A stretch of DNA of 48,093 bases, from positions 1 to 48,093 of the forward strand of contig JBKPDT010000160.1 in the NCBI GenBank assembly GCA_046728035.1, read 5' to 3'. The DNA is from Candidatus Methylomirabilota bacterium (GTDB lineage Bacteria > Methylomirabilota > Methylomirabilia > Rokubacteriales > CSP1-6). Below are positions 1-48,093 of the stretch, one piece after another. Within the stretch, counting starts at the first letter, position 1. Each line of letters begins with the position of its first letter. The position numbers and the translations under genes are program-made. The notes under the pieces were generated by a model. That model made no database searches and was not told where the DNA came from. It saw only the letters and a program-made list of their open reading frames with translations.

Positions 1-299
1 AGCGCCACCTCGACGGGCGCGTGCCCGCCTCCGTAATACACCGGCCCAAGCAGGGCTTCGAGATTCCACTCGCCACCTGGCTCCGGGGAGAGCTGCGCGA
101 GATGGGGCACGAGTTGCTGCTTTCCCCGCGCGCCCTAGGCCGGGGCTACGTGCTACCGGCGCGCGTCCAGACGATCTGGGACGAGCATCAGCGCGGCATC
201 CGCGACCGCGCGTCTCTCCTCTGGGCTCTCATGGTCCTCGAGCTCTGGCATCGCACCTTCGTGGACCAGGCGCCCCCCGAGGGGCCGACCGCGCCGTGA
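1..299 (+). CDS. Asparagine synthase (AsnB, class II amidotransferase) family protein, C-terminal fragment; the 5' part lies upstream of the window
   Basis: The frame is open from the window edge to TGA 297-299. Translation '...VIHRPKQGFEIPLATWLRGELREMGHELLLSP...LWALMVLELWHRTF' is a typical AsnB C-terminal tail. Likely the exosortase-associated amidotransferase type. Confidence 0.8.
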   Translation, partial: RHLDGRVPASVIHRPKQGFEIPLATWLRGELREMGHELLLSPRALGRGYVLPARVQTIWDEHQRGIRDRASLLWALMVLELWHRTFVDQAPPEGPTAP

Positions 300-1054
300 G
301 CCGCTTCGAGGACGAGTGGCAGAAGCGCTTCGAGCGCTTCGCGCGGACGTCCGCGGACGAGGCCCTGATCTCGGGCTGGTCGCCGACCGGGCTGCGCCGG
401 CGGTTCGCCATCTTCGCCTCACTCGTCCCGTCGCTCCGGCTGCCCGAGGCGGCCCAGGCGCTCGATCTGGGGTGCGGTGGCGGCACGTATGTGCGCTATC
501 TGGCCGGCCTCGGCCATCGTGTGGTGGGGCTCGACTACTCCGTGCCCAGCCTGGAACGCGCGTGGGCGGCCGACCCGGGCCCCAAGGGCCGCTACCTCGC
601 GGGGGATGCCTATGGGCTGCCCTTCCGCGGCGCCGCCTTCGATCTCGTGGTCTCCATCGGCGTGCTTCAGACCTTGGGTGAGCCGGAGCGCGCCCTGGGC
701 GAGATGGCCCGCGTCCTGCGTCCGGGGGGCGTACTGGTGGTCGAGGCGCTCAACCGGAGGGCCCTGGTCACCCGGGCGCGACGTGTGGTCGCGCGGGCGC
801 GTGGGTGGTCCGAGCGGGTACGGGTGTGGGACCCCGTCGACGTGGTGGGCTGGCTCGAGGGCCACGGCCTCGAGCCCCTGCACCGGGCCGGCATCTACCT
901 CCCGCCCCGCCGCGCCGGGACCCTGGATCACCTCCTCGGGAGCGCGCCTGCCGTGCGCGCCCTGGATCGGAGCCGCCGCTTGAGCAATCTCACCGCTCAC
1001 GGCTTCCTCTTCTCCGCGCGCCGCCGGTCCGGCGGCTCCGCGATGGGAGTTTGA
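296..1054 (+). CDS. Class I SAM-dependent methyltransferase
   Basis: GTG 296 overlaps the upstream stop (GTGA). Has motif I 'ALDLGCGGGTYVRYLAGLGHRVVGLDYS' and post-I/II elements 'GDAYGLPF', 'VLRPGGVLVVEALN'. Confidence 0.85.
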   Translation: MSRFEDEWQKRFERFARTSADEALISGWSPTGLRRRFAIFASLVPSLRLPEAAQALDLGCGGGTYVRYLAGLGHRVVGLDYSVPSLERAWAADPGPKGRYLAGDAYGLPFRGAAFDLVVSIGVLQTLGEPERALGEMARVLRPGGVLVVEALNRRALVTRARRVVARARGWSERVRVWDPVDVVGWLEGHGLEPLHRAGIYLPPRRAGTLDHLLGSAPAVRALDRSRRLSNLTAHGFLFSARRRSGGSAMGV

Positions 1055-1058
1055 TCCC

Positions 1059-2933
1059 ATGTACGGACTCGTCGCCGGCTTCGGCTCCGCCGCCTCCCGC
1101 GTGTCCCCATCCGTCCTTCCGGCGGCCATCGACGACGACGGCGACGCCAAGGTGGGACACTTCACCGATGAGCGCTCGGTGTCCGTGATGGTCATGGTGC
1201 CTCGCGAATCCCACCTCGCGCCCCTCTTGGCCTGGCGACGCGACGGCCGCCTCGGTATCGCGGTGGATGGGTACCTCACCACCGACGTGGCCGGACCCCC
1301 CGGCCGTCAGGTCGAGCGCCTGCTGGAGATGATCGAGGAGCGCGGGGTGGAGTCTGCCCTCGGCGCGGTGGTGGCAGGCGCGTTCAACCTGGTGGTGATC
1401 GACCTCGACGCCCGCACCTTCGTCGTCGCCAACGACCGGCTCGGCCCCATCCCGCTCTACGTGGCCGAGACGCGCGGCGGCGCCGTGGTGTCCACGCTCC
1501 CGCGCCTGCCGGTCACCACCGGCCTCGTCTCGAGGGAGCCCGATCTCACGGCATGCGCCGAGCTGATCTACCTCGGGAACACCATCGGCGACCGCTACTA
1601 CCTCAAGGGACTGCGCCGGCTCCCCCGCGCCTCGATCCTCAAGTGGGAGGAGGGAAGCGGCCGGCTCGAGGCGCGACAGACCTCACTGGCGCATCTCCCC
1701 GACGTAGCCGCGACGGCGCCCGCCGACCTCGACGCGATCGCCGAGACCGTCCGGGCCTCCTGTCGCCGCATGGCGGACGTGAGCGGGCGGACCGCCCTCT
1801 TCCTCAGCGGTGGGATGGACTCGCGCCTCATCCTCGCGGCGTGGCCGGCCGGCCGTGATCTCCCGTGCTACAGCTACGGCCCCGCGGAGTTCGCCGACGT
1901 GGCGATCGCCCGACAGCTCGCCGCCACGCGTGGCGCGCCCTTCACGCGGGTCCCCCTCGACGGGAACCAGGTCGCCGACGACATCGATCGGATGCTCTGC
2001 TTCACGGGGCCTCCGGCCTTTCCCAACCGGTACCTGGCCGCGCGTCGGGTCCTCCAGGACGGGTTCGACACCGTGCTCGATGGGTACATGGGCGACGTGC
2101 TGCTCGGGGGGTCGTTCTACGGCAAGGGCCCGGTCACGAGCCGGCTCGCCCGCTACGCGCGCTACGTCAACCGGCTCGTGGACGAACCGACCCGACGCAT
2201 CGGTCTCGACCGCCTCGCCGAGTGGATCTTCGCCGATATGCTCGATCCGGGTGCGCTCGCCTGGCTGGAGCGCAACGGCGACCCGGACTTCGCCCGCGCC
2301 CTCGCCGCGGAACGGCCGCGAATCCTCGAGGACATCTCCACCGAGCTCCGGCGGATGGCGTCTCCGGACGGATCGACGGCGCTCCTCTTCCGGAACTTCA
2401 CGATCGTCCACAAGGCTCTCCACAACTCCATCTTCCAGACCGTGGCCTCACGGCGCTTCGTCCGGGTCGGGGTCCCGTTGATGAACGATGGTCCGTTCCT
2501 CGAGGCCACCCTGCGCCTGCCCCCCGACGAGGTCGCCTTCCGGAAGCTATATATCCGTCTCTTCCGCCGCCACTTCCCGGCCTATGCCGACGCGCCGTAC
2601 GCGGCTTCCCTCCTGCCCCTGCGCCGTTCGCCGCTGCTCCATCACTGGGTGAGGTCCCTCGGTTCGCGACGGAACCGGCTGATCCCCCACGCGCGCGCGC
2701 TTGCGGTCGGGTTCGACGAGTGGCGGACATGGCTCGCCCAGAGTGAGGGGCTGCGCGAGCGCGCGGTGGTGCTGCTCGCTCGCCTCGGTGTCGCGAGCGC
2801 GGAGCGTCTTCGCGCCGCCGTGGAGCGCATCGGTGACGGCCGCGAATCCGGATCGGGCGATCTCCTGCACCTCGGCGGCCTCGCCTACCTTGTCCAGACG
2901 CCGCTCCGCCTGGGCGCGGCCGGGCCGCGCTGA
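1059..2933 (+). CDS. AsnB-like ATP-dependent amide synthetase, paralog 1 (PP-loop retained, N-terminal Cys nucleophile absent)
   Basis: ATG lies 4 nt after the upstream stop. Has the PP-loop 'LFLSGGMDSRLILAAW' (SGGxDS). The N-terminus is 'MYGLVAGFG' where AsnB has 'MCG'. The upstream in-frame codons (R-W-E-F-D-P) contain no Cys. Confidence 0.8.
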   Translation: MYGLVAGFGSAASRVSPSVLPAAIDDDGDAKVGHFTDERSVSVMVMVPRESHLAPLLAWRRDGRLGIAVDGYLTTDVAGPPGRQVERLLEMIEERGVESALGAVVAGAFNLVVIDLDARTFVVANDRLGPIPLYVAETRGGAVVSTLPRLPVTTGLVSREPDLTACAELIYLGNTIGDRYYLKGLRRLPRASILKWEEGSGRLEARQTSLAHLPDVAATAPADLDAIAETVRASCRRMADVSGRTALFLSGGMDSRLILAAWPAGRDLPCYSYGPAEFADVAIARQLAATRGAPFTRVPLDGNQVADDIDRMLCFTGPPAFPNRYLAARRVLQDGFDTVLDGYMGDVLLGGSFYGKGPVTSRLARYARYVNRLVDEPTRRIGLDRLAEWIFADMLDPGALAWLERNGDPDFARALAAERPRILEDISTELRRMASPDGSTALLFRNFTIVHKALHNSIFQTVASRRFVRVGVPLMNDGPFLEATLRLPPDEVAFRKLYIRLFRRHFPAYADAPYAASLLPLRRSPLLHHWVRSLGSRRNRLIPHARALAVGFDEWRTWLAQSEGLRERAVVLLARLGVASAERLRAAVERIGDGRESGSGDLLHLGGLAYLVQTPLRLGAAGPR

Positions 2934-2936
2934 CGC

Positions 2937-4835
2937 GTGCACGGCCTCGTCGCTGCCCTCGGAAGCGCCGCCCGGCACCTCACGCGCGAGGCGATCGTCC
3001 ATCACCTGGGCGTCCCCGCCGCAGACGCCGTCCATCTTGTCGCCGCCGAGCCCGGGGTGAGCGTGGCCCTCCTGGCCCCCTCCGGGACCGGCGCGATGCC
3101 GCCCATCGCACGGTCGGCCCGTGGATCGCTGGGTCTCGCGCTCACCGGCTATCTGCTGGTGGACTCCGCCTTGCCCGCGGACCGCCACCCCCGGCTACTG
3201 CTGGAGGCGGTGGAGCTTCGCGGGCTGGAGGCGGCCCTGCGCGACGTGGTGGCTGGCAGCTTCAATCTCGTTGTCGTGGATCGAGCGCGCGACCAGGTGC
3301 TCATCGCCAACGACCTCATCGCCTCGGTCGCCCTCTACTATGCCGAGGTCCCCGGCGGCGCCATCGCCACCACCATTCCGGGGTTGCTCCGGCTCGGCGG
3401 CCTTCTTCCCGCGGAGCTGGACTGGACGGGTGTCGCGGAGTTGGTCCAGCTGGGGCACACCGTCGGCGACCGGTATCCTATCGCGGGCGTGCGGCGCCTT
3501 CACGCGGCATCCGTCCTGTCCTGGGATGGAGGAGGCGCCCGTCTCGATGTCCACGCCACCGACCGCGACCCCAGCCGGCTTGCCGTCGAGCCGGGACACC
3601 CCGACCTTGACCATCTCGGCGACCTGATCGAGACAGCGTGCCGGCGACTGACCCGCCTGGATGGTCGCATTGCGAATCTCCAGAGTGGCGGGCTCGACTC
3701 GCGGCTCGTCCTCGCGGCGTGGCCTCGCGAGGCGCCGCTACCGTGCTACAGCTATGGGCCGGCGGACCTTGCCGACGTCGTCGTCGCCGCGCGGCTGGCC
3801 GAGGTCAGGGGCTCGTCGTTCTGCCGCGTTGCGCTTCCCGGCGACGCCGTGGCCGAGGCCTTCGACGACATGGCCCTCTTCGGGGGCGCGCCCCTGTACC
3901 CGAACCGGTACCTCGCCGCCCGGCACCTTCGTGGAGACGGTTTCGGCGCGGCGGTGGATGGCCTGATGGGCGACCTTCTGATGGGCGGGACCTCATTCAT
4001 TTACCAGGACCGGTTCTCGCGGGTCGGACGATATCTCAAGTCCATTCACCGCTTCGTCGACGGCTCCGTCCGCCGCATCGGCCTCGATGCCCTGACTGAG
4101 ATCATCCTCGACAGCCACACCGACCCCACCGCCGGAGCCTGGGCCGCGCGACACCTGGCCCCCGAGGTCGCCGCGCGCCTGACCGCCGCGACGACCGAGA
4201 TCCGGCAGGACATATGGAGCGAGCTCGGCCGGCTCGCCCCCGACCAGGATTCGGCCGCGCTTCTCCTCCGGAGGTTCCGGATGAGGAGCCGGAGCGCCAA
4301 CTATACCCGTCAGCAGGGTGTCTTCACCCGTCGCTTCGTGCACGTCTACTACCCGTTCCCGGCGGATGTGCCGCTGCTCGAGGCGTTCTTCCGTGTGGAG
4401 CCCCGGGTGACCGCCTTCCACCGGAACCAGATCCGCTTGTTCCGGCGCCGCTATCCGGCGTATGCCGAGGTGCCGTATGCGGCGTCCTTGCTCCCGGTGA
4501 AGCGCGATTCGCTCGTGCACCTGTGGGGACCGAGGCTACGCCGGCGCGGTCTTCGGCTTCCGCTCTTCGAGCCGCGCATCGCCGGTGTAAGGGGAGACTA
4601 CGACGAGTGGCACGAGTGGTTCCAGGCCAGCCCGGCGCTCCGCGCGCGGGTCGGAGGGCTCCTCCCGAAGGTTGGCCTGGCCCATCCCGATCACCTACAA
4701 TCGAAGTTGGAGGACATCGAGCACGGGCGGGAGCTGGGCGCCGGCGAGCTCGCTCACCTGGCCGCCCTGGCCCACTTGCTCACCGCCTCGCCCGCGCGCG
4801 TGGCCCCATCCTCGCGGAGTGTGACAGGCCCATGA
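2937..4835 (+). CDS. AsnB-like ATP-dependent amide synthetase, paralog 2 (PP-loop retained, N-terminal Cys nucleophile absent)
   Basis: GTG 2937 sits one codon after the in-frame TGA 2931-2933, so no longer N-terminus is possible. The N-terminus is '(M)HGLVAALG'. Has the PP-loop 'NLQSGGLDSRLVLAAW'. Collinear with paralog 1 ('LPCYSYGPA..ADV', 'PNRYLAAR', 'DG.MGD.L.GG'). Confidence 0.8.
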   Translation: MHGLVAALGSAARHLTREAIVHHLGVPAADAVHLVAAEPGVSVALLAPSGTGAMPPIARSARGSLGLALTGYLLVDSALPADRHPRLLLEAVELRGLEAALRDVVAGSFNLVVVDRARDQVLIANDLIASVALYYAEVPGGAIATTIPGLLRLGGLLPAELDWTGVAELVQLGHTVGDRYPIAGVRRLHAASVLSWDGGGARLDVHATDRDPSRLAVEPGHPDLDHLGDLIETACRRLTRLDGRIANLQSGGLDSRLVLAAWPREAPLPCYSYGPADLADVVVAARLAEVRGSSFCRVALPGDAVAEAFDDMALFGGAPLYPNRYLAARHLRGDGFGAAVDGLMGDLLMGGTSFIYQDRFSRVGRYLKSIHRFVDGSVRRIGLDALTEIILDSHTDPTAGAWAARHLAPEVAARLTAATTEIRQDIWSELGRLAPDQDSAALLLRRFRMRSRSANYTRQQGVFTRRFVHVYYPFPADVPLLEAFFRVEPRVTAFHRNQIRLFRRRYPAYAEVPYAASLLPVKRDSLVHLWGPRLRRRGLRLPLFEPRIAGVRGDYDEWHEWFQASPALRARVGGLLPKVGLAHPDHLQSKLEDIEHGRELGAGELAHLAALAHLLTASPARVAPSSRSVTGP

Positions 4836-6016
4836 CCGTGCTACACGTCCTCGACCATTCGCTACCGGCGCTGAGCGGCTACAGCACGCGCAGCCGGAAC
4901 ATCGTCGTCTTCCAGCGCGAGGCGGGCCTGCGCCCGGTGGTCGTCACGTCACCCAAGCACCCCGTGGCGGGGCCCGAGCGCGAGGTGCTGGAGGGGATCG
5001 CGCACTACCGGACCCGGCCGGGCCGGGCGGTCGGCATCCCCTACGTTCGCGAGCTGGGCCTGATGGCGGCGCTGGCGCGCCGGATCCGGGACGTGGCGCG
5101 ATCGGAAGGGGCCCGGGTCCTCCACGCCCATTCGCCCGTACTCAATGGGCTGCCCGCGCTGTGGGTCGGGCGGCGCCTCGGGCTCCCCGTCGTCTACGAG
5201 GCCCGTGCCTTCTGGGAGGATGCCGCGGTCGATCAGCAGACCACGCGCGAGGGATCCCTCCGGTACCGGCTGACCCGGACGCTCGAGACATTCCTGTTCC
5301 GGCGGGTCGACCGCGTTGTCGTCATCGCCGAGGCCATGCGCCACGACATCGTCAGGCGCGGTGTCCCCGCCGAGCGTGTGACGGTGGTGCCCAATGGCGT
5401 GGACACGGACATCTTCAGCCCGGTGCTGCGGGACGAGCGCCTCGCCCGCTCGCTCGGCCTCGATGGAGCGCCGGTGCTCGGGTTCATCGGATCCTTCTAC
5501 CACTACGAGGGGCTGAGCCTCCTGCTCGAGGCGTTGCCCGCGCTGCGTGCGCGGATGCCGGGCGTCCGTGTGCTGCTGGTGGGGGGCGGCGACGAAGAGG
5601 TGGCCCTCCGGTCGATGTCGGCGCGCATCGGCGACGCCGTGGTCTTCGCGGGCCGAGTGCCCTACGACCGGATCCGCGACTACTACTCCCTCATCGACGT
5701 CTTCGTCTGCCCGCGGCGCCGGATGCGCCTGACCGAGCTCGTGACGCCCCTGAAGCCGCTCGAGGCGATGGCGATGGCCTGCCCGGTGCTCGCCAGCGAT
5801 GTGGGTGGACAGGCCGAGCTCATCCGCCACGACGTGACGGGTGTGCTCTTCTCCGCGGAGTCCCGCGACTCGCTCGTGGAGGCGGCGGCGGGGCTCGGTG
5901 CCGATCCCGCGCGGCGTGCCCGGCTCGGGCGCCAGGCGCGGGAATTCGTGGTGGCCCAGCGCGGGTGGCCCCAGGTGGTCGGCCGGTACCTGCCCCTCTA
6001 TGAGGCCGGAGCCTAG
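4832..6016 (+). CDS. GT4-family glycosyltransferase, exosortase/PEP-CTERM-associated type
   Basis: ATG 4832 overlaps the upstream TGA (ATGA). The N-terminus 'MTVLHVLDHSLPALSGYSTRSRNIV' resembles exosortase-A-associated GTs. The C-terminal GT4 motif is 'PLKPLEAMAMACPVLASDVGGQAELIRHDVTGVLF'. The track ORF start at 4214 is an upstream extension inside the previous gene. Confidence 0.85.
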   Translation: MTVLHVLDHSLPALSGYSTRSRNIVVFQREAGLRPVVVTSPKHPVAGPEREVLEGIAHYRTRPGRAVGIPYVRELGLMAALARRIRDVARSEGARVLHAHSPVLNGLPALWVGRRLGLPVVYEARAFWEDAAVDQQTTREGSLRYRLTRTLETFLFRRVDRVVVIAEAMRHDIVRRGVPAERVTVVPNGVDTDIFSPVLRDERLARSLGLDGAPVLGFIGSFYHYEGLSLLLEALPALRARMPGVRVLLVGGGDEEVALRSMSARIGDAVVFAGRVPYDRIRDYYSLIDVFVCPRRRMRLTELVTPLKPLEAMAMACPVLASDVGGQAELIRHDVTGVLFSAESRDSLVEAAAGLGADPARRARLGRQAREFVVAQRGWPQVVGRYLPLYEAGA

Positions 6017-7256
6017 GCGCGCCGTGCGAGCCCTCGTCCTGTCCTCGACGTTTCCCAACGCCAATCAGCCCACGCTGGGCGTCTTCATCCGCGAGCGGAT
6101 GCGAGCCCTCGCCGGCCGGTGCGAGCTGCGCGTGGTGGCGCCGGTGCCGTGGTTCCCCGCCAATGGGCTCATCCGCGGCGCGAGCGTGGTCGGGCTCCCG
6201 GCAGTCGAGGACGGCGGCGGGTTCCCCGTCTATCACCCGTCCTTCCTGTCCGTCCCGCGCTATCTCAAGTGCCTCGACGGCCTTCTCTACGCGATCTCGT
6301 TGGCCCCGTTCGTGGCGCGCCTGCGCCGGCAATTCCCGTTCGATCTGATCGACGCCCATTTCGCCTACCCCGATGGCGTCGCCGCCGTGCTCCTGGGCCG
6401 GCTCCTGCGCAGGCCGGTGGTCATCACGCTCCGCGGCAGCATTGTCCGTCTCCAGCACTACCGGCTCCATCGGCCACAGATCCGCCGGGCCCTGGAGGGC
6501 GCCGCGGGGATCATCGCGGTGAGCCAGTCGCTGAAGGACGTCGCCGCCGGCCTGGGCATCGTGCCGGAGCGGATCACGGTGATCCCGAACGGCGTGGATC
6601 TCGCAAAGTTCCATCCGGTCACCCGGGCCGCAGCCCGGGCGACGTGCGGGCTCCCCGCGGACCGGCCGGTCATCCTCACCGTCGGCGGCATCTACGAGGG
6701 CAAGGGACAACATCTGGTCGTCGAGGCCCTGGCCAGCCTGTCGGCCCGCTATCCCGACGCGCTCTACGTGATGGTGGGGGGCGATCGCCGAGACGGCTAT
6801 CCAGAGCGCGTGCGGGAGCTCGCCACACGGAGCGGCCTGGCCGACCGGCTGCGCTTCGCGGGGGCTCACCCCCACACAGCGCTCGCCGCCTGGTACTCCG
6901 CCGCAGACGTCTTCTGCCTCGCCACCCAATCCGAGGGCTGGGCCAATGTGCTCCTGGAAGCGCTCGCCTGCGGGACGCCGGTGGTCACCACCCGGGTCGG
7001 CGGCAATGCCGAGATCGTCCGCGAGGGGCGTGACGGCCTGCTCGTGCCGTTCGGCGACGTGCCCGCTCTTGCGCGGGCCCTCGACCGCGCGCTCACGTCG
7101 AGCTGGGACTCCGCCGCGCTCACCGCCCATGCCGCCGGGCACACGTGGCACGCCGCCGCGAACGGCGTGATGGGCGAGTTCGCGCGCGTCGTGGCCGCCG
7201 TGCCGTCCGTCGGCTCGGCGAATCCCAAGCGTTCGACCGCGGTGTCCAACCGATGA
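6000..7256 (+). CDS. GT4-family glycosyltransferase
   Basis: ATG 6000 gives a 17-nt overlap with the upstream gene. Has 'RALVLSSTFPNANQPTLGVFIRERM' and the GT4 C-terminal motif 'SEGWANVLLEALACGTPVVTTRVGGNAEIVREGRDGLLV'. Confidence 0.8.
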   Translation: MRPEPRRAVRALVLSSTFPNANQPTLGVFIRERMRALAGRCELRVVAPVPWFPANGLIRGASVVGLPAVEDGGGFPVYHPSFLSVPRYLKCLDGLLYAISLAPFVARLRRQFPFDLIDAHFAYPDGVAAVLLGRLLRRPVVITLRGSIVRLQHYRLHRPQIRRALEGAAGIIAVSQSLKDVAAGLGIVPERITVIPNGVDLAKFHPVTRAAARATCGLPADRPVILTVGGIYEGKGQHLVVEALASLSARYPDALYVMVGGDRRDGYPERVRELATRSGLADRLRFAGAHPHTALAAWYSAADVFCLATQSEGWANVLLEALACGTPVVTTRVGGNAEIVREGRDGLLVPFGDVPALARALDRALTSSWDSAALTAHAAGHTWHAAANGVMGEFARVVAAVPSVGSANPKRSTAVSNR

Positions 7257-8425
7257 TCACCACGCTCTGGCGGAAGCGGCTCTACCGTACCGAGGCCCTG
7301 CGCCTCATGGCCCGTGACCTCCGGGGCTGGCGTGGGCCCGTGCGCGCGCCCGGCGAGCATCTGGACGCGGCCGCCCGCTGGATCCTGCGCGCCCAGGCGG
7401 CGACGCGGGACGACGGGGTGTCTGGCGGCTACTCGCTCGAGGACGGGTGGATCGCCTCCTATCCGGAGACGACCGGTTACATCATCCCGACCCTCCTCGC
7501 CTACGCGGACTATTCCGGCAAGCGCGAGTACGCCGCGCACGCGCTCGCCATGGCCGACTGGGAGTGCGCGGTGCAGCTCCCGGAAGGCGGCTTCCCGGGC
7601 CACTTCGTGAACCAGACCAATCCCCCCGCGGTCTTCAACACCGGACAGGTAATCTTCGGCCTCCTCGCAGCGCACGAGACGTTCGGGAACCCGCGGTTTC
7701 TCGACGCCGCCCGGCGAGCGGGGGCCTGGCTCGCGGCCATCCAGGAGCGCGACGGCTCGTGGCGCCGGTTCGACTACCGCGACACGGTGCACGTCTACAA
7801 CACCCGCACGGCGTGGGCTCTCGTGGAGCTGGGCCTGGCCGCGGGCGCCGACGCGACGCGCGCCGCCGGCGAGCGGCACCTCGACTGGGCGCTGGACCAG
7901 CAGGATCGGGACGGTTGGTTCCGCAACGCCGCGTTCGGCGCCGGCGAGGACCCGTTCCTGCACACCATCGCTTATACGACACAGGGGCTGCTCGAGGCCG
8001 GCCTTCGGGTCGGCCGGGCCGACTACGTGGCGGCCGCGGAGCGCGCCTGCCGCGCGCTCGTGCCCCACGTGCGGCCCGACGGCCATATCCCGGGCACCTT
8101 CGCGCCGGGCTGGCGCCCCACCGCCCGCTACTCGTGCCTGACCGGAAACGCCCAGATGGCGGCCCAGTGGCTCCGGCTCCACGATCGCACGGGCGACCCG
8201 GGATTCCGGGAAGCCGCCGTCCGCGCCCTGACGTTCCTCAAGCGCACGCAGGATTGCGAGACGCACAATCCTCACGCGCGCGGGGCCATCAAGGGCTCAC
8301 ACCCCTTCTGGGGGCGCTATCTCTTCGGCACCTATCCCAACTGGGCCGTGAAGTTCTTCATGGACGCCCTCCTCATGGAGGAGCTCGTCCTCACGGGACG
8401 GAAGTCATGCATCCGCTGCTGGTGA
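7253..8425 (+). CDS. Prenyltransferase/squalene-cyclase-like (alpha/alpha)6-barrel protein with QW repeats
   Basis: ATG 7253 overlaps the upstream TGA (ATGA). Has QW-type repeats 'WLAAIQERDGSWRRF' and 'LDWALDQQDRDGWFRN', plus 'SYPETTGYIIPTLL'. Function is unknown in this context. Confidence 0.6.
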   Translation: MITTLWRKRLYRTEALRLMARDLRGWRGPVRAPGEHLDAAARWILRAQAATRDDGVSGGYSLEDGWIASYPETTGYIIPTLLAYADYSGKREYAAHALAMADWECAVQLPEGGFPGHFVNQTNPPAVFNTGQVIFGLLAAHETFGNPRFLDAARRAGAWLAAIQERDGSWRRFDYRDTVHVYNTRTAWALVELGLAAGADATRAAGERHLDWALDQQDRDGWFRNAAFGAGEDPFLHTIAYTTQGLLEAGLRVGRADYVAAAERACRALVPHVRPDGHIPGTFAPGWRPTARYSCLTGNAQMAAQWLRLHDRTGDPGFREAAVRALTFLKRTQDCETHNPHARGAIKGSHPFWGRYLFGTYPNWAVKFFMDALLMEELVLTGRKSCIRCW

Positions 8426-9786
8426 AGACGGTCGTCTACCCGCTCCACGAGCGGCTCAAGGGGAAGGGCACCTTTCCCTGGCTCCGCCGGCTCGAGGCGA
8501 GCCAGTGGTGGACGCCGGGCCGGCTCGCCGCCGCCCAACTCGACCGGCTGAGGGCGCATCTCGAGTGGGCGTACGCGCGCGTGCCGTACTACCGGGGGCT
8601 CTTCGATGAGCACGGGCTGCGGCCAGCGTCGATACAGACCCTCGACGACTTCCGCCGCGTGCCGTTCCTCACCCGCGAGATACTCCGCGACCGCGGCCCC
8701 GACCTGGCCGCCCGCGCGCGGCTCCGCGGGGTCCAGCGCCTCGCCACCGGCGGCTCCACCGGCGCGCCGGTCGCCATCCTGATCGACGCGGAGCGGATGG
8801 GCGTCGGGGACGGCATTCGCCTCCGCGCGCACCGTTGGTTCGGAATCGAGCCGGGCGCCCGCGAGGTGGTGCTGTGGGGCTCGCCCATCGAGGTCACACG
8901 CCAGGATCGCGTCCGCATCCTGCGTGACCGCTTCCTGAACTCCACCCTGCTCTCGGCGTTCAACATGGGCGAGCCCGAGATGGCGCGCTACGGCGAGGCC
9001 ATCGCCCGGATCGGCCCGGAGAAGATGTACGGGTACGCGAGCGCCTTCACTCTCCTCGCCGGGTACCTGCGGGCCAGGGGCTGGACGCCCCCGGCGGGCC
9101 TGAAGGCCATCTTCACTACCGCCGAGCCCCTCTTCGATTTTCAGCGGAAGGCCATCGAGGAGGCGTTCGGCTCCCGGGTCGCGACCGAGTACGGCTCGCG
9201 CGACGCGGGCCTCACCGCCAACGAGTGCCCGGAGGGATCGCTCCACGTCCCCGCCGAGGGCATCCTCGTCGAGGTCGACGGGGCGGGTGCGGACGGCCTT
9301 GGCGAGATCGTCGTGACCAATCTCTACTCGCCGGCGATGCCGATCATCCGCTACCGCACCGGCGACCTCGGCCGCCTCGATCCGGCCCCCTGCCCGTGCG
9401 GGCGCGGGCTGCCCCGGCTGGCCAGCGTCGAGGGACGGCGGACGGACTTTCTCGTCGCCACCGACGGTCGCCTCCTGCACGCCCTGTCCATCATCTATAT
9501 CCTCCGCGAGACCCCCGGTCTCGCCCAGTTCCGCGTCGTCCAGGAGGAGGTCGAGCGGGTGACGATACAGGTTGCGCCTGCCGACGCCTTGTCCGAGGCG
9601 GGCCGGCGGTGGCTGGTCGAGCGCGTGCAGGCCCTTCTAGGCGCCTCCGTCCGGGTCGCCGTGGAGGCCGTGGGGGACATTCCCGCCGAAGCCTCGGGGA
9701 AGCACCGGTACGTGGTGTCGAAGGTTGCCGATCGTTACGTGGGCGAGCTTCTGTCGGGCGCGGCCAACGGGAAGGGGCGGCGATGA
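8407..9786 (+). CDS. Phenylacetate-CoA ligase / CapK / F390-synthetase-like adenylate-forming enzyme
   Basis: ATG 8407 gives a 19-nt overlap with the upstream gene. Has 'VPYYRGLFDEHGLRPASIQTLDDFRRVPFLTREILRD', the P-loop-like 'LATGGSTGAPVAI', and 'YGSRDAG', 'IIRYRTGDLG'. Confidence 0.75.
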   Translation: MHPLLVKTVVYPLHERLKGKGTFPWLRRLEASQWWTPGRLAAAQLDRLRAHLEWAYARVPYYRGLFDEHGLRPASIQTLDDFRRVPFLTREILRDRGPDLAARARLRGVQRLATGGSTGAPVAILIDAERMGVGDGIRLRAHRWFGIEPGAREVVLWGSPIEVTRQDRVRILRDRFLNSTLLSAFNMGEPEMARYGEAIARIGPEKMYGYASAFTLLAGYLRARGWTPPAGLKAIFTTAEPLFDFQRKAIEEAFGSRVATEYGSRDAGLTANECPEGSLHVPAEGILVEVDGAGADGLGEIVVTNLYSPAMPIIRYRTGDLGRLDPAPCPCGRGLPRLASVEGRRTDFLVATDGRLLHALSIIYILRETPGLAQFRVVQEEVERVTIQVAPADALSEAGRRWLVERVQALLGASVRVAVEAVGDIPAEASGKHRYVVSKVADRYVGELLSGAANGKGRR

Positions 9787-10997
9787 GGGACCCGGCCCCG
9801 GTGCTCGTCACCGACGCGCCCTCGAACGCGAACCTGGCCGTGGTGCGCTCGCTGGGCCGGCAGGGCATCCCGGTAGGCGTGTGCGGGTTCGAAGGCGAGT
9901 TCAACCTCTCCTTCCACTCCCGCTACGTCCAGGAGCGCGTCTTCCTGCCCTCTCCCGCTCGCGACCCCTCCGGATTCCTCGGCGGTCTCCGGGCGCTGCT
10001 CGTGACCGGCAAGTATCCGATCCTCTTCCCCACGACCGACCGGACCATACAGCTCGTCGCGGCGCACCGGGCGGAGCTTCCCGCCTGGATCCGCGTTCCC
10101 ATCGCGCCGCAAGCGGCCATCGAAACTGCGCTGGACAAGGAAGCCACGCTGACCCTGGCGCGGCGGCTCGGGGTCCCGACGCCCCGCACGTGGTGTCCGG
10201 CTGGCCCCGCCGCGCTCGAGCAGACACTCGGCGAGATCCGCTATCCCGTCATCGTCAAGCCGCGCCAGACCAATTTCCTCGGTGCCGACGGACGGCTCCA
10301 CAAGACGGGCTATGCCATCGTCGACGACGCCCCCGCGCTCGCGCGGGCCTATGCCGAGATCGACCGTGCGGTGCCGCGACCGCTGATCCAGGAGGTCGTC
10401 CAGGGGGACGGCGCAGGCGTCTTTTCGATCTGGGATCACGGGACGCCCCGCGCCTGGTTCGCGCACCGTCGCCTCCGCGAGGAGGATCCGCGCGGCGGGC
10501 GCGCCTCGGCGGCGACGAGTGTGCGGTGCGACCCGCGCCTCCGGGCCTGGGCGGAGCAGCTGCTCGGCGCGCTCGCGTGGCACGGCGTGGCCATGGTGGA
10601 GTTCAAGTGGGACGCCGCCACGGGCGCGGCGTGGCTGATGGAGATCAACGGCCGCTTCTGGGGCTCCCTGGCCCTTGCCCTCGCCGCGGGCGCGGACTTC
10701 CCCTACTGGCTGTATCGCCTCGCCAACGGCGAGCCGATCGAGGCCCCCGCCGACTATCCCGCCGGGGTGGTGGCGCGCGACCCCATCGCGGAGCTCAAGC
10801 ATTTCGTGCGCGTGCTCGCGCCCGGCCGCCGGAACGCCGGCGGCGGCGCTCCTTCCCGCTGGGCGACGCTCCGGCAGATGGGAAGCATCCTCCATCCCAC
10901 GCGGGACTCCTACAACTGGACGACGGACGATCCGGAGCCGGGGCGGCAGGAGTGGCGGCACCTCTTCCGACGGGCGAGAGGGCTCGCCAAGCCATGA
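9783..10997 (+). CDS. ATP-grasp family carboxylate-amine ligase
   Basis: ATG 9783 overlaps the upstream TGA (ATGA). Has 'YPVIVKPRQ', 'LIQEVVQGDGAGVFS' and 'GVAMVEFKWD...AWLMEINGRFWGS' (the E-x-N metal/ATP site). Confidence 0.75.
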   Translation: MRDPAPVLVTDAPSNANLAVVRSLGRQGIPVGVCGFEGEFNLSFHSRYVQERVFLPSPARDPSGFLGGLRALLVTGKYPILFPTTDRTIQLVAAHRAELPAWIRVPIAPQAAIETALDKEATLTLARRLGVPTPRTWCPAGPAALEQTLGEIRYPVIVKPRQTNFLGADGRLHKTGYAIVDDAPALARAYAEIDRAVPRPLIQEVVQGDGAGVFSIWDHGTPRAWFAHRRLREEDPRGGRASAATSVRCDPRLRAWAEQLLGALAWHGVAMVEFKWDAATGAAWLMEINGRFWGSLALALAAGADFPYWLYRLANGEPIEAPADYPAGVVARDPIAELKHFVRVLAPGRRNAGGGAPSRWATLRQMGSILHPTRDSYNWTTDDPEPGRQEWRHLFRRARGLAKP

Positions 10998-11806
10998 GGC
11001 TGCGCGGCGTCGCCCACGTGCACTCGACTTACTCGTACGATGGGTGCCATTCCCTCGCCGACCTGGCGGCCTTCTTTCGCGCCGAGGGCCTGGACTTCGT
11101 CCTCATGAGCGAGCACAACCGCGGCCTGTCGGATGCCATCATGGCGAAGCTCGCGGCCGAGTGCGCGGCGCTGTCGGACGCCCGCCTCCTCGTCGTCCCG
11201 GGACTCGAGTGTGAGGCGACGCCGGACTGGGTGCATGTCCTCGGCTACAACGTCAGCAGGTTGATCACCGCCCGTGAGGCCCCCGCCATCCTCGCGGCGA
11301 TCCGCGGCGCGGGCGGCTTCGCCGCGCTCGCCCATCCCCACTACCGGGACGCCTCCGCGCTCGTGGACCCGGGGACGTTGGCCGGCCTGCAGGGGTGGGA
11401 GGTATGGAATGGCAAGGCGGATGGAGGGCACGCTCCCCAGGCCAAGAGCCTGGATGTCTACGCGGAGCTGCGCCGGACCCAGCCACGGCTCATGCCGCTC
11501 GGGGGGGCCGACCTGCACCGGCTGGAGAGCTATCCCGGCATCTGTCTCGAGGTGGACGGCGCCGAGCGCACCGCCGGCGCCATCCTCTCCGCCCTGTCGG
11601 CCGGGACATACCGGGTGACAGGACGCGGCTTCGCCTTCTCGGCCGGAGAGCGCCTCGTCGGCTCGATGGTGCCCTCGAGCGGGTCGGCCGCGGGCATTCT
11701 GCGCACGCTCAAGCGCGGCGCGCAGCGACTCGACCGCCGCTTCGCGCGGGCCGGGCTCCGCATGCCAGAGTCGGTGTATCGCCTGATGCGGAGGCTCCTG
11801 CGGTGA
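10994..11806 (+). CDS. PHP-domain metal-dependent phosphoesterase
   Basis: ATG 10994 overlaps the upstream TGA (ATGA). Has 'GVAHVHSTYSYDGCHSLADLAAFFRAEGLDFVLMSEHN' (HxH ... EH PHP motifs) and 'ALAHPH'. Confidence 0.7.
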   Translation: MRLRGVAHVHSTYSYDGCHSLADLAAFFRAEGLDFVLMSEHNRGLSDAIMAKLAAECAALSDARLLVVPGLECEATPDWVHVLGYNVSRLITAREAPAILAAIRGAGGFAALAHPHYRDASALVDPGTLAGLQGWEVWNGKADGGHAPQAKSLDVYAELRRTQPRLMPLGGADLHRLESYPGICLEVDGAERTAGAILSALSAGTYRVTGRGFAFSAGERLVGSMVPSSGSAAGILRTLKRGAQRLDRRFARAGLRMPESVYRLMRRLLR

Positions 11807-12831
11807 CCGCCCCATTGAACGTCTCGACGTCCGCCCCGCCACAGTGGTCCGCGCTCCGGCCGGTCCCCTTTCAGTCGGAAGGGTTCGGGACTGCCATGGG
11901 CACCATGGGCTACCGCCCCCTGTACCTCCATGACGGCGCGCGCTGCGCCCTCGCTCTCGTGCGGGGGGCCCTGCCGGGGCTCGGCAATCTCACCGCCCGC
12001 GCCAATGTCTTCCTCGACGGGGCCGACGCGGCGTTCACGGCGGCCGCGCTCGGTGCCCTCGCCCGGCGCGGGATTCCCTACGTGAAGGTGGGGGACACCA
12101 TGTCCGGCGTGGCGTGGGAGTCGCTGCCGGCTGGCTGGGCCTTCGGCCACACGCGCATGATCCGGCGCCATACCTTCGTGCTCGACCTCACGCAATCCGA
12201 GGCCGCCCTGCTCAAAGCCATGGACGGGGCCGAGCGCAAGATTCGCAAGGCCGACCGCGAGGGCGTCGAGGTGCGCCCCGTCCAGTCCCGCGAGGAGCTG
12301 GCCGCCTATTGCCGGCTGTCGCGCGACACCTCGGAGCGCGTGCGCGCGCGCTCGGCGTACACCGACTTCCCCGACCGCTTCTTCGAGGATCTCTACCGCC
12401 TGCTCGGTGCCCAGGGCATCGCGCGCTTCTACGTCGCCTGGCACAAGGACGAACCCCTCGCCGGGTGCCTCTTCACGTGCTCGGACTCGACCATGCTCTA
12501 CTACCTGGGTGGTTCCACGCGCGACCGCGAGCTCACCGCCAAGCAGGCGCCCGCCGCGGTGTTCTGGCACGCGATCCGCGAGGCCAAGCGACTCGGCCTG
12601 TCGCGGTTCGACCTGGGCGGCTGCACGCCGACCGAGGATCCCCACGATCCGCGCCACGGAGTCTATACGTTCAAGAAGCGGTGGGGTGGTCGGCTCGAGA
12701 CGTTCTACAATCTCGATGTGGTGCTTTCGAGCATCCCCTACTATCTCCAGGAGCGCGTGCTCTCGCCGGTGTGGGACCGGGTCCATCCTTTGTACTTCCG
12801 GCTGATGGACGCCATGCGGTCGGCGCGATGA
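11803..12831 (+). CDS. FemAB-like (GNAT-fold, aminoacyl-tRNA-dependent transferase family) protein, PEP-CTERM-system-associated type
   Basis: GTG 11803 overlaps the upstream TGA (GTGA). Has 'FYVAWHKDEPLAGCLFTCSDSTMLYYLGGSTRDRELTAKQAPAAVFWHAIREAKRLGLSRFDLGG' and 'VYTFKKRWGG', as in FemAB/MurM-type peptide-bridge transferases. Confidence 0.75.
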   Translation: MTAPLNVSTSAPPQWSALRPVPFQSEGFGTAMGTMGYRPLYLHDGARCALALVRGALPGLGNLTARANVFLDGADAAFTAAALGALARRGIPYVKVGDTMSGVAWESLPAGWAFGHTRMIRRHTFVLDLTQSEAALLKAMDGAERKIRKADREGVEVRPVQSREELAAYCRLSRDTSERVRARSAYTDFPDRFFEDLYRLLGAQGIARFYVAWHKDEPLAGCLFTCSDSTMLYYLGGSTRDRELTAKQAPAAVFWHAIREAKRLGLSRFDLGGCTPTEDPHDPRHGVYTFKKRWGGRLETFYNLDVVLSSIPYYLQERVLSPVWDRVHPLYFRLMDAMRSAR

Positions 12832-14936
12832 CCTCCATGCCCGCGGTCGTGATGCTCCTTGCGGTGGCGAGCTGCCTGGTCCTCGCCGGCACCGCGCTCC
12901 TGCCCCGCTCGCGCGGCGGCGCGCGCTGGGGCTTCGCGCTGGGCATGCTGGGCCTCGCCCTCGAGACCGCGGCGAGCTGGGGCCTGCTCACCCTGACCGA
13001 CGACAGCGAGGGGCGGCAGCTCTACCTGCGGGCCTGGGCGGTGGCCGGCCTCGTCGCCCTGGTGCCGTGGGGCTATTTCATCGTGTCCCTCGGGTCGGGC
13101 GGGGGCCGATCCTCGCCCCGCCCGATCCGCCTCGCTCTCGCCGCTGGGAGCGTGGCCCTCCTGGCCGCCGCCGCCGCCGTGATCACCCTCCCCGCGTTCC
13201 AGATCACCGACGTCCCCGGCCCCTTCTACGCGGCGAGGCTGGAGTCTGTAGGTCGATGGGCGATCGTGCTCCAGGTGCTCGCCACCGCCGCGCTCCTGGG
13301 CGGGCTGGAGGCCTGCCTGCGGACGTCCAAGAGCGAGACGCGCTGGCGCATCAAGTATCTGGTGCTGGGGCTGGGCGGCGTCTTCCTCATGCGCTTCTTC
13401 CTCCTGAGCCAGATCCTCCTCTTCCAGGTCGTGATGGCGGTCTACCTCACCACCACCGCCGCCGCCCTTTTCCTCGGCAACCTGCTCGTGGGCGGCTCGC
13501 TCCTGCGCGAGCGGCTCCTGCTCGCCGAGGTCACGGTCTCGCGACGGGTCGTGTACCGGTCGGTCGTGGTCGGCGTGCTCGGCGTCTACCTCCTCGTGGT
13601 GGGCGCGCTGGGCTGGCTGCTGAGCCACCTCGGGATCCCCGAGGAGCTGTTCTGGGGCTCGCTGGTGGTCTTCGTCACCGCCATCGCGCTCGCCGCCATC
13701 CTGTTCTCCGAGAACGTGCGCTGGCGCTTCAAGCGCTTCATCGGCTTCCACTTCTACCGGAACAAGTACGACTATCGCGAGCAGTGGACCAGCTTCACCC
13801 GTCGGCTCGGGCCGCTGCCGTCGGAGGGAGATCTCGTGCGCGCGGTGCTCGAGGCGGTCACCGAGGCCGCGGGGGCGGCGCGCGCCGTGCTCTACCTGGT
13901 CGACGCGCGCGACGGGCAGTATCATCGGGCGGGCGCCGTGGAAGCCGACCGCGCTCCCGCCGTGCTGGCCCCGGGTCATCCCCTCATCCGCCGGCTCGAG
14001 TCCGCGGCGAGCGCCACCGTCGTCGGCGGGGCGGAGACGGAGGAGCCCGGGTCCGACAGCCGGAGCCTCGCCACCCAGTTCGCCGAGGGATCGGCGGCGG
14101 TGGCGCTGCGGTGGCGCGACCGTATCACCGGCGTCATGCTGATCGGGCCCGAGCGGACGGGCGCCCAGTACCACGCCGAGGACCTCGAGTTCCTCTCCAC
14201 GGCGGCCGACCAGGCGGCGGGCGCCGTCGTCACTGCCCAGATGTCGGAGCGCCTGGCGCAGGCGCGCGAGTTCGAGGCCTTTCACCGCCTGACATCCTTC
14301 GTGATCCACGACCTCAAGAACTCCATCTCCGCGCTCTCACTCCTCAGTCAGAACGCCCTCGAGCACTTCGACGACCCCGAATTCCAGCGTGACGCCCTGC
14401 GCACCCTGTCCCGCACGGTGGAGCGGATGCAGGGGCTCCTCGGGCGACTCTCGGCGGCCCCCGAGGCGGCGGAGCTGCGCCCCCAGCCGGTGGACCTCGC
14501 CGCCGTCGCGCTGGAGGCGACCAGGCCGGTGGGAGGGGGACGCGTGCAGCTCGTCAAGGAGCTCGCGCCGCTCCCGCCCGTCCCCGCCGACCCGGACGCC
14601 CTCCTCAGGGTGCTCCAGAATCTCGTGACCAATGCCGTCGAATCGGTGAAGGGCGAGGGGACCGTGACGATCCGCACCCACGAGTCCGAAGGGTGGGCGG
14701 TGTGCACGGTCACCGACACCGGCGGGGGGATGCCCGCGGAGTTCATCAAGACCGCGCTCTTCGTTCCGTTCCGCTCCACGAAGAAGGGCGGATGGGGCAT
14801 CGGTCTCTACCAGGCCAAGGGCATCGTCGAGGCACACGGCGGACGCATCGAGGTCACCAGCACCGTCGGCCGCGGCACGACCTTCACGGTGCGGCTGCCC
14901 ATCGAGCCGCATACTCCCGAGAGATCAGCCCCATGA
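12828..14936 (+). CDS. prsK: PEP-CTERM system sensor histidine kinase PrsK
   Basis: ATG 12828 overlaps the upstream TGA (ATGA). Has a long polytopic N-terminal region, a GAF-like middle, H-box 'SFVIHDLKNSISALSLL', N-box 'VLQNLVTNAVES', G1 'VTDTGGGMP' and G2 'KKGGWGIGLYQAK'. Confidence 0.8.
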   Translation: MTSMPAVVMLLAVASCLVLAGTALLPRSRGGARWGFALGMLGLALETAASWGLLTLTDDSEGRQLYLRAWAVAGLVALVPWGYFIVSLGSGGGRSSPRPIRLALAAGSVALLAAAAAVITLPAFQITDVPGPFYAARLESVGRWAIVLQVLATAALLGGLEACLRTSKSETRWRIKYLVLGLGGVFLMRFFLLSQILLFQVVMAVYLTTTAAALFLGNLLVGGSLLRERLLLAEVTVSRRVVYRSVVVGVLGVYLLVVGALGWLLSHLGIPEELFWGSLVVFVTAIALAAILFSENVRWRFKRFIGFHFYRNKYDYREQWTSFTRRLGPLPSEGDLVRAVLEAVTEAAGAARAVLYLVDARDGQYHRAGAVEADRAPAVLAPGHPLIRRLESAASATVVGGAETEEPGSDSRSLATQFAEGSAAVALRWRDRITGVMLIGPERTGAQYHAEDLEFLSTAADQAAGAVVTAQMSERLAQAREFEAFHRLTSFVIHDLKNSISALSLLSQNALEHFDDPEFQRDALRTLSRTVERMQGLLGRLSAAPEAAELRPQPVDLAAVALEATRPVGGGRVQLVKELAPLPPVPADPDALLRVLQNLVTNAVESVKGEGTVTIRTHESEGWAVCTVTDTGGGMPAEFIKTALFVPFRSTKKGGWGIGLYQAKGIVEAHGGRIEVTSTVGRGTTFTVRLPIEPHTPERSAP

Positions 14937-15823
14937 GCGGCAACGCGAACACCACCGACTTGACCGCCGCCCCCGCCGTCTCGGGAGCGGCCGGCGGTCG
15001 GGAGTGGCTGCTCCTGGGCATACCGTTCGCGGCGGCGCTCGTGCTCTACGCGCCGCTGCTCCCCGGCCTCGCCGCCGAGTGGACCGAGTTCCCGAGCCTC
15101 TCGCACGGCTTCGCCATCCCCGTGATCGCCGCCTACCTGGCTTGGACGCGGCGGAACCGACTTCGCGAGACGCCGATCCGGCCCTCCGTCTGGGGCCTGC
15201 CCGTGCTCGTCCTCGGCCTGGGCGCACTCGTGGTGGGGACGCTCGGCGACGAGTCGTTCGTGGCTCGCATCTCGCTGCCCGTGATCCTGTTGGGGCTCAC
15301 CCTCTTCCTGGCCGGCTGGCGGGTCCTGGCGCAGGTGTGGCTGGCCATCGCGTACCTTGCGCTGATGGTCCCCCTGCCCTATTCCACGCTCAAGCAGATC
15401 ACCTACCGCTCGCGGCTCTTCGACGCGGAGGTCTCGGCGTGGGCCCTCGGCGTGCTGGGGGTCCCCGTGCACCAGGATGGCGTCATACTCCATCTGCCGA
15501 ACATCGACCTCGAGGTGGCCGACGCCTGCAGCAGCATCCCCGCGATCGCCGCCCTCCTCTCGCTGGGGGTGGCCTATGCGTTCGTGAGCGGGCGCCCGCG
15601 CGCAGTACAGGTGTTGCTGGTCGCGGCCACGCTGCCGCTGGCCATCACCGCCAACATCATCCGTATCACGAGCGTGTCGTGGCTGGCCTATCAGGTCGGC
15701 CCCTGGACCCTGCAGACGAGCTACCACATGTTCAACGGGACGGTGAACTTCATGTTCACCTTCCTCCTCCTGCTTGCGCTCGACGCCACGCTGGGTAAGG
15801 TCGTGGCGCGGTGGCGGTCATGA
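14933..15823 (+). CDS. Exosortase (EpsH/Xrt family transpeptidase), subtype not assignable by eye
   Basis: ATG 14933 overlaps the upstream TGA (ATGA). It is polytopic and carries the signature residues 'SLSHGFAIP', Cys in 'EVADACSSIPAI', Arg in 'TANIIRITS' and His in 'SYHMFNG'. Confidence 0.85.
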   Translation: MSGNANTTDLTAAPAVSGAAGGREWLLLGIPFAAALVLYAPLLPGLAAEWTEFPSLSHGFAIPVIAAYLAWTRRNRLRETPIRPSVWGLPVLVLGLGALVVGTLGDESFVARISLPVILLGLTLFLAGWRVLAQVWLAIAYLALMVPLPYSTLKQITYRSRLFDAEVSAWALGVLGVPVHQDGVILHLPNIDLEVADACSSIPAIAALLSLGVAYAFVSGRPRAVQVLLVAATLPLAITANIIRITSVSWLAYQVGPWTLQTSYHMFNGTVNFMFTFLLLLALDATLGKVVARWRS

Positions 15824-16467
15824 GCCGCCAGGGCCGGTTCTTCCTCGTCGCAATGGTGCTGCTGGTCACGGCGGGCGCGGCGCTCGCCCTCCCGCGGGGC
15901 GCCCGTGATGTGCCGCTCTTGGCCCCGCTCGAGTCCCTCCCCACCACGCTCGGCGCCTGGCGGCCCGCGGAGCCGGCCGCCGACGAGATACTCCCGCGCG
16001 ACCCGCGGGCGGCCGAGAGTCTGGCGCGCGGGTACACGGACGGAACGCGCACGGCATGGGTCGCCGTCGGCTTCTATCCGAATCAGACCGAAGGCCAGCG
16101 GCCCGCGACGGGAAGGCTAGTCTTCCCCAGCAGCGGCTGGACGGACCTGAGCGAAGAGACGGTCTCGATCCCCGCGTCCGGCGCGGGCGCCTCCGCCCTG
16201 CCCGCGAACCTGGTGCGAGTCCGACGAGGCGACCGGCGCGTCGCGATTCTCTACTGGTACCATCTCCCGGGCGGGACGGTCGGGAGCGATCATGTCTACC
16301 GGGCGAGGCTCCTGTGGAACCGGCTCGCTCACCGCCGGGCCGACGGCGCGCTCGTGCGCGTCGCCATGCCCCTGCCGGCCGACCTGAGCCCGGCGGCGGT
16401 GGTCGCCGAGCAGGCCGAGTTCCTTCGGGTCTTTCTGCCCGAGCTCTCGCGGAGTCTCCCGCGCTAG
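15820..16467 (+). CDS. epsI: EpsI-family exosortase-associated protein
   Basis: ATG 15820 overlaps the upstream TGA (ATGA); GTG 15811 is an alternative start. Has the N-terminal anchor 'GRFFLVAMVLLVTAGAALAL', then 'LPTTLGAWRP', as in EpsI proteins. Confidence 0.7.
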   Translation: MSRQGRFFLVAMVLLVTAGAALALPRGARDVPLLAPLESLPTTLGAWRPAEPAADEILPRDPRAAESLARGYTDGTRTAWVAVGFYPNQTEGQRPATGRLVFPSSGWTDLSEETVSIPASGAGASALPANLVRVRRGDRRVAILYWYHLPGGTVGSDHVYRARLLWNRLAHRRADGALVRVAMPLPADLSPAAVVAEQAEFLRVFLPELSRSLPR

Positions 16468-16493
16468 CCGTCCCCCAGCAGAGGAGCGGATCC

Positions 16494-17858
16494 ATGAGCA
16501 AGCCAAAAGTGATGGTGGTGGATGACGACGAGGGCATCCGGACACAGCTGAAGTACGCCCTTCAGGACGAGTACACGGTGACCCTGGCGGAGGACCGTCC
16601 TCAGGCCCTGGCCCTCCTTCAGGAAGTGCAGCCCGCCGTGGTCAGCCTCGATCTCGGATTGCCGCCCGAGCCCGACGGCGCCGAGGAGGGGTTGAAGACC
16701 CTGGACGAGATCCTCCAGGCGGCGCCGCTCACCAAGGTCATCGTCGTCACCGGCAACAACGACCGCGCCAACGCGCTGCGCGCCATGCAGCTCGGCGCCT
16801 TCGACTACCACCTGAAGCCCATCAACCTTCCAGAGTACAAGGTCGTCGTCCGTCGCGCCGCCTTCCTCAGCGACCTCTCGCGGGAGAGCGAGGCGGCCGC
16901 CCGCACGGACGAGCAGGCCGTTCGCTTCGAGGAGATCATCGGCAAGACCACGCGCATGCGCGAGATCTTCTCGCTGGTCCAGCGCGTGGCCAAGACCGAC
17001 GCCACGGTGCTCATCGAGGGGGAGAGCGGCACGGGCAAGGAGCTGATCGCGCGGGCCATCCACCACCGGAGCACCCGGCGCGACGGCCCGTTCGTCGCCA
17101 TCAACTGCGGGGCGATCCCGGAGACGCTCCTCGAATCCGAGCTGTTCGGCCACGAGCGGGGCGCCTTCACGGGGGCCCATGTCCAGCGCAAGGGCAAGTT
17201 CGAGATGGCCGAGCGGGGCACCCTCTTCCTCGATGAGATCGGAGAGCTCCCGTTGACCCTGCAGGTGAAGATTCTGCGCTTTCTGCAGGAGCGCACGGTG
17301 GAGCGGATCGGCGGCCGCCAGCCGATCGCGGTGGACCTGCGAATCATCGCCGCGACCAACCGCGACTTGAAGGCGCATCTCGAGCGGGGTCTCTTCCGCG
17401 AGGATCTCTACTATCGGCTCTCGGTGGTGCGGGTGGAGGTCCCGCCGCTGCGGGAGCGGGCCGAGGACGTCGTGATTCTCGCCAACGCGTTCCTGAGCCG
17501 CGCGGTCAAGGAGCAGCGGCGATCCGTGCGATTCGGGCCCCGCGCGCTCCAGTCCCTGCTCGCCTATGCCTGGCCGGGTAATGTCCGGGAGCTCGAGAAC
17601 CGGGTGAGCCGGGCCGTCATCATGACCAAGGGCCGGATCATCGAGCCCGCCGACCTGGACCTTGCCGCGGTGGACGCGACCGCCGAGCAGGGGTCGCTGC
17701 GGGAGACTCGCCAGCGGGTGGAGCGGCAGACCCTCGTCGAGGTGCTCAGCCGCAACCGGGGCAACGTCAGCCAGGCCGCGCGCGAGCTGCGGATCAGCCG
17801 GCCGACCCTCCACGGGCTGCTCGACAAGCACGAGATCAACGCCAAAGATTTCCGCTGA
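16494..17858 (+). CDS. prsR: PEP-CTERM-box sigma-54-dependent response regulator PrsR
   Basis: The RBS GAGGAG (16481-16486) lies 7 nt before the ATG. Has REC 'KVMVVDDDEGIR...VVSLDLGLPP', AAA+ 'GESGTGKE', the sigma-54 contact loop 'GAFTGA', and the Fis-type HTH 'NVSQAARELRISRPTLHGLL'. Confidence 0.85.
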   Translation: MSKPKVMVVDDDEGIRTQLKYALQDEYTVTLAEDRPQALALLQEVQPAVVSLDLGLPPEPDGAEEGLKTLDEILQAAPLTKVIVVTGNNDRANALRAMQLGAFDYHLKPINLPEYKVVVRRAAFLSDLSRESEAAARTDEQAVRFEEIIGKTTRMREIFSLVQRVAKTDATVLIEGESGTGKELIARAIHHRSTRRDGPFVAINCGAIPETLLESELFGHERGAFTGAHVQRKGKFEMAERGTLFLDEIGELPLTLQVKILRFLQERTVERIGGRQPIAVDLRIIAATNRDLKAHLERGLFREDLYYRLSVVRVEVPPLRERAEDVVILANAFLSRAVKEQRRSVRFGPRALQSLLAYAWPGNVRELENRVSRAVIMTKGRIIEPADLDLAAVDATAEQGSLRETRQRVERQTLVEVLSRNRGNVSQAARELRISRPTLHGLLDKHEINAKDFR

Positions 17859-17898
17859 CCGGCCCTCGCGCCTGCCCGACACCCGGGCGGCACGGGAG

Positions 17899-19137
17899 CT
17901 ACGGGCTGATCGGAAGGGGGCCGGTAGGCCGCTCGACGGCGCCCGCCGTCGGCGGGACGCGACGCGGCGCCCCACTCAGGTCCTCGATGGGCATCCACGG
18001 CTCGACCGCGGAGACCCCGGCCTGCGGCAAGGGGCTCCCCGGCCCCGGCGAGAAGTCGTAGGCGAAGGGATTCTCGAAGCAGACCACGACGCCGCAGTCC
18101 ACGTTGCCCGCCAGGCGCAGGTACCCCTGGGCCGGGGGGAACGGCGCGACGCCGATGGGGGCGTGGGCGGCGTTGTTCACCACGACGCCGTCGAGGGGGC
18201 CGCGCTCGGGCGCCACGATGCCTCCGCCGGCGTTTCCGTAGGCGGTGTTGTGGACGACGATGATCCCGCGGAGCAGTCCGCGCTTGGCGTAGTCCTCGAG
18301 GGCGATACCCGCCTCGCGATTGCCGACGACCACGTTGTTGCGCACGATCACCGGCCCACCGCCAATGACGATGCCGGACGAGCGCTGCGACCCCACCACG
18401 ACGTTGCGCTCGACCACCGAGACGCGGTCGGGCATCCGGGCGCCGTAAACCATGATGCCGGGGCCCTTGGTGTCCACGATCACGTTGTCACGGATGACGC
18501 CCACCGAGTTGAGCTTGACCTGTAGCCCGTAGCCGATCTCGGGGGCGGGCGCGCGGATCCCGCGGATGTGATTGCCCTCCACCAGGAGGTCCGTGACCTC
18601 ACACGTCCGGCCCTCGTGACACCCGAAGTACATGCCCGTCGCCTCCGAGGCGACGATGGTGTTCCGTCGGACGGTGAGTCCCCGGATCGACACGTGCGTC
18701 GCCGCGACGGCGATGCCGCCCAGCCCCTCGAACCGACAGTCCTCGATCGTGATGCCCGCCCGCGAGTGGATCCGGAACCCGTCCACCGCCCGCTGGGTCG
18801 GGCCCAGGTCGAGCCCGCGGAAGGTCACATGGTCGGCGCGCACCGAGAAGACATTGTTGTCCCGCTCGCCATAGACGATGCGCGGCCGGATCTCGGGGAT
18901 CTTCGCGCGAACGACCGACGGCGCCCCCGGCCGCCCCCCGTAATGGACGGTACAGCCCCCCCGATACTCTCCCGGTCGGAGCAGCAGCTCGGCGCCGGGG
19001 GGAAGGGCGTTGATCTCGACGCAGAGGTCCGCCTCGGGCCCGATCTCGTGCGGCTCGGCGGGCGGCTGAGCGTGCGCCGCGGATGCCGCCAGGACGAGTC
19101 CCGTCATCGCCAGCCACGCCAGCCGCGAGGGCGTCAT
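17899..19137 (-). CDS. Secreted right-handed parallel beta-helix repeat protein (pectin-lyase fold; possible glycan lyase, hydrolase or epimerase)
   Basis: Has the signal peptide 'MTPSRLAWLAMTGLVLAASAAHAQP'. Has stacked PbH1-like repeats 'VEGNHIRG', 'IRDNVIVDT', 'VERNVVVGS', 'VRNNVVVGN', 'VHNTAYGN'. The ATG overlaps the stop of the upstream gene (ATGA, 19134-19137). Confidence 0.65.
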   Translation of the reverse strand: MTPSRLAWLAMTGLVLAASAAHAQPPAEPHEIGPEADLCVEINALPPGAELLLRPGEYRGGCTVHYGGRPGAPSVVRAKIPEIRPRIVYGERDNNVFSVRADHVTFRGLDLGPTQRAVDGFRIHSRAGITIEDCRFEGLGGIAVAATHVSIRGLTVRRNTIVASEATGMYFGCHEGRTCEVTDLLVEGNHIRGIRAPAPEIGYGLQVKLNSVGVIRDNVIVDTKGPGIMVYGARMPDRVSVVERNVVVGSQRSSGIVIGGGPVIVRNNVVVGNREAGIALEDYAKRGLLRGIIVVHNTAYGNAGGGIVAPERGPLDGVVVNNAAHAPIGVAPFPPAQGYLRLAGNVDCGVVVCFENPFAYDFSPGPGSPLPQAGVSAVEPWMPIEDLSGAPRRVPPTAGAVERPTGPLPISP

Positions 19138-21056
19138 TCGGCTCGCCCGGTCACCGCGTGCGGTCGCGCGACCAGGTCGCCGAGCCGGACGATGGCCGTC
19201 TCGTAAGCCCCTGTCATCCTGGCTCCCTCGTCCGCGGTGAAGGGCGCCAGGACGGCGTCGTGGGCGGCGCGCGCGTCTCCCTCTCGCCTCACGCCGACCT
19301 TGACCCGGCGGAGCTCATCCGTCTGGAATGCCTCGATGATCGATCGCATCCCCCGATGTCCGCCGTCGCTGCCGCGCATCCGCGTGCGCACCGTCCCCAA
19401 GGGCAAGTCGAGATCGTCGTAGACGACAATGCATTGCGCGTGATCGAAGCCCAGGCGTCTGGCGAGTCGCGAAAGAACGGGGCCGGAGTGATTCACGAAG
19501 GTCATGGGCTTGACGAGGCATACCACCTCACCCTTCCACACCGTCCGCGCCACCTGGGCGTCGGCCGACTGGTCCCATGTCGCGCCGAGGCCGGCGGCGA
19601 GGCGGTCCAGGATCGCGTGACCGACATTGTGTGGAGTCCCCTGGTAGTTCTCACCCGGATTGCCGAGGCCCACGACCACGTGCGCCGGCGCCGACTCCCG
19701 GCTCCCTTCCACCACCACCGGCTCGACGGGCTCGCGAGCCGGCGTTGCCGAAGAGCTCCCATCGGAGGGAATCGTGAGGAGGGAACACGAATCGCAAAAT
19801 CGGTTCCTTCCGCAGTTCGACTGCCAGCATGCCACTCCGCGCGTCCGATCGAGAATGATCCGATAGAGATGATCGGCGATGTTCGAGCCCTTGAGCAGGA
19901 CGAGATCGCCGGGGCGCAAAAACCCTTTGAAGAAGTCGGAGGCGGCCTTGACGGTGCCGATAGCTCGAATGCGCTCGTCCCCCGCGTGCGTCTTGGCACG
20001 CAACGCCGCAGAGGCGCGCGGGCCTACGAAACAGACCAGGTCCGCGGACAGGAGCGCTCGTCGCGCCATGGCGACGTAGATGGCCCCAGCGTCTCCCATC
20101 GTGTCGGCAATGGTGCCGATGACCACCACCTTGCGTGGCGCCTCCGCCTCCCGCATGAAATCGAGTGCCGGCGGGATGGTGTGGACCGAGGCCTTCCAGT
20201 CGTCGCGGATGAAGGTCACGCCATCGGGCAGGGTGACCGGGCTCATGCGACCCGGATAGGGAGGAACCTCGCTCAGGGCCCGCGCGGCGGCATCGAGAGG
20301 AACGCCAAGCGCGAGGCCGACCGCCACGGCGGCGAGCGCCGAAGGCACCCAGTGGCTCCCACAAAGCTGGGTCTGAACGGGGACGCGCTGCTCCTCATGA
20401 GCCAGCGTGAAGGCGAGCCGCCCGGGCCAGGCCGCGGAGATCGACTCGGCGCGGACGTCCGCGTGCGCTTGTACCCCGAAGGTCAGGACGCGACCGCGGA
20501 AGTCCTTCCCCATCGCGAGGACGCGGGAGTCGTCGGCATTGAGGACGGCGACGCCGTCGGAGGGCAACGCGTCGATGAGCTTCCGCTTCTCGGCGGCGAT
20601 ACCCTCGGTCGAGCCATATGCGCTGTAGTGATCGGTCCCGATGTTCGTGACGACGCCGATTTTCGGCCGAAGGAGGGCGAGCGGTCGATCCATGGTCCCC
20701 GGAGCGGGAGCGCCCACCTCCACTACCGCGAACCGATCTCCCTTTCGCACCGTGCAGATCGTGCGCGCGATGTCGGGCAGCTCGTTGGCGGCGCCGCTCT
20801 TGCGCCCGGGCATCCGCGCGGAAAGGACCTGGGCGACGAAATTCTTGGTGCTGGTCTTGCCCGCGCTGCCGGTGACGCCGATGAAGACGACCGATGAGTA
20901 TCTTGACCGGTGACGACCCGCCCAGCGGACGAGGAATCGCATCCACGCCGGTTGGACGAGCCGCGTGTGGATCGCTTCGAGAGGCCATCGCGGATCCGCC
21001 CGGCGGAACGCCTGAGTGAGCCACGCACGGCCGCGATCGACCCCGAAGCGCATCAC
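19134..21056 (-). CDS. Fusion protein: MurF-like Mur-ligase domain + Cys-rich linker + peptidyl-tRNA hydrolase (Pth) domain
   Basis: A single 640-aa ORF with no internal stop. Mur ligase part: 'VVFIGVTGSAGKTSTKNF', 'VVTNIGTDHYSAYGS', 'LLKGSN'. Linker: 'CWQSNCGRNRFCDSC'. Pth part: 'VVVGLGNPGENYQGTPHNVGH', 'TFVNHSG', 'VVYDDLDLPLG', 'GSDGGHRGMRS'. Confidence 0.7.
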   Translation of the reverse strand: MMRFGVDRGRAWLTQAFRRADPRWPLEAIHTRLVQPAWMRFLVRWAGRHRSRYSSVVFIGVTGSAGKTSTKNFVAQVLSARMPGRKSGAANELPDIARTICTVRKGDRFAVVEVGAPAPGTMDRPLALLRPKIGVVTNIGTDHYSAYGSTEGIAAEKRKLIDALPSDGVAVLNADDSRVLAMGKDFRGRVLTFGVQAHADVRAESISAAWPGRLAFTLAHEEQRVPVQTQLCGSHWVPSALAAVAVGLALGVPLDAAARALSEVPPYPGRMSPVTLPDGVTFIRDDWKASVHTIPPALDFMREAEAPRKVVVIGTIADTMGDAGAIYVAMARRALLSADLVCFVGPRASAALRAKTHAGDERIRAIGTVKAASDFFKGFLRPGDLVLLKGSNIADHLYRIILDRTRGVACWQSNCGRNRFCDSCSLLTIPSDGSSSATPAREPVEPVVVEGSRESAPAHVVVGLGNPGENYQGTPHNVGHAILDRLAAGLGATWDQSADAQVARTVWKGEVVCLVKPMTFVNHSGPVLSRLARRLGFDHAQCIVVYDDLDLPLGTVRTRMRGSDGGHRGMRSIIEAFQTDELRRVKVGVRREGDARAAHDAVLAPFTADEGARMTGAYETAIVRLGDLVARPHAVTGRAE

Positions 21057-21165
21057 GCTTTCATTCTAGGATGGGACCGCTTGCGGAGTCGAGCGAGACC
21101 GTGAAGCGACGATCCGAAGGACCGCCCCTTGTACGGCGGCGCAGGATCTGCGCGGCCGAGGCGTC

Positions 21166-21864
21166 CTAGGCGCTTCCGCTGGCGGCGTGTTCCACGATTT
21201 GCGCATACAAGGCGAACTCGACCTTGGACGCCTGCACGATCGCCTCGTAGTCGTCCTCGCGGCGTACATACGAATTGATGAGGTCCCGCACTTCATTCAT
21301 GTGACCCTGGTCGGCGGCGCCGTGCCTGGCGAGGTAGGTCACCGCCGAGTCCGGGACGCCGAGCATGCCCTTGATGTTTCCCGCCAGCTGGGTCGCGAAG
21401 AGCTGGCTCAACCCTTCGATGACGTATGTGTCCCCGAGTATCCCCATCGGGTTCTCGTGGCCAGCAGTGTAATACATGTACGCGACCAGACAGTCGCAGG
21501 GGACCGACGGTTTGGAGGTTTCGAGGCGCGAAATATCGTACTTCATCGCCTTCAAGTCATCCGCGATCCAGCGGTGGTGACCGTACTCCTCGACGGCGTG
21601 TTCGAGAAGCCACTGACGGATTTCCTCGTCACGAGTACTCACCCGCGTCGCGGCGAGCGCGTACACCTTCGAGCCTTCGCGCACATGGTAGTAAGAGTCG
21701 ACGAGAAACCTCGTGTAGATGCGTCCGATCTCCGCGGCGTCGCCGGCACTGGGCGGTGCGCTGTCACCAGGATCCGTCACCAGTAGGTTGACAAGGGGGA
21801 TCGCCATGAATCGATCCCGCTCGACCTTCGTGGCGCTCTGAAGCCGCTCGTACGTTGTCGCCAT
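21166..21864 (-). CDS. Heme-oxygenase-like di-iron (iron-containing redox enzyme / HDO family) protein
   Basis: ATG 21864 has a GGAGG RBS 8 nt upstream, so the GTG at 21879 is less likely. Helical protein with candidate metal ligands 'DSYYHVREG', 'AVEEYGHHRW' (ExxH), 'YVIEGLSQ' and 'AADQGHMNE' (DxxH). Its GC content is visibly lower than in neighbouring genes. Confidence 0.65.
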   Translation of the reverse strand: MATTYERLQSATKVERDRFMAIPLVNLLVTDPGDSAPPSAGDAAEIGRIYTRFLVDSYYHVREGSKVYALAATRVSTRDEEIRQWLLEHAVEEYGHHRWIADDLKAMKYDISRLETSKPSVPCDCLVAYMYYTAGHENPMGILGDTYVIEGLSQLFATQLAGNIKGMLGVPDSAVTYLARHGAADQGHMNEVRDLINSYVRREDDYEAIVQASKVEFALYAQIVEHAASGSA

Positions 21865-22296
21865 ACCGATGACCTCCACCGTTGAGGTTGATACTGACCG
21901 TGGAATTCGAACGGCGCGACCGACACGCGATCGAGCGTCATCCGTACCCCGGATCGGCCCTCCACCGGTCGGCGCGACGCTCGAGCCACGCCAGGACGGC
22001 AGCGGCTCCGCGTCGTAGGCTGCCGCTGATCACTCGGACCTTCATCAGTGGCCTCTGCCAATATAGCAGGCCCAGTGAGCACAACCCAAAGCCAATTTTC
22101 TGTGTAACCACGCGTCAATGCTGAAACAGTAATGGAGTCAAGAGTTCGACATGCAGGTAAATTGGGCGTCACGCCTGTCCGGGCAACATCTAGGGAGATC
22201 GTGCAACCCCGCGGCCGAATTGTGAGGATCGCTCTTGCGCGCGTGGCCGTCGCGGAGCGAGAATGGTCCACTTCTCGAACGCATGGAGGCGATCAA

Positions 22297-23316
22297 ATGG
22301 CCCGAATCGTCGCGAGTGTGTTCCTGGTCATGGTGTGCCTCGTACCGGGCGTCACGGGGGCACACCCCTTCACGTCGCTGGTCGTCTTCGGCGATAGCTT
22401 GTCAGACTCCGGCCGAGCTTATGCTCTCAGTGAAGGGTTCGAACCCCCGTCACCGCCGTACGCGCAGCGGTTCACCAATGGCCCGGTGGCAGTGGAGTAC
22501 CTGGCCTCGGCGCTCGGCTTGCCGTTGCTCCCGGCCAGCACGCCTGGTGGGACGAACTACGCCGTAGGCGGCGCTACCACCGGCACCAAGAACGTGAGCT
22601 GGGAGACCGACATCCCGCCGGGGATCCAGTCGATCGCCGCGTTCCAGCACACGGGAATCTCGGTTCAGGTCAACGAGTTCCTGAGCAGTGGGCCGTCCGT
22701 CGATCTGGCCAGCGCTCTCTTTTTCGTTTGGGGAGGGCCGAACGACATCGTCCTCGCCCGATTGACGGGTGGCGACATCGCCGCCGCCGCCGCCGCGGCG
22801 GTGACCAACCTCGCGGGAGCGGTCGAAGCGCTCGCACTCGAAGGGGGCCAGCACTTCCTCGTGCCGAACATGGTGGATCTGGGACAGACGCCGGAGTTCA
22901 TCGGCACCGAGCTGCAGGGACCACTGCGTCTGCTCAGTCAGGAGTTCAACGCGGCTCTGGCCGAGGCGCTGGCGCAGCTGGAGACCGGACTGGAGGCGGC
23001 GGGCCTTCCCGTGGACATCACCGTCTTCGACACCTTCGGCATGTTCGATACCGTCCTCAACGATCCTGGGGCCTTCGGATTCACGAACACGACGGAGGGC
23101 TGTGTGGACAACCTCGAGGCCTTTCTCGCCGGCTGTCCCGGATACCTTTTCTTCGACTTCACGCACCCCACGACCGCCGCCCACGAGCTGCTCGGACTGG
23201 GCTTCCGGGCGGTTGTCCCGTCATCCGTCCCGTCACCGCCGGCGGGCCTGCTCCTCGTGATGGGTGCCGGGCTGGTCGCGCTGATCGGCCTTCGCGCTCG
23301 GCGCAGCGGGGTGTGA
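22297..23316 (+). CDS. SGNH/GDSL esterase-lipase with C-terminal PEP-CTERM sorting signal (exosortase substrate)
   Basis: The RBS GGAGG (22285-22289) lies 7 nt before the ATG. Has the signal peptide 'MARIVASVFLVMVCLVPGVTGA', block I 'VVFGDSLSDSG', block III 'VWGGPND' and block V 'FFDFTHPT'. The C-terminus 'VPSPPAGLLLVMGAGLVALIGLRARRSGV' is a VPxP motif plus TM helix plus Arg-rich tail. Confidence 0.8.
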   Translation: MARIVASVFLVMVCLVPGVTGAHPFTSLVVFGDSLSDSGRAYALSEGFEPPSPPYAQRFTNGPVAVEYLASALGLPLLPASTPGGTNYAVGGATTGTKNVSWETDIPPGIQSIAAFQHTGISVQVNEFLSSGPSVDLASALFFVWGGPNDIVLARLTGGDIAAAAAAAVTNLAGAVEALALEGGQHFLVPNMVDLGQTPEFIGTELQGPLRLLSQEFNAALAEALAQLETGLEAAGLPVDITVFDTFGMFDTVLNDPGAFGFTNTTEGCVDNLEAFLAGCPGYLFFDFTHPTTAAHELLGLGFRAVVPSSVPSPPAGLLLVMGAGLVALIGLRARRSGV

Positions 23317-23343
23317 GCGGTCGTCGAGACGGTCGCTTCGGCG

Positions 23344-24138
23344 TCAACCGCGAGATGGAACGAAGAACTGGAAGACGTCCGGCCGGCTCCCCATCACGAA
23401 TTCCTCGAGCTGGCGGATGCTGGCGTAGTACGGGATGACCTCGCCGTAATAGCTCATTGGTTCGCCGACTTGCCGGAGCCCCAGACCGAACTTCGACAGC
23501 ATGCGCTGAAGGCTACTCTCCATGGCCGCGACCCAGTACTCGAGCCCCATGTTCACGCTCTCCACGTACATCTCCTTGAAGAGGCCGAAGAGGATCAGCG
23601 GGTACTGACTCCGGCGGTAGGTCGCCTCGGCGCGCGCCTGGGCGTCCTTTTCCGGGTCTCCGAGCTCCTGGCCGTAGAGGCCGTCATTGGCGCGGCGCCG
23701 GTAGCTCCTGGCGAGGATCAAGCGCGAGATCTCGGCGGTCTTGTCGCGCGGTAGCCGATGATAGTCCGCGGAGAGGGTTCCCGCGTGCTCCTCTAGAGGA
23801 AAGCCCAGACGGGAGTCTCGCACCAGGCGCAGCGTCGCCACCATCTCCTGCCGCTCATTGGTCGCGGCGAAATGGATCGAGTAGGCGTCGTACTGGTCCG
23901 TCTCGCGCTCGTTGGGATAGCGAGCCGCGTCGAGATACTTGCACTCGAGGCAGTACACGGCGTAGCGGAGCTGCTGCACACTGTCCCAGAGGCCATTGGT
24001 CGCCGCCAGTCGCCTGAAGTCGAAATACCGTCGCGGAAGGCCGCTTCCAGGTTCCGCGGATGGCGTGGATCCGCCGCGGATCTGCGGGACGATTCGACTG
24101 CCCGCGGCCTCGGGAGCGCGGTCTCGTATCGTTCCCAT
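23344..24138 (-). CDS. PEP-CTERM/exosortase-associated acyltransferase (FeeM/LuxI-like N-acyl amino acid synthase family)
   Basis: Has 'LRYAVYCLECKYLDAARYPNERETDQYDAYSIHFAA', 'ATLRLVRDS', 'AEISRLIL' and 'YWVAAMESSLQRMLSKFG', the GNAT-like autoinducer-synthase/FeeM pattern. The start lies 1 nt after the HlyD gene stop. Confidence 0.7.
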   Translation of the reverse strand: MGTIRDRAPEAAGSRIVPQIRGGSTPSAEPGSGLPRRYFDFRRLAATNGLWDSVQQLRYAVYCLECKYLDAARYPNERETDQYDAYSIHFAATNERQEMVATLRLVRDSRLGFPLEEHAGTLSADYHRLPRDKTAEISRLILARSYRRRANDGLYGQELGDPEKDAQARAEATYRRSQYPLILFGLFKEMYVESVNMGLEYWVAAMESSLQRMLSKFGLGLRQVGEPMSYYGEVIPYYASIRQLEEFVMGSRPDVFQFFVPSRG

Positions 24139-24139
24139 T

Positions 24140-25450
24140 TCAGCGACCCCGCGTCGACACGACGATACGATCGCCTTCCTTGAGTCCGCTCAGGATCTCC
24201 ACGTTCTCGTCGTCCCGGGAGGCGAGCCGGATGACCCGGGGACCGCCGTTCCTGCCTTCGACGCGGACCGTCGCCTCGCGGGCCCCCATGGGCACCAACC
24301 GCCTGGGCATGACGAGGACCTTTTCCTTGTGCGCGACGAGGATGCGCACGTCCACCGTCATGCCTAGCTTCAGCTCGTCCGCGCCCTCGGTCACCTCGAT
24401 CTTGGTCTCCAGGACCTTCATGTCCTGGATCTTGGCAGGGTCTTCGGGATGGACCTTGCGCTTCCCCACCGCTTGACCGATCTCGTAGATCTTGCCGGGG
24501 AAGACCCGCCCTGGATAGGCGTCGGCGGTGACCTCGGCCTTCTGGCCGACCGCGAGCTTGCCGACGTCCGTCTCGTCCACCTCGGCCTTCACGATGATTT
24601 TCTGGAGATCGCCCAGGACCATGAGGGGCATGCTGACGTCCACCGCCTCGCCCGGCTCCACCAGCTTCCGGGTGACCTTGCCGTCGAGTGTCGCCTCGAC
24701 CACGGTGGAGCCCAGCGCCGCCCGCGCCATATCGAGCTGGGCCCGAGCCTGCTGGACATGGCTTTCCGCGCCGCGCAGCTCGGCCTCGGCCTCTTGCACC
24801 TGAGCCCAGGCCGCCGCCACCGTCTCCGCCTTGGCGCCGGCGAGGAGCAGATTCAAGGCTTCCTGAGAGGCCCTGACCCGGGCGCGCCACACTTCGGAAT
24901 TGCTCTCCTCGGCGTCGTACTGGGCCCGGGCGATGTACCCGCCGTCGAGCAGGCGCTTCATGCGGTTCCGTTCCACTTCCGAGAAGTGCTGCTTTTGCCG
25001 CGCCTCCGCCAGCTCGGCGCGTGCGCGCTCGATCTCCTCCGGGCGCGCGCCGCTCCTGGTCTCCGCCCACCGGGCGCGGACACTCTCGAGCGCGCGAGCG
25101 GCCCGGCGCACGTCCGCCAGCGCGGTGCGGACGCGGGCCTCGGACATCCGTACGCCGGCGGCGGGCTCGGCGTCGTCGAAGCGGATGACGACCTGGCCGC
25201 GCTCGACGAGGTCGCCCTCCTTGACGAGGACCTCGCGGATCCGGCCGGGAATCTTGTTGGCGAGGGTCACCTCGGTGAAGGGCTCGATCCGCCCGATGGC
25301 CGCCACCGTCTGGCGGATATTGCCCACCCGGATCACCGCCGAGATGTCGCCCCGGCCGCGCCGCCATTCGCTGTAGCCGAAGGCCACCGCGCCCAGCGCC
25401 ACCGCCAGGAGCACCGCCACGAGGACGACGCGCTTGACGATGGGCATCAC
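24140..25450 (-). CDS. HlyD/MacA-family periplasmic adaptor (membrane fusion protein)
   Basis: Has the N-terminal anchor 'VKRVVLVAVLLAVALGAVAF', a lipoyl-like 'GRIREVLVKEGDLVERGQVV', a long coiled coil, and a beta-barrel 'GMTVDVRILV'. GTG 25450 (GTGA overlap) or ATG 25447 is the start. Confidence 0.8.
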   Translation of the reverse strand: MMPIVKRVVLVAVLLAVALGAVAFGYSEWRRGRGDISAVIRVGNIRQTVAAIGRIEPFTEVTLANKIPGRIREVLVKEGDLVERGQVVIRFDDAEPAAGVRMSEARVRTALADVRRAARALESVRARWAETRSGARPEEIERARAELAEARQKQHFSEVERNRMKRLLDGGYIARAQYDAEESNSEVWRARVRASQEALNLLLAGAKAETVAAAWAQVQEAEAELRGAESHVQQARAQLDMARAALGSTVVEATLDGKVTRKLVEPGEAVDVSMPLMVLGDLQKIIVKAEVDETDVGKLAVGQKAEVTADAYPGRVFPGKIYEIGQAVGKRKVHPEDPAKIQDMKVLETKIEVTEGADELKLGMTVDVRILVAHKEKVLVMPRRLVPMGAREATVRVEGRNGGPRVIRLASRDDENVEILSGLKEGDRIVVSTRGR

Positions 25451-26121
25451 GCCACCAACCGCCCGTCCTCGATGCGGACGCTCCGGTCGATATAAGGCAT
25501 GACGCGATGATCGTGAGTCACGATAATCACGGTGCGGCCATCCGAGCGCGTCACGGCATGGAGGAGCTTCATCACCTGTTCTCCATTCTTCGCGTCCAGG
25601 TTGGCGGTGGGCTCGTCGGCGAGGATGAGGGGCGGATCGCCGGCGAGGGCGCGCGCGATCGACACCCGCTGGCGTTCGCCCCCCGACATGTCGCGGGGCA
25701 GAAAGTCGGCGCGCTGGCTCAGCCCCACGAGGTCGAGCAGACGCCGCGCCTCGCTATGCCGCGTCCGGCGCTCGATGCCCTTCAACTGGAGGACCACCTC
25801 GACATTCTCGGCGGCGGAGAGCGCGGCGAAGAGATTGAAGCTCTGGAAGATGAAGCCCACGTACCGGCGGCGCACCCAGGGCAGCTGCGTTTCATCGAGG
25901 TCGGACACGCGTTCCCCATGCATGGTGATGCTGCCGGAGGTTGGGCGGAGTATGCATCCCAGCATGGACAGGAGGGTGGTCTTGCCGCTCCCCGAGGGCC
26001 CGAGGATGGCGACCACCTCGCCGGCGCGCGCGGTGAGCGTCACGTCCTGCACGGCGGCCACCTGGAACGCCCCTTCCTGGTAGACCTTGGTTAGCTGCCC
26101 CGCCTCGAGCGCGGTGCTCAC
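25447..26121 (-). CDS. ABC transporter ATP-binding protein (MacB/LolD-like)
   Basis: GTG 26121 overlaps the permease stop (GTGA). Has Walker A 'GPSGSGKTT', Q-loop 'FIFQSFNL', signature 'MSGGERQRVSIARAL', Walker B 'LILADEPT' and H-loop 'VTHD'. Confidence 0.9.
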   Translation of the reverse strand: MSTALEAGQLTKVYQEGAFQVAAVQDVTLTARAGEVVAILGPSGSGKTTLLSMLGCILRPTSGSITMHGERVSDLDETQLPWVRRRYVGFIFQSFNLFAALSAAENVEVVLQLKGIERRTRHSEARRLLDLVGLSQRADFLPRDMSGGERQRVSIARALAGDPPLILADEPTANLDAKNGEQVMKLLHAVTRSDGRTVIIVTHDHRVMPYIDRSVRIEDGRLVA

Positions 26122-27239
26122 GAGCGGAAGACCACCAGAGGGTCCACACTCAGCGCCTTGCGGACCGACACCACCGAGGCGGTGGCGCACATGGCGACGG
26201 TGAGGCCGAACACGGCGACCATCAACCCGAACGGGATCACGAGGATCGTCCCCGTCGCGCCGAGGAGACGCACCGAAAGGAGAGTGAGAGCGAGCCCGAT
26301 CGCGTACCCGATCAGCGCGTTGATGAGGGCCTGCTTGAGGATGATCAGATAGACGTCGCGGTTGGTAGCGCCGATCGCCTTGAGTGTCCCGAACTCCCGC
26401 AGGTGCTCGATGGTGGCACTGTAGATCGTTTGACTCACGATGACCACCCCCACGATGACGGCCATGAGAGCGGTGAGCCCGAAGCCGACCCCGATCCCCG
26501 TCTCCCAGGTCCAGTAGAGTCTCGTCTTCCACGAGTACTGGTCCCGGGTGTACACGTCCACGTCGCGGATTTCCCGGAGCCGCGCCGCCACCTCTTGCGG
26601 ATCGGAGCCAGGCGTGACGCGCACCACGATGAAGGCCGTCCGGTCTCGCGCGAAGGGGTCCAGGATCTGGGCGGTGCGGTACGACGTGAACACGTACGGG
26701 GCCGTCGTCAGGCCGCGCACCCCCTGGCTGATTCCGGCCACCCGCACCCGTTGCTCGTTGATCTCCACCTGGTCACCCACGCGAAGGACGCCGAGCTTTG
26801 GATAGGCCGACTCATCCACGATGATGGTCTTGCTGGCCTTCATCGACTGGAAGTCGCCGACGAGGAGACGCCAGGGACCGCCGACACCGGTCTCCGGGTT
26901 GAACCCGACCAGCGCGATATTCTCCTGGCCGCCATCCTTCCGTCGCATGTGCCCCCAGACGAGCAGGAGGGTGTCGGCCCACACGACTCCGGGCGTTTGT
27001 CGGACCTTGTTCAGCTTGCGTTCGGTGAAAGGCACCGCGAAGTCGAAGTTGGATGAGTTCTTCGAGGTCACCCAGATGTCGGCCAGGGTATTGTCGATGA
27101 TGATGGAGGCGTTCTCCATGAAGCCCAGGTAGATGCCGAACTGCGAAAAGATCAGAACGACCGAGAACGTGACCCCCACCAAGGTAATGATGAACCGCGT
27201 TCGATCGTGGAAGAGGTTTTTACGGGCGATGTCGACCAT
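26118..27239 (-). CDS. ABC transporter permease, FtsX/MacB type
   Basis: ATG 27239 ('MVDIARKNLFHDRTRFIITLVGVTFSVVLI'). Has TM1, a large periplasmic domain and a C-terminal 3-TM FtsX bundle ('TLKAIGATNRDVYLIILKQALINALIG'). The track ORF 26118-30506 continues upstream only as an Arg/Gly/Pro-rich artefact. Confidence 0.85.
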   Translation of the reverse strand: MVDIARKNLFHDRTRFIITLVGVTFSVVLIFSQFGIYLGFMENASIIIDNTLADIWVTSKNSSNFDFAVPFTERKLNKVRQTPGVVWADTLLLVWGHMRRKDGGQENIALVGFNPETGVGGPWRLLVGDFQSMKASKTIIVDESAYPKLGVLRVGDQVEINEQRVRVAGISQGVRGLTTAPYVFTSYRTAQILDPFARDRTAFIVVRVTPGSDPQEVAARLREIRDVDVYTRDQYSWKTRLYWTWETGIGVGFGLTALMAVIVGVVIVSQTIYSATIEHLREFGTLKAIGATNRDVYLIILKQALINALIGYAIGLALTLLSVRLLGATGTILVIPFGLMVAVFGLTVAMCATASVVSVRKALSVDPLVVFRS

Positions 27240-27265
27240 CTGGAGTCCCGAAGGCCGGCGCGGGC

Positions 27266-30200
27266 CTAACCGCCCAGCTCCTTGATGCGGTCGGCGATCT
27301 TCTCCGACTGAGCGAGCTTGGGATCGAGTTGCGCCGCCCGCCGGAGCGAGGACACTGCGTCGTTCTTCTTGCCAAGCTTCGAATACGTCATGCCGAGGTG
27401 ATACTGGACCTGCGCGTTGTTGGGGGCTCGCTCGAGCGCGCGATTGAGCGCCTTCTCCGCCTCGACGTAGGAGCCTCGCCGGTAGTGAACCCAGCCCAGG
27501 GTGTCGGCCACCTCGTACGACCGCGGCGCCAACTGGTCCGCCTTCGCGACCAACGTCAAGGCCTCGTCCGGCCGATTCTTTGCCTCCAGCAGGATCCAGG
27601 CCAGGTTGTTCAGGGTGACTACGTCGTTCGCGTTCAGCGCCAGCACCTTGCGGTACGACTCGATCGCGCGATCTGTCTGCCCCTGAGCCTCCAGCGCCTG
27701 GGCGATGCCGCGATGAGCACCGGGCAGATCCGGACTGATGCGGACGGCCGCCGAGAACGCGTCTCCGGCGCCCCGGTAGTCCTTCCGCGCGAGAAGCACC
27801 GCCCCCTTGAGCATGACGGGCTGGGGGCTCTTCGGGAACGCCTTCTCCAGCTCTTCCGCGATCCGCGCCGCGTCGGCAAGCCTGCCCAGCTGGGCGTAGA
27901 GGCTCCCCACCTCGAACTTGACGTCGGGCAGCGCCGGGTTGACGCGGAGCGCGGCCTCGAGGTGCCGGAGCCCTTCCTCGCGCTGCCCCTGGCTGATCAG
28001 ATAGCGCCCGAGCCCGGCGTTGGCCTCCATGCTCTTCGGATTCCCGCGCAGGGCCGCCCGCAGATAGACCGCCGCGTCGTCGGCCTTCCCCTGGCGCAGC
28101 CGGATGCGGGCCATCTGGAGATTCGCCTCGAGGTGAGTCGGAGCCTGGTCGAGGATGGCCTTCAGATGCGACTCCGCCCCCGCCACGTCGCCGGAGTTCA
28201 GGAGCGCGATCGCGAGCGCCTCCCGAAGGGCGGCGCTCTTCGGAGCCTTCTCCACTGCCGCGCGGAGCGACGCGATGCGCTTCCCCAGCTCGGCTGGATC
28301 CGGCTTCTGCCCGGACAGGGCGGCGAGGTCCCGCTTGGCCGCGGCGAGCCCGGGATTCAGCTTGAGCGCCTCGCGGTAGGCCGCCTGCGCCTCGGGCACC
28401 CGCCCCAGGGTGGCATAGCTCTGGCCGAGCAGGTAGTGGGCGGTGGCGTCCTTGGGGGCGGCACGGACGAACGCGGTCAGCTCCTTGACAGCGGAGTGCC
28501 CGTCGCGCTTGCCGAGGTACGCGCGTGCGCGGATGAGCGCGGCCCCCGTGAGCTCCGGACTCTGGGTCAGGATCTGCGTCGCGCGCGCGAGGGCATCGTC
28601 GTATCGGCCGGTGCGGAGGTAAAGCTCGGCGAGCTCCAGGGCCAGCGCGGGTTGCCCCGGCGCGACCTTCAGCGAGCCTTCGACGGTCGCGATGGCTTGC
28701 TCGTACCGTCCCGAACGCTCGGCGAGGCCGGTCTGGAGCAGCACCGCCGTGGGATGATCGGGGCGATCCTTCAGCACCGCCTGGAGGTGACCGACCGCCT
28801 CCTCGTCTTTGCCCTGGATCAGCGCGACGCGGGCGAGCCCCAGGCGCGGCTCCGGCGCCTTCGGGGTCAGCTTGAGCGCCTGGTGGTAGACGTCCTTCGC
28901 CTTCTCGAACTGTCGATCCAGGATGAAGAGCGTCGCGAGCATCGACTGAAAGCCGGAGACCGTGGGCTCCGCCTTGGCGGTGGCCTCCGCGAACTGGATG
29001 GCCTCCTTGATCTTCTTCTGCTTCACGAGCGCGGCGATCTTGGCGCGCGCCGCCGCCACCGATTTCGGATCCGCCTTCACCGCCTCGTCGAATTCCTTGA
29101 TCGCGCCCGCGAGGTCGTCCTCGGCGGCCCGAAGCCGGCCCATCGCGACGTGGGCGGCGGCAAAGGTCGCGTCGACTTCCGCCGCCTTCGCGTAGTGCTC
29201 GTGCGCGGCCTTCGCATTCCCTTGCTTGGCGCGAATCTGCCCCATCAGCAGGTAGGCCTGGGGCGACCGCGGGTCGAGCGCCGCGGCGGCTCCGGCGGAC
29301 TTGAAGGCATCGTCGAGCCGGCCCGTCACGAAAAGCGCCCGGCCCCTCTCCAGGTGGAACAGGGGGACTTTCTCGAGCGGCTTGGCCATGCCGTCGAGGA
29401 GGGCGAGCGACTCCCGGACGCGCCCCGCCCGGGAGTAGGCCTGGGCCAGATAGAACTGCGCGGCGCCGTCGCGAGGCTCCTGCCTGCGCAGCTCCTCGAG
29501 ATGCGTGATCGCGAGCTGGGGGCGATTGCCAGCGAGGTAGGCGCGGGCGAGGAGGAACCGGGCGGGGCGGTAGTTGGGCGCGCGCTCGACGATCGCGACC
29601 AGCAGAGCGCTGGCATTGGCCGGCTGGCCTGCCTGCAGGTAGTAGCTGGACAGCGCGAGGATCAGCCGCGGGGTGCGCGCGCGCACCTCGACCGACTCGA
29701 GGATCTTGATGGCTGCGGCCATCTGACCTTGCCCCGCGGCGGCCGCGGCGAGTCCGAGCGGAATCTCGCTGTTGGCGGGCTGAACGCCCTTGGCCTGGCT
29801 GAAGACCTTCTCCGCCTCCGCGAACTCGCGCCGCTGGAGATGGAACTTGCCGAGGCCGATCAGGCTCCGGACGTCCCTGGGGTTCTCCTTGACGGCCGCC
29901 CGGTACGCCTCTTCCGCCGCCGCCGTCTTCCCGAGCCGCGTCAGCGCCTGAGCGCGGAGCGGCGCGGTCTCCCCCGGAATGCTCTGCCCAGCCTGGTTGA
30001 CGCGGTCCAGGATCGCGAGCGCCTCCTCGGCCTTGCCCTCGCCCAACAGGGCGGCGGCCCGGATATGCAGGCCGACCGCGTTCTGCGGCTCGCGCGACAG
30101 GATGAGCGCGGCTTGCTTCTCGGCGTCCGCGAACAGTCCTCCCTCGACGAAGGCTCGTCCGAGGTCGCTCGCAATCGGGAGGGAGTCCGGCGCGCCCTTC

Positions 30201-30490
30201 TGCGCGCGGCTGAGCTCGCGGATGGCGTCTCCGTACCAGGCCTTCGCGGCGTAGGCGCGCCCCAGCGCGTGGAGCGCCGGCCCGTAGTCCTTGTCGATCT
30301 GCAGCGCGTTCCGCAGCTCGATGATCGCCTCGTTCGGCTTGCCGTCCGTGATGTAGCTCTCGGCGCGCTCCACCGCTTTCTGCTTCTTGGCCTCCGGGCT
30401 CTGGGTGCACGCGGCGCTTACCAGCGCGAGGGCGACCAGGAGGACCGCGACCAAACGGCTGGAGGAAAATGCGCCGGACTTCACGCGCAT
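27266..30490 (-). CDS. prsT: PEP-CTERM system TPR-repeat lipoprotein PrsT
   Basis: ATG 30490 ('MRVKSGAFSSSRLVAVLLVALALVSAAC', a lipoprotein-type signal). More than 1000 aa of back-to-back 34-residue TPR units ('AL..LG.AY...G....AI..Y..AL.L.P'). Confidence 0.75.
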   Translation of the reverse strand: MRVKSGAFSSSRLVAVLLVALALVSAACTQSPEAKKQKAVERAESYITDGKPNEAIIELRNALQIDKDYGPALHALGRAYAAKAWYGDAIRELSRAQKGAPDSLPIASDLGRAFVEGGLFADAEKQAALILSREPQNAVGLHIRAAALLGEGKAEEALAILDRVNQAGQSIPGETAPLRAQALTRLGKTAAAEEAYRAAVKENPRDVRSLIGLGKFHLQRREFAEAEKVFSQAKGVQPANSEIPLGLAAAAAGQGQMAAAIKILESVEVRARTPRLILALSSYYLQAGQPANASALLVAIVERAPNYRPARFLLARAYLAGNRPQLAITHLEELRRQEPRDGAAQFYLAQAYSRAGRVRESLALLDGMAKPLEKVPLFHLERGRALFVTGRLDDAFKSAGAAAALDPRSPQAYLLMGQIRAKQGNAKAAHEHYAKAAEVDATFAAAHVAMGRLRAAEDDLAGAIKEFDEAVKADPKSVAAARAKIAALVKQKKIKEAIQFAEATAKAEPTVSGFQSMLATLFILDRQFEKAKDVYHQALKLTPKAPEPRLGLARVALIQGKDEEAVGHLQAVLKDRPDHPTAVLLQTGLAERSGRYEQAIATVEGSLKVAPGQPALALELAELYLRTGRYDDALARATQILTQSPELTGAALIRARAYLGKRDGHSAVKELTAFVRAAPKDATAHYLLGQSYATLGRVPEAQAAYREALKLNPGLAAAKRDLAALSGQKPDPAELGKRIASLRAAVEKAPKSAALREALAIALLNSGDVAGAESHLKAILDQAPTHLEANLQMARIRLRQGKADDAAVYLRAALRGNPKSMEANAGLGRYLISQGQREEGLRHLEAALRVNPALPDVKFEVGSLYAQLGRLADAARIAEELEKAFPKSPQPVMLKGAVLLARKDYRGAGDAFSAAVRISPDLPGAHRGIAQALEAQGQTDRAIESYRKVLALNANDVVTLNNLAWILLEAKNRPDEALTLVAKADQLAPRSYEVADTLGWVHYRRGSYVEAEKALNRALERAPNNAQVQYHLGMTYSKLGKKNDAVSSLRRAAQLDPKLAQSEKIADRIKELGG

Positions 30491-30671
30491 GAGCACCTGT
30501 CCACAAGAGGTGGGCACAAAGAAAACATTATCACGAGATGATGTTATAGCGCGCGGGCGCTGGCGGGGCCGGACCTGCCTATTCCATGCAAATCTTGCGT
30601 CATTAGCCCATTTCCGGCGATGATCGGCGGGTCGGCGGCCCCGAACTCGACGGGGCCCGGCAGACCCCGCC

Positions 30672-30875
30672 ATGACCAGCGCGGACAACGGGAGCAGGAT
30701 CAACCTCATCATGAGTGGGGGCGGGGTGCGCCTGTCCGCCTACATGGGCGCGCTGGCCGCCTTCCGCATCCAGGCGAACCGCGTGCAGACGCTCCCGATG
30801 AACCTGAGCCGCGCTGACAAGGAGTACCCGGACGCCTCCGGCCCGCCCCCGTCCCCGGAGACCACTGAGACCTGA
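30672..30875 (+). pseudogene. Possible remnant of a patatin-like phospholipase N-terminus
   Basis: Only 'INLIMSGGGVRLSAYMGALAAF' resembles the patatin oxyanion GGGxR/KG segment. The ORF then runs into low-complexity sequence and stops, and no GxSxG follows. Weak. Confidence 0.2.
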
Positions 30876-31120
30876 TCAATGAACCCCCTTGATGCCCCGG
30901 ATCCGCCCGAGTGGCCCTGGTACGTTGACCCGATGTTCTTGATCGCGGTCCTCATCATCGCGGTGGCGGTGTGGTGGGTGTGGTCGGGGCGAGCTCCGCA
31001 TTGAGGGCTCTCCGGGATTCCGCCGGCCCGCTGCCAGATCTTCATGGCCAAGTCCAGTTCCTCATGCGTGCACCCCCTCCTCGGATGTCACTCTTATGCG
31101 CCTTACCCCCTTCAGCTCGG

Positions 31121-31567
31121 TCAGCCATGGGCGCGGGACGCGTTCAACGTCACGGCGGCGCGAATAAGAGCCTTCATTGCCGCCTCGTCAATCTTCTCGC
31201 CCTCGTGGAAGTCGATGGCACGCCTGGTGTTGCCATCGAGGCTGGAGTTGAAGAGGCCTGATGGGTCCTCAAGTGCGGCACCCTTGGAAAAGGTCATCTT
31301 CACGACGTTCTTGTACGTCTCGCCGGTGCAGATCAATCCGTCGTGAGACCACACCGGAACCCCTCTTCACTTCCACTCCTCGACCACCTCGGGGTCGGCT
31401 TGCTTGATCAATGCCCGGAGCCGGGAGAGCATCTTGCCCCGCCAGTCGCCCAGCTCCTTGATCCTCTCGTCTATCATCCGAGATGGAGACTTTCCTTTCT
31501 GAGACCCGCTTTTCTTCATGATGTTTTCTCTCTCGGCCTGTGGCTGGACTGTGGCTATTTCCCTCAC
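31121..31567 (-). pseudogene. DUF1801 (YdhG-like) domain gene interrupted by one in-frame TGA
   Basis: The two track ORFs (31367-31567 and 31121-31354) are in the same frame. Read through, the sequence is '...ADPEVVEEWK*RGVPVWSHDGLICTGETYKNVVKMTFSKGAALEDPSGLFNSSLDGNTRRAIDFHEG...', with the TGA at 31367-31369. Confidence 0.65.
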
Positions 31568-31604
31568 CGTGGCTTACTCTGGCTCACGACAGCCACGATG
31601 AACG

Positions 31605-31636
31605 AAACCCGGAGGGCCGTCTAACCCCCCGGGTTT
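31605..31636 (-). terminator. Strong hairpin downstream of tRNA-Val (intrinsic-terminator-like, A-tract/U-tract flanked)
   Basis: The minus strand reads AAACCCGGGGGG-TTAGACGG-CCCTCCGGGTTT: a 12-bp stem (one G-U pair) and an 8-nt loop, with the 3' UUU followed by CGUU. It starts 11 nt past the tRNA 3' end. Confidence 0.5.
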
Positions 31637-31647
31637 CCTGAGTTCGA

Positions 31648-31723
31648 TGGTGGACGATACTGGACTTGAACCAGTGACCCCCGGCATGTGAGGCCGGTGC
31701 TCTGCCAACTGAGCTAATCGTCC
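31648..31723 (-). tRNA. tRNA-Val (anticodon CAC), CCA encoded
   Basis: The reverse complement GGACGATTAGCTCAGTTGGCAGAGCACCGGCCTCACATGCCGGGGGTCACTGGTTCAAGTCCAGTATCGTCCACCA folds as a perfect cloverleaf. Acceptor is GGACGAT/ATCGTCC, D stem GCTC/GAGC, anticodon stem CCGGC/GCCGG with loop CTCACAT, and T arm ACTGG-TTCAAGT-CCAGT. Confidence 0.9.
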
Positions 31724-31793
31724 GTGTCCGGGATATTAAGCCCTTGGCCGGAGGGTTTCAAGCCGCCGCCTGGTCGGAGCCTTTTGGTCCTAC

Positions 31794-32843
31794 GTGGCTC
31801 ACTCAAGCGAAAGCGGGGGACGAGCCGCTGCAAGCAAGCTGACCGTGTCGTCCGCCGTCCGCGCCGCCGATCGCGTCTATCATGCGCTCTATCGCCGCGT
31901 GCTCGCGCGCCTCCCCGAGCGCGTCGCCATCCCGCTCGGCCAGTGGGCGCTGCGGATTCTGCCCCTCGAGCGGCTCTCCCTCTTCCGCAACGACGATCCC
32001 CGCTTGGCCATCACACTCGGCGGCGTGCGGCTGCCCAACCCGCTCATCCTCTCGTCGATGTACTACGACACCGCCATCCTCCGCCGCGCGATGGGGCTCG
32101 GCTTCGGCGCGGTGACGGCCAAGAGCATCACGGCGCGCCCGCGCCCCGGGCATCCGCCGCCGAACCTCGTGCGCCTGGATTCGCCTGCCGGTCCCGGTCT
32201 CGTCAACTGCAACGGCTTCCACAATCCCGGGCTGAAGGCGTACCGGCGGGCGCTCGCCCGCCTGCCCCATCGCGTCCCCCTCATCGTGGCCGCCGCCGGC
32301 GAGTCCATCGACGAGTACGTGGAGGTGGTGGCCGGGCTCGAGGCGTTCGGCGATCTCGTGGAGATCAACATCTCCTCGCCCAACACCCGCCTCGTCTACG
32401 AGTGGTCGCAGAAGCCGTCCGACCTCCGGCGCCTCTTCACCGCCGTGCGTGGGGCCACCGCCAAGCCGGTGATCGTGAAGATCTCCCCCGACTTCCACGA
32501 GGAGAACCTGCGTTCCATCGTGCCGGCGGCTCTGGCGGCGGGCATCGGCATCGTCAACTACGGCAATACGCGCCGGATCGAAGAGCCCCGTCTCTCGCAG
32601 CGCGCGGGCGGACTTTCCGGGCCCGCGATCCTGCCTGCCATGCTCGACAACGTGCGCGCGCTCCGCGCGCGGTTCGGCGACGCGCTCGAGATCATCGCCA
32701 CCGGCGGCATCCACTCGCCTGAATCGGCGCGCCAGGCGCTGGCCGCCGGCGCCAACGCTTGCGGCTACTTCACCGCTTTCGTCACGGAAGGCCCGCTCCT
32801 GGCTCGCCGGATCCTCGATGGCCTCGCGGCGGCCCGGAAATAG
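31794..32843 (+). CDS. pyrD: Dihydroorotate dehydrogenase (class 2-like, FMN TIM barrel) family protein
   Basis: Has 'GFGAVTAKSIT', 'VNCNGFHNPG', 'EINISSPNT' (Ser catalytic-base position), 'PVIVKISPD', 'GGLSGPAI' and 'IATGGIHSPESARQALAAGANA'. The start is uncertain (GTG 31794 or a downstream GTG). The loop after SSPNT ('RLVYEW') differs from the usual 'PGLR'. Confidence 0.6.
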   Translation: MAHSSESGGRAAASKLTVSSAVRAADRVYHALYRRVLARLPERVAIPLGQWALRILPLERLSLFRNDDPRLAITLGGVRLPNPLILSSMYYDTAILRRAMGLGFGAVTAKSITARPRPGHPPPNLVRLDSPAGPGLVNCNGFHNPGLKAYRRALARLPHRVPLIVAAAGESIDEYVEVVAGLEAFGDLVEINISSPNTRLVYEWSQKPSDLRRLFTAVRGATAKPVIVKISPDFHEENLRSIVPAALAAGIGIVNYGNTRRIEEPRLSQRAGGLSGPAILPAMLDNVRALRARFGDALEIIATGGIHSPESARQALAAGANACGYFTAFVTEGPLLARRILDGLAAARK

Positions 32844-32851
32844 TCCCCAGG

Positions 32852-32878
32852 TTATCCACTTATCCACATGCATCCACC
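32852..32878 (+). promoter_or_regulatory. Cluster of DnaA boxes: TTATCCACT (32852-32860), TTATCCACA (32860-32868, perfect), weaker GCATCCACC (32870-32878)
   Basis: Direct reading of 'gTTATCCACTTATCCACAtGCATCCACc' 9 nt after the pyrD-like stop. It matches the 9-mer DnaA box consensus TTATNCACA at 8/9, 9/9 and 6/9. All three are in the same orientation with 8-10 nt spacing. Confidence 0.4.
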
Positions 32879-33040
32879 GTCGCGGAAATAGGACGATTTG
32901 ACGCGGTTCCGCGGGCGCTACGCAAGAATGTGACGCTCCGACCGTCCACCGGCCCGGGGCAAGCGAGTGGAGCCAGCATTGACGCAGGTCCCGGACGGCG
33001 AGTGCGCATGGAGGCCCATTTTCAGCGGCGAAACGAAGCC

Positions 33041-33069
33041 TTGACACGATGAGGCGCCCTTCCTAAGTT
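33041..33069 (+). promoter_or_regulatory. Candidate sigma-70 promoter: TTGACA - 17 nt - TAAGTT
   Basis: Perfect -35 hexamer at 33041-33046, an exact 17-nt spacer, and a -10 hexamer at 33064-33069 keeping T1, A2 and T6. It lies about 90 nt upstream of the small ORF at 33159. Confidence 0.3.
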
Positions 33070-33158
33070 GGTCCCCTGCGCGCGCGGCCTCGCCGTCAGA
33101 CTCAGGGGTCGCGCGCGACGGACGCTGCGGTGAACTCGTAGACGAGGGGACGGAAAGC

Positions 33159-33401
33159 ATGGAGGCCAGTCGGAAACCGCTCGCGAAGGTCGAGGGCAAG
33201 AAGCGCATGCGGCTGAGCGGGCTGACCGTCGCGTGGCGCGGCACTCCGAGCCTCGACGACTGGGTCGCCTACATCGTCAACGGGACGAAATCGAAGAAGC
33301 TGATCCTCGCGGATCACGCCTCCGAACGCAAGGTGAAGGGTCTCCTCGCGCGCATTCCGTTGATGACCAAGAAGGAAGTGGAGCGTCTAGCCAAGGGCTA
33401 G
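33159..33401 (+). CDS. Small basic hypothetical protein (80 aa)
   Basis: An ATG ORF with non-artefactual, Lys-rich composition ('KVEGKKRMRLSGLTVAWRG...NGTKSKKLILADHASERKVKGLL...KKEVERLAKG') in a lower-GC patch. I recognise no family. Its 3' end overlaps the convergent VOC gene by 15 nt. Confidence 0.4.
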   Translation: MEASRKPLAKVEGKKRMRLSGLTVAWRGTPSLDDWVAYIVNGTKSKKLILADHASERKVKGLLARIPLMTKKEVERLAKG

Positions 33402-33833
33402 CGGCTTCGTCTGCGCTACCGCCCCGGGGTTCGCCGCCCAGATCGCCGGGTCGCCATCCACGAAGAGCTCAACCATGTTGCCGTCGGGATCCTCGAGGTA
33501 GATCGACTGGCTGACCTCGTGGTCGCGCAGCTGGCGGATGGGCACCCCGTGTCGGTCGAGCACGGCCTTGGTTTCACGCAGCTCGTCCAGGCTGTCCCCC
33601 ACCTTGAGCGCCACATGGTAGAGCCCCACGGCATTCGGCGCGGGGGCCGGCGCGTCGGGCCCCACGGCGAGACAGGCGAGGTCGTGGTGGTTGCGGCCGG
33701 TCGCCGAGAAGAAGACCATCCGATCGCCGAGCCGGCCGACCTCCTTGAGCCCCAGTACTCCCGAGTAGAAGGCGGCGGACCGGTCGAGATCCCGCACCTT
33801 GAGCACCACATGCCCGACTCCGTGCACGTTCAT
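33387..33833 (-). CDS. VOC-family (glyoxalase / bleomycin resistance / extradiol dioxygenase fold) protein
   Basis: ATG 33833 overlaps the radC stop (ATGA). Has 'MNVHGVGHVVLKVRDLDRSAAFYSGVLGL', 'LYHVALKV' and 'SIYLEDPDGNMVELF'. Confidence 0.8.
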   Translation of the reverse strand: MNVHGVGHVVLKVRDLDRSAAFYSGVLGLKEVGRLGDRMVFFSATGRNHHDLACLAVGPDAPAPAPNAVGLYHVALKVGDSLDELRETKAVLDRHGVPIRQLRDHEVSQSIYLEDPDGNMVELFVDGDPAIWAANPGAVAQTKPLALG

Positions 33834-34516
33834 AGCTCCCCCCGCTCGGCCAGGCTCGCGAATCGCCCGCGCCCGATCACCACGTGGTCGTGGATGTGCA
33901 GCTCCAGCAGCTTCGAGCATTCTACCAGTTGCCGCGTCAGCCGCAGGTCCTCCCGGCTGGGTGTAGGGTCGCCGCTGGGATGGTTGTGGAGCAGGATCAG
34001 GGAAGCCGCCGACTCCAGGATGGCGGGCTTGAAGACCTCCCGTGGGTGCACCAGGCTCGCCGACAGTGTCCCCTCCGACACCACCACGTCGCGCAGCAGG
34101 CCGTTCTGCGCGTCGAGGAGCGCGATGCGGAAGACTTCCTTGTCGAGGTCCTCCATGAGCGGGCCGTAGCGGGCGAAGACTTCGGCCGGGCTCGACAGCA
34201 CCGCGCGTCCGTGGCCGTTTCGCGAGCGCAGGCGGCGGGTGAGCTCGAAGGCGGCGGCCAGTCGTACGGCCTTGACCCGGCCCACGCCGGGACGGCCCGC
34301 GAGCTCGGTGACGCCGCGGCCGGCCAGCGCCGAGAGCGAGCCGTAGCTCACGAGGAGATCGCGCGCCACCTCCACCGCGTTGCGCCCCCGCACGCCCGCC
34401 CCGAGCTGGATGGCGAGGAGCTCGGCGTCGGCCAGGGCCGCCGCGCCCTGGTGGTAGAGCCGCTCGCGTGGACGCTCCTCGAGCGGCCATTCCTCGATGC
34501 GTGTCCCCGGCGCCAT
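33830..34516 (-). CDS. radC: RadC-family JAB/MPN-domain protein
   Basis: ATG 34516. Has the HhH-like 'DAELLAIQLGAGVRGRNAVEVARDLL' and the JAMM motif 'LILLHNHPSGDPTPSREDLRLT'. Confidence 0.85.
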   Translation of the reverse strand: MAPGTRIEEWPLEERPRERLYHQGAAALADAELLAIQLGAGVRGRNAVEVARDLLVSYGSLSALAGRGVTELAGRPGVGRVKAVRLAAAFELTRRLRSRNGHGRAVLSSPAEVFARYGPLMEDLDKEVFRIALLDAQNGLLRDVVVSEGTLSASLVHPREVFKPAILESAASLILLHNHPSGDPTPSREDLRLTRQLVECSKLLELHIHDHVVIGRGRFASLAERGEL

Positions 34517-34547
34517 GCGGCGACTCTGCCCGGGGCGCGGAGACGGG

Positions 34548-35888
34548 TCAATGTCTCGCGATCGATACAGCCCCGTGGCCCCGCCACCGCCGGTACGCGT
34601 CCAGCGCGCGTGTCCCGAGCGCGGCGCCCGCGCCGATGGCGAGCGCGTCGGTGACGGCCGGAACATGGGAGGCCTGGAGGAGCTGGAGCGTCTCCAGGGC
34701 CGCCCCGAGCGCGAGCGCGCCCCTCCACGGCGCCCGCACCTCGGCCGCGCGCAGCGAGGCGCCGAAGAAGCCGCTCCACGCGACCTTGGTCCCCAGATCG
34801 AACAGCGCGCTGTGGGGATCGGCGTAGAAGTACGAGGCCAGCGGGATCCACTCGATGCGCGCGGCCTTGGCTGCGATCCGATCGGCCGACCCCAGCCAGT
34901 CGAAGGGCGAGAGCTCCCGATAGGCGAGCGCCGCGCCCGTCAACCATGCGAGCCGAACGGCCCCACGCTCGCGCGCGCCCGGCGAGCCGGCGAGCGGCGC
35001 GAAGGCCACGAGCCCGAGGAGCCCGCCCGCCGCCGCCAGGATGACGTTGTCCACATTCGGCGCCCGGCCCACGATCAGGAGCTTGCCCACCTCGAGAGCG
35101 GACGCCCAGAGCGTCGCGAGGAGCCAGACCAGCGTGCCCCCTGCGATCCCCCCTCCCGGCCGCTCTAGCGGGCCTCCGAGGGCCAGTCGCCCCGCGATCG
35201 TCATCGCCGCATAGGGGAGCAGGCGGTCGACGACCAGATCGCCCCAGAAGCGTCGCCTGAAGCTTCCGAGGGGCACCCACTGGGCGCGCTTGAGATTGCC
35301 CCAGGCGGTTGAGACGTCCAGGGTGAGCGCATACGGGTAGAGCGCGTCGGCGGCGAGCAGCACCGCGACGGCGGCCACCACGACCAGAGACGGCCGCGCC
35401 CGCAGAGGGGTGCCCAGCCAGCGCTCGACTCCGCGCGCGGCGCCCATGCCGAGCCCGTGCGCGGCCAGCGCGCCGATGACCGCCCCCGCCGCCTGCGCCA
35501 GCACGTCCAGCGCCGAGGCGGTGCGGGTCGGAGCCAGGATCTGTCCCACCTCGACCATTCCGGCAAAGATGGTCGCCATCACCAGGGTACCCGCGACCCG
35601 GGCGGCGAGGCTCCGACCCACCAGGCGGCCACGGACGAGGAGCACGCCCACCGGAAGGCCGAGCAGCACGTTGCTGACCAGGTCGGCCCGAGAGAAGAGC
35701 CGCCGCCCGTTCGGGTCGAAGAGGGTGAGGGTGCCCCAGAACCGGGCCAGGTCTCGCTGCACCTCCGCCGGATCGACGCGGAACGAGAACGGGAAGAAGG
35801 AACCGTAGACGACGAACGCGGCGAACGCCAGCAGGAGGATCCGCGCCGGGCGCGCGGCGGCCGCCTCCCCCGCCGGCACCCCCGTCAC
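34548..35888 (-). CDS. VanZ-like polytopic membrane protein with three VanZ-type repeats
   Basis: GTG 35888 overlaps the tsaE stop (GTGA). Has repeated 'E-x-x-Q/K...D...N/A..G..(I/L)G' units: 'MVEVGQILAPTRTASALDVLAQAAGAVIG', 'ALEVGKLLIVGRAPNVDNVILAAAGGLLG' and 'ALETLQLLQASHVPAVTDALAIGAGAALG'. Confidence 0.6.
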   Translation of the reverse strand: MTGVPAGEAAAARPARILLLAFAAFVVYGSFFPFSFRVDPAEVQRDLARFWGTLTLFDPNGRRLFSRADLVSNVLLGLPVGVLLVRGRLVGRSLAARVAGTLVMATIFAGMVEVGQILAPTRTASALDVLAQAAGAVIGALAAHGLGMGAARGVERWLGTPLRARPSLVVVAAVAVLLAADALYPYALTLDVSTAWGNLKRAQWVPLGSFRRRFWGDLVVDRLLPYAAMTIAGRLALGGPLERPGGGIAGGTLVWLLATLWASALEVGKLLIVGRAPNVDNVILAAAGGLLGLVAFAPLAGSPGARERGAVRLAWLTGAALAYRELSPFDWLGSADRIAAKAARIEWIPLASYFYADPHSALFDLGTKVAWSGFFGASLRAAEVRAPWRGALALGAALETLQLLQASHVPAVTDALAIGAGAALGTRALDAYRRWRGHGAVSIARH

Positions 35889-36319
35889 GTGCTGGCTCCT
35901 GGCTCCTCCAATTCGATACGCCGGGGCTCGTCGCCCAGCCCCGAGATGCGCACGATGATCGCCCGCGCGGGCAGGAGCGGGAGGATCTTGTCCGCCCACT
36001 CGATCAGGGTCACGCCCTCGCCATCCAGCATCTCCTCGAGGCCGAGGTCGAGCACCTCGGTGAGGCTGTCCGTGCGATACGCGTCAAGGTGGTGCACGGG
36101 AAGCCGCCCGCGATAGACGTTGACGAGCGTGAAAGTCGGGCTCGTGACGTCCGACGCCACCCCGAGTCCGCGCGCCACGCCCTGGAGGAAGCTGGTCTTG
36201 CCCGTCCCCAGCTCGCCCAGGCAGGCCACGACCGCGCCCGGGCCGAGCCCCGCGCCGATCTCCTCGCCGAGGGCCTGAGTCTCTTCCGCGCTCCTGGTGA
36301 CGCGCTCCCGCCGGGTCAT
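35885..36319 (-). CDS. tsaE: tRNA t6A37 threonylcarbamoyl-transfer ATPase TsaE
   Basis: ATG 36319 overlaps the nnr stop (ATGA). Has 'LGELGTGKTSFLQGVARGLG', 'SPTFTLVNVY', 'HLDAYR' and 'VTLIEW'. Confidence 0.85.
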   Translation of the reverse strand: MTRRERVTRSAEETQALGEEIGAGLGPGAVVACLGELGTGKTSFLQGVARGLGVASDVTSPTFTLVNVYRGRLPVHHLDAYRTDSLTEVLDLGLEEMLDGEGVTLIEWADKILPLLPARAIIVRISGLGDEPRRIELEEPGAST

Positions 36320-37875
36320 TCGCGCTTCGGCGACAGCGCGCGGGGGATGGCCTCCACGATGTCCCCGGCGATCATGCCCTCCTCGCCTTGCGCGTCGCGG
36401 GCAAGGTCTCCGGCCAGCCCGTGCAGATACACCGCGGCCTGAAGCGCCACGAGCGGGTCCAGGCCGCGCGCGAGCAAGGCGCCCGCCATTCCCGTGAGCA
36501 CGTCTCCCGAGCCGCCCTTGGCCATTCCGGGGTTTCCCGTGGGATTGATCCAGACTCTTCCGTCGGGCGCGGACACCACGGTGCCCGCGCCCTTGAGCGC
36601 GAGCCACACGCGGTGGGTGACCGCGAAGTCCCGCGCGCGCTCGATCCGGTCCGCTTGCACCTCTTCGACGCTGACACCGAGCATGCGTGCCATCTCGCCC
36701 GGATGCGGCGTGAGGAGCCGGGGCCCGGCCGCGGCCTTGAGGATGTCGAGATGCCCGGCCAGGGCGGACAATGCGTCGGCATCGACCACCATCGGGCGGG
36801 GCGTCGCCGCCACGAGCTCGCGGGCCAGCGCCTGCGTCTCCTCGGCGAGCGACAGCCCCGGTCCCAGCGCGATGGCGTCCGCGGCGCCGGCGAGCGCGTG
36901 GAGGCGCCCCACCGCGGCGCGCGCGAGCGATCCCGGCGGGATCTCCGGCAGCGCCTCCGTCATGTACTCGGCCCCCAGCGCGGCGACCACGGGCTGCTGG
37001 GAGCCGGGGGTCGCGACGGTGACCAGTCCCGTCCCGCTCCGGAGCGCCGCGCGCGCGGCGAGCGCCGCCGCGCCCGTCTTGCCCAGCGAGCCCGCCACGA
37101 CGAGGAGATGGCCGTAGACGCCCTTGTGCGCGTCGGTGGGCCGCGGCGTGAACCCCGCCCGCACGTCGGTCTCTTCCAGCAAGAAGGTCCGGACGTTCCG
37201 CCCCACCTCGGGGGGCGGGATGCCGATGGGGACGATCGCGATCTCGCCTGCCCGCGCGGCGGCGGGGTGGAGCAGGAGCGAGCGCTTGTAGCCCGCGAAA
37301 GTGGTGGTGAGGGTGGCACGCACCGTGGGGCCGAGGAGAGCCCCGCGATCCGACGACAGGCCCGAGGGCAGGTCGAGCGAGATCACAGGCCGCGTGGCGC
37401 GCGCCCCCGTCGCTGTTCCGTCGAGCCGCGCGATCACCTCGCCCAGCAGACCGCGCGCCGGGCCCTCGAGCCCGGTGCCGAGGAGGGCGTCCACGACGAG
37501 GTCGGCGGCGGCCAGCGCGCGGTCGACGGCGGGCAGCCCAGCCTCGCTGGTGACCTCCTCCACGTGCCCTGTCCAGCGGCGCAGCGCCGCCGCCGCGTCA
37601 CCGCGGACCTCGGCGCGACGCGCGAGGAGAAAGACGCGCACGCGCGCTCCCGCGGCGCGGAGCCGGCGCGCCACCACGAACCCATCGCCGCCATTGTTCC
37701 CCTTGCCGCAGAGCACCACCACCGAGCGGCCCCGCAGGGGGCGCCAGCGCCGGGCGATGAGCCGCGCCGCGCCGCCGCCCGCTGCCTCCATGAGCCGCGG
37801 TCCCGGGATGCCGAGCGTACCGATCGCGCGCGCGTCCAGCTCCCGCATCTCCTGCGCGGTGAATACCGGGAGCAC
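36316..37875 (-). CDS. nnr: Bifunctional NAD(P)H-hydrate repair enzyme (epimerase + ADP-dependent dehydratase)
   Basis: The N-terminal YjeF_N part has 'VVVLCGKGNNGGDGFVVARRL'. The C-terminal ribokinase-like part has 'GVYGHLLVVAGS...', 'DADAL' and 'GMAKGGSGDVLTGMAGALLA'. Confidence 0.85.
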   Translation of the reverse strand: MLPVFTAQEMRELDARAIGTLGIPGPRLMEAAGGGAARLIARRWRPLRGRSVVVLCGKGNNGGDGFVVARRLRAAGARVRVFLLARRAEVRGDAAAALRRWTGHVEEVTSEAGLPAVDRALAAADLVVDALLGTGLEGPARGLLGEVIARLDGTATGARATRPVISLDLPSGLSSDRGALLGPTVRATLTTTFAGYKRSLLLHPAAARAGEIAIVPIGIPPPEVGRNVRTFLLEETDVRAGFTPRPTDAHKGVYGHLLVVAGSLGKTGAAALAARAALRSGTGLVTVATPGSQQPVVAALGAEYMTEALPEIPPGSLARAAVGRLHALAGAADAIALGPGLSLAEETQALARELVAATPRPMVVDADALSALAGHLDILKAAAGPRLLTPHPGEMARMLGVSVEEVQADRIERARDFAVTHRVWLALKGAGTVVSAPDGRVWINPTGNPGMAKGGSGDVLTGMAGALLARGLDPLVALQAAVYLHGLAGDLARDAQGEEGMIAGDIVEAIPRALSPKRE

Positions 37876-37903
37876 GCGCTCGGCCGCCGGCGCGCGAGCG
37901 CGC

Positions 37904-38338
37904 CTAGCCGCGCTCCGCGCGCGGACCCGCCACCTCGCCCACGAGCATGACCTGGGCGAACGCGTAATCCCCGTCGTGCGTGAGCGAGACGAGCACGCGG
38001 CTGGCCCCCTTGGCGCGCGCGATGGCCGCCGAGCGGCCCGACAGCGCCATGGTCGGAGCCGCCCCGCGCTCGCGTCGCACCTCGAGCTCCCGCCAGCTCA
38101 CGCCCATGGACAACCCCGTGCCGAGTGCCTTGAGGGCGGCCTCCTTGGCGGCGAAGCGCGCGGCCAGATGCGGGATGGGGTCGTGGTGGCGCCGGCAATA
38201 GGCGATCTCGCCGTCGGTGAAGACGCGGCGGAGGAAGCGCTCTTGCCAGCGCTCGACAATGCGGCGGAGCCGGGGGATCCCGGCCAGGTCCACTCCGATG
38301 CCGCGAATGCTCTCCGCCGCCCCTGGAGGACCGCTCAC
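37904..38338 (-). CDS. acpS: Holo-[acyl-carrier-protein] synthase
   Basis: GTG 38338 overlaps the glmM stop (GTGA). Has 'GIGVDLAGIPR', 'FAAKEAALKALG' and 'VSLTHDGDYAFAQV'. Confidence 0.85.
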   Translation of the reverse strand: MSGPPGAAESIRGIGVDLAGIPRLRRIVERWQERFLRRVFTDGEIAYCRRHHDPIPHLAARFAAKEAALKALGTGLSMGVSWRELEVRRERGAAPTMALSGRSAAIARAKGASRVLVSLTHDGDYAFAQVMLVGEVAGPRAERG

Positions 38339-39687
38339 GAGCCGATGGCCCGGCGGATGATGCCGGCGAGCTCCTGCGCGATGCCTTCGATCTGCCTCTG
38401 CTCCTGTCCCTCGACCATCACCCGGGCCAGCAGCTCGGTGCCGGAATACCGAAGCAGGATGCGTCCGGCTCCGTTCATCTGGCCTTCCAGCGTCTCCAGG
38501 CGCGGCTGGAGCCCCGCGATCGACTCCAGCGGCGGCTTACTGCGCACCCGGACATTCACCAGGACCTGCGGAAACTTGGTGAGGCACGCGGCGAGCGCCG
38601 ACAGCGGCTGGCCGGTCTCGCGCATCACCGAGAGGATCTGAAGGGCCGACACGATGCCGTCGCCGGTGGTGGTGTGGTCGAGGAAGAGGAGGTGACCCGA
38701 CTGCTCGCCGCCCAGTACCGCGCCGATCCGCACCATCTCCTCGAGCACGTAGCGGTCGCCGACCTGGGTCTTGACGGTCTGGATGCCGGCCGCGCGGAGC
38801 GAGTGCTCGAGACCGAGGTTGGCCATCACGGTGCTCACGACCACGCTGCCGCGGAGGCGCCCCTGGGCGGCGAGATGGCGGCCGCAGATGGCCAGCGCGT
38901 AGTCGCCATCGCGAACCTCGCCCGTCTCGTCCACGCAGATCAGCCGGTCACCGTCGCCGTCGAAGGCCACCCCGAGATCCGCGCGCGTCGCGCGCACGCG
39001 CGCCTGGAGCCCCTCGGGGTGGAGCGCGCCGACCCCTAGATTGATGTTCTGCCCGTCGGGCTCGGCGCCGAGCACGGTGACCTTGGCGCCGAGAGTCTCG
39101 AAGACGCGCGGCCCCACCCGGTAGGTCGCCCCGTTCGCGCAGTCCAGGACCACGTGAAACCCCTGGAGGTCGAGGGAGAATGTGCCCGCCGCGTGGCCCG
39201 CGTAGTCGGACTCCGCCTGATGGCGATGGGAAATCAGCCGCCCGACGTCCGCCCCGGTGGGCTTGGGCGCTCGATCCGGCGCGGCGAGCCGCGCCTCGAT
39301 CTCGTCCTCCCAGGCGTCGGGGAACTTCGCCCCCTCGGAGGAGAAGATCTTGATGCCGTTGTCCTCGAAGGGATTGTGCGAGGCCGAGATCACCACGCCG
39401 CCGTGCGCTTCGAGGTGCCGGGCAAGGTGCGCGATGCCCGGCGTCGGAAGCACGCCGACCACGAAGACGTCCGCGCCCGCCGACAGCGCGCCCGACACGA
39501 GCGCTCCTTCGAGCATCGGTCCCGACTGGCGCGTGTCGCGACCCACGACCAGCCGCACCTTGGCCACGCCATGATGCTCGAGCAGCGTCGCCACCAGCTG
39601 GCGGCCGAGACGGAAGACGAGCTCGGTGGTCAGGGGCTCGACATTGGCGAGCCCCCGGATGCCGTCGGTGCCGAAGAGCCGGGTCAT
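38335..39687 (-). CDS. glmM: Phosphoglucosamine mutase
   Basis: ATG 39687 ('MTRLFGTDGIRG') overlaps the upstream stop (ATGA). Has the active-site loop 'VVISASHNPFEDNGIKIF', 'DGDGDR' and 'GEQSGH'. Confidence 0.9.
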   Translation of the reverse strand: MTRLFGTDGIRGLANVEPLTTELVFRLGRQLVATLLEHHGVAKVRLVVGRDTRQSGPMLEGALVSGALSAGADVFVVGVLPTPGIAHLARHLEAHGGVVISASHNPFEDNGIKIFSSEGAKFPDAWEDEIEARLAAPDRAPKPTGADVGRLISHRHQAESDYAGHAAGTFSLDLQGFHVVLDCANGATYRVGPRVFETLGAKVTVLGAEPDGQNINLGVGALHPEGLQARVRATRADLGVAFDGDGDRLICVDETGEVRDGDYALAICGRHLAAQGRLRGSVVVSTVMANLGLEHSLRAAGIQTVKTQVGDRYVLEEMVRIGAVLGGEQSGHLLFLDHTTTGDGIVSALQILSVMRETGQPLSALAACLTKFPQVLVNVRVRSKPPLESIAGLQPRLETLEGQMNGAGRILLRYSGTELLARVMVEGQEQRQIEGIAQELAGIIRRAIGS

Positions 39688-40073
39688 TGCCGCGCCTCCG
39701 CGCGCTTGGCTTCGAGGGTCACGCGCAGGCGCGAGGGGCTCACGCGGAGCACGGTCACCCCGGTGGGCGCGGTGATCTGGTCGGGCTCGAGACGGATCAG
39801 GACCTCGCCGGCTCGGGCGCCGGCCAGGCTCACCCGCGCCCGCACCTGCTCGGGGCCTACCCGCGCGAGTACGGCGCGGAGCCCATGGAGCTGGACGTCG
39901 ACGCTGTCGGGCCGCTCGCCCGTCACCTCGAGCCCCACGGGGATCGCGTCGAGCTCGACGGGCGCGGCGAGGACGACCTCGGCCTTCTCGGACGTCATGA
40001 CGAAGACCCACAGTGCCGAGGCCAGCGCGAGCGCCGCCAGCTTGAGCTCCCAGTGCCGGACGAGCCGCCTCAC
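39684..40073 (-). CDS. Short YbbR-domain protein (CdaR-like regulator of CdaA), single domain
   Basis: GTG 40073 overlaps the cdaA stop (GTGA). Has the anchor 'WELKLAALALASALWVFVM', then one YbbR-like unit 'VELDAIPVGLEVTGERPDSVDVQLHG...VSLAGARAGEVLIRL'. Only 129 aa. Confidence 0.6.
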   Translation of the reverse strand: MRRLVRHWELKLAALALASALWVFVMTSEKAEVVLAAPVELDAIPVGLEVTGERPDSVDVQLHGLRAVLARVGPEQVRARVSLAGARAGEVLIRLEPDQITAPTGVTVLRVSPSRLRVTLEAKRAEARQ

Positions 40074-40903
40074 TTCCGCAGCCACTCCCAGGCGGGCAGC
40101 CACCAGCCCGTCCGACGCGACGCCGGAGGCCCGCCCAGCGCGAACATCTCGCCCAGCCGCTGCCGGAGCGCCTCCCGGTCGAGGGGGCTTTCCATGTGGC
40201 CGGCGATGGCCAGCGAGATGCGGCCGCTTTCCTCCGACACGACGAGGACGACCGCGTCCGTCTCTTCGGACAGCCCCACCGCGGCCCGGTGCCGCGTGCC
40301 CATGGCGCGCCCGAGCTGGGTGTTGCGGCTGAGGGGCAGGAAGCAGCCCGCCGCGGCGACGCGAGTGTCGCGGATGAACACCGCGCCGTCGTGGAGCGGG
40401 GAGTAGGGCAGGAAGAGGCTCACGAGGAGATCGGCCGACACGAGGGCGTCGAGCGGCACGCCCAGCTCGGCATAGTTGCGGAGGCCGGTGCTCCGTTCGA
40501 GCACGATGAGGGCGCCCATGCGCTTGGCGGCCAGGGATTCCGCGGCCTTCACGACATCGTCGATCACGTGGCCCTGCTGCTCTTGGCGCGATCCCAGCAG
40601 CGACTGGAGCAGCGGGTTCTGCCCGATCTGGGCGAGCGCCCGCCGGAACTCGGGCTGGAAGAGAACCACGAGGGCGAGCACCCACACCGACCAGAAATTC
40701 TCGAGGATCCAGCTCGTGCTGAAGAGGTCGAGGCGGCGGGCGAGGAAGGAGGCGATCATGAGGCCGCCCAGGCCCGCCAGCATCTGGACGGCCCGCGTGC
40801 CCCGGAACATCACGAGCACGCGATAGACCACCGCGGCGACGAGCAGGATGTCCAGCGCGTCGCGAAGCCGGAAGGCGTGGATCACCCCCCACACGGCGCT
40901 CAC
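40070..40903 (-). CDS. cdaA: Diadenylate cyclase CdaA (c-di-AMP synthase, membrane-anchored)
   Basis: GTG 40903 overlaps the folP stop (GTGA). Has three N-terminal TM helices and a DAC domain with 'GALIVLER', 'PLHDGAVFI' (DGA) and 'GTRHRAAVGLSEETDAVVLVVSEESG' (RHR). Confidence 0.85.
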   Translation of the reverse strand: MSAVWGVIHAFRLRDALDILLVAAVVYRVLVMFRGTRAVQMLAGLGGLMIASFLARRLDLFSTSWILENFWSVWVLALVVLFQPEFRRALAQIGQNPLLQSLLGSRQEQQGHVIDDVVKAAESLAAKRMGALIVLERSTGLRNYAELGVPLDALVSADLLVSLFLPYSPLHDGAVFIRDTRVAAAGCFLPLSRNTQLGRAMGTRHRAAVGLSEETDAVVLVVSEESGRISLAIAGHMESPLDREALRQRLGEMFALGGPPASRRTGWWLPAWEWLRK

Positions 40904-41754
40904 CTGTCCGCGCGCGCGCGTTGGATGGCCTGGGCCACCCGGACGGCCTGCATGGTGGCCGCCACGTCATGGGTGCGGATCAGGTGCGCGCCCCCCAGCA
41001 CCGCCGCGGTGGCCGCGGCGAGGGAGCCCGGCAGGCGATCGGCGGGATCTTCGGCGTATGGATCGAGCGCGCCGATGAAGGACTTGCGGGAAGCGCCGAC
41101 ACAGATGGGCCGGCCCAGCGCCTGGAGCTCGGCGAGCCCGGCGAGCACCCGGCAGTCCCAGTCGTGCCAGGGCATGCCCCGTCGCCGGAAGAACCCGATC
41201 CCCGGATCCACCACGATCCGTTCCGCGTCGATCCTCGCCTGGGCGGCGAGGGTCAGGCTCTCGGCGAGGAGCTCCTGTACGGTGGCGATAGGCGAGCTCT
41301 CCTCGTGGCCACCGCGCTCAGAAGCCATCACGATGAGGCCTGCCCCCGACTCGGCGACGGCGCGGGCCAGCCCCGGGTCGGCGGTGAGACCGCGCACGTC
41401 GTTGATGATGCGAGCCCCCGCCTGGAGCGCCGTCCGCGCGGGCAGCGCGCGGCTCGTGTCGGCGGAGACGGGCACGCCGAGCTTGCCGACCAGGAGCTGG
41501 ATCGCCTCGCCCAGGCGGTCCGCCTCGCGCTCGGGCTCGATGGCGCCCTCGAGATATGGGGCGGTGGACATGGCCCCCACGTCGAGGATGGCCGCGCCCC
41601 CCGCCACCATCTCGTCGGCCGCGGCGAGCAGGGCTTCCCGGGACACCGCCACCGAGCCCGCGTAGAACGACTCGGGGCTCAGATTGAGGGCGCCGATGAC
41701 CGCGACGTCGCGCCCATCCCCCAACTCCAGCCCCGCCAGGCACGCTCGATTCAT
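40900..41754 (-). CDS. folP: Dihydropteroate synthase
   Basis: Has 'VIGALNLSPESFY', 'GAAILDVGAMST', 'VSADT', 'INDV', 'VVDPGIGF', 'CVGASRKSF' and 'GAHLIRTHDV'. Confidence 0.85.
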   Translation of the reverse strand: MNRACLAGLELGDGRDVAVIGALNLSPESFYAGSVAVSREALLAAADEMVAGGAAILDVGAMSTAPYLEGAIEPEREADRLGEAIQLLVGKLGVPVSADTSRALPARTALQAGARIINDVRGLTADPGLARAVAESGAGLIVMASERGGHEESSPIATVQELLAESLTLAAQARIDAERIVVDPGIGFFRRRGMPWHDWDCRVLAGLAELQALGRPICVGASRKSFIGALDPYAEDPADRLPGSLAAATAAVLGGAHLIRTHDVAATMQAVRVAQAIQRARADR

Positions 41755-41784
41755 CGCTCTGGCCGAGGTCGCGCCGCTCCAGCG

Positions 41785-43599
41785 CTAGGCCGGGGCGGGC
41801 GCCTCCTGGAAGGGTCGCGTGATCAGGATGCGGTTGATCTCCTCGCCGTCAAGGGTCTCCCGCTCGAGCAGCGCGCGCGCGAGGGCGTGCAGCTTCTCCA
41901 GGTTGGTCTCCAGCAGGTGCCGGGCCCGCGTCGCGCAGTCCGTCACGATGCGCTTGATCTCGGAGTCGATCAGGACCGCGGTGTCCTCGCTGTAGTCCTT
42001 GGGGCGGGACACCTCGCGGCCGAGGAAGATGTGCTCCTCGCCCTTGCCGAAGGTGAGGGGACCCATCTTGTCCGACATGCCCCACTCGCAGACCATCTTG
42101 CGGGCCATCTCGGTGGCCTTCTCGAGATCGTTGCCGGCGCCGGTCGTCTGCTGCTGGAAGACGAGCTCCTCGGCGGCGCGGCCGCCCAGGAGGATGGTGA
42201 TCTGGTTGATCAGGTACTCGCGCGAGTAGCTGTAGCGGTCGTCGGTGGGCAGCTGCATCGTGAGGCCGAGCGCGCGCCCGCGCGGGATGATGGTGACCTT
42301 GTGGAGCGGGTCGGCGCCGGGGAGGAGATATGCCACCAGGGCGTGCCCGCCCTCGTGATACGCGGTCGTGCGCTTCTCGGATTCGGGGATGATCATCGAC
42401 CGCCGCTCCACGCCCATGAGCACCTTGTCCTTGGCGTTTTCGAAGTCGATCATCTCGACGACCTTCTTGTCCTGCCGGGCCGCGAGGAGCGCCGCCTCGT
42501 TCACGAGGTTGGCCAGATCGGCGCCGGAGAAGCCGGAGGTCCCGCGCGCGAGCACGGTGAGCTCCACCTTGGGCGCGAGCGGAATGCGCCGGGAGTGGAC
42601 CTTGAGGATCTCCTCGCGCCCCTTGACGTCGGGCCGCGCCACCACCACCTGCCGGTCGAAGCGGCCGGGACGGAGCAGCGCGGGATCCAGCACGTCGGGC
42701 CGGTTCGTGGCCGCGATGAGGATCACGCCCTCGTTGGTCTCGAAGCCGTCCATCTCGACGAGCAGCTGGTTGAGGGTCTGCTCGCGCTCGTCGTGGCCGC
42801 CGCCCAGACCGGCCCCGCGATGCCGGCCGACCGCGTCGATCTCGTCCATGAAGATGATGCAGGGCGCGTGCTTCTTGCCCTGCTCGAAGAGGTCGCGCAC
42901 CCGCGAGGCGCCCACGCCCACGAACATCTCCACGAAGTCCGAGCCGGAGATGGAGAAGAACGGCACATTGGCCTCACCGGCGATGGCCTTGGCGAGGAGG
43001 GTCTTGCCGGTGCCGGGAGGGCCGACGAGGAGCACGCCCTTGGGGATCTTGCCCCCGAGCTTCTGGAAGCGCGGCGGATCCTTCAGGAACTCGATGATCT
43101 CGCGCAGCTCCTCCTTGGCCTCGTCCACCCCCGCGACGTCCTGGAAGGTCACCTTGTTCTGCTTCTCGGAGATGAGCCGCGCGCGCGCCTTGCCGAAGGA
43201 TAGAGCCTTGGCGCCGCCCCCCTGCATCTGCCGCATGAAGAAGATCCAGACGCCGATGAAGAGGAGCATGGGGACCCACTGCAGGAAGATCGCGAAGTAG
43301 GACGGATTACCGTCCACCGGCTTGACGATGATGCGGACGCCGCGGTCCTTGAGGACCTTGACGAGGTCCGGGTAGTCCGCGGTCATGGTCCGGAAGGACT
43401 CGCCGTTGGCGAGCTTGCCACTCACCGAGGTGCCCCGCAGCGTGACCTCGCGCACCTCGCCCGTCTCGACTTTCTTGAGGAAGTCCGAGAAGACGATCTC
43501 GTCTCGCGGCGACTCCTTCGCCTGGAAGAGGTTGAACAGGAGGATGACGATGAGCCCGATCACCATCCAGAGGGCGAGGTTCTTGTAGAAGGGGTTCAT
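41785..43599 (-). CDS. ftsH: ATP-dependent zinc metalloprotease FtsH
   Basis: ATG 43599 ('[22 protein letters not shown]'). Has Walker A '[13 protein letters not shown]', Walker B 'IIFMDEIDA', SRH '[19 protein letters not shown]' and the Zn site 'HEGGHAL'. Confidence 0.95.
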
Positions 43600-43680
43600 G
43601 GCGAAAAAAGTATAACACACGGCGCGATAGGCAACATCCGGGGACCGCCGACGACCCCGCGGTCTGCCCCTTGCGGCCGC

Positions 43681-44208
43681 CTATCCCTCGAGCACGTGGA
43701 TGTCGGGGAGACCCCGGTAGGCGCCGTCCACGTCGAAGCCGTAGCCCACCACGAAGTGGTCCGGAATGACGAATCCCACATAGTCCACGGACACGTCCAC
43801 GACGCGGCGCTCGACCTTGTCCAGCAGGGCGCAGACCCCCACGCTCCGCGGGCGGCGGGTGGCGAAGTTCCGCCGGAGGTAGTCGAGGGTGCGCCCGGAG
43901 TCCACCACGTCCTCCACGATCAGCACGTCGCGCCCCTCGATGGAGAGGGACAGGTCCGAGGTGAGGCGGACGATGCCCGAGGATTTCACCTGGCCGCCAT
44001 AGGAGCCCACCCCCATGAAGTCGATGGCGATGGGCACCGGGATGGCGCGGACGAGGTCGGCCAGGAAGATCGCCGCCCCCTTGAGCACGCCCACCAGCAG
44101 CGGGGTACGCCCCGCGTACTCACGCCCGATGGCGCGCCCCAGCTCTCCCACGCGCGCGGCGATGTCCTCGCGGGAGATCAGGACCCGACCGGGATGGCTC
44201 TCCGCCAT
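43681..44208 (-). CDS. hpt: Hypoxanthine(-guanine) phosphoribosyltransferase
   Basis: Has 'PLLVGVLKGAAIFLADL' and the PRPP loop 'DVLIVEDVVDSGRTL', plus 'FVVGYGFD'. Confidence 0.9.
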   Translation of the reverse strand: MAESHPGRVLISREDIAARVGELGRAIGREYAGRTPLLVGVLKGAAIFLADLVRAIPVPIAIDFMGVGSYGGQVKSSGIVRLTSDLSLSIEGRDVLIVEDVVDSGRTLDYLRRNFATRRPRSVGVCALLDKVERRVVDVSVDYVGFVIPDHFVVGYGFDVDGAYRGLPDIHVLEG

Positions 44209-44222
44209 GGCGCCCCGGACGA

Positions 44223-44891
44223 TCAGTTGGCGGTGACGAGGGTCGCCACGGGGAGGCGCGCGCGGACCTGCTGTGCCAGCTGCTCGGCCTCTCCGCGCGA
44301 GCGCGCCCCGCCCACGCGCACGCGATACCGCGACTGGCCGTCGTCGAGCGCGATGGTCGAGAGGACGGCGGGAAAGCCGGCCTCGGCGAGCCGCTTCTGC
44401 ACGTCATCGGCTTGCTGCCGGCTGCGGAACGCCCCCACCTGGACGCTCCAACCGGGCGCGGCCCCGAGGCTCGCGGCGCTCGCCCCGGTGGACGGTGGCA
44501 TCCCTGCCGCGGGGGTGACCGGCGCGAGGGGAGCGGTCGGCGCCGGCCCTGCGACGGGGCTCCCGGTCGAAGCCGGCTGGGGCCGGGACTTGTCCTCCGC
44601 GCGCCCGCGGCCGGACTGACCCGTCGGCGCCAGCGGCGCGGTCAGCGTCTGATAGAAGGTCAGCTTTTCCTGGATCTCGCGGGGCCGCTCCGCATTGCTC
44701 TCGCCGAGCCCGCGGCGGCTGAGCGCCGCCGGCTTCTTCGCCGCCTCCGCCGCCACCCCCGGGGGCTGGCGCGTGCCCCATTGCCGGCCCACGAGCACGC
44801 CCAGGGTGAAGGTCAGGGTCAGGATCACCAGGGCGGCCAGGACCAGGCCGAGCCGCTGAAAGAGCCCACCACCGCTTCGTTCGCGTTTCAT
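44223..44891 (-). CDS. SPOR-domain (septal peptidoglycan-binding) membrane protein
   Basis: The ATG overlaps the argS stop (ATGA). Has the anchor 'LGLVLAALVILTLTFTLGVLVG', a Pro/Ala-rich linker, and the C-terminal SPOR 'WSVQVGAFRSRQQADDVQKRLAEAGFPAVL...YRVRVGGARSRGEAEQLAQQV'. Confidence 0.7.
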   Translation of the reverse strand: MKRERSGGGLFQRLGLVLAALVILTLTFTLGVLVGRQWGTRQPPGVAAEAAKKPAALSRRGLGESNAERPREIQEKLTFYQTLTAPLAPTGQSGRGRAEDKSRPQPASTGSPVAGPAPTAPLAPVTPAAGMPPSTGASAASLGAAPGWSVQVGAFRSRQQADDVQKRLAEAGFPAVLSTIALDDGQSRYRVRVGGARSRGEAEQLAQQVRARLPVATLVTAN

Positions 44892-46624
44892 GCTTGTCTC
44901 TCCATGCTGTCGGGAGCGGACACGCCGAGGAGCCCCAGGCCGTTCCGGATCACCTGCCCCACCGCCGCGGCGAGCCCCAGCCGGGCCAGGGTCCCCGGCT
45001 GGTCGTCGGTGATGATCCGGTGCGCCTTGTAGTACGGGTGGAACTCTCCCGCGAGCTCGGTGAGGTAGTAGGCGAGGCGATGCGGCTCTCGCGCGCGCGC
45101 GGCCGCCGTGACCACCTCGCTGAACTGGATCACGCGCTTGATGAGCGTCTGCTCTTCCGGCCGATCGAGGGATGAGAAGTCCACCGTCCCCCAGTCCGGC
45201 ACCTCGATCCCCTGCTGCGCCGCCGTCCGGAATAGGCTCATCACGCGGGCGTGGGCGTACTGCACGTAAAAGACCGGGTTGTCGGCGCTCTGGCGGGTCG
45301 CCATCGCGAGGTCGAACTCCAGCGGGCTGTCGTGCCGCCGGGTGAGGAAGGTGAAGCGGGCGGCGTCGCGTCCCACCTCCTCGAGCAGCTCCTCCATGAG
45401 GACGAACTCGCCCCGCCGCTTGGACATCCGCACCGGCTGGCCGTCGCGCAGGAGGGTCACGAGCTGGACGATGAGGATGTCGAGGGCCTCATCGGGGTGC
45501 CCCAGCGCCCGCGTGGCGGCGCGGAGGCGCCCGATATAGCCGTGGTGGTCGGGCCCGAAGAAGTCGATCACGTGATCGACATCGGCGAACTTGGTGAAGT
45601 GGTGGAAGCCGATGTCCACCGCGAAGTAGGTGAGCTCGCCGTCCGATTTCCGCAGCACGCGGTCCTTGTCGTCGCCGAGCGCGGTCGAGCGGAGCCAGAG
45701 CGCGCCGTCCTGCTCGTAGGTGTGTCCCCCCGCGGTCAGCAGCGCGATGGCCCGCTCGGGCAGGCCCGCCGCGCGCACGTCGCGCCCCTCGTGCACCCAG
45801 CGATCCACCTGGGTGCCGTACTCCTCCAGCACGGCGCGGTGGCCCGCCACCATGGCCGCGACCGCCTCGCGGCCGAGCAGATCGCGGCGCTCGGCCTCGG
45901 GCCGCGCGAGGATGGCGCGAACACCCGCCGGATCGCGCGCGAGCCAGGCGTCCGCCAGCTCCACGAGGTACTCGCCGGGATAGCCGCCGTCCGGCAGCTC
46001 GGCGGCCTCGCCGAGGGCCTGCCGAAGGCGCGCCTCCACCGACGCGGCGAGGGCCTGGAACTGATTGCCCGCGTCGTTGACGTAGTACTCGGACTCGACG
46101 GTCGCGCCCTGGTATCGGAGGATCCGCGCGAGGGCGTCGCCCACCGCGGCCGCGCGCGCGCTGACGATCACGAGCGGGCCCGTCGGGTTGGCGGAGACGA
46201 ACTCGAGCCGGTAGCGACGGCCCGCCGCCGCCTGGCTTGCCCCGTATCGCGCGCCCGCGGCGAGCACGCCGCGGAGCTGCGCGGAGACGGAGTCGCGCGC
46301 GAGGACCACGTTGATGAACCCCGGCCCGGCCGCTTCCGCGGTCGCCACTTCGGGCAGCGACTCCATCTCGGCGGCAATGAGGGCCGCCACGCTCTGGACG
46401 TCGAGGCCGTGCTCCTTGGCATAGCCCATGGCCGAGGGCGTCGCGTAGCTGTACGTCGCCTGTCCCGCGCCGCGTGGCACCTGCCAGACGATGGACTTGG
46501 GCTCCGGCATGTCCTTGCGGGCGAGCGCCCGGCGAAACGCGTCCGTGAGCACATCCGTGATCTTCAGCGTGGGATCTCCCGTGGCCCGGACGAACGCCTC
46601 GCCCAGACGAGAAACGCCGCGCAT
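44888..46624 (-). CDS. argS: Arginine--tRNA ligase (full length, but with a non-canonical HIGH region)
   Basis: ATG 46624 ('MRGVSRLGEAF'). Has 'GPGFINVVL', 'EFVSANPTGPL-VIVS-ARAAAVGD', 'DHHGYIGRL', 'RMSKRRG', the DALR domain 'NPVFYVQYAHARV' and 'EPHRLAYYLTELAGEFHPYY', and the C-terminus 'LGVSAPDSM'. Confidence 0.85.
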   Translation of the reverse strand: MRGVSRLGEAFVRATGDPTLKITDVLTDAFRRALARKDMPEPKSIVWQVPRGAGQATYSYATPSAMGYAKEHGLDVQSVAALIAAEMESLPEVATAEAAGPGFINVVLARDSVSAQLRGVLAAGARYGASQAAAGRRYRLEFVSANPTGPLVIVSARAAAVGDALARILRYQGATVESEYYVNDAGNQFQALAASVEARLRQALGEAAELPDGGYPGEYLVELADAWLARDPAGVRAILARPEAERRDLLGREAVAAMVAGHRAVLEEYGTQVDRWVHEGRDVRAAGLPERAIALLTAGGHTYEQDGALWLRSTALGDDKDRVLRKSDGELTYFAVDIGFHHFTKFADVDHVIDFFGPDHHGYIGRLRAATRALGHPDEALDILIVQLVTLLRDGQPVRMSKRRGEFVLMEELLEEVGRDAARFTFLTRRHDSPLEFDLAMATRQSADNPVFYVQYAHARVMSLFRTAAQQGIEVPDWGTVDFSSLDRPEEQTLIKRVIQFSEVVTAAARAREPHRLAYYLTELAGEFHPYYKAHRIITDDQPGTLARLGLAAAVGQVIRNGLGLLGVSAPDSMERQA

Positions 46625-46683
46625 GGCGGCGATGGAAAATGATACCTCCCCGCGCAAATCTGCACGAAGGTATTTCGGTTGAA

Positions 46684-48093
46684 TCAGCGTCTGAGGAGCC
46701 GGCGGAAGACCTTCGATCCGACGGCTTCTTCGAGCGCATCGGCGACCCGGTCGTAGGCCGCCTCGCGGAGCGCCCGGTGGTCCGCCGCGCCGCTCGCGGC
46801 CGGGGAGGCGCCCGCCCAGGTCAGCACGTGGCGTCGCGAGGCGCCCGACTCGAAGAGGCCGTGGACGTACAGTCCCCAGACGCGCCCGCCCGGCACCGCC
46901 GACCCTACCGTGCGCCCCTCGGCCTGCACGAGGCCACGGGCGGGCATTGCGACATCGGTCCGGCCCGCGTGGAGCTCGTAGCCGTCGAATTCGGGCCCGT
47001 CGGGCAGCCATCGCGCGCGCACGCGTCGGGTGATCTTGGGTGCGCAAAGGCGTGTGCGCACTGGGAGGAGCCCGAGCCCCGGCGATGCGCCGCCGCTTTC
47101 GAGGTGTTCGGGGTCCTCGATGCGCTCGCCCAGCATCTGATAGCCCCCGCAGATGCCCAGCACGGCGCCGCCGCGCGCGGCGTGGGCGAGGATCGCGGAG
47201 GCGAATCCCGCGGCGACGAGGTGGCGCAGATCCGCCAGGCTGTCCTTGGATCCGGGCAGGACGACGAGATCGGCACCGGCCAACGCCGCGGGGGTATCCG
47301 CGTAGCGCACTGCCACGCCGGGCTCCGACTCGAGGGGCGCCAGATCCGTGAAGTTGGCGATGCACGGGAGCCGGACGACCGAGACTCTCAGGGACGCCGG
47401 GCGTGGCGGCCCGACGCGCGGGCCCTCGAGCGCGACGGTGTCTTCCTCCGGCAAGTCGAGGCCCGGGAGGAGAGGCACGACGCCCAGCACCGCCCGCCGC
47501 GTGCGGCGGCGAAGGTCGGCACACGCTGAACCCAGCAATGAGGGATCACCGCGGAACTTGTTGAGAATGAAGCCTGAAACGAGACGGCGATCATGCGGAG
47601 GCAAGAGCGCCACGGTCCCCACGAGGCTCGCGAACACCCCGCCACGATCGATGTCGCCGACGATGAGGACGCGCGCCTGGGCGAGCCGCGCCACGCGCAT
47701 GTTGGCCAGGTCCCATCGCCTGAGATTGGGCTCGGCGGGATTCCCCGCCCCCTCGATCACCATGACGTCGGCCTCGCGCGCGAGCCGGGCATAACTGGCC
47801 GCAATGGAGGGCCAGAGGGCGGGCCCGAGCCGATGGTAGGCCCGCGCGTCCACGGTGGCGACGGTTCGGCCGAGCCGGATCACCTGGCTCCGGTTGCCGG
47901 ACTCCGGCTTGAGGAGCACCGGATTCATCTCGATTCGCGGCGCGACGCGCGCCGCCTCCGCCTGCATGACCTGCGCCCAGCCCATCTCCCCGCCGTCCGC
48001 CGTCACATGGGCGTTGTTCGACATGTTTTGCGACTTGAACGGCCGCACGCGCAGGCCCGCCCGGGCGAGGAGCCGGCACAGACCGGCGGCGAG
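46684..48093 (-). CDS. cobQ: Cobyric acid synthase, N-terminus beyond the window edge
   Basis: The frame is open to base 48093 ('LAAGLCRLLARAGLRVRPFKSQNMSNNA...'). Has 'NPVLLKP', 'IEGAGNPAE', 'VGDIDRGGVFA', the GATase Cys 'ICGGYQMLG' and His 'YVHGLF'. Confidence 0.85.
   Translation of the reverse strand, partial: LAAGLCRLLARAGLRVRPFKSQNMSNNAHVTADGGEMGWAQVMQAEAARVAPRIEMNPVLLKPESGNRSQVIRLGRTVATVDARAYHRLGPALWPSIAASYARLAREADVMVIEGAGNPAEPNLRRWDLANMRVARLAQARVLIVGDIDRGGVFASLVGTVALLPPHDRRLVSGFILNKFRGDPSLLGSACADLRRRTRRAVLGVVPLLPGLDLPEEDTVALEGPRVGPPRPASLRVSVVRLPCIANFTDLAPLESEPGVAVRYADTPAALAGADLVVLPGSKDSLADLRHLVAAGFASAILAHAARGGAVLGICGGYQMLGERIEDPEHLESGGASPGLGLLPVRTRLCAPKITRRVRARWLPDGPEFDGYELHAGRTDVAMPARGLVQAEGRTVGSAVPGGRVWGLYVHGLFESGASRRHVLTWAGASPAASGAADHRALREAAYDRVADALEEAVGSKVFRRLLRR

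Follow-up and report, generated by a model that had tools for sequence, protein, structure and literature searches.

The window analysed here, a 48,093-nucleotide stretch of a Candidatus Methylomirabilota contig, carries two adjacent genes for AsnB-like proteins in which the glutaminase site is dead, while the PP-loop and the Mg-binding Asp of the synthetase domain are conserved. Both genes are under purifying selection, and they belong to a small, uncharacterised family always set in XrtA/PEP-CTERM exopolysaccharide loci. Their most likely function, which we put forward tentatively, would be ATP-dependent amide formation at a carboxylate of the polysaccharide unit. The pair is real and unstudied, yet it is no new kind of system.

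Both reading frames are intact, encode the AsnB fold and lie on the forward strand, exactly where the first-pass annotation had placed them. Paralog 1 (1059 to 2933, called from its ORF and start context) encodes 624 residues beginning M-Y-G-L-V and falls in clade A; paralog 2 (2937 to 4835, called from its ORF) encodes 632 residues beginning, at a GTG codon, M-H-G-L-V and falls in clade B2. The start of paralog 1 reads ATG-TAC-GGA-CTC-GTC from position 1059, with a Shine-Dalgarno-like GGGAG 9 nt upstream. Translation of the same frame back to the stop at 981-983 gives AISPLTASSSPRAAGPAAPRWEFDP, and no ATG, GTG, TTG or Cys codon was found between that stop and 1059. At the junction of the two genes (2931 to 2945 for the stop and the M-H-G codons) the sequence is TGA(2931-2933)-CGC-GTG(2937)-CAC-GGC-CTC-GTC; the in-frame TGA that had been reported one codon ahead of the GTG is indeed there, with CGC in between. 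An upstream start that would supply a Cys is impossible for either gene. Because the gap between the genes is 3 nt, translational coupling of the pair is suggested. The N-terminus of paralog 2, MHGLVAALGSAARHL, is identical in the orthologue of locus L003, where it stands behind a 50-nt spacer. The same lengths and order (624 and 632 residues) appear in the JGI gene calls for a metagenome contig with an identical paralog 1, and the starts are also backed by the M[HYF]G[LF] N-termini conserved across about 50 homologues.

At the position of Cys1, the nucleophile of class II amidotransferases, paralog 1 has Tyr (M-Y-G, codons 1059 to 1067) and paralog 2 has His. Position 2 in 48 full-length family members is H in 24, Y in 12, F in 6 and another residue in 6; Cys was found in none of these 48 core proteins, nor in any of 102 proteins of an outer clade. 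The glutamine-binding positions are altered as well: the equivalent of AsnB Glu76 is Tyr72, and those of Asn74 and Asp98 are variable residues. The claimed loss of the glutaminase therefore extends beyond the nucleophile. The N-terminal Ntn domain is, judging from its residues, a fossil in which no glutamine hydrolysis should be possible; most likely it would serve as a structural or substrate-binding lid.

The synthetase domain keeps the SGGxDS loop in both proteins, as had been stated: S-G-G-M-D-S followed by Arg256 in paralog 1 (1806 to 1826, forward strand) and S-G-G-L-D-S-R in paralog 2 (3684 to 3704, forward strand; numbering per the BLASTP alignment). In the family alignment, S250, G252, D254, S255 and R256 are invariant among 27 aligned sequences, and the Arg directly after the loop is present in all 46 core and all 91 outer-clade proteins with a recognisable loop. 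Together with D341, G342, G345, D346 and G350, these residues are invariant or nearly so in sequences that are 33 to 73% identical; the equivalents of AsnB Gly347 and Asp351 are among them, and the Mg-binding Asp is invariant. Many other polar and charged residues of the domain do not vary either.

Other parts of the AsnB active site are missing. The position of AsnB Glu348, which is Tyr348 in the beta-lactam synthetase BLS, varies in the family (DG[YFCLW]), being Tyr in paralog 1 and Leu in paralog 2. Adenylate chemistry requires Lys449 in AsnB and Lys443 in BLS; not one of the 48 members has the K-x-G-F motif to which Lys449 belongs, and since the family shares no invariant Lys at any position, there is no stand-in for either residue. 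Three AsnB-type catalytic hallmarks are gone, Glu348 and the Lys449 motif in addition to Cys1, and this speaks against the amide-former reading. Residues from about 357 to 624 align to AsnB at low confidence only, and the substrate pocket is therefore not readable.

Given the loss of Cys1, of every glutamine-binding residue, of Glu348 and of the Lys449 motif, it is possible, if rather unlikely, that these proteins are non-catalytic pseudoenzymes, acting as scaffolds or regulatory partners with no chemistry of their own, for instance in an Ntn heterodimer with the upstream TIGR03108-type AsnB or with each other. A canonical M-C-G AsnB does lie, in most loci, one gene further upstream, and the B2 copy appears dispensable, being reduced to an internally deleted remnant in locus L006. 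However, the PP-loop, the following Arg and the Mg-binding Asp have stayed invariant over deep divergence, which is hard to account for without nucleotide binding, and the synthetase domain has many further charged and polar positions that are invariant, which points the same way. In addition, the polysaccharide locus L087 contains an outer-clade relative but no canonical AsnB for 10 kb in either direction from it, which argues against an obligate AsnB partnership, and in L089 the Cys-less gene, relocated to the opposite end of its locus, is about 9 kb from the AsnB.

The fold of the proteins speaks for the amide-forming reading. The Pfam comparison proposed in the first-pass annotation gave matches to Asn_synthase (PF00733) for both paralogs (E 2.4e-12 and 1.4e-09) and to GATase_7 for paralog 1 (E 8e-06). 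The AF2 model of paralog 1 (pLDDT 90.3, pTM 0.91) shows the two-domain AsnB fold, and Foldseek matched it over its whole length to TsnB9, ASNS, AsnB, BLS and CarA (E 5e-19 to 3e-12). According to Foldseek and profile searches, the family is as far from BLS and CarA as from AsnB, ASNS and TsnB9, at 13 to 17% identity. With AsnB (1CT9), ASNS (6GQ3) and TIGR03108 the pair shares an Ntn-type N-domain and a PP-loop synthetase domain in about 620 residues, and it keeps SGGxDS and the Gly347 and Asp351 equivalents; it differs from AsnB in the absence of Cys1, Asn74, Glu76, Asp98, Glu348, Lys449 and K-x-G-F, and in having Arg instead of Ser directly after the loop. Both proteins stay far below the cut-offs of TIGR01536 (65 and 44 bits against 267) and TIGR03108 (33 and 17 bits against 817). 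They share their locus with TIGR03108-type paralogues. The top structural match is the hydroxyamidotransferase TsnB9 (7YLZ; TM 0.64-0.70, E 5e-19, 13-14% identity), an amidotransferase by its depositors' name, compared by fold and profile; it is also the second-best sequence-profile match.

BLS, CarA and the lasso-peptide cyclases are likewise Cys-less AsnB homologues, and a kinship with them had been proposed. It holds at the superfamily level only. In BLS (1JGT, 1M1Z) and CarA (1Q15) the N-domain is non-catalytic and the synthetase domain adenylates a carboxylate; their structural similarity to the model is whole-length (E 1e-15 to 3e-13), but identity is 13-17%, the CarA profile match to the family is at E 0.014, and BLS was not reached by sequence. 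These two enzymes come from antibiotic clusters, whereas the Cys-less pair is in a polysaccharide locus. Lasso and macrolactam cyclases, also of the AsnB superfamily, form an amide (isopeptide) with ATP and without glutamine; on their models the Cys-less proteins reached 30 bits for NF033561 (cut-off 300) and had no match to NF033535, while the canonical AsnBs of the same loci scored far higher, 244 to 265 bits, on the lasso-cyclase model. An intramolecular cyclase or beta-lactam-type synthetase with a peptide substrate, for example a PEP-CTERM protein, is very improbable. The shared absence of Cys, the Tyr of paralog 1 at the BLS Tyr348 position and the weak NF033561 match would agree with it; however, the structure is no nearer to BLS or CarA than to AsnB, the Tyr is not conserved (Leu in paralog 2, C, F or W elsewhere) and the Lys443 equivalent is missing. 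Among the annotated locus genes, small precursor ORFs lying outside the search, there was no lasso leader peptidase, RRE, carbapenem or clavam gene. Moreover, PEP-CTERM proteins are exported, whereas the Cys-less proteins show solely cytoplasmic AsnB-type domains.

It also seems improbable, if less so, that the proteins are PP-loop ATP pyrophosphatases in which carbonyl or carboxylate activation leads to sulfur, oxygen (ester) or nitrile chemistry; LarE, QueC-type enzymes and the nitrile-forming AS-like enzymes described recently would be the models. No characterised AsnB-type amide former has the same catalytic constellation, and there are AS-like enzymes that carry out new chemistries. LarE and NH3-dependent NAD synthetase gave weak structural matches over the PP-loop core, and Cys235, 15 residues N-terminal to the loop, is invariant in the family. 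Yet these matches are limited to the shared core (TM about 0.15, E above 1e-3), in canonical AsnBs the counterpart of Cys235 is, on our reading, an ordinary helix position, and no gene of the locus indicates sulfur or nitrile chemistry.

The genes around the pair, all on the forward strand, place it in an exopolysaccharide locus. At 3 to 299 is the 3' end of a canonical, glutamine-hydrolysing-type AsnB-family gene, XrtA/PEP-CTERM amidotransferase-like, matching positions 276-354 of Asn_synthase (E 1.5e-14) and 549-623 of TIGR03108. Its N-terminus falls outside the window, and it is assigned to the Cys type because its orthologues in related loci start MCGIAG; the syntenic one in L002 shares 70% identity with it and, at 754 bits, comes close to the TIGR03108 cut-off of 817. 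The pair had been described as following this gene; the AsnB is present upstream but not adjacent, as a class I SAM-dependent methyltransferase gene (296 to 1054; Methyltransf_11, E 5.7e-25) lies between. The best NCBIfam match of the latter is the DVU_1556-family methyltransferase, at 82 bits under a cut-off of 155, and L001-L003 and L006-L008 have an orthologue of it in the same place, at 59 to 67% identity. Downstream, a TIGR04063 (stp3) PEP-CTERM/XrtA GT4 glycosyltransferase gene (4832 to 6016; 500 bits, cut-off 442; 394 residues in the JGI call) overlaps the paralog 2 stop with its start (ATGA), and a second GT4 gene follows (6024 to 7256; Glycos_transf_1, E 1e-35; 410 residues in the JGI call).

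A five-gene accessory cassette (7253 to 12831) comes next, with approximate starts and with order and lengths taken from L088, which is syntenic to the window and 78% identical in nucleotides: a squalene-cyclase/ulvan-lyase-N-like protein, a CapK/PaaK-like adenylate-forming enzyme (about 8407-9786), an ATP-grasp protein (about 9789-10997), a CehA/McbA-type metallohydrolase-like protein (about 10952-11806) and a FemAB-like transferase (about 11812-12831). The exosortase system core (12828 to 17858, starts approximate) consists of the histidine kinase PrsK (TIGR02916, 413 against 300), the exosortase (about 15005-15823; Exosortase_EpsH, E 3e-59), EpsI (15811-16467; TIGR02914, 86 against 43) and the sigma-54 response regulator PrsR (about 16503-17858; TIGR02915, 589 against 503). 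The order of canonical AsnB, methyltransferase and Cys-less gene, then two glycosyltransferases, CapK-like gene, PrsK, exosortase, EpsI and PrsR, is common to the window, L001-L003, L006-L008, L088 and the JGI contig; the extra cassette genes flank the CapK-like gene in the window and in L088. Elsewhere, the neighbours of P0035 are a deacetylase, a PEP-CTERM protein and a TPR protein resembling PrsT. Loci L004 and L087 contain MurL-like or DAP epimerases. In the literature, the canonical AsnB of the locus (TIGR03108) is proposed to turn a uronic acid into a uronamide, and FemAB/VimA relatives to put amino acids on sugars (PMC7468200). The CapK-like, ATP-grasp and FemAB-like genes and these epimerases point to amide- or peptide-decorated sugars.

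The two copies are 43% identical overall (BLASTP E 1e-146) and 52% over residues 220-350, in keeping with the initial estimate of about half over the central region. They had been taken for tandem duplicates: neighbouring paralogues they are, but a recent or local duplication is contradicted by their membership in clades A and B2, so that they are old paralogues. Orthologues exist elsewhere for each clade, those of paralog 2 in other genomes being 77 to 84% identical. The dN/dS ratio is 0.22 for paralog 1 (against L088) and 0.21-0.25 for paralog 2, similar to the 0.20 of the adjoining glycosyltransferase; at about 0.2, both Cys-less genes are under purifying selection. B2 is an optional second copy: in the four other loci examined (4/4), it is the second Cys-less gene, never alone. 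Its role is probably a further modification of a related kind, or pairing with the first copy.

For the amide-forming enzyme, the most plausible chemistry would be carboxylate adenylation followed by amidation. The protein would bind ATP and adenylate a carboxylate on the unit that the locus assembles, be it a sugar, an amino acid or a uronic acid. A nitrogen nucleophile not derived from the protein's own glutaminase site, possibly an amine or amino-acid substituent or free ammonia, would then capture the acyl-adenylate, and the product would be an amide. We infer each of these elements, from the use of ATP and the adenylation of a carboxylate to the formation of an amide and the nature of the substrates.

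The family is rare, with about 50 clusters at 50% identity, mostly from Methylomirabilota/Rokubacteria. Its nearest sequence neighbourhood (profile E 1e-64 to 1e-30) is a much larger, uncharacterised Cys-less 'SGGxDSR' AsnB-like radiation of polysaccharide loci, the L087 locus being that of the one member examined. Like the family, this radiation has no Cys1, has the post-loop Arg and DG-x-x-G-D, and carries K-x-G-F in just 4 of 102 proteins. It is mostly metagenomic and its N-termini are MPG, MSG or MAG, with Pro at position 2 where the family has an aromatic residue or His; the window's family forms a compact cluster of its own (E below 1e-100) and is tied specifically to XrtA loci. NCBIfam holds no curated model for either. 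The loss of the Cys is not special to the window's locus; it is old and marks a large clade that is uncharacterised. The Cys-less subfamily described here is a constant accessory part of XrtA/PEP-CTERM exopolysaccharide loci of the Methylomirabilota type.

The two adjacent AsnB-like genes of the window, paralog 1 (1059-2933, + strand, 624 aa) and paralog 2 (2937-4835, + strand, 632 aa), represent a new, uncharacterised subfamily, a variant of the AsnB superfamily. In a sequence of 72% G+C they are the longest ORFs of their region, with a GC3 of 0.85-0.89 and the codon-position G+C pattern of real genes. Paralog 1 starts ATG TAC GGA CTC GTC with a GGGAG motif ahead, and paralog 2 starts GTG CAC GGC CTC GTC with TGA-CGC ahead. 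Direct reading of these ORFs thus confirmed the M-Y-G and M-H-G N-termini claimed in the first-pass annotation, in place of the M-C-G of canonical AsnB. As that annotation also stated, a longer N-terminus of paralog 2 is barred by an in-frame TGA (TGA-CGC-GTG), which doubles as the stop codon of paralog 1. An upstream start providing a Cys, which the annotation had named as evidence against its reading, is ruled out in either gene, both by the sequence itself and by the conserved N-termini; the 25 in-frame codons between the start of paralog 1 and the preceding stop contain neither an ATG, GTG or TTG nor a Cys codon. An identical paralog 1 is carried by an 8.8-kb JGI metagenome contig, in which gene order and called gene lengths agree with the window, and the orthologue of paralog 2 in locus L003, from another genome, has the same N-terminus behind a 50-nt spacer. 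A third AsnB-family gene is indeed present ahead of the pair, just its last ~98 codons lying inside the window, but it does not adjoin them, as a methyltransferase gene (296-1054) intervenes.

Both genes are under purifying selection: their dN/dS is 0.21-0.25, compared to 0.11 and 0.20 for two neighbouring glycosyltransferases. Decaying pseudogenes are ruled out by the intact ORFs, the dN/dS of ~0.2 and a confident AF2 model (pLDDT 90.3, pTM 0.91, confident throughout), which has the AsnB fold and can be overlaid from end to end on structures of the AsnB family.

The Pfam GATase_7 model gives 26.3 bits for paralog 1, just over its 25-bit cut-off, and 19.8 bits, under it, for paralog 2; TIGR01536 (cut-off 267 bits) is missed by both, at 64.6 and 43.9 bits. 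None of the 48 full-length members of the core family, that is, the relatives of the two paralogs, has a Cys at position 2, where His (24), Tyr (12), Phe (6) and other residues (6) are found instead. Residue equivalences to E. coli AsnB were taken from HHalign, which aligned the two profiles with a probability of 99%. In this alignment, Cys1 corresponds to Tyr or His in the paralogs, Asn74 to Asp70 and Asp98 to Gln84, both at variable positions, and Glu76 to a near-invariant Tyr72, while Gly75 is kept as Gly71; Arg49 falls in a low-confidence part of the global alignment and was assigned no equivalent. Because Cys1, Asn74, Glu76 and Asp98 are all replaced, the whole glutamine site, beyond the nucleophile, is lost.

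The synthetase-domain model Asn_synthase (PF00733) scores 47.6 and 38.6 bits for the two paralogs, over its cut-off of 21, and the SGGxDS PP-loop reported in the first-pass annotation is present in both, as SGGMDS in paralog 1 and SGGLDS in paralog 2. Throughout the family, the PP-loop S250-x-G252-x-D254-S255 is invariant and is followed by an equally invariant Arg256, where canonical enzymes have Ser. The AsnB segment S346-G347-E348-G349-S350-D351 becomes D341-G342-[Y/F/C/L/W]-x-G345-D346, with Tyr in paralog 1 and Leu in paralog 2 at the Glu348 position. By this alignment, the ATP/Mg contacts Gly347 and Asp351 are kept and the catalytic Glu348 is lost. Constraint on the PP-loop and the Mg site is strong. 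Glu348 and Lys449 (Lys443 in BLS, beta-lactam synthetase) are regarded as essential in AsnB and BLS. As the C-terminal 270 residues give a low-confidence global HHalign match to AsnB, too weak to place Lys449 or the Asp-binding residues, the loss of Lys449 is argued independently of that alignment: the K-x-G-F motif that carries this Lys is absent from all 48 core members, and the aligned core family lacks an invariant Lys at any position. The loss of both Glu348 and Lys449 would fit a role of the Cys-less proteins as non-catalytic partners; set beside a PP-loop that is invariant throughout the family, this role seems to us rather unlikely. That the PP-loop serves a chemistry other than amide formation is less likely still.

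The first-pass annotation had likened the Cys-less proteins to BLS, carbapenam synthetase (CarA) and the lasso-peptide cyclases. This analogy holds at the level of the superfamily, with no specific affinity emerging from profiles, Foldseek or family models. A PDB search with a single sequence was near-empty (AsnB, E 0.66), and a family profile was required. With it, the best solved relatives were human ASNS (E 6e-09), TsnB9 (2e-08) and E. coli AsnB (2e-07); CarA was marginal at 0.014 and BLS was not found. Foldseek ranked TsnB9 first (TM 0.64-0.70), with ASNS and AsnB next, BLS after them and CarA last; identity was 13-17% throughout. Of the Tyr348-Glu382 dyad of BLS, the Tyr occurs in paralog 1 only and is unconserved, and the equivalent of Glu382 is not alignable; the Lys443 of BLS has no Lys equivalent in the Cys-less family. 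For lasso and macrolactam cyclases, model NF033561 gave 30 bits against a cut-off of 300, NF033535 gave no match, and on the lasso-cyclase models the Cys-less proteins score far lower than do the canonical AsnBs from their own loci. Domain searches found neither a leader-peptidase nor an RRE gene in the window. The paralogs also miss the cut-off of TIGR03108, the XrtA/PEP-CTERM system amidotransferase (817 bits), at 33 and 17 bits, compared to 703 and 754 bits for the canonical paralogues of locus L002. Model scores, profile ranking and structure ranking thus give no support to the idea that the family is especially related to BLS, CarA or lasso cyclases, and a cyclase role of the lasso or BLS type appears highly improbable.

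A word-indexed search of 5.8 billion clusters returned ~27 relatives of paralog 1 and ~16 of paralog 2, and a profile run exhaustively against 1.84 billion representatives gave ~27 full-length representatives at E < 1e-100. Beyond this threshold extends a continuum of remoter proteins, amounting to 132 clusters (50% identity) at E < 1e-30. Among GTDB species representatives, full-length members were confined to Rokubacteria/Methylomirabilota MAGs and one Zixibacteria MAG. In their sources, members are labelled 'asparagine synthase-related protein', 'asparagine synthetase B' or 'hypothetical'. No core or outer relative reaches an NCBIfam cut-off, and in Pfam nothing is matched beyond the generic Asn_synthase and, weakly, GATase_7. 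The outer clade, a more distant Cys-less 'SGGxDSR' radiation of 102 representatives (P0058-P0177), contains no protein with Cys1; position 2 of the 102 is mostly Pro (40), Ser (17) or Ala (10). The PP-loop has Arg behind it in 91/91, and K-x-G-F occurs in 4/102. From the same signature across these 102 distant representatives we infer that Cys loss is an old trait of a large uncharacterised clade and not an event at the window locus. An example of an outer-clade gene was observed in L087, a polysaccharide locus from Latescibacteria whose other genes include CapK_C, DAP-epimerase and AMP-binding/ACP. A genome scan also turned up outer-clade relatives in cultivable bacteria, such as Thiobacillus denitrificans (L018) and Roseateles (L072); the core family has no known cultured host.

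The two paralogs had been described as tandem duplicates, about half identical in their central region. The identity is as claimed (52% over residues 220-350, 43% overall, E 1e-146); a recent duplication was not borne out. In a neighbour-joining tree, paralog 1 falls in clade A with P0002, P0003 and P0004-P0009, and paralog 2 belongs to B2, a small clade that also includes L003_11932 (81% identical) and P0017, P0186, P0187 and P0188 (77-84% identical). This tree and the orthologue identities rule out a recent tandem duplication.

The arrangement of copies differs among loci. A single copy is found in L002 and L007 (clade A), in L001, which is the same as L008 (another clade B lineage, P0016), and in L006 (clade B1, with a B2 remnant). 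Pairs are of two kinds: A with B2 in the window and in L088, which is 78% identical at the nucleotide level with the same gene order, and B1 with B2 in L003 and one JGI contig. Among the loci compared, B2 always came with another copy. The remnant in L006 (Rokubacteria MAG CAVYTA010000006.1, 11870-12200) is a stretch of 113 in-frame codons directly after the single Cys-less gene, in which ~50 N-terminal residues (MHGLVAALGSAARHL...) are joined to ~60 C-terminal ones by an internal deletion of ~520 codons; the second copy is therefore dispensable in some genomes. L003 (GCA_035687125.1) is titled Pseudomonadales. Because it and L006 match the window nearly equally, gene by gene (for example PrsR 90% and stp3 79% in both), this contig was probably mis-binned and belongs to a Rokubacteria/Methylomirabilota genome. 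In L089 (JGI 3300086347), no Cys-less gene lies between the methyltransferase and the glycosyltransferases, and the single one (10001-11863) follows PrsR instead, at the opposite end of that XrtA locus. The L004 locus has a copy on either side of a TylF-type methyltransferase, together with MurL-like, Glu/Leu-dehydrogenase, CapK-like and ATP-grasp genes. The placements in L089 and L004 therefore tie the gene to the XrtA system, not to a fixed position.

The window itself is an XrtA/PEP-CTERM exopolysaccharide locus. The pair is followed, in order, by a TIGR04063 (stp3) glycosyltransferase (500 bits vs 442), a second, GT4 glycosyltransferase, squalene-cyclase-like, CapK/PaaK-like adenylating, ATP-grasp, metallohydrolase-like and FemAB-like transferase genes, then PrsK (413 vs 300), the exosortase, EpsI and PrsR (589 vs 503), and further 3' an exosortase-associated acyltransferase (186 vs 112) and PrsT (413 vs 312). 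PrsK, PrsR, PrsT, stp3, EpsI and the acyltransferase all pass their own cut-offs, and synteny around the Cys-less genes is conserved in eight other loci. The genes from 296 to 8425 look like one operon, since no promoter- or terminator-like signals were found between them and their stops and starts abut or overlap. The exosortase (14693-15823, + strand) matched the generic family model, with XrtA (161 vs 208 bits) and XrtW (199 vs 425 bits) both under cut-off.

Several other features of the window were recorded. A five-gene cassette (7253-12831, + strand; 5622-11199 in L088) lies between the glycosyltransferases and PrsK and consists of squalene-cyclase/ulvan-lyase-N-like, CapK-like, ATP-grasp, CehA/McbA-type metallohydrolase-like and FemAB-like genes. 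It accompanies the A and B2 pair in both loci that carry it, and at this position L001-L003 have just the CapK-like gene. The best NCBIfam matches, both under cut-off, are the DVU_1556-family methyltransferase for the methyltransferase gene (296-1054) and the DVU_1553-family AMP-dependent ligase for the CapK-like gene (~8407-9786); these two families are members of one uncharacterised Desulfovibrio cassette. On the minus strand, an uninterrupted 640-codon ORF (19134-21056) encodes the middle and C-terminal domains, but no more, of a MurF-like Mur ligase (aa 42-393), followed by a complete peptidyl-tRNA hydrolase (aa 460-621, 147 bits vs a cut-off of 100), and may be a genuine fusion or two genes that have lost a stop codon. 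In the arginyl-tRNA synthetase ORF (44888-47524, minus strand, 878 codons), recognised domains start only at about residue 326, so that either the true start is internal or there is a long N-terminal extension.

The linkage of the Cys-less family to XrtA polysaccharide loci is strict, and canonical AsnBs are encoded there too, as are several other enzymes that activate carboxylates or transfer aminoacyl groups. The simplest reading, to which we would give not quite an even chance, is that the Cys-less protein is an ATP-dependent adenylating enzyme that makes an amide on a polysaccharide unit. The nucleophile would come from elsewhere than its own glutaminase site, and the catalytic constellation, for which Arg256 and other invariant arginines are candidates, would have been re-built. 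The functional reading of the first-pass annotation is thus plausible in outline, although it leaned too heavily on the BLS/lasso analogy and on tandem duplication. A literature search on PEP-CTERM and asparagine synthase or synthetase returned nothing on the Cys-less family. It has been proposed that the canonical TIGR03108 AsnB turns a uronic acid into a uronamide, and that FemAB/VimA-like proteins make amino-acylated sugars, possible sortase acceptors (PMC7468200); this speculation, from a T9SS/Wbp paper and the one relevant proposal that the search brought up, concerns canonical AsnB, and provides a chemical setting only, without being evidence on the Cys-less proteins. A bolder proposal, which we consider a long shot, is that the 'SGGxDSR' proteins constitute an enzyme class within the AsnB superfamily that has so far gone unrecognised, its active site re-built (an Arg behind the PP-loop replacing the catalytic Lys, no Glu348). 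These enzymes would join amines or amino acids to the carboxylates of uronic acids or peptides in lipid- or nucleotide-linked glycans; in XrtA loci, their product might then be, or prepare, the exosortase's acceptor for cleaved PEP-CTERM proteins.

An XrtA locus has up to four AsnB-family genes, of which, in loci with the Cys-less family, one or two cannot use glutamine. The family also shows that a PP-loop synthetase domain can be maintained by selection although it lacks the Glu and Lys held essential in AsnB and BLS, which would be of interest to enzymologists if activity is confirmed. The function of the Cys-less proteins, once shown, would identify one step in the modification of polysaccharides that form flocs and biofilms, and would annotate the 132 clusters, and probably many more, whose genes currently go under the names 'asparagine synthase', 'asparagine synthase-related' or 'hypothetical'.

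Follow-up and report, generated by a model that had tools for sequence, protein, structure and literature searches.

What do five contiguous genes, lodged between glycosyltransferase genes and an exosortase gene, contribute to an exopolysaccharide locus? The locus lies in a 48,093-nucleotide stretch of DNA (contig JBKPDT010000160.1 of Candidatus Methylomirabilota; this whole stretch is referred to below as the window), and an earlier note had read the five genes as one cassette for aminoacyl or peptide decoration.

Organization of the five genes and their surroundings

The five translationally coupled genes occupy positions 7253-12831 of the plus strand and encode, in this order, a barrel protein (g1, 7253-8425, 390 aa), a CapK/PaaK-type adenylate-forming ligase (g2, 8407-9786, 459 aa, with an alternative GTG start at 8422), an ATP-grasp ligase (g3, 9783-10997, 404 aa), a PHP-fold protein (g4, 10994-11806, 270 aa) and a FemX/FemAB-like transferase (g5, 11803-12831, 342 aa). 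The GC3 frame plot displayed clean switches of the coding frame at approximately 7253, 8425, 9786, 10997, 11806 and 12831, and the junctions are ATGA/GTGA overlaps of 4 bp, except that g1 and g2 share 19 bp. The frame plot, start codons and overlaps thus bear out the five overlapping genes of the earlier note, and its fold and family calls for all five proteins hold on domain, profile and model evidence. The same overlap coupling is found at both edges of the set, where the upstream glycosyltransferase gene stops at 7256 and prsK starts at 12828. Neither transmembrane segments nor signal peptides were detected in any of the five proteins.

Upstream of g1, two GT4 glycosyltransferases are encoded on the plus strand, namely an stp3-type enzyme (TIGR04063, positions 4832-6016, 502 bits against a cutoff of 442) and a second one with Pfam GT4 domains (6024-7256), translationally coupled to g1; both presumably build the acceptor oligosaccharide, and about one in two of the related loci has both genes together with the barrel and CapK genes. 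Further upstream on the same strand lie a truncated AsnB-family gene (3-299), a SAM methyltransferase gene (296-1054) and two AsnB-family paralogues (1059-4835), which match the NCBIfam model asn_synth_AEB below its cutoff (65 and 44 bits) and lack the Cys2 glutaminase nucleophile, their N-termini being MYGL and MHGL versus MCGI in relatives. The AsnB paralogues are candidates for additional amidation of carboxylates in this pathway. On the other side, prsK, encoding a histidine kinase (12828-14936, TIGR02916, 415 bits), directly follows g5 and is succeeded, likewise on the plus strand, by the genes of an exosortase (14933-15823, TIGR02602, 164 bits), epsI (15811-16467, TIGR02914, 86 bits) and prsR (16509-17858, TIGR02915, 591 bits), all above their cutoffs; against the XrtA-specific model the exosortase scored 162 with a cutoff of 208. 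The type of the locus is defined by these four genes, its core for regulation and sorting, and PrsK, PrsR, PrsT and the stp3 GT4 each exceed their NCBIfam cutoffs. The locus is therefore, as had been claimed, of the XrtA/PEP-CTERM exopolysaccharide (slime-polymer) type, in this case from an uncultured soil bacterium. The three AsnB-family genes, two GT4 genes and exosortase listed earlier are all present, and enzymes for carboxylate activation and acyl transfer are indeed unusually numerous in it. The locus further encodes an N-acyl amino acid synthase-like acyltransferase (TIGR03694) and a DevBCA-type exporter.

The Mur-type ligase reported downstream is present, but it lies 6.3 kb away on the minus strand (19134-21056), it is PrsK that adjoins g5, and the ligase is fused to a peptidyl-tRNA hydrolase in one open reading frame (Pfam Mur_ligase_M, Mur_ligase_C and Pept_tRNA_hydro), its Mur-like part comprising the middle and C-terminal domains. 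The same fusion adjoins prsR in a related locus (L093) and occurs in another one (L175), and dozens of cluster representatives of 600-660 aa align with it end to end. Its link to the five genes is uncertain, and the resemblance of the locus to peptidoglycan stem synthesis drawn earlier is an analogy only. Genes for a UDP-sugar dehydrogenase or wecB/wecC were not found within the window, which starts inside the operon; hence the presence of a uronic acid in the polymer is an assumption.

The barrel and CapK-type proteins

The g1 product is a cytoplasmic single-domain (alpha/alpha)6 barrel with QW-like repeats. Its earlier description as a terpene-cyclase-like barrel is supported by the Pfam match to SQHop_cyclase_C (45 bits, cutoff 26), but the protein has a single domain, lacks the DxDD motif and finds its best structural matches among carbohydrate enzymes. 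The AF2 model (pLDDT 95) is matched best in Foldseek by GH88 unsaturated glucuronyl hydrolases (TM 0.73) and by AGE-type and cellobiose/glucose 2-epimerases including 3WKF, and the sequence also matches Pfam C5-epim_C below the cutoff (20.9 bits). We propose a uronic-acid-modifying enzyme, a candidate C5-epimerase by analogy with VpsJ of Vibrio cholerae, although the prominence of hydrolases, no less than of epimerases, among the leading fold matches counts against the epimerase reading.

The g2 product matches NCBIfam models of PaaK/F390-synthetase-like proteins with 87-120 bits, all below the equivalog cutoffs, and structures of the PaaK/AjiA1 group with E-values of 1e-28 to 1e-22 (AjiA1, 9e-28; PaaK, 4e-26). 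Its orthologues at 52-80% identity carry the CapK_C domain (PF27533), and the ANL-type motifs GGSTG, YGSRD, YRTGD and a C-terminal GK are recognizable. It is proposed, on the analogy of VpsH, to be an amide ligase joining a uronate carboxyl group to an amine (amino acid).

The analogies derive from the V. cholerae exopolysaccharide VPS, for which genetics led to the proposal that VpsJ is a uronate C5-epimerase acting just before the CapK-like VpsH, itself required for amide-linked glycine on L-GulNAcA; both activities were deduced from mutants and not from purified enzymes (PMC13463779, 2026). In that locus a protein with a predicted 2-epimerase-like fold, a CapK/phenylacetate-CoA-ligase-like protein and a GT4 enzyme (VpsI) are encoded together (PMC13463779), and VpsJ, VpsH and VpsI act on the lipid-linked repeat unit, as is proposed here for g1-g5. 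VpsJ was moreover compared with 3WKF (GlcNAc/cellobiose 2-epimerase fold), which the g1 model matches too. The likeness is one of folds and family descriptions, and the vps locus is devoid of ATP-grasp, PHP and FemAB-like genes and of an exosortase.

The ATP-grasp, PHP and FemAB-like proteins

The sole above-cutoff Pfam match of the g3 product, an ATP-grasp ligase of acyl-phosphate chemistry, is ATPgrasp_Ter (PF15632, 34 bits, cutoff 29); its profile finds 2pn1 in the PDB (5e-14), followed by carboxylases, RimK, LysX and Ddl, and the KPR and E-x-N motifs are present. Homologues of g3 adjoin those of g4 in 25 of 33 loci at 43% identity or above and in 15 of the more distant loci, the adjacency being kept down to approximately 30% identity. 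The g3 product is an obligate partner of g4; a Nitrospira locus carries the ATP-grasp gene without a PHP gene.

The g4 product belongs to a small uncharacterised family (only 116 clusters among 5.8 billion proteins) of PHP-fold trinuclear-metal hydrolases. The earlier PHP call is upheld by the metal ligands and the AlphaFold model, but not by Pfam PHP, where the score of 18.6 bits stays below the cutoff of 26.4. Residues H10, D16, H41, E72, H114, D173 and H175 are invariant in the family, H8 and E40 nearly so, and the AF2 model (pLDDT 92) matches PHP structures, best of all TM0559 (E 1e-11) and then RNase AM. We propose that this protein is a phosphoesterase acting on the g3 product. Its substrate could be other than a phosphoester, because the best NCBIfam match is a CehA/McbA metallohydrolase domain (NF038032, 62 bits, below the cutoff of 80).

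A 'ligate, then dephosphorylate' logic of the kind proposed for g3 and g4 operates in the Campylobacter jejuni HS:2 capsule, where the ATP-grasp enzyme Cj1438C couples serinol phosphate or ethanolamine phosphate, through an amide bond, to the C6 carboxylate of a glucuronate residue of the nascent glycan, and the dedicated phosphatase Cj1435 then removes the phosphate (PMC11800379). The likeness is one of mechanism only, not homology, as Cj1438C is a TupA-like ATP-grasp protein and g3 belongs to a different ATP-grasp family, ATPgrasp_Ter. We also take it that Cj1435 is not a PHP protein.

The g5 product, of the dupli-GNAT type, exceeds the Pfam cutoffs for both FemAB (72 bits) and Acetyltransf_6 (70 bits). 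Its family profile matches only aminoacyl-tRNA-dependent enzymes in the PDB, namely Staphylococcus aureus FemX (5.5e-17), Weissella viridescens FemX (2e-11), FemA and an aminoacyl-tRNA-dependent peptide synthase, and the invariant K291 aligns with K305, the catalytic Lys of W. viridescens FemX. In contrast to FemA, g5 has no coiled-coil insert and is of the size of W. viridescens FemX; unlike the Fem bridge transferases (PF02388), to which its identity is low, it is encoded in an exopolysaccharide locus and not in a cell-wall synthesis context. Lipid II and UDP-MurNAc-pentapeptide can certainly be discounted as acceptors of g5, and we propose that it is an aminoacyl-tRNA-dependent transferase acting on a glycan substituent. 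Membership in TIGR03019 (pepcterm_femAB, XrtA/PEP-CTERM-associated), which the earlier note had suggested checking, was ruled out by a score of 34 bits, the trusted cutoff being 260. The two share a superfamily and a similar neighbourhood of exosortase, PrsK/PrsR, AsnB-like and GT4 genes, but the usual CE4 polysaccharide deacetylase partner is missing beside g5, which falls in a small clade of its own (82 clusters found, the majority in Rokubacteria/Methylomirabilota metagenomes).

A characterized TIGR03019-matching protein is the FemAB/GNAT-like VimA, which sets Ser versus Gly on a 2-amino uronic acid (PMC7468200), the use of tRNA by VimA itself being unproven. In this Wbp/Vim system of Porphyromonas gingivalis and Tannerella forsythia (VimA, VimE, WbpS), an AsnB-like enzyme amidates the carboxylate, and a sortase-like transpeptidase uses the product as its acceptor (PMC7468200). 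It differs from the present locus in the TIGR03019 score, in the CE4 partner and in serving T9SS instead of an exosortase. With VimA and VpsH as precedents, the chemistry of FemAB-like proteins of such loci, called undefined in the earlier note, is no longer wholly so.

The missing CE4 deacetylase, present in classic TIGR03019 loci, may be read differently: N-acyl groups would be exchanged without tRNA or phosphate, g4 being a metal-dependent, amine-exposing deacylase (the role of the CE4 protein VimE elsewhere), g5 an acyl-CoA-dependent GNAT and g3 the ligase of a plain carboxylic acid. The equal strength of the Acetyltransf_6 and FemAB matches, the annotation of g5 homologues as 'GNAT family N-acetyltransferase' in the sources, the non-phosphoesterase domain matched by g4 and the formyl and acetyl transferases found in the ATP-grasp/PHP slot of relatives agree with such a scheme. 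We nevertheless hold it to be improbable, given the exclusively aminoacyl-tRNA-dependent relatives and the invariant FemX lysine of g5, and the structural neighbours of g4 with known activity, all of which are PHP-family phosphoesterases or nucleases. Furthermore, the distant ATP-grasp+PHP loci (in the order UDP-sugar dehydrogenase, GT4, ATP-grasp, PHP, CE4 deacetylase) possess a CE4 gene besides the PHP gene, and therefore the PHP protein is not simply a CE4 substitute.

Two joined modules and a proposed pathway

The co-occurrence analysis did not sustain a single five-gene cassette: the set consists of two joined modules, barrel+CapK and ATP-grasp+PHP(+FemAB-like), each of which is widely encountered apart from the other and in many cases has no exosortase within 5-10 kb. 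The barrel+CapK pair is widespread in bacteria and archaea; the CapK gene adjoins the barrel gene in 41 of 64 loci, GT4 genes are near in 33 of the 43 barrel loci with long flanks, and g1 homologues of archaeal and Bacteroidetes loci are found near wecB and a sugar dehydrogenase gene. The other module is rare, uncharacterised and known from metagenomes only, occurs also without CapK, barrel or exosortase, and has its FemAB-like gene within 2.6 kb of g4 in 19 of the 33 closer loci. Close Rokubacteria/Methylomirabilota relatives alone showed the exact order of the five genes, on the independent contigs L093 (73-83% amino acid identity), L092 (51-69%) and L121 (43-66%, partial alignments), and because it recurs in these, the arrangement is under selection and not a product of chance. 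In syntenic Rokubacteria, the CapK and Fem genes either have nothing between them or are separated by a GNAT gene, a gene resembling formyltransferases or a second FemAB-like gene, and in the Nitrospira locus GT4, Fem, ATP-grasp, CapK, barrel and Wzx genes are consecutive. Barrel+CapK is thus an old, widespread pair, and ATP-grasp+PHP is a variable slot, filled elsewhere by other amine-acylating enzymes.

These distributions bear on the proposal that the same enzymes build an aminoacyl or peptide 'linking sugar', whose free amine would serve as the exosortase nucleophile for attachment of PEP-CTERM proteins, in parallel with the FemXAB pentaglycine of sortase A and the VimA linking sugar of PorU. 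It is the very role that Veith et al. proposed for the VimA-like proteins accompanying PEP-CTERM systems (PMC7468200), the complete gene order was found only in exosortase loci, and prsK-exosortase-epsI is translationally coupled directly 3' of g5. This is, however, rather unlikely in our estimation, as an exosortase was absent within 5-10 kb in 19 of 30 CapK-positive and four of seven well-flanked ATP-grasp/PHP loci, g5 falls outside the exosortase-profiled family TIGR03019, and the window revealed no gene for a PEP-CTERM substrate. A free small molecule (a short modified peptide, an N-acyl amino acid or a signal) as the product, instead of a glycan substituent, seems very unlikely: AjiA1, among the closest solved relatives of g2, is a PaaK-like ligase of a natural-product pathway, g5 matches the peptide synthase, and the acyltransferase and exporter of the locus would fit, but translational coupling ties the set to GT4 genes, its neighbours across phyla are glycosyltransferases, Wzx/Wzy, sugar dehydrogenases and deacetylases, and neither a carrier protein nor an NRPS/PKS or precursor peptide was seen.

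Published precedents (VpsH/VpsJ, VimA and Cj1438C) favour, by analogy, the aminoacyl or amide decoration of a glycan put forward earlier, and the catalytic signatures (PHP metal ligands of g4, the K305 equivalent of g5, ANL motifs of g2 and ATP-grasp motifs of g3) are retained in the sequences. With somewhat better than even confidence we consider g1-g5 to be soluble cytoplasmic proteins tailoring the uronic-acid residues of a lipid-linked repeat unit of the exosortase-locus exopolysaccharide with substituents in amide or aminoacyl linkage. The repeat unit would be assembled by the two upstream GT4 enzymes, and its uronic acid would be modified by g1, C5-epimerisation being most likely, as proposed for VpsJ. 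The sugar carboxylate would then be adenylated by g2 and amidated with an amino acid or amine, as suggested by the genetic data on VpsH and glycine; g3 would form a second amide via an acyl phosphate, with a phosphorylated co-substrate, whose phosphate would be taken off by g4, by analogy with Cj1438C and Cj1435. Finally, with aminoacyl-tRNA as the donor, g5 would aminoacylate the substituent under construction at a free amine (or hydroxyl), in a manner comparable to that of VimA on a 2-amino uronic acid. We infer every step of this order.

Taken as a whole, the five proteins most likely decorate acidic sugars of the exopolysaccharide with amino acids or comparable small groups. Most parts of the set resemble enzymes that were characterized only recently, and the ATP-grasp/PHP/FemAB-like sub-module is an uncharacterised one.

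Gene order and surroundings of the five-gene set

Raw lists of open reading frames were noisy because of the 72% G+C content of the window, and gene borders were set with a third-codon-position GC plot and in-frame start codons at frame switches. The plot displayed unambiguous coding-frame switches at about 7253, 8425, 9786, 10997, 11806, 12831 and 14936. Together with the start codons it defined five plus-strand genes encoding a single (alpha/alpha)6 barrel (g1, 7253–8425), a probable CapK/PaaK-type adenylating enzyme (g2, 8407–9786), an ATP-grasp ligase (g3, 9783–10997), a PHP-fold metal hydrolase (g4, 10994–11806) and a FemX/FemAB-like transferase (g5, 11803–12831); the borders of the earlier note, 7253–12831, were exact. 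Overlaps of 4 bp (ATGA/GTGA) join the five genes to each other and to the upstream GT4 gene and the downstream gene, with the exception of the g1/g2 junction, where the overlap is 19 bp. All five gene products lack hydrophobic stretches and signal peptides and are therefore predicted to be cytoplasmic. Their best-named relatives come from Rokubacteria/Methylomirabilota MAGs.

The 5' side begins with an AsnB gene that is TIGR03108-like and truncated; after it come genes for a SAM methyltransferase and two more AsnB paralogues, the stp3 GT4 gene (TIGR04063, 502 bits) and a second GT4 gene. The DVU_1553 and DVU_1556 families, considered for g2 and the methyltransferase, respectively, were rejected, as the scores fell below the cutoffs (120 vs 300 and 82 vs 155 bits). 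Directly 3' of g5 follow PrsK, the exosortase, EpsI and PrsR. Past PrsR the minus strand carries a secreted beta-helix protein, a Mur-ligase-like/peptidyl-tRNA hydrolase fusion, a haem-oxygenase-like iron enzyme, an exosortase-associated acyltransferase (TIGR03694), a DevBCA-type exporter and PrsT. A tRNA-Val gene (31648–31723, minus strand) forms the boundary of the PEP-CTERM locus, and housekeeping genes start past it at 31.6 kb; the Rfam scan of the window returned one tRNA and nothing else. No PEP-CTERM substrate genes were found in the window by a regex scan. In several stretches of the locus (about 20–24, 26–28 and 30–32 kb) G+C dips to 0.64–0.66 vs 0.72 elsewhere, and these may be mosaic or horizontally acquired segments.

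The XrtA/PEP-CTERM markers of the window (PrsK, exosortase, EpsI, PrsR, PrsT and the stp3 GT4) mostly score above their cutoffs, PrsK, PrsR and PrsT among them with 415, 591 and 414 bits, respectively. The exosortase (14933–15823, plus strand), encoded by a gene separate from that of EpsI, exceeds the cutoff of the general model (164 vs 106 bits) but not that of the XrtA-specific one (162 vs 208), while its top-listed NCBIfam match by E-value, XrtW, reaches 200 bits vs a cutoff of 425. This exosortase may represent an unclassified subtype.

Both full-length AsnB paralogues (1059–2933 and 2937–4835, plus strand) start with N-termini devoid of the Cys2 nucleophile (MYGLVAG and MHGLVAA). The loss is common to the AsnB orthologue of one related locus (L093), and MCGI is kept in the relatives from four others (L092, L008, L007 and L091). 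Judging by their sequences, the two paralogues are probably unable to hydrolyse glutamine, and they may instead link a different amine to a carboxylate activated by adenylation. The Mur-Pth fusion (19134–21056, minus strand) is a single open reading frame comprising the middle and C-terminal Mur-ligase-like domains and a peptidyl-tRNA hydrolase part, which retains the GLGNPG, HNVG and DDLD motifs. Dozens of cluster representatives of 600–660 aa align with it end to end, some having an N-terminal extension of 480 aa; the fusion also adjoins prsR in L093 and is present in L175, a contig of another sample that is too short for its gene context to be informative. That a locus with a FemX-like gene should also encode a tRNA-ester hydrolase joined to an amide ligase is suggestive. 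Just downstream of the fusion is the signal-peptide-bearing beta-helix protein (NosD/pectate-lyase-like; 17899–19137, minus strand), and just upstream the Haem_oxygenas_2 protein, a haem-oxygenase-like iron/di-iron enzyme (21166–21879, minus strand). Since the first two genes overlap by 4 bp and the gap to the third is about 110 bp, the three possibly form a minus-strand operon. The TIGR03694 acyltransferase (181 bits; FeeM-like N-acyl amino acid synthase fold), encoded together with the DevB/DevA/DevC-type ABC exporter and PrsT (23344–27239, minus strand), possibly belongs to a separate lipid or N-acyl amino acid branch.

Predicted families of the five gene products

The earlier note described g1 as terpene-cyclase-like. 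The protein exceeds the Pfam threshold for SQHop_cyclase_C (45 bits); the match to the D-glucuronyl C5-epimerase C-terminus was below threshold. The AlphaFold model (pLDDT 95, 390 aa) is one (alpha/alpha)6 barrel. In the PDB fold search two groups of carbohydrate enzymes came out on top, unsaturated glucuronyl hydrolases of family GH88 (TM 0.73) and AGE-superfamily cellobiose/glucose 2-epimerases, 3WKF among them, with domains of sterol and hopene cyclases ranking below. A class II terpene cyclase (squalene-hopene or oxidosqualene) was thus dismissed by architecture (a single domain, not beta-gamma), by the lack of DxDD in the sequence and by tiny equivalog scores (TIGR01507, 28 bits vs 431; TIGR01787, 30 vs 323). 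The predicted fold is as similar to the hydrolases as to the epimerases. A LanC-like assignment was rejected too, its matches being weak (17–18 bits) and one Cys alone being invariant. A secreted lyase or hydrolase is unlikely, given that g1 has no transmembrane segment or signal peptide; the secreted beta-helix protein fits such a role better.

The g2 protein had no match in the local Pfam copy, while PF27533 (CapK_C) appears in precomputed annotations of its orthologues at 52–80% identity. Its PDB matches were AjiA1 (9e-28) and PaaK (4e-26), the PaaK/AjiA1 range being E 1e-28 to 1e-22, and among NCBIfam models it matched PaaK-type ligases, missing every equivalog cutoff.

The reading of g3 as an ATP-grasp enzyme was borne out by a score above the PF15632 (ATPgrasp_Ter) cutoff (34 bits vs 29.1) and by the nucleotide/Mg motifs VIVKPR and EINGR. 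Its profile matched 2pn1 best, followed by carboxylases, RimK and Ddl; 2pn1 is a structural-genomics protein, so that g3 has no characterised close relative. For g4 the proposed PHP identity was upheld by metal ligands and predicted fold, although the score stays below the PF02811 gathering threshold (18.6 bits vs 26.4) and below the NF038032 cutoff (62 vs 80). The PHP signature sought, i.e., the ligands HxH...D...H...E...H...DxH and a distorted (beta/alpha)7 barrel, was present: H10, D16, H41, E72, H114, D173 and H175 are invariant in an alignment of 42 sequences of the family, H8 and E40 are nearly so, and the AF2 model (pLDDT 92) has the expected fold. All top Foldseek matches are PHP proteins, with TM0559 (2anu; E 1e-11) ahead of BVU_3505 (3e38) and RNase AM. 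This PHP family is tiny: among 5.8 billion proteins it makes up 116 clusters, almost none of which has a name, and its 492 relatives in metagenome contigs carry almost no annotation.

The g5 protein exceeds the Pfam thresholds for FemAB (PF02388, 71.7 bits vs 24) and Acetyltransf_6 (PF13480, 70.3 vs 22). Its family profile matched, among solved structures, aminoacyl-tRNA-dependent enzymes only: FemX of Staphylococcus aureus (5.5e-17), FemX of W. viridescens (2e-11), FemA and an aminoacyl-tRNA-dependent peptide synthase. The FemAB-like assignment is thereby confirmed. In the profile alignment the ...YvFK305 segment of W. viridescens FemX falls on the invariant F290-K291 of g5 (FKKRWGG); K305 is the catalytic Lys of that enzyme, within a C-terminal F-K motif. 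The PEP-CTERM FemAB model TIGR03019, by which the earlier note had proposed to recognise g5, gave 34.4 bits vs a curated cutoff of 260.35, so this match failed, whereas the genomic context that the model describes, an exopolysaccharide locus of XrtA/PEP-CTERM type, is the one in which g5 is encoded.

Two modules and an exchangeable slot

Locus counts divide what had been taken for one five-gene cassette into two modules, barrel + CapK and ATP-grasp + PHP + FemAB-like. With more than 4,200 matching proteins, and 592 of the 600 candidate stretches across GTDB species confirmed, the barrel family is very large; it includes members from Proteobacteria, Nitrospirota, Acidobacteriota, Bacteroidota, halophilic archaea, Methanosarcinales and Woesearchaeota. 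The plasmid collection yielded only two g1 homologues, both haloarchaeal. Of 64 non-redundant loci whose flanks left room on either side, 41 have a CapK homologue next to the barrel. Among the 43 loci having at least 8 kb on both sides, GT4 occurs in 33, CapK in 30, an exosortase in 11 and a g5-like gene in 4. Cultured bacteria with the barrel + CapK pair include Methylotuvimicrobium buryatense, which is genetically tractable, Marichromatium gracile and Ca. Nitrotoga. Linkage to wecB/wecC, genes not found in the window, was seen in 11 of 88 g1 loci; for the archaeal and Bacteroidetes loci it is supportive, not decisive.

The second module was followed through 33 loci with a PHP gene at least 43% identical. 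A g3-type ATP-grasp gene adjoins the PHP gene in 25 of them, most of the remaining 8 being devoid of flanking sequence on the relevant side; a FemAB-like gene lies within 2.6 kb of the PHP gene in 19, and CapK is found in 5. The ATP-grasp/PHP pairing is old, being retained even at about 30% identity, where the order UDP-sugar dehydrogenase, GT4, ATP-grasp, PHP, CE4 deacetylase is conserved. A second arrangement comprises AsnB, an unknown gene, one or two Fem genes, ATP-grasp, PHP and GT together with a heparinase II/III-like protein, and has no barrel, CapK or exosortase. In three loci (L089, L091 and L126) the ATP-grasp/PHP pair is accompanied by a heparinase II/III-like protein and by no g1-type barrel. 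Going by Pfam families, we take the N-terminal domain of these heparinase-like proteins to be another alpha/alpha toroid, and they may play there a sugar-acid-modifying role matching that of the barrel. In a Nitrospira locus GT4, Fem, ATP-grasp, CapK, barrel and Wzx genes stand in a row with neither PHP nor exosortase.

The expected co-occurrence with exosortases held in part. The full five-gene order with prsK-exosortase-epsI recurs in relatives, but the modules are often found without an exosortase, which is absent from 19 of the 30 CapK-positive barrel loci with flanks of at least 8 kb and present in 3 of the 7 long-flanked ATP-grasp/PHP loci (PHP at least 43% identical). Besides fragments, only L092, L093 and L121 (the last a poorer assembly with partial alignments) share the full order with the window, and this order is lineage-restricted.

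In syntenic Rokubacteria loci the slot between CapK and the FemAB-like gene holds a formyltransferase-like gene (L008), a GNAT gene (L006), a second FemAB-like gene (L009) or nothing (L007). By sequence, all known occupants are putative amine-acylating enzymes, which fits a free amine of the substituent being capped or extended differently by lineage. The L008 slot gene encodes a Formyl_trans_N protein, and the counterpart region of the window is 9783–11806. A formyltransferase-like gene also lies 3' of the barrel gene in a gammaproteobacterial (L001) and a KSB1 (L004) locus.

Proposed pathway and its meaning

Three published glycan-tailoring systems offer precedents. In Vibrio cholerae VPS synthesis, VpsJ, with a predicted fold similar to GlcNAc and cellobiose 2-epimerases, is needed for conversion of lipid-linked ManNAcA to L-GulNAcA; amidation with glycine next requires VpsH, a CapK/phenylacetate-CoA-ligase-like protein, and VpsI, a GT4, acts after it (PMC13463779). 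By that description, g1/g2 and VpsJ/VpsH agree at the level of fold and annotation. VimA, which matches TIGR03019, sets Ser vs Gly on the 2-amine of a diamino uronic acid in the T9SS linking sugar; VimE deacetylates before this step and the AsnB-like WbpS amidates the carboxylate, and the same study speculated that exosortase loci use their VimA-like proteins to produce an amino-acid-modified sugar (PMC7468200). In Campylobacter jejuni HS:2 glucuronate is amidated by the ATP-grasp domain of Cj1438, which takes serinol phosphate or ethanolamine phosphate as the amine, and the phosphate is afterwards stripped off by Cj1435 (PMC11800379); g3/g4 are a parallel to this pair, not homologues.

By analogy, we propose a wholly inferred five-step mechanism. 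The barrel would modify, most likely epimerise, a uronic acid of the repeat unit; g2 would adenylate and then amidate a carboxylate; g3, by way of an acyl phosphate, would join a phosphorylated partner in a second amide bond; g4, a putative phosphatase, would dephosphorylate the product; and g5, a candidate aminoacyl-tRNA-dependent transferase, would add an aminoacyl group from aminoacyl-tRNA. The observations themselves concern gene order, retained catalytic residues, folds and conserved neighbourhoods. A sugar dehydrogenase gene was not found in the 48-kb window, and the operon may still contain one because it begins beyond the left edge. Literature searches for a tie between exosortase and FemAB found none, and those for CapK with taurine, or ATP-grasp with an amide-linked uronic acid, returned irrelevant papers only; neither the Haft 2006 paper nor the Aquincola floc paper refers to these gene families.

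The attachment target of exosortases has, to our knowledge, been an open question since 2006; the most concrete candidate is an aminoacyl amine produced by a FemAB enzyme. It is improbable, in our estimation, that the FemAB-like and ATP-grasp/PHP enzymes build an aminoacyl or peptide stem on a lipid-linked sugar, the amine of which serves as exosortase acceptor for PEP-CTERM proteins. If so, this would be the third independent case of a FemAB-family enzyme making a nucleophile which a sortase-like enzyme uses, after sortase A and the pentaglycine of S. aureus, and PorU and the VimA linking sugar, and the variable slot (formyl, acetyl, aminoacyl, ATP-grasp) would tune or cap the acceptor.

Every enzyme type of the locus has a known or recently proposed counterpart, and the locus therefore does not amount to a new type of system. 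Its novelty lies in the exchangeability of its parts as modules, in a conserved and rare trio (ATP-grasp + PHP + FemAB-like) that is wholly uncharacterised, and in the direct coupling of this trio to an exosortase operon. Amino-acid and amine substituents alter the charge, matrix properties and antigenicity of bacterial polysaccharides, and identification of the enzymes installing them is only at its beginning (VimA in 2020, Cj1438 in about 2021, VpsH/VpsJ in 2026). The practical value is limited because the host belongs to an uncultured Rokubacteria/Methylomirabilota lineage, although the barrel + CapK pair also occurs in cultured bacteria. The locus suggests that tailoring enzyme types form a modular, exchangeable toolkit across many phyla.

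Follow-up and report, generated by a model that had tools for sequence, protein, structure and literature searches.

A single open reading frame joining a Mur-type ligase to a peptidyl-tRNA hydrolase (Pth) was found in the 48,093-nucleotide stretch of DNA analyzed here (the window, from a Candidatus Methylomirabilota bacterium), and we are highly confident that the protein it encodes is truly bifunctional and belongs to a large, as yet uncharacterised family. The same high confidence applies to its division into a Mur-type ligase with a basic helical arm in place of the UDP-binding domain 1, a spacer and an intact Pth1 domain, and to the placement of the gene in a PEP-CTERM/exosortase exopolysaccharide locus as a paralog, not as the housekeeping pth. 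As to function, we regard it as a serious possibility, still somewhat short of probable, that the two domains catalyse consecutive steps of a tRNA-dependent amide ligation resembling that of the PEARL enzymes.

The frame (19134..21056, minus strand) ran without interruption for 640 amino acids in the ORF reading of the window, from a GTG at 21056 to a stop codon at 19134-19136; the public gene call begins at ATG 21053, one codon downstream (639 amino acids), and this ATG is the probable start. GC3 was 0.82 in the frame, compared with 0.70 overall. All motifs quoted in a preliminary description of this DNA were present (GVTGSAGKTSTK, TNIGTDH, CWQSNCGRNRFCDSC, GLGNPG, TPHNVG, VNHSG, YDDLDL and GGHRG), and its proposal that one frame holds both a MurF-like ligase and a Pth with an intact active site was borne out by the frame itself, by the domain profiles it had named (PF08245, PF02875 and PF01195, all three detected) and by a database survey. 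This survey recovered the architecture from independent assemblies, without any stop between the domains, in over 120 clusters when sequences were grouped at 90% identity and in no fewer than 82 representatives when they were grouped at 50%; the fusion is therefore neither an assembly artefact nor a chance event. The rarity implied earlier gave way to a large family, already deposited under generic names. A literature search found no paper describing the ligase-Pth family, and the preliminary description likewise knew of no such fusion. Database entries for these proteins are at present named either "aminoacyl-tRNA hydrolase" or "MurF", so that the family is systematically mis-annotated.

In the ligase module, the place of Mur-ligase domain 1 is taken by an N-terminal basic helical arm of about 55 amino acids (20892..21056, minus strand), delimited by profiles and by an AF2 model in which helices span residues 2-19 and 25-51; the median net charge of this arm among fusions was +8.5. 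A profile search of the fusion for the UDP-binding domain 1 (PF01225) gave no match, and only positions 61-408 of the murF profile TIGR01143 were matched, at 211.8 bits (cut-off 288.6); since this match begins only at position 61, domain 1 is missing. The central ATP-binding domain (20319..20876, minus strand; Mur_ligase_M, PF08245, residues 61-246, E 4.7e-33) contains the P-loop GVTGSAGKTSTK, TNIGTDH and AAEK, with G62, S63 and K66 of the P-loop, D141/H142 and E155/K156 free of variation, and MurF was its top match in structure comparison. It is followed by the Mur ligase C-terminal domain (19884..20252, minus strand; PF02875, residues 269-391, E 4e-12, 47 bits against a cut-off of 28), which bears the family motif RDDWKAS. 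The P-loop, DH, EK, NADD and RDD.K motifs were invariant, and the ligase is predicted to form amide bonds in an ATP-dependent manner through an acyl-phosphate.

The ligase module is capped at its C-terminus by a Cys4 knuckle, CWQSNCGRNRFCDSC (19785..19829, minus strand), a putative zinc site that was invariant in the 104 close members. This knuckle had been described as a linker between the two domains, a role that was ruled out, since many stand-alone ligases also have it and end directly after it, and about 45% of fusion representatives, including a divergent subclade, lack the motif; it caps a Mur-ligase subfamily devoid of domain 1. The connection to Pth is made by a variable, flexible spacer rich in Ser, Pro, Glu and Ala (19680..19784, minus strand), recognized by alignment and in the AF2 model, whose sequence is not conserved and whose length ranges from 34 to 49 amino acids across members. 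Disorder in the AF2 model (pTM 0.88) was confined to this spacer, with pLDDT below 50 at residues 433-445.

The remainder of the protein is a Pth1 domain with a C-terminal tail (19137..19679, minus strand), identified by profiles, alignment and structure match. Both Pept_tRNA_hydro (PF01195; residues 460-623, E 2.7e-45, 154.9 bits against a cut-off of 27) and the pth equivalog profile TIGR00447 (147.4 bits against a cut-off of 100) were exceeded. As anticipated in the preliminary description, the catalytic residues Asn10, His20, Asn68 and Asp93 (E. coli numbering, checked against 3vjr/2pth) are retained, in 104 of 104 full-length members. The acceptor-stem residues K103, K105 and R133, whose functional roles have been described (PMC3488237), have basic equivalents: Arg at the first two positions (103/104 each) and Lys at the third (104/104). 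At the oxyanion-stabilising position 114, alignment to solved Pth structures placed an Arg opposite the Asn of GGHNG, and Arg was found in 95 of 104 members, with some variation. The substitution reported earlier is thus real, but it is not the peculiarity it was taken for, as the housekeeping Pth of T. thermophilus uses a functional Arg103 at the same site (PMC11994314). The fused domain is predicted to hydrolyse N-blocked aminoacyl-tRNA. Recruitment of Pth for an ester not borne by tRNA, such as one linking an aminoacyl or peptidyl group to a nucleotide sugar or to a lipid-linked intermediate, would suit the polysaccharide locus, the paralogous clade and the variation at position 114; we consider it very unlikely given the retention of all catalytic residues and of the K103/K105/R133-equivalent patch in at least 103 of 104 members, together with the score above the pth equivalog cut-off.

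Pth is usually viewed as a stand-alone housekeeping enzyme. The domain studied here departs from that gene of about 190 amino acids in being fused and in lying within an exopolysaccharide locus. In a neighbour-joining tree, built without support values, the fusion Pth domains formed one clade apart from housekeeping Pth and sister to stand-alone Pth of Methylomirabilota; Pth domains from proteobacterial fusions shared 42-48% identity with the latter but only 26-32% with E. coli Pth. A GGGAG motif 15 nt upstream of an internal GTG makes internal initiation possible, and a housekeeping Pth translated separately from that codon, or a frameshift or assembly error, might account for the frame in trivial terms. 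Such an origin is extremely improbable in view of the single frame running across a non-conserved spacer in the representatives surveyed, of the separate clade, of the stand-alone canonical Pths encoded in genomes of the same phylum, Methylomirabilota, and of a PrsK/PrsR-regulated locus that is not a housekeeping setting.

The PEP-CTERM/exosortase nature of this locus had been overlooked in the preliminary description. Its core (12828..17858, plus strand) encodes the histidine kinase PrsK, the exosortase EpsH, EpsI and the sigma-54 regulator PrsR, and on the minus strand are the XrtA/PEP-CTERM system TPR lipoprotein PrsT (27266..30490; TIGR02917, 414 bits against a cut-off of 312) and a FeeM-like PEP-CTERM/exosortase system-associated acyltransferase (23344..24138; TIGR03694, 186 bits against a cut-off of 112). 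PrsK, PrsR, PrsT, EpsH and EpsI all scored above the curated NCBIfam cut-offs, and the exosortase subtype (XrtA or XrtW) in the window scored under the subtype-specific ones. Directly upstream of the fusion lies a haem-oxygenase-like gene (Haem_oxygenas_2; 21166..21879, minus strand), conserved in locus L085, and downstream a secreted right-handed beta-helix protein (17899..19137, minus strand), found in the same arrangement in L002 and L085, whose start overlaps the fusion stop (ATGA), so that the two are probably translationally coupled. A possible PEP-CTERM cargo protein in the locus is a GDSL lipase, whose tail, consisting of VPSPP, a transmembrane helix and RARR, matched PEP-CTERM-type tails only, and weakly (E 0.1-2). 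The same or XrtA accessory sets were present in loci L002, L003, L005, L085, L086 and L087. Markers specific to PEP-CTERM/exosortase systems occurred in seven of 12 fusion loci, Wzx/AsnB-like flanks were shared by two further loci, and three of the 12 had no exosortase markers.

A second group of plus-strand genes (9783..12831) encodes an ATP-grasp protein (ATPgrasp_Ter), a CehA/McbA-like metallohydrolase and a FemAB-like/Acetyltransf_6 protein. The FemAB-like neighbour noted previously at about 6 kb does exist (11803-12831, about 6.3 kb from the fusion), as a weak match (TIGR03019, 34 bits against a cut-off of 260), but it is not a conserved partner, for no FemAB-like gene was found within 10 kb of the fusion in the syntenic loci L002, L085 and L086. 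Pth is known to cleave N-acetylated aminoacyl-tRNA produced by GNAT toxins. An accessory recycling role could be envisaged along these lines, with the ligase taking free amino acids and Pth rescuing tRNAs trapped as N-blocked aminoacyl-tRNA, side products of FemAB-like (tRNA-dependent) or GNAT acyltransferases upon induction of the locus; the fusion would then serve co-expression or co-localisation only. The FemAB-like and FeeM-like acyltransferases of the window, the flexible and variable spacer, and ligase-only relatives that work without Pth beside FemAB-like and GNAT genes are consistent with this role. We nevertheless find it doubtful: three syntenic loci lack the FemAB-like gene, the housekeeping Pth already supplies the service, and Pth was joined to the ligase in both orders and never, in our sample, to FemAB-like or GNAT enzymes. 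Moreover, a single Pth per locus would be enough, yet old tandem paralogs each retain one.

Those tandem paralogs share just 59% identity. One protein has the order ligase-ligase-Pth, and independent reverse-order Pth-ligase fusions were nested among ligase-only relatives; on sequence evidence, the ligase module has acquired Pth on at least two occasions, once per end. Together with the pTM of the AF2 model, these arrangements argue for functional coupling of the domains. The ligase-only relatives belong to polysaccharide operons that also contain FemAB-like, GNAT, ATP-grasp, Wzx and UDP-sugar 6-dehydrogenase genes, and GNAT-ligase and ligase-ATP-grasp fusions and operons were also found. The domains might also act with Pth first, freeing the acid from an N-acyl-aminoacyl- or peptidyl-tRNA made by another enzyme (FemAB-like, GNAT or ATP-grasp), after which the ligase would activate the freed carboxylate and couple it to an amine on a polysaccharide precursor. 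A free carboxylate, as released by Pth, is what Mur ligases typically act on, and both fusion orders, as well as the GNAT and ATP-grasp associations, fit such a sequence. It would, however, be wasteful of energy, since ATP would be spent on re-activating an acid that had just been released from an activated ester by hydrolysis; a different substrate source would be needed for ligase-only relatives, and no partner enzyme was conserved across loci. We therefore judge it unlikely.

That a polysaccharide or surface-protein pathway proceeds through a peptidyl- or N-acyl-aminoacyl-tRNA intermediate is strongly supported by genomic evidence, namely by a catalytically intact Pth paralog that has settled in a biosynthetic role and is found attached to either end of one ligase module. 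Both ideas put forward in the preliminary description, that N-blocked aminoacyl-tRNA is released and that the ligase works on a substrate carried by tRNA, survive as plausible and merge into the PEARL-like model. For all substrates, for the use of aminoacyl-tRNA by the ligase and for the link to the exosortase, what follows is what we infer. The ligase domain would use ATP to phosphorylate a carboxylate, whose probable carrier is either a growing peptide side chain or a polysaccharide precursor linked to a lipid or sugar, in the latter case as a uronic or muramic-type acid; the acyl-phosphate would then be attacked by an aminoacyl-tRNA through its alpha-amine. The resulting N-acyl-aminoacyl-tRNA, a canonical Pth substrate, would have its ester cleaved in cis by the fused Pth, yielding free tRNA and a new carboxylate that may be open to extension by another ligase-Pth paralog, by an ATP-grasp enzyme or by a FemAB-like enzyme. 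Just as sortase uses the lipid II peptide, exosortase could take such an amino-acid or peptide decoration as its acceptor.

Several observations weigh against the PEARL-like model. To our knowledge, the characterised Mur ligases all work on free amino acids, peptides or ammonia. The many close ligase-only relatives, even beside FemAB-like genes, imply that Pth is dispensable for the ligase chemistry unless the housekeeping Pth acts in trans; the long flexible spacer is equally compatible with mere co-localisation; and, besides the three loci devoid of exosortase markers, no dedicated tRNA gene was found near the fusion at any locus. More tentatively still, the family may be an unrecognised class of tRNA-dependent amide ligases, with aminoacyl-tRNA as nucleophile and a built-in Pth, convergent with PEARLs though made of other folds, whose product, an amino-acid or peptide decoration on an exopolysaccharide or a lipid-linked precursor, would be the long-sought exosortase acceptor for the anchoring of PEP-CTERM proteins. 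The PEP-CTERM/exosortase system, described in 2006, is important for the formation of flocs and biofilms, be it in soils, in sediments or in activated sludge. The fusion family hints at a new tRNA-dependent route joining amino acids to cell-surface polymers; if the PEARL-like model is true, it would offer a concrete candidate for the building of that acceptor, add tRNA-bound amines to the substrates of Mur ligases, and show that tRNA-dependent amide-bond formation outside the ribosome has been solved a second time on an unrelated structural basis.

Among known systems, MurF was the best match of the fusion by sequence (1gg4, 8f5d) and by structure (4qf5, 3zl8; TM 0.73-0.75), sharing the central ATP-binding and C-terminal domains, the P-loop, DH and EK, whose Lys aligns with a MurF Lys. 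The fusion differs in the basic helical arm replacing domain 1, in RDDWKAS replacing DDSYNAN, in the C-terminal Cys4 cap, in the fused Pth, in a murF score below the cut-off, and in its polysaccharide/exosortase locus instead of the dcw cluster. The Pth domain is complete and resembles Pth1 of E. coli (2pth/3vjr) and T. thermophilus (structural TM 0.86-0.92), with the Arg of the latter at position 114, but it belongs to a paralogous clade in regulated polysaccharide loci and was duplicated along with the ligase. MurT, of the MurT/GatD lipid II amidotransferase, is likewise a Mur homolog with central and C-terminal domains only; its substrate is lipid-linked and without uridine, and the loss of domain 1 runs parallel in both. 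Both also have a Cys4 element, which in MurT is zinc-ribbon-like, aids binding of the partner enzyme and is inserted in the central domain, whereas that of the fusion is a C-terminal cap; the MurT partner is a separate glutaminase, and sequence similarity between MurT and the fusion is weak (20 bits). At the system level, a Mur-type ligase, a FemAB-like and an ATP-grasp protein beside an exosortase recall FemXAB/MurM, MurC-F and sortase, where the peptidoglycan stem or bridge is the sorting acceptor; the analogy need not extend to a peptidoglycan-like peptide as product, and the FemAB-like gene here is a weak match that is not conserved across loci. In PEARLs, finally, a carboxylate is phosphorylated and condensed with aminoacyl-tRNA, and the tRNA ester is then hydrolysed (PMC11962472). 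The fusion was ruled out as a member of that family, as no domains beyond Mur ligase and Pth were detected in it. PEARLs (such as TglB and BhaB) have a LanB-like fold with an ATP-grasp-like site, unrelated to that of the fusion, act on RiPP scaffold peptides and achieve release without a separate Pth domain, unlike what is suggested here, so that the overall chemistry is proposed to be the same by analogy while the protein performing it would be different.

The open reading frame at 19134-21056 on the reverse strand encodes 640 aa if a GTG start is used, and 639 aa in the public gene call, which begins at an ATG one codon downstream. Both the translation of this frame and the gene call upheld the preliminary description of an uninterrupted fusion of a Mur-type ligase to a peptidyl-tRNA hydrolase (Pth), and all the motifs quoted there were found in the protein. 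The HMM searches it had proposed matched all three Pfam domains: Mur_ligase_M (residues 61-246, E 4.7e-33), Mur_ligase_C (residues 269-391, E 4e-12) and Pept_tRNA_hydro (residues 460-623, E 2.7e-45). Against NCBIfam models, the C-terminal part exceeded the cut-off of the pth equivalog (147 bits, cut-off 100), and the N-terminal part scored highest with murF, under the cut-off of that model (212 bits, cut-off 289). The fusion protein is neither MurF proper nor a housekeeping Pth. Since the murF profile matched only from position 61 on, Mur-ligase domain 1 is missing; AF2 predicted a pair of long helices where it would be (residues 2-19 and 25-51), and this N-terminal arm was strongly basic (median net charge +8.5 in fusions, against +7 among ligase-only relatives). 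The AF2 model of the whole fusion (mean pLDDT 90.9, pTM 0.88), with disorder confined to residues 433-445, suggests that the domains are held in a defined arrangement. Third-position GC was 0.82 in the fusion ORF vs. 0.70 in the window.

A search of 5.8 billion proteins recovered more than 120 clusters (90% identity) that carry all three Pfam domains of the fusion; they originate from JGI, ENA, NCBI and Logan assemblies, with identities as low as 47%. Among the best 150 matches of a profile search against 1.84 billion 50%-identity representatives, BLAST-based domain mapping assigned the ligase-Pth order to 82, the Pth-ligase order to 2 and a ligase free of Pth to 64, and the rarity previously attributed to the fusion does not agree with these counts. 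The inter-domain spacer (34-49 aa) was unconserved among members, yet stop-free in every one, and the fusion was kept across independent assemblies, for which reason a frameshift or assembly error was rejected. That the fusion is an artefact, or that a housekeeping Pth is translated separately, is extremely improbable. These proteins are named ‘aminoacyl-tRNA hydrolase’ or ‘MurF’ in databases. As had been anticipated, no description of a Mur-ligase/Pth fusion was found in the full-text literature, and the architecture is missing both from a 2026 review of aminoacyl-tRNA-dependent enzymes and from the founding PEP-CTERM paper. A DNA-motif scan for RxRxRGxDGGHRG mostly returned chance matches in GC-rich genomes (98 of 120). 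The unnamed family to which the fusion belongs is large, and its bifunctional enzymes are associated chiefly with PEP-CTERM/exosortase polysaccharide loci. Complete MAGs with fusions include CAVYTA01, GCA_035281625.1, GCA_018899585.1 and Propionivibrio NZ_JASGGX01.

Using as reference the E. coli Pth sequence, identical to that of PDB 3vjr/2pth, the catalytic residues N10, H20, N68 and D93 were kept in 104 of 104 members, and at least 103 of them retained the acceptor-stem patch K103/K105/R133, in the form R/R/K. These residues serve in acceptor-stem phosphate binding and oxyanion stabilisation (PMC3488237). Because both sets are retained, the fused domain appears fully competent as a tRNA-ester hydrolase. 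Position 114 was Arg in 95 of 104 members and Asn in none; Arg is native and functional at this position in Pth from Thermus thermophilus (PMC11994314), so that the Asn114 to Arg change, previously singled out as a special feature, cannot be taken to indicate that function is altered or lost. Action of the domain on a non-tRNA ester is disfavoured by the conserved acceptor-stem patch and seems very unlikely.

Methylomirabilota genomes carry ordinary stand-alone Pths with the GGHNG motif. In a neighbour-joining tree built without support values, the fusion Pth domains, among them the ones of Alpha-, Beta- and Gammaproteobacteria, formed one clade, sister to these stand-alone Pths, and the proteobacterial fusion domains shared 42-48% identity with Methylomirabilota Pth and only 26-32% with that of E. 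coli. Both the clade and the identities argue that the fused Pth is something other than the native housekeeping gene, and the pattern is compatible with a fusion that arose once and then spread horizontally. The reverse order, Pth-ligase, was found in four clusters, with catalytic residues kept, R or K at position 114 and the Cys4 cap at the extreme C-terminus; proteins P0328, P0370 and P0389-P0391 and loci L288-L290, all outside the window, show this order. The contigs around the permuted proteins were too short or uninformative to reveal a genomic context, and a further candidate, L009, was discarded because no Pth domain was found in it. These proteins nest among ligase-only proteins (60-67% identity in the ligase part) and appear to represent an independent, rare fusion of the same two modules. 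Two tandem fusions were present in each of the loci L003 and L086, and the tandem paralogs P0026 and P0028, only 59% identical, both retained Pth. A Pth at either end of the ligase, kept in both old duplicates, is the strongest evidence that the two activities share one pathway intermediate. In L006 (Propionivibrio), a second ligase-Pth copy was detected as several tblastn pieces at about 18090-19320 (reverse strand), some 6 kb from the intact fusion, and looks like a decaying paralog. The ligase module was also found, outside the window, joined to a second ligase copy (ligase-ligase-Pth), GNAT, a circularly permuted ATP-grasp, a GT51 transglycosylase or HD/DUF6817 (P0363, P0360, P0375, P0347, P0241 and P0242).

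The nearest solved relative of the ligase, both by sequence and by fold (TM 0.73-0.75), is MurF, from which it differs in carrying ‘RDDWKAS’ in the place of the ‘DDSYNAN’ motif. This R283-D284-D285-K287 motif was invariant in the 94 members compared, as were G62/S63/K66 (P-loop), D141-H142, E155-K156 and N172/D174/D175. The Cys4 motif (CW-x3-C-x5-C-x2-C) was present in 104 of 104 close full-length members, and had been regarded as a linker between domains. This role was ruled out, since the stand-alone ligases of L010-L013 and L015-L019 (about 405-475 aa, 37-47% identical to the ligase part) stop 10-25 residues past Cys4, and the motif is wholly missing from a divergent fusion subclade, to which Microvirga L007 (the cultured M. 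calopogonii CCBAU 65841) and L282 belong and which makes up 37 of the 82 fusion representatives. A parallel is provided by MurT, a Mur-ligase homolog that also lacks domain 1 and has a Cys-rich element; its substrate is lipid II, and its zinc-ribbon-like element forms part of the partner-enzyme interface. The fusion to a GT51 peptidoglycan transglycosylase hints at a lipid-II-like substrate for the ligase module.

Near the fusion, PrsK, PrsR, exosortase, EpsI, an exosortase-associated acyltransferase and PrsT were assigned above curated NCBIfam cut-offs, and the start of a gene for a secreted beta-helix protein overlaps the fusion stop codon (ATGA). The ATP-grasp, metallohydrolase and weakly FemAB-like genes lie farther from the fusion than PrsK and are probably a sub-operon upstream of prsK; a FemAB-like neighbour does exist, as proposed, and its partnership with the fusion was not supported. 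The metallohydrolase gene (CehA/McbA-like, PHP-type; 10994-11806, forward strand) is located between the other two, with overlapping gene ends. The gene next upstream of the fusion, also on the reverse strand (21166-21879), encodes a Haem_oxygenas_2 (haem-oxygenase-like) protein, with no NCBIfam assignment and a 77%-identical homolog in the same place in L085; the pathway may rely on it to modify an amino-acid or acyl substrate. A GDSL-family lipase encoded about 1 kb from the fusion (22132-23316, forward strand) ends in ‘VPSPPAGLLLVMGAGLVALIGLRARRSGV’, a P-x-P motif followed by a hydrophobic helix and a basic tail. Its five top NCBIfam matches were all weak hits to PEP-CTERM/MYXO-CTERM tails (E 0.1-2); the tail resembles a PEP-CTERM sorting signal in variant form, with PSP for PEP, and the lipase may be exosortase cargo. 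Tandem AsnB-like genes (1059-2933 and 2937-4835, forward strand; 624 and 632 aa) matched asparagine-synthase and XrtA-amidotransferase models weakly, in the synthetase region only; the fusion of the proteobacterial loci L003, L005, L006 and L287 is likewise flanked by AsnB-like genes. A tRNA-Val(CAC) was confirmed at 31648-31723, about 10.6 kb from the fusion, and the 97-nt tRNA-Arg(CCG) called by ARAGORN at 44703-44799 (reverse strand) had no Rfam support at the gathering threshold and is probably a false positive. No dedicated tRNA gene was detected in 11 related loci.

Twelve distinct fusion loci, including the window, were compared; tblastn with window proteins revealed synteny in close relatives only, and distant loci were examined through Pfam/NCBIfam or L003-derived queries. 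Four loci (window, L002, L085 and L086) shared the EpsH/EpsI/PrsK/PrsR arrangement, three (L003, L005 and L087) the exosortase-A accessory set (hydr1_PEP, hydr2_PEP, ACP and ligase_PEP_1; above cut-offs in L003, by homology in L005 and L087), and two (L006 and L287) Wzx and AsnB-like flanks, and no exosortase markers were found in the remaining three (L007, L008 and L282). Ligase-only genes, too, occurred in polysaccharide operons: in the order ligase, GNAT, FemAB-like, ATP-grasp_Ter, unassigned protein and Wzx (L010 and L015), beside UDP-sugar 6-dehydrogenase, WbpB-like and WbpD-like enzymes and Asn synthase (L012), and, in Hyphomicrobium facile, as the first gene of a cluster of glycosyltransferase and pyruvyl-transferase genes. 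In a Methyloceanibacter MAG (L017, 5515-9217, forward strand), a QueC-like PP-loop ATPase gene is followed by a tandem pair of ligase-only (Cys4) genes; housekeeping genes (eno, pdhAB) surround them, a setting unlike the polysaccharide operons.

Fused domains commonly catalyse consecutive steps. Mur ligases convert a carboxylate and ATP into an acyl-phosphate, which is then attacked by an amine, and N-blocked aminoacyl-tRNA is the substrate that Pth hydrolyses. Both steps become consecutive most simply if the amine belongs to an aminoacyl-tRNA. The ligase domain would form the acyl-phosphate, the aminoacyl-tRNA amine would attack it to yield N-acyl-aminoacyl-tRNA, and the fused Pth would free the tRNA and restore a carboxylate for the next addition. 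The same reaction sequence is established for peptide aminoacyl-tRNA ligases (PEARLs, e.g. TglB and BhaB), although their folds are unrelated (PMC11962472). This PEARL-like ligation, which we favour tentatively, would account for the retention of its own Pth by each paralog, the ligase-ligase-Pth form, the conserved tRNA-binding patch and the loss of the UDP-binding domain. The main evidence against it is the existence of numerous ligase-only relatives, together with the fact that, to our knowledge, no Mur ligase uses aminoacyl-tRNA; that the family constitutes a new class of tRNA-dependent ligase is rather doubtful. A conventional ligase to which Pth is added only for recycling or quality control is less probable than the PEARL-like ligation, and an inverted order, with Pth acting first and releasing the acid used as carboxylate substrate by the ligase, is quite unlikely. 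The earlier interpretation stands in part, with the views on Cys4, Asn114, the FemAB partnership and rarity corrected. Beyond the PEARL-like scheme, the presence of a Mur-type ligase, ATP-grasp, GNAT, a FemAB-like protein and a flippase beside a sortase-like exosortase points to a pathway that makes a decoration of amino acids or peptides, and, more speculatively, one that could serve as an acceptor for the exosortase, as this gene combination resembles the MurC-F/FemXAB/sortase logic.

Follow-up and report, generated by a model that had tools for sequence, protein, structure and literature searches.

Layout and products of the three-gene segment

The window (the whole stretch of DNA that was analysed, 48,093 nucleotides) encodes an exosortase, EpsI, PrsR, PrsK, a synthase of N-acyl amino acids (NAS) and a PrsT TPR protein, along with two AsnB-like proteins and GT4, ATP-grasp, MacA-like and ABC proteins. 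Three minus-strand genes are convergent on prsR, and they code for a heme-oxygenase-like di-iron oxidase (HDO; 232 aa, 21166..21864), a cytoplasmic Mur-ligase::Cys4::Pth fusion with a GTG start (Mur::Pth; 640 aa, 19134..21056) and a secreted right-handed parallel beta-helix protein (412 aa, 17899..19137). Exactly 109 nt separate the HDO stop from the Mur::Pth start, the Mur::Pth stop and the beta-helix ATG overlap as ATGA at 19134-19137, and the beta-helix stop at 17899 lies 40 nt from the prsR stop at 17858. PrsR (16497..17858, plus strand) is a PEP-CTERM-box sigma-54 response regulator (TIGR02915, 589 bits, cutoff 502.6), and NAS (23344..24138, minus strand) is a PEP-CTERM/exosortase-associated enzyme (TIGR03694, 186 bits, cutoff 112; FeeM and Acetyltransf_5). 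The three genes sit between a conserved prsK-xrt-epsI-prsR block and a NAS-MacAB-PrsT block. A sequence-only reading had already given these reading frames, the overlap, the 109-nt gap and the convergence correctly, and its three domain assignments agree with the Pfam matches (PF14518, Mur plus Pth domains, and Beta_helix).

HDO matched PF14518 at 1.5e-20 (74 bits, cutoff 28.9), and its ATG at 21864 is backed by orthologue N-termini of the form MATxYERL. The ligand set proposed earlier holds for all six residues: E93, H96, E150, H181, D185 and H188 do not vary among 18 homologues and correspond in alignment to UndA E101/H104/E159/H194/D198/H201. Structural modelling, which the sequence-only reading had called for, gave a heme-oxygenase-like fold (AF2 pLDDT 87.7) with Foldseek TM-scores of 0.80 to 3dde, 0.78-0.84 to CADD and 0.73-0.77 to UndA. 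We take HDO to be a di-iron O2-activating enzyme.

The low GC of the HDO gene, counted by hand earlier, is real (0.614 vs 0.702 for the window), but the separate acquisition that it was taken to hint at is not supported. The deficit lies in GC1 (0.63) and GC2 (0.42), and GC3 (0.80) is about the same as in Mur::Pth, the GDSL lipase gene and NAS (0.82). In each of the seven loci compared, the HDO orthologue is lower in GC than most of the genes around it owing to low GC1 and GC2, and its GC3 is normal (0.85-0.92) in L081, L082, L084 and L086. We conclude that amino-acid composition accounts for the low GC, and that recent acquisition does not.

In the Mur::Pth fusion, the central and C-terminal domains of a Mur ligase (aa 42-393; 19878..20933, minus strand) match TIGR01143 at model positions 61-408 only, and a peptidyl-tRNA hydrolase domain (aa 460-623; 19188..19679, minus strand) matches PF01195 at 3e-45. 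Pfam scores were 115 bits for Mur_ligase_M, 47 for Mur_ligase_C and 155 for Pept_tRNA_hydro. The MurF N-terminal domain is missing, and residues 102-399 of the MurF structure 1gg4 align to positions 58-353. Between the two modules lies a Cys4 knuckle (C410-W-x4-C415-x5-C421-x2-C424; 19785..19829, minus strand) that is invariant in the family alignment, as are the Mur motifs GxTGSxGKT, TNIGTDH, AAEK, LNADD, GRM and RDDWKAS. In the Pth domain, N466, H476, N522 and D547 align with E. coli N10, H20, N68 and D93, and the basic residues R559 and R584 occupy the K105/R133 positions. As judged by alignment, catalytic residues are retained in both domains. Arg568 stands in place of Asn114 of the E. coli enzyme (Asn116 in Mtb), a position that is R or K in 135/152 family members (89%).

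The beta-helix protein matched PF13229 at 2e-16 (Beta_helix domain, 60 bits) and NosD, carries seven invariant Cys and begins with the signal-like peptide MTPSRLAWLAMTGLVLAASAAHA, after which QP follows. Its AF2 model (pLDDT 89.8) found its best Foldseek matches in Pel9A (1ru4), PL6 alginate lyases/chondroitinase B and the AlgE4/AlgG epimerases; the matches were mostly uronate-polysaccharide lyases and epimerases, with moderate TM-scores of 0.45-0.57. The modelled protein resembles polyuronide lyases and C5-epimerases, which bears out the earlier suggestion of a secreted glycan-active protein; it may be a lyase, an epimerase or a hydrolase.

A sigma-70-like TCGACT-N18-TAGAAT (21063..21092, minus strand), a putative promoter identified by consensus match only, lies in the 109-nt spacer and is the sole promoter-like match in 17700-22400. 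Its -10 (TAGAAT, TAGAGT or TAAGAT) is kept in five loci and its -35 in three. Upstream of HDO, the motif GAAAATTGGC...TTGTGCTCAC...TGCTATATT (22060..22100, minus strand), which is extended -10-like, is conserved between the window and L081, L090 and L091 and may act as a promoter-like element. Next to it is a 35-aa remnant (21938..22045, minus strand) of a gene for a small membrane protein that goes with HDO in relatives; in tblastn with the 67-aa product from L082, 20 aa aligned at 55% identity (E 7e-4), and full-length homologues are the 141-aa product in L084 and the 124-aa product in L096.

Conservation and separation of the genes

The order HDO, Mur::Pth, beta-helix, convergent on prsR-epsI-xrt-prsK, was also found in L082/L083, L084/L085 and L081 (whose contig stops short of prsR), and for the first two genes in L093. 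The trio keeps its synteny in four or more contig sets from close Methylomirabilota/Rokubacteria, many of the comparison loci being short metagenomic contigs, and this synteny exceeds chance within a narrow clade. The lack of synteny that would have spoken against the sequence-only reading is therefore not what relatives show. Because HDO and Mur::Pth are adjacent in 7/9 closest-clade loci, there may be a local functional link between them.

The earlier proposal treats the three genes as a single pathway: HDO would produce or modify a small carboxylate or amino acid, Mur::Pth would attach this to a precursor of the glycan, and outside the cytoplasm the decorated glycan would be processed by the beta-helix enzyme. 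The same-strand order in these relatives and the ATGA overlap speak for such a pathway, as does the known tailoring of amino acids and fatty acids by HDOs, with UndA and CADD among the structural neighbours of the window protein. However, sibling loci separate the genes by inversion, absence and duplication. HDO occurs without Mur::Pth in L086-L089, L092 (none within 8 kb), L094-L096 and L097, where the beta-helix gene follows HDO directly. Conversely, Mur::Pth occurs without HDO in L001, which has the beta-helix gene, in L101 and in 33 loci from other genomes; profile HMMs detected no HDO in 34 Mur-like loci outside the window's own genome. Orientation also flips: Mur::Pth is inverted and convergent with HDO in L090/L091, and in L101 two Mur::Pth genes lie on the opposite strand to the beta-helix gene and diverge from it. 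The beta-helix gene still adjoins prsR without Mur::Pth in L097 and in L098, where it accompanies NAS with neither of the other two, and in L100 it lies inside unrelated GT operons. Identities between the window and L001 are discordant (prsR 90%, NAS 82%, beta-helix 73%, Mur::Pth 53%), as they are with L090 (HDO 88%, Mur::Pth 62%), and the promoter-like elements upstream of both HDO and Mur::Pth are kept in several relatives. We consider a single pathway with HDO feeding the ligase unlikely. Since the genes are separable in related loci, we think it reasonably probable that the 4-kb stretch is a variable accessory segment of a PEP-CTERM/exosortase exopolysaccharide (EPS) locus of Methylomirabilota (Rokubacteria), holding three functionally separable genes.

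The constant partner of HDO is the exosortase-associated NAS. It lies 0-2 genes away in L086, L087, L089, L092 (FeeM then HDO, 24-nt gap), L094, L096 and all of the close relatives; in the two exceptions, L088 and L095, the contig ends less than 1.5 kb upstream. In distant HDO loci (48-64% identity) a FeeM/TIGR03694 NAS was found within 0-2 genes wherever at least 2.5 kb upstream was available, and Mur::Pth in 0/7. HDO would most likely oxidise an N-acyl amino acid, or a lipid or amino-acid precursor of one, by hydroxylation, desaturation or UndA-like oxidative decarboxylation, and its product may exit via the adjacent MacA/MacB-type pump. The free carboxylate of NAS products could in principle be extended by a Mur-type ligase, which counts against our reading.

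A lipopeptide route would draw on that chemistry: the N-acyl amino acid would be extended at its C-terminus by Mur::Pth from aminoacyl-tRNA, and the resulting N-acyl di- or oligopeptide oxidised by HDO and exported by MacAB, tandem Mur arrays giving longer chains. Extension of C-terminal carboxylates is established for MurC-F, and in Methylomirabilota loci NAS, HDO and Mur::Pth are no more than about 6 kb from one another and from a MacA/ABC/FtsX pump. Tandem arrays (nine genes in L022; pairs in L002, L011, L101 and L102) and Mur-Mur-Pth fusions would also fit. Against this, profile HMMs found no NAS within 10 kb of 33 Mur-like loci outside Methylomirabilota, and those loci are devoted to glycan assembly (GT4, Wzx, Wzy, Ugd). 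We regard the route as improbable.

The Mur::Pth family and its possible chemistry

Mur::Pth is the most interesting of the three, as a widespread fusion of a cell-wall-type peptide ligase with a peptidyl-tRNA hydrolase. Its family, large and unnamed, is found in the EPS loci of various phyla, with more than 1500 homologues (1954 50%-identity cluster representatives at E<=1e-30); there is no dedicated NCBIfam model, and no paper on a Mur-Pth fusion was found in the literature. Architectures are Mur-Pth, Pth-Mur (as in P0392), Mur-Mur-Pth (P0291) and Mur-only. Both of the alternative fusions retain GGHRG and Cys4, the knuckle being present in P0392 and in both modules of P0291, and Mur-only matches reach residue ~424-447, thereby covering the Cys4 motif. 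Neighbouring genes encode GT4, AsnB-like, Wzy_C, Wzx, polysaccharide deacetylase, ATP-grasp and Ugd proteins. In L102, a tandem Mur-like pair between Wzx and AsnB shares its locus with the exosortase-A markers TIGR03098/03099/03100/03101, all over cutoff, which makes this an XrtA-type locus.

Could the protein simply be a redundant MurF paralogue joined to a housekeeping Pth, serving peptidoglycan synthesis and translation quality control at an incidental location? MurF and Pth are its best named matches, and because TIGR00447 (pth) scores above the equivalog cutoff (147 vs 100), it is publicly annotated as aminoacyl-tRNA hydrolase or MurF. However, NCBIfam murF scores 212, under its cutoff of 288.6, and the N-terminal domain is missing. 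There are 2-9 copies per locus, members in Marinobacter, Nitrosomonas and Rhodoferax lie in EPS loci and not dcw clusters, the Cys4 knuckle and the Asn114 to Arg/Lys change are family signatures, and the fusion arose in both domain orders. We consider this explanation very improbable.

We infer instead a cytoplasmic ATP-dependent amide ligase. The Mur module would phosphorylate a carboxylate, probably of a uronic or other sugar acid or of a peptide C-terminus on an EPS precursor; an aminoacyl-tRNA would attack the activated carboxylate through its alpha-amine; and the fused Pth would cleave the tRNA ester, leaving tRNA and a new free carboxylate. The beta-helix protein would act as a periplasmic lyase- or epimerase-type enzyme on a uronate-containing polymer. 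Since Mur-only members of the family do without Pth, the core reaction may not need tRNA. Nor was a dedicated tRNA gene, T-box or aaRS paralogue found alongside the family, an observation that speaks against a tRNA step.

The order of events might also be reversed, with Pth first cleaving an N-blocked group, aminoacyl or peptidyl, off tRNA (the product of a FemAB-like/GNAT transferase, or drop-off peptidyl-tRNA) and Mur then coupling the new carboxylate to an amine of the EPS precursor, for example on an amino sugar. The free carboxylate required by a Mur ligase is exactly what Pth chemistry gives, FemAB-like Acetyltransf_6 genes are present in L016-L019 and L102, and DegT aminotransferase and deacetylase genes in family loci imply amino sugars. 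The FemAB-like genes are, however, missing from most fused loci and from the window, and we hold this order to be quite unlikely.

Comparison with known systems

HDO shares its fold and all six metal ligands with UndA, CADD, MboA and the uncharacterised Sden_3740 (PDB 3dde), the last being its closest solved relative (profile E 5e-26). It is only 15-18% identical to characterised HDOs and, unlike them, belongs to a small subfamily (50 matches) tied to NAS and PEP-CTERM proteins.

The Mur module has the central ATP-binding and C-terminal domains of the Mur superfamily (MurC-F, Mpl, MurT, CapB/PgsB, FolC, cyanophycin synthetase, CfbE) and keeps its P-loop, TNIGxDH, AAEK and NADD motifs, so that acyl-phosphate and then amide-bond formation would be expected. 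Among HMMs and PDB entries MurF matches best, yet the window protein differs from it in domain content and murF score, in the extra invariant knuckle and fused Pth, and in its setting in EPS/exosortase loci, often as tandem paralogues. The Pth domain is ~40% identical to solved bacterial Pths (PF01195/TIGR00447) and keeps their catalytic equivalents and basic tRNA 5'-phosphate clamp residues; in contrast to the stand-alone housekeeping enzyme, it is part of a 640-aa ligase and a family-specialised paralogue.

Peptide aminoacyl-tRNA ligases (PEARLs; LanB-like) combine ATP phosphorylation of a carboxylate, aminoacyl-tRNA attack and tRNA hydrolysis (PMC12054794). We propose a PEARL-like, tRNA-dependent amide ligation for Mur::Pth by analogy of chemical logic from different folds: no homology was detected, Pfam matches on Mur::Pth being Mur and Pth domains only, and PEARLs, which belong to natural-product clusters, have ribosomal scaffold peptides as their substrates.

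The beta-helix protein has the fold, secretion signal and EPS-locus context of PL9 Pel9A, PL6 alginate lyase/chondroitinase B and AlgG/AlgE, but its sequence identity to them is 10-17%. Finally, the link between NAS and exosortases has been published (Craig, Cherry & Brady, 2011, as cited in PMC4897644 and PMC11072679). The window contains the whole regulatory core of such a PEP-CTERM/exosortase system, with NAS over cutoff, and adds HDO and the Mur::Pth family, for neither of which we found literature or a curated model as an exosortase-associated component.

The exosortase locus and its minus-strand trio

The window codes for a complete PEP-CTERM/exosortase exopolysaccharide (EPS) locus, in which an exosortase (Exosortase_EpsH, 201 bits), EpsI (TIGR02914, 86 bits against a cutoff of 43), PrsK (a GAF histidine kinase), PrsR (TIGR02915, 589 bits against 503), a FeeM-type N-acyl amino acid synthase (NAS; TIGR03694, 186 bits against 112) and a PrsT TPR protein of 1148 aa lie in one neighbourhood. 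Two AsnB-like amidotransferases, a GT4 glycosyltransferase and an ATP-grasp protein are also encoded, and the nearest relatives of the window are MAGs of Methylomirabilota / Candidatus Rokubacteria. On the strand opposite the PrsR block are the genes for a heme-oxygenase-like di-iron oxidase (HDO; 21166-21864, minus strand, 232 aa), a Mur-ligase::Pth fusion (19134-21056, minus strand, 640 aa, GTG start) and a beta-helix protein (17899-19137, minus strand, 412 aa), three domain assignments that were upheld by Pfam and NCBIfam. The HDO and Mur::Pth genes are 109 nt apart, the Mur::Pth stop and beta-helix start share an ATGA, and the convergent prsR gene stops 40 nt from the beta-helix stop. Beyond the trio lie genes for a GDSL lipase, the NAS, a MacA-like adaptor, an ABC ATPase and the TPR protein. 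An Rfam scan of the whole window returned tRNA-Val only, with no riboswitch and no T-box.

The GDSL lipase (22132/22297-23316, plus strand) has a PEP-CTERM-like C-terminal tail, VPSPPAGLLLVMGAGLVALIGLRARRSGV, with a transmembrane helix and an arginine cluster. A search of this tail with Pfam PF07589 gave no match; the lipase probably carries a variant sorting motif and serves as an exosortase substrate. We also noted weak similarity to the squalene-hopene-cyclase C-terminal and D-glucuronyl C5-epimerase C-terminal domains in the product of window positions 7145-8425 (plus strand) and in those of two comparison loci from other genomes (L002, 5023-6351; L003, 7110-8396). A protein of this type is common to the window and the Rhodoferax Mur::Pth loci, and from this similarity the EPS loci concerned may encode glycan-modifying enzymes of the (alpha/alpha)6 type.

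The sequence-only reading had taken the trio to be a single pathway, and would have abandoned this if the three genes were syntenic in no relative. The order HDO, Mur::Pth, beta-helix, convergent on prsR-epsI-xrt-prsK, does recur in the close relatives L082/L083 and L084/L085, and the same trio is seen in L081, where the contig stops short of prsR; the first two genes (HDO and Mur::Pth) are present in L093. Beyond the closest relatives, however, the genes come apart. In L090/L091 the HDO is 88% identical to that of the window, while Mur::Pth, at only 62% identity, is encoded on the other strand and converges on the HDO gene. L092 has a FeeM gene followed after 24 nt by that for the HDO, with no Mur::Pth within 8 kb, and in L097 the beta-helix gene directly follows the HDO gene and is itself followed by the exosortase block. 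L001 has Mur::Pth and the beta-helix protein without the HDO, in whose place are a PaaK-like gene and a secreted protein; L098 has the NAS and a beta-helix gene convergent on prsR, with both HDO and Mur::Pth absent; and in L101, where the HDO is missing too, a tandem pair of Mur::Pth genes runs on the other strand from the beta-helix gene. Thus the domain assignments of the parts stand, whereas their wiring into one pathway does not: close synteny in a single clade, with a 4-nt overlap as well, did not signify one pathway. For Mur::Pth the window and L001 are only 53% identical, against 90% for PrsR, 82% for NAS and 73% for the beta-helix protein, and this discordance points to a variable spacer in which cassettes are replaced. 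Around the three genes we saw no convincing repeats, inverted or direct, that could mark mobile-element ends.

Promoter-like signals precede both the HDO and Mur::Pth genes, and are consistent with the HDO gene and the Mur::Pth-beta-helix pair being separate transcription units. Upstream of the HDO gene is an extended -10-like motif, GAAAATTGGC...TGCTATATT, kept in the window, L081, L090 and L091, and the 109-nt spacer contains TCGACT-N18-TAGAAT (21063-21092, minus strand), with a -10 element conserved in five loci; both are consensus matches only. Because TAGAAT ends just 7 nt before the Mur::Pth start (21056), which has no obvious Shine-Dalgarno sequence ahead of it, the Mur::Pth-beta-helix mRNA may be leaderless. 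No conserved RNA structure was found in the spacer (consensus fold of -2.15 kcal/mol, 4 pairs). As PrsR is sigma-54 dependent we also looked for sigma-54 promoters (TGGCAC-N5-TTGCW, at most 2 mismatches), but these were rejected, with 8 matches against 11.6 expected and none in the module.

The beta-helix protein matches PF13229 (Beta_helix, 60 bits) and NosD, and has a signal peptide visible in the sequence and seven invariant cysteines. Its AF2 model (pLDDT 89.8) is a right-handed parallel beta-helix whose best Foldseek matches, at fold level only (TM 0.45-0.57), are the AlgE4/AlgG epimerases, the PL9 enzyme Pel9A, PL6 alginate lyases/chondroitinase B and a rhamnogalacturonan lyase. All of these abstract the uronate C5 proton, and the likeness to them is one of fold; the model fits a periplasmic role in polymer trimming or epimerisation. 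The family has 578 matches, mostly on Rokubacteria-type contigs. Its gene remains beside prsR where Mur::Pth is missing (L097 and L098), and is found within GT2/DegT operons as well (L100). Direct repeats of 17 nt recurring every 66 nt inside the gene (18335-18483) were considered as a regulatory or mobile repeat and rejected, as they correspond to the 22-residue periodicity of the beta-helix coil.

The HDO and its partner genes

The HDO matches PF14518 with 74.2 bits against a cutoff of 28.9, and its AF2 model (18 homologues, pLDDT 87.7) has the all-helical heme-oxygenase-like fold, with Foldseek TM scores of 0.80 to 3dde, 0.78-0.84 to CADD and 0.73-0.77 to UndA. The metal ligands proposed from the sequence proved to be a conserved set, ExxH / E / HxxxDxxH, since E93, H96, E150, H181, D185 and H188 are invariant in 18 sequences. 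In the family profile they align to UndA E101, H104, E159, H194, D198 and H201, and the profile also matches the E/E/HxxxDxxH ligands of CADD. The protein is thus predicted to be a di-iron enzyme, with a site geometry drawn solely from alignment to solved HDOs. The gene is lower in GC than its surroundings, as had been estimated (61.4% against 70.2% for the window); the separate acquisition read from this was rejected, because the deficit is a property of the protein that is common to every orthologue. GC1 (0.63-0.69) and GC2 (0.38-0.42) are low in all of them and GC3 is normal (0.85-0.92) in L081, L082, L084 and L086, so that low GC is not a sign of horizontal transfer here.

The HDO subfamily is small (50 matches). 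None of the seven distant HDO loci (48-64% identity) contains Mur::Pth, whereas the NAS lies within 0-2 genes of the HDO in every locus whose contig reaches 2.5 kb or more upstream (L086, L087, L089 with an 18-nt gap, L092, L094, L096, all close relatives); the two loci with no visible NAS, L088 and L095, are cut off by contig ends. Other recurrent neighbours are PEP-CTERM proteins, a small membrane protein, MacB-type pumps, an SMR transporter, a fatty-acid hydroxylase and GDSL lipases. A link between NAS and exosortase has been published (Craig, Cherry & Brady 2011, as cited in PMC4897644 and PMC11072679), and our literature search found no published link of an HDO to NAS/exosortase systems. 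From the co-occurrence with NAS and the published NAS-exosortase link we therefore infer that the HDO is an oxidative tailoring enzyme of the NAS/lipid branch of the locus. The HDO-NAS pairing, a variant of known enzyme kinds, is second in novelty to the Mur::Pth family; it leads one to expect that exosortase systems yield N-acyl amino acids in oxidised form.

The small membrane protein (124-141 aa; motif ..PFY.GI...PYLY.E..G.NL.WYVH..) is encoded just upstream of the HDO in L084 (6705-7130) and L096 (7593-7967). L082 has a shortened form of 67 aa (6845-7048) and the window a 35-aa remnant ORF (21938-22045, minus strand), from which the gene appears to have decayed in the window. In Rokubacteria loci without an HDO, the NAS gene is followed by one for a protein of about 470 aa (L001, 7172-8593; L098, 4337-5749). 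The L001 copy has faint similarity to PaaK (phenylacetate-CoA ligase) and that of L098 has no Pfam match; grouped by position and size, the two may serve the NAS as a different partner, for tailoring or activation. In L099 (2792-5822) a FeeM gene is followed by genes for ThiF-like and nitroreductase-like proteins, upstream of the beta-helix gene.

Domains and distribution of the Mur::Pth family

The main novelty of the locus is the Mur::Pth family, itself a variant of known enzyme kinds. The protein of the window matches Mur_ligase_M (115 bits), Mur_ligase_C (47 bits) and Pept_tRNA_hydro. Its Mur ligase central (ATP) and C-terminal domains are present with P-loop and catalytic motifs that are invariant in an alignment of the homologues, and the P-loop, TNIGTDH, AAEK, LNADD, GRM and RDDWKAS motifs are all kept. 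The Pth module likewise scores above the family cutoff (TIGR00447, 147 bits against 100), with invariant N466, H476, N522 and D547 equivalent to N10, H20, N68 and D93 of E. coli. These features could be those of a plain MurF/Pth housekeeping fusion, which is nevertheless very unlikely. The MurF model TIGR01143 gives 211.8 bits against a cutoff of 288.6, and its match begins at model position 61, the MurF N-terminal domain being absent, with just some 46 poorly conserved residues ahead of the match. Nor are the genes found singly in a dcw context, as they occur in EPS/exosortase loci and in 2-9 tandem copies in L002, L011, L022, L101 and L102. An invariant Cys4 knuckle (C410/C415/C421/C424) follows the Mur module.

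The Pth module retains basic residues at the positions of K105 and R133, the established clamp for the tRNA 5'-phosphate. It departs from canonical Pth at Asn114 of E. coli (Asn116 of M. tuberculosis, an equivalence read directly from PDB alignments): the GGHNG motif is GGHRG, with Arg568 in place of the asparagine, and among 152 family members this position is R in 120, K in 15 and N in 5. It is where canonical Pth contacts the peptidyl part, and we speculate that Arg or Lys may fit the cleft for an acyl group that is anionic and not a peptide.

A word-indexed search returned more than 1500 homologues, and 1954 cluster representatives (50% identity) were obtained at E<=1e-30. Mur-Pth is the architecture of about half of the top 150 representatives. 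Others consist of Mur only, ending after the Cys4, Mur-Mur-Pth (P0291, P0033 and P0062) or Mur-Mur (P0294), and the Mur-Cys4 module also occurs with a circularly permuted ATP-grasp ligase (P0407) and with an HD_4/DUF6817 phosphohydrolase domain (P0388, HD + Mur). In P0392 the order is Pth-Mur, with GGHRG and the C-terminal Cys4 retained. That the modules are fused in either order, with the same signatures each time, argues strongly that Mur and Pth act on one pathway. Public records name the homologues 'MurF' or 'aminoacyl-tRNA hydrolase', with no curated family, and the roughly 2000 clusters at 50% identity are at present mis-annotated.

In 34 species-representative loci, the neighbours of the Mur-like genes were those for GT4, AsnB-like, Wzy_C, Wzx, polysaccharide deacetylase, sugar-transfer ATP-grasp, GT2, Ugd and AMP-ligase proteins. 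Tandem paralogues are common, with pairs in L002, L008, L011, L014, L032, L101 and L102, and in the gammaproteobacterial L102 the Mur::Pth pair lies between Wzx and AsnB in a locus with four exosortase-A markers that score above cutoff (TIGR03098, TIGR03099, TIGR03100 and TIGR03101). From these neighbours and markers we therefore conclude that the Mur::Pth family recurs, still without a name, as a component of EPS loci of the exosortase type in two phyla or more. Our literature search found no paper that pairs a Mur ligase with Pth or with exosortase.

With profile HMMs no HDO was detected in the 34 Mur-like loci, the NAS and beta-helix protein were seen only in L001 (Rokubacteria), and none of the three was found beside Mur-like genes in other phyla. 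No dedicated tRNA gene, T-box or other RNA element consistently accompanied the Mur-like genes; scattered tRNA genes of inconsistent identity were present in 3/25 loci. The idea that FemAB-like genes replace Pth in Mur-only loci, raised by a first tblastn count (0/19 against 4/15), is ruled out by L102, where an Acetyltransf_6 gene lies beside the fused pair. A Gemmatimonadota MAG (L022, 1072-12738) codes for nine tandem Mur-like ligases, mostly with Cys4 and none with Pth, beside an AsnB-like gene. This array could be an assembly line of stepwise ligases.

A possible tRNA-dependent mechanism

Mur ligases convert a carboxylate to an acyl phosphate, which is then coupled to an amine, and Pth cleaves the ester that joins an N-blocked aminoacyl group to tRNA. 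The simplest way for one polypeptide to need both chemistries would be a scheme of three steps. The Mur module would phosphorylate a carboxylate of an EPS precursor, for example on a uronic acid or at the C-terminus of a peptide; an aminoacyl-tRNA would attack the activated carboxylate through its alpha-amine to give an N-acyl-aminoacyl-tRNA; and Pth would then free the tRNA, leaving a new carboxylate which, where Mur modules are in tandem or fused, could pass to the next of them. Alternatively, though with less probability, Pth may act first and generate the carboxylate for the Mur module. The substrate might also be the NAS product rather than an EPS precursor, giving a lipopeptide; the two genes share the locus of the window, and L001 alone of the 34 Mur-like loci.

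If the three-step scheme holds, a large family would tie tRNA charging to cell-surface polysaccharide chemistry, and would bring a new enzyme architecture for tRNA-dependent peptide-bond formation. To our knowledge, few of the enzymes that join amino acids to the uronic acids of bacterial glycans have been identified. The family, together with culturable hosts such as Marinobacter orientalis, Nitrosomonas and Pseudothauera rhizosphaerae, makes the question of uronic-acid amidation testable.

The same logic of carboxylate activation, use of aminoacyl-tRNA and tRNA release is established for the PEARL enzymes (PMC12054794). Mur::Pth resembles them by analogy in this mechanistic logic only, as the folds are unrelated: Pfam and NCBIfam show Mur and Pth domains alone, with no LanB-like fold or homology. 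We put forward, tentatively and with low confidence, that Mur::Pth might be a second, evolutionarily independent class of ribosome-independent, aminoacyl-tRNA-dependent amide-bond enzymes, which would carry out PEARL-like logic with a Mur ligase and a specialised Pth to decorate EPS (or lipopeptide) precursors with amino acids, and whose tandem or fused Mur modules would build short peptides stepwise.

Follow-up and report, generated by a model that had tools for sequence, protein, structure and literature searches.

Organization of the operon and its locus

The window, the whole stretch of 48,093 nt of DNA analysed here, comes from a soil bacterium of Candidatus Rokubacteria/Methylomirabilota. 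Five minus-strand genes (23344-30490) encode PrsT, an FtsX/MacB-type permease, an ABC ATPase, an HlyD/MacA-type adaptor and a TIGR03694 N-acyl amino acid synthase (NAS), so that one operon joins PrsT, a three-part envelope pump and the synthase (Table 1). By reading the ORFs and checking their families with HMMs, we found that the gene identities and operon structure given in an earlier note on this DNA were correct, and that the five-gene order and its four junctions are all present in the sequence as described. PrsT and the permease are separated by a 26-nt gap read from the sequence (27240-27265), the ATPase starts in a 4-nt GTGA overlap with the permease (26118-26121), the adaptor starts in a second 4-nt GTGA overlap with the ATPase (25447-25450), and the adaptor and NAS are a single nucleotide apart (24139). 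The JGI gene call uses an alternative adaptor start, an ATG at 25447 with a 1-nt overlap (TGATG), and translational coupling of the ATPase and adaptor is given with either start. Inside the five-gene block, no terminator-like signals were found above shuffle expectation. A promoter may lie upstream of PrsT, judging from the sequence; a pattern search of the upstream region returned a weak sigma-54-like site (TGACGCAAGATTTGCA, 30587-30602) with two mismatches and the -24 GG missing, and the count of such matches in the window was not above chance.

Table 1. Features of the operon and the neighbouring PEP-CTERM/exosortase genes in the window
Feature	Position	Strand	Evidence and remarks
Core PEP-CTERM system	12831..17858	+	PrsK, exosortase, EpsI, PrsR; HMM and Pfam annotation
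PrsK	12831-14936	+	TIGR02916, 414.7 bits vs cutoff 300
Exosortase	14933-15823	+	TIGR02602, 163.5 bits vs cutoff 105.6; under XrtA and XrtW cutoffs
EpsI	15820-16467	+	TIGR02914, 85.6 bits vs cutoff 42.8
PrsR	16494-17858	+	TIGR02915, 590.8 bits vs cutoff 502.6
GDSL/SGNH lipase-acylhydrolase, secreted	22297..23316	+	Convergent neighbour of operon; Pfam Lipase_GDSL 79.9 bits; closest NCBIfam PlaA, PlaC
NAS, PEP-CTERM/exosortase-associated N-acyl amino acid synthase, 264 aa	23344..24138	-	Last operon gene; TIGR03694, 186.1 bits vs cutoff 111.95, E 6.7e-55
Periplasmic adaptor (membrane fusion protein), MacA/DevB/HlyD-like, 436 aa	24140..25450	-	TIGR01730 RND_mfp, 156 bits vs cutoff 95
ABC ATPase subunit, DevA/MacB-NBD/LolD-like, 224 aa	25447..26121	-	NCBIfam MacB NBD, E 8e-66; Pfam ABC_tran; GTG start
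Type VII ABC permease, DevC/MacB-like, 373 aa	26118..27239	-	Pfam MacB_PCD 64.6 bits and FtsX 59.3 bits
PrsT	27266..30490	-	First operon gene; ATG start; TIGR02917, 414 bits vs cutoff 312; TPR Pfam matches throughout
Upstream intergenic region	30491..30740	-	About 250 nt, lower G+C (AT-richer), precedes PrsT; read from sequence

The operon lies at the end of a PEP-CTERM/exosortase locus (PrsK, exosortase, EpsI and PrsR, 12.8-17.9 kb); the exosortase and EpsI (14933-16467), PrsK, PrsR and PrsT are all within 11 kb of NAS. PrsT, a TPR lipoprotein that helps in sorting surface proteins, scored over its family cutoff and carries a lipoprotein signal peptide ending in the lipobox-like LVSAAC, and PrsK and PrsR in the same window were also above their cutoffs. 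In Aquincola, prsT is needed for flocs (PMC9850573). The convergent GDSL/SGNH protein carries a PEP-CTERM-like C-terminal tail, VPSPPAGLLLVMGAGLVALIGLRARR, which no other ORF in the window shows, and is a candidate exosortase substrate. Its gene is conserved beside NAS only in the Rokubacteria locus L005, and its place in the module is uncertain.

The last gene encodes a synthase of FeeM/LuxI-like fold

NAS has no signal peptide, and disorder is predicted for its first 34 residues. Besides TIGR03694, it matched the Pfam families Acetyltransf_5 and FeeM (29.2 bits vs 27). When the AlphaFold2 model (pLDDT 80.1) was searched with Foldseek, the top matches were LasI, FeeM, BjaI, RpaI and TofI, with LasI (1ro5) and FeeM (2g0b) reaching E values of about 3e-8 to 5e-8 and a target-normalised TM of about 0.63. 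The FeeM/LuxI-like nature proposed in the earlier note was therefore borne out for the fold by LasI, FeeM, BjaI and TofI. Homologues of NAS are labelled N-acyl amino acid synthase in IMG, and Craig, Cherry and Brady in 2011 reportedly tied the PEP-CTERM-associated family to such synthases, as related by papers that cite them; going by those citing papers, the claim that the product of the family is unknown is out of date. From family membership and the modelled fold, we infer that the NAS of the window probably makes long-chain N-acyl amino acids.

It seems very improbable that NAS is instead a LuxI-type autoinducer synthase whose long-chain acyl-homoserine lactone the pump exports as a quorum signal controlling matrix production. 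LasI and other AHL synthases are among its top structural matches and are the sole sequence-level PDB matches, and IMG labels one or two homologues as AHL synthetase, but the window NAS matched FeeM and TIGR03694 and had no match to Pfam Autoind_synth (PF00765) at E <= 0.001, a domain carried by only a few distant NAS homologues. The family tie drawn in the citing papers also speaks against this, and gene annotation detected no LuxR-type receptor gene in the window.

NAS is single-copy in the window, and many other loci carry a tandem NAS pair. A PaaK-like adenylate-forming enzyme of roughly 470 aa is encoded directly after NAS in 17 related loci and is absent from the window. In Methylomonas LW13, a mutant in a PEP-CTERM-associated NAS lost a polysaccharide band (PMC11072679).

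The three middle genes encode a type VII ABC pump

The permease combines a periplasmic core domain of the MacB kind with four FtsX transmembrane helices, and its best PDB match was MacB (5nik). The adaptor carries a membrane anchor at its N-terminus and a coiled coil spanning roughly 150 residues; its best matches in the PDB were MacA structures (9qgy, 4dk0 and 5nik, E about 4e-19). An FtsX/MacB_PCD permease, an ABC_tran ATPase and a MacA/HlyD-type adaptor are thus all present, as in type VII (MacB-type) ABC pumps. DevC, DevA and DevB (TIGR01185, TIGR02982 and TIGR02971) were the closest or near-closest NCBIfam models, DevC being the closest for the permease, but all three subunits scored under the cutoffs (DevC 148 bits vs 290; DevA 218 vs 296; DevB 124.6 vs 129, just under), indicating that they are not DevBCA equivalogs or orthologues despite the like architecture.

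Gene-by-gene annotation and phmmer with a TolC query found no TolC-like gene in the 48-kb window, in agreement with the earlier note. In known tripartite systems, tolC is usually unlinked. MacB-type transporters act on substrates that have already reached the periplasmic side and do not move them through the inner membrane (PMC5985334), so the pump probably picks up the NAS product from the inner membrane and expels it, rather than pumping it across the envelope as had been suggested. The suggestion that PrsT is exported together with the lipid does not hold either: PrsT has its own lipoprotein signal peptide, so it is co-expressed and not co-exported.

Recurrence of the NAS-pump linkage in other genomes

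We surveyed 61 genome loci, obtained from two peptide search patterns only and including many short contigs, for a MacB_PCD/FtsX permease within 10 kb of NAS. The results showed that such a permease was present in 15 of the 61 loci, and that one more locus (L010) held a truncated remnant of 51 aa, cut by a phage-like insertion. All 16 linked loci, remnant included, belong to a subset of 26 in which NAS identity to the window protein is 37% or more; 0 of the 35 loci below 37% had such a permease. In a neighbour-joining tree, the 16 all fell in one NAS clade. No neighbouring type VII pump was found at the Massilia loci inside the same clade or at the metagenome homologue P0108.

The linkage spans several phyla and different gene orders, and it persists where the pump is of another type. 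In six Rokubacteria genomes (L004-L009), the PrsT-pump-NAS arrangement is collinear with the window, with PrsT homologues 54-72% identical immediately upstream of the permease, indicating that the block is not an assembly accident. In three of these, the close relatives L005-L007, an opposite-strand gene of 842 aa lies between the adaptor and NAS; co-transcription is therefore not conserved, and the 1-nt adaptor-NAS fusion is local to the window strain. The pump and NAS are divergent in L011, P0092 and P0086. In Nitrospira (L021), a PEP-CTERM gene, DevC, DevA, DevB and a last gene of the TolC family (TIGR01844, E 1.8e-30) are divergent from two NAS genes; the NAS-linked permease homologues in L011 and L021 showed 48-69% identity. 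Haliea salexigens (Halieaceae) carries two NAS, a PaaK-like gene, two LolC/E-like permeases, an ATPase and a DUF1302 outer-membrane protein, and the metagenome lineage P0115 has NAS, a LolA-like TP_0789-like protein, a permease and an ATPase. These lineages are not independent data points and amount to about five or six independent arrangements.

On this genomic evidence, NAS and the MacB-type pump appear to be functionally coupled. The co-occurrence check suggested in the earlier note thus upheld the coupling within the NAS clade of the window, where it recurs across phyla, but did not extend it to the whole TIGR03694 family. We consider it rather unlikely that the two are adjacent merely as accessories of the same PEP-CTERM/EPS locus, with the pump serving general efflux or expelling other cargo (a peptide of the matrix, a glycolipid, or the hydrophobic C-terminal pieces left when PEP-CTERM proteins are cleaved) and the N-acyl amino acid staying in the envelope or being processed further. 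Several observations are consistent with such shared membership: the first gene of the pump operon encodes PrsT in the window and a PEP-CTERM protein in Nitrospira, pump and NAS are parted in L005-L007, most TIGR03694 loci have no pump, Proteobacteria often have PrsT, PrsK and PrsR near NAS without any pump, and the PaaK-like ligase after NAS in 17 loci suggests further processing of the product. However, a type VII ABC system has stayed with NAS in at least five different arrangements, and the transporter operons of Haliea and P0115 are headed by NAS with no PrsT between; shared membership of a locus does not by itself readily account for this. Because a PEP-CTERM-system gene and not NAS heads the pump operon in Nitrospira and the window, the pump could also have a different function in the sorting system.

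Proposed role of the operon

With modest confidence, we favour the reading that the operon, located on the border of a PEP-CTERM/exosortase exopolysaccharide locus, is an accessory module making and exporting a lipo-amino acid. The occurrence of the same enzyme beside the same pump type in several phyla suggests transport of a fatty product to the cell surface. Going by its family and fold, the cytoplasmic TIGR03694 enzyme would acylate an amino acid on its amino group with a long chain, the most likely donor being acyl-ACP, as in FeeM, and the amphiphilic product would partition into the inner membrane and reach its outer leaflet. There the DevC/DevA/DevB-like pump would pick it up on the periplasmic side, and ATP-driven mechanotransmission would drive it out by way of a TolC-family duct whose gene lies elsewhere in the genome, as suggested by the mechanisms of MacAB-TolC and DevBCA-HgdD and by the TolC gene in the homologous Nitrospira operon. 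The product may end up in the outer membrane, at the cell surface or in the matrix, and co-transcription with PrsT would tie its synthesis and export to the deployment of PEP-CTERM proteins and exopolysaccharide. Lipidic cargo has precedents, since DevBCA-TolC exports heterocyst glycolipids (PMC6161253), Pseudomonas lipopeptide gene clusters encode MacAB-like pumps (PMC8788793), LolCDE handles lipoproteins (PMC5985334) and YbbAP-TesA acts on hydrophobic membrane compounds (PMC12646458). In most relatives, the PaaK-like enzyme after NAS hints that the N-acyl amino acid is an intermediate and not the exported end product.

In another reading, the NAS product or a free-amine derivative might be the nucleophile that receives exosortase-cleaved PEP-CTERM proteins, with the type VII ABC system acting like LolCDE; we judge this improbable. 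In Haloferax, the S-layer glycoprotein is processed in an archaeosortase-dependent step that goes together with attachment of a lipid. The acceptor nucleophile for exosortase cargo is unidentified in the literature (PMC1569441), some NAS-linked transporters are LolC/E-like pairs, one operon holds a LolA-like TP_0789-like gene, and PEP-CTERM protein genes adjoin the module in L015, L021, L068 and the window, all of which would suit a lipid anchor. In an N-acyl amino acid, however, the alpha-amine is not free, which leaves only Lys/Orn-type products as possible acceptors, and the MacA-type adaptor with its long hairpin in the window and TolC in the Nitrospira homologue point to an efflux duct, which is no known route for folded lipoproteins.

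Comparison with known systems

The window NAS resembles the TIGR03694 family and FeeM in its over-cutoff score, its GNAT/LuxI-like fold and its exosortase-EpsI-PrsK-PrsR-PrsT locus. It differs from the family in its operon fusion with PrsT and a tripartite ABC pump, in its occurrence in Methylomirabilota rather than Proteobacteria, in being single and in lacking the PaaK-like partner. We found no report of a linkage of NAS, PrsT and a tripartite pump in the literature.

The pump shares with DevBCA-HgdD (TolC) of Anabaena the plan of a separate FtsX/MacB_PCD permease, an ATPase and a membrane fusion protein. In Anabaena, DevBCA moves a cell-made lipid to a layer outside the outer membrane with a TolC partner encoded elsewhere (PMC6161253). 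The gene order in the window is C-A-B and not B-C-A, and the presumed cargo is a lipo-amino acid rather than a glycolipid. As a type VII ABC system with MacA and MacB as best PDB matches, the pump is also like MacAB-TolC and the MacAB-like exporters of Pseudomonas, which adjoin genes making an acylated peptide (PMC8788793); MacAB-type pumps have a hexameric MacA-type adaptor and work by mechanotransmission from the periplasmic side (PMC5985334). In MacB, however, the ATPase is fused to the permease, whereas in the window it is a separate gene, and the linked enzyme is one small acyltransferase instead of the NRPS of the Pseudomonas lipopeptide clusters.

Likeness to LolCDE-LolA is seen in the LolC/E-like pairs of Haliea and in the one lineage that adds a LolA-like protein, and the GDSL/SGNH hydrolase adjoins the window operon much as tesA adjoins ybbAP, a resemblance in gene position. 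The window pump differs from both LolCDE and YbbAP in its MacA-type adaptor and single permease gene, and should therefore form a TolC-dependent duct.

Identity of the operon products

The products of the five-gene operon were compared with curated family models, and the annotation in the earlier note proved correct. PrsT scored 414 bits against the NCBIfam model TIGR02917 (cutoff 312), and its signal peptide ends in LVSAAC. The permease contains a MacB periplasmic core domain and an FtsX domain in Pfam, and its nearest NCBIfam model is DevC (148 bits against a cutoff of 290). The nearest models of the ATPase are the MacB nucleotide-binding domain and the DevA family of NCBIfam, while the adaptor scored over the RND_mfp cutoff and just under that of the DevB family (124.6 vs 129). 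Among solved structures, the permease is closest to MacB and the adaptor to MacA. The three proteins make up a type VII (MacB-type) ABC system, called the pump here. The nearest homologues come from Candidatus Rokubacteria/Methylomirabilota assemblies.

The last gene product, the PEP-CTERM/exosortase-associated N-acyl amino acid synthase, scored 186 bits against TIGR03694 (cutoff 112) and also matched Pfam Acetyltransf_5 and FeeM. The best Foldseek matches of its AlphaFold2 model (pLDDT 80) were LasI, FeeM, BjaI, RpaI and TofI, and the label "FeeM/LuxI-like" is therefore right. This fold and a sequence profile search of the PDB, which gave weak LuxI-type matches alone and missed FeeM, could favor an acyl-homoserine lactone synthase. 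However, the Pfam scan found no Autoind_synth match in the synthase, and on this result and the annotations of its homologues we rejected that function as the main reading. The view that the product of the family is unknown is also outdated, as later papers, where they cite Craig et al. 2011, describe the family as N-acyl amino acid synthases.

Structure and regulation of the operon

The five minus-strand ORFs and their junctions were read in the sequence exactly as first described. The coordinates of these and other features are collected in the table.

Coordinates of the operon genes, neighboring genes and related loci (window positions unless a locus is named)
Feature	Position	Strand	Remarks
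PrsT	27266-30490	-	First operon gene; 26-nt gap to permease
Permease	26118-27239	-	GTGA overlap with ATPase
ATPase	25447-26121	-	GTGA overlap with adaptor, or 1-nt TGATG overlap with the ATG at 25447 as start (JGI gene call)
Adaptor	24140-25450	-	1-nt gap to acyltransferase
N-acyl amino acid synthase (acyltransferase)	23344-24138	-	Last operon gene
GDSL/SGNH lipase	22297-23316	+	PEP-CTERM-like tail VPSPPAG...RARR, Ser for Glu
Heme-oxygenase-like protein	21166-21879	-	Pfam Haem_oxygenas_2; no NCBIfam match
MurF-like Mur ligase fused to peptidyl-tRNA hydrolase domain	19134-21053	-	TIGR00447, 147 bits
Exosortase	14933-16467	+	With EpsI
PaaK-like gene of the window	8407-9786		
470-aa PaaK-like protein	L015:10671-12083		
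470-aa PaaK-like protein	L021:7214-8647		
470-aa PaaK-like protein	L010:10692-12116		
Tandem synthase paralogues	L015:9158-10642		
Tandem synthase paralogues	L021:5834-7217		
Tandem synthase paralogues	L071:2696-4301		
842-aa secreted protein	L005:7259-9787	-	Between adaptor and synthase
Phage terminase-large-subunit-like gene	L010:7435-9564		Where permease should continue

An intergenic region of about 250 nt with lower G+C lies upstream of PrsT. In consensus scans for sigma-70 promoters and terminators, nothing inside the operon exceeded chance. A single sigma-54-like site was found about 100 nt upstream of PrsT, with two mismatches. The -24 GG is missing from this site, and shuffled sequence holds such matches at least as often (the count was below the shuffle mean); regulation of the operon by PrsR is therefore only possible.

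Contigs from soil runs labelled RNA-Seq mapped to the synthase, the adaptor, the permease/ATPase junction and PrsT. They were short and scattered, most were 90-95% identical, and none in these runs crossed the adaptor/synthase junction; they weakly suggest that related operons are expressed. A peak of read depth of more than 50-fold was also seen at 25486-25739, over conserved ABC ATPase motifs. It was rejected as a sign of operon expression and attributed to cross-mapping from unrelated ABC genes.

Linkage of the synthase and the pump in one clade

To survey the co-occurrence of synthase and pump, which the earlier note had taken to be coupled, we used one genome per GTDB species and obtained 61 loci with a synthase relative and flanks of up to 10 kb each, a sample biased by a search with only two peptide patterns from a narrow alignment. 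A tblastn search with the pump proteins of the window showed the pump collinear with PrsT in the six closest genomes (L004-L009), and adjacent and divergent in another Rokubacterial lineage (L011) and a Nitrospira (L021). Plain tblastn found the pump in Rokubacteria and Nitrospira only and missed the divergent permeases of Halieaceae and Betaproteobacteria. Iterated HMMs over all ORFs added five Halieaceae loci (L014, L015, L019, L042 and L045), a Betaproteobacterium (L027) and a member of Burkholderiales (L017), and for the Halieaceae arrangement the permease and ATPase were confirmed by Pfam and NCBIfam on the Haliea salexigens locus L015.

Among the survey loci, 26 have a synthase with 37% or more identity to that of the window, and in 16 of these a type VII permease or its remnant lies within 10 kb of the synthase. 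In the remaining 35 survey loci, no type VII permease was found within this distance. In a neighbor-joining tree of 80 synthase copies, every pump-linked locus falls in one major clade. Six independent metagenome look-ups agree with this: the pump stands beside the synthase in homologues P0092, P0086 and P0115, no pump was found beside it on the long contig of P0108, and two other contigs were too short to tell. The proposed coupling is backed by comparative genomics within one synthase clade, but the linkage fails for most of the family. In the literature, we found no report that ties PrsT or these synthases to a MacB-type pump.

Locus L010 has kept no more than 51 codons from the start of the permease gene (90% identical to the window's), followed by the terminase-like gene, while the synthase and its PaaK-like neighbor are intact. 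A mobile-element insertion seems to have destroyed the pump of this Rokubacterial genome.

Arrangements of the linked genes

The linkage is informative because the arrangements differ. In the window, the order is PrsT-permease-ATPase-adaptor-synthase with the 1-nt junction ahead of the synthase, and in L008 and L009 the synthase comes straight after the adaptor on the same strand. In L004-L007, adaptor and synthase are 1.4 to 2.7 kb apart, and in L005 this space holds, on the opposite strand, the gene of a secreted protein with a long Pro/Thr-rich linker. As this opposite-strand gene separates adaptor and synthase in close relatives, the tight junction in the window is recent or strain-specific. 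The adaptor-synthase gaps of L004, L006 and L007 are the equivalents of this region.

In L011, P0092 and P0086, the pump is divergent from the synthase, which is followed by a patatin-like gene or the gene of a 470-aa protein and, in P0086, by a second synthase. Nitrospira L021 carries one operon of a PEP-CTERM protein gene, permease, ATPase, adaptor and a TolC-family gene, divergent from two synthase genes and the 470-aa gene. Haliea salexigens DSM 19537 (L015) has a co-directional row of two synthases, the 470-aa gene, two LolC/E-like permeases, a small ORF, an ATPase and the gene of an AMIN/DUF1302 outer-membrane protein; upstream of it stands a PEP-CTERM protein gene. The P0115 lineage has the synthase, a LolA-like TP_0789-like protein, permease and ATPase, with a PEP-CTERM protein gene nearby. 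All these arrangements share a type VII ABC system and a synthase of this clade; the periplasmic and outer-membrane partners vary.

Two tandem divergent synthase paralogues occur in many genomes (L015, L021, L071, Massilia L020, L023-L025), and the window has one copy. The tandem copies may differ in amino-acid or acyl-chain specificity.

A PaaK-like partner of the synthase

A protein of about 470 aa is encoded directly after the synthase in P0086 and in 17 genome loci from four phyla (L004, L007-L011, L013-L017, L019, L021, L022, L027, L042 and L045). It is a very divergent PaaK-like protein of the adenylate-forming type, with no curated family over cutoff, and it seems to be an obligate, hitherto undescribed partner of this synthase clade. 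Given this partner, most relatives may activate the carboxylate of the N-acyl amino acid and ligate the product further. No such partner stands beside the synthase in the window, L005 or L006. The window's own PaaK-like gene was considered for this role and rejected, being distantly related and no orthologue. In the window strain, the ligation step is either missing or encoded elsewhere.

Genes around the operon

The operon lies at the right-hand end of a PEP-CTERM/exosortase locus that also contains a methyltransferase, two asparagine-synthase-like amidotransferases, a GT4 glycosyltransferase, a PaaK-like ligase, an ATP-grasp enzyme, a PHP-type hydrolase, a FemAB-like protein, PrsK, exosortase, EpsI, PrsR and a minus-strand beta-helix protein. 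Right of PrsT, all genes are housekeeping (DHODH, RadC, GlmM, diadenylate cyclase, FolP, FtsH, HPRT, ArgS and CobQ). Gene-by-gene annotation and a TolC search of the 48-kb window bore out that it has no TolC-like gene.

The 3' end of the operon lies 27 nt from the stop codon of the convergent GDSL lipase gene. The lipase is the only window ORF with a PEP-CTERM-like tail, and it is kept beside the synthase only in L005. The exosortase, encoded separately from EpsI, scored over the general EpsH cutoff and under those of XrtA (162 vs 208) and XrtW (200 vs 425); it may belong to an undescribed subtype whose partner is the Ser-for-Glu sorting motif.

The MurF/peptidyl-tRNA hydrolase fusion is kept in L005, L006 (two tandem copies) and L008. 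Its locus also holds the FemAB-like, ATP-grasp and PaaK-like ligase genes and the two AsnB-like amidotransferases, an amide-bond enzyme set that is unusual for a PEP-CTERM locus and suggests peptide decoration. The heme-oxygenase-like protein is kept in L005 with 77% identity. As its superfamily includes diiron oxidases acting on fatty acids and amino acids, it could be a tailoring enzyme of the lipid.

Proposed function and comparison with known systems

In the best-supported reading, the synthase would make an N-acyl amino acid in the cytoplasm, and the pump with an unlinked TolC would expel it outward. PrsT would be co-expressed because the lipid is used jointly with PEP-CTERM proteins and exopolysaccharide. 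This reading builds on the observed gene identities, synthase fold and linkage, and from them infers the product, the cargo of the pump and the part played by PrsT. In Methylomonas LW13, disruption of this type of gene abolished a polysaccharide band, which complementation brought back (PMC11072679). The earlier proposal that the product is pumped across the envelope together with PrsT needs correction. MacB-type transporters do not take their substrates through the inner membrane, so the pump cannot act across it; by mechanotransmission, ATP hydrolysis drives periplasmic movements that expel periplasmic substrates through MacA and TolC (PMC5985334). PrsT is a Sec-dependent, co-expressed lipoprotein and not a cargo of the pump.

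In another reading, which we consider improbable, the lipo-amino acid or a derivative would be no free signal but a membrane-bound acceptor or anchor for exosortase-cleaved PEP-CTERM proteins. The type VII ABC system would then extract the lipid or lipid-linked cargo from the inner membrane in a Lol-like manner, with PrsT as periplasmic or outer-membrane receiver. The machine of the window would be of the MacA/TolC type, and that of other lineages Lol-like with a LolA-like carrier. Haft et al. 2006, who defined PEP-CTERM, EpsH, PrsK, PrsR and PrsT, left the acceptor nucleophile unknown (PMC1569441); such an anchor, if real, would fill two gaps, the nucleophile and the route across the envelope, in a system widespread in soil, sediment and floc-forming bacteria.

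One synthase clade is repeatedly wired to type VII ABC machines, whether a TolC-dependent pump, Lol-like permease pairs or a system with a LolA-like carrier. From this comes the testable idea that the lipo-amino acid is taken from the inner membrane and delivered outward, for which Haliea salexigens DSM 19537 offers a cultured organism in place of the uncultured Rokubacteria. A dedicated exporter could also help the production of N-acyl amino acids, which have practical uses in view as biosurfactants and bioactive lipids. Among known systems, heterocyst glycolipids are exported by DevBCA with a TolC homologue (PMC6161253), Pseudomonas lipopeptide clusters encode MacAB-like pumps (PMC8788793), and YbbAP-TesA pulls hydrophobic compounds from the inner membrane (PMC12646458).
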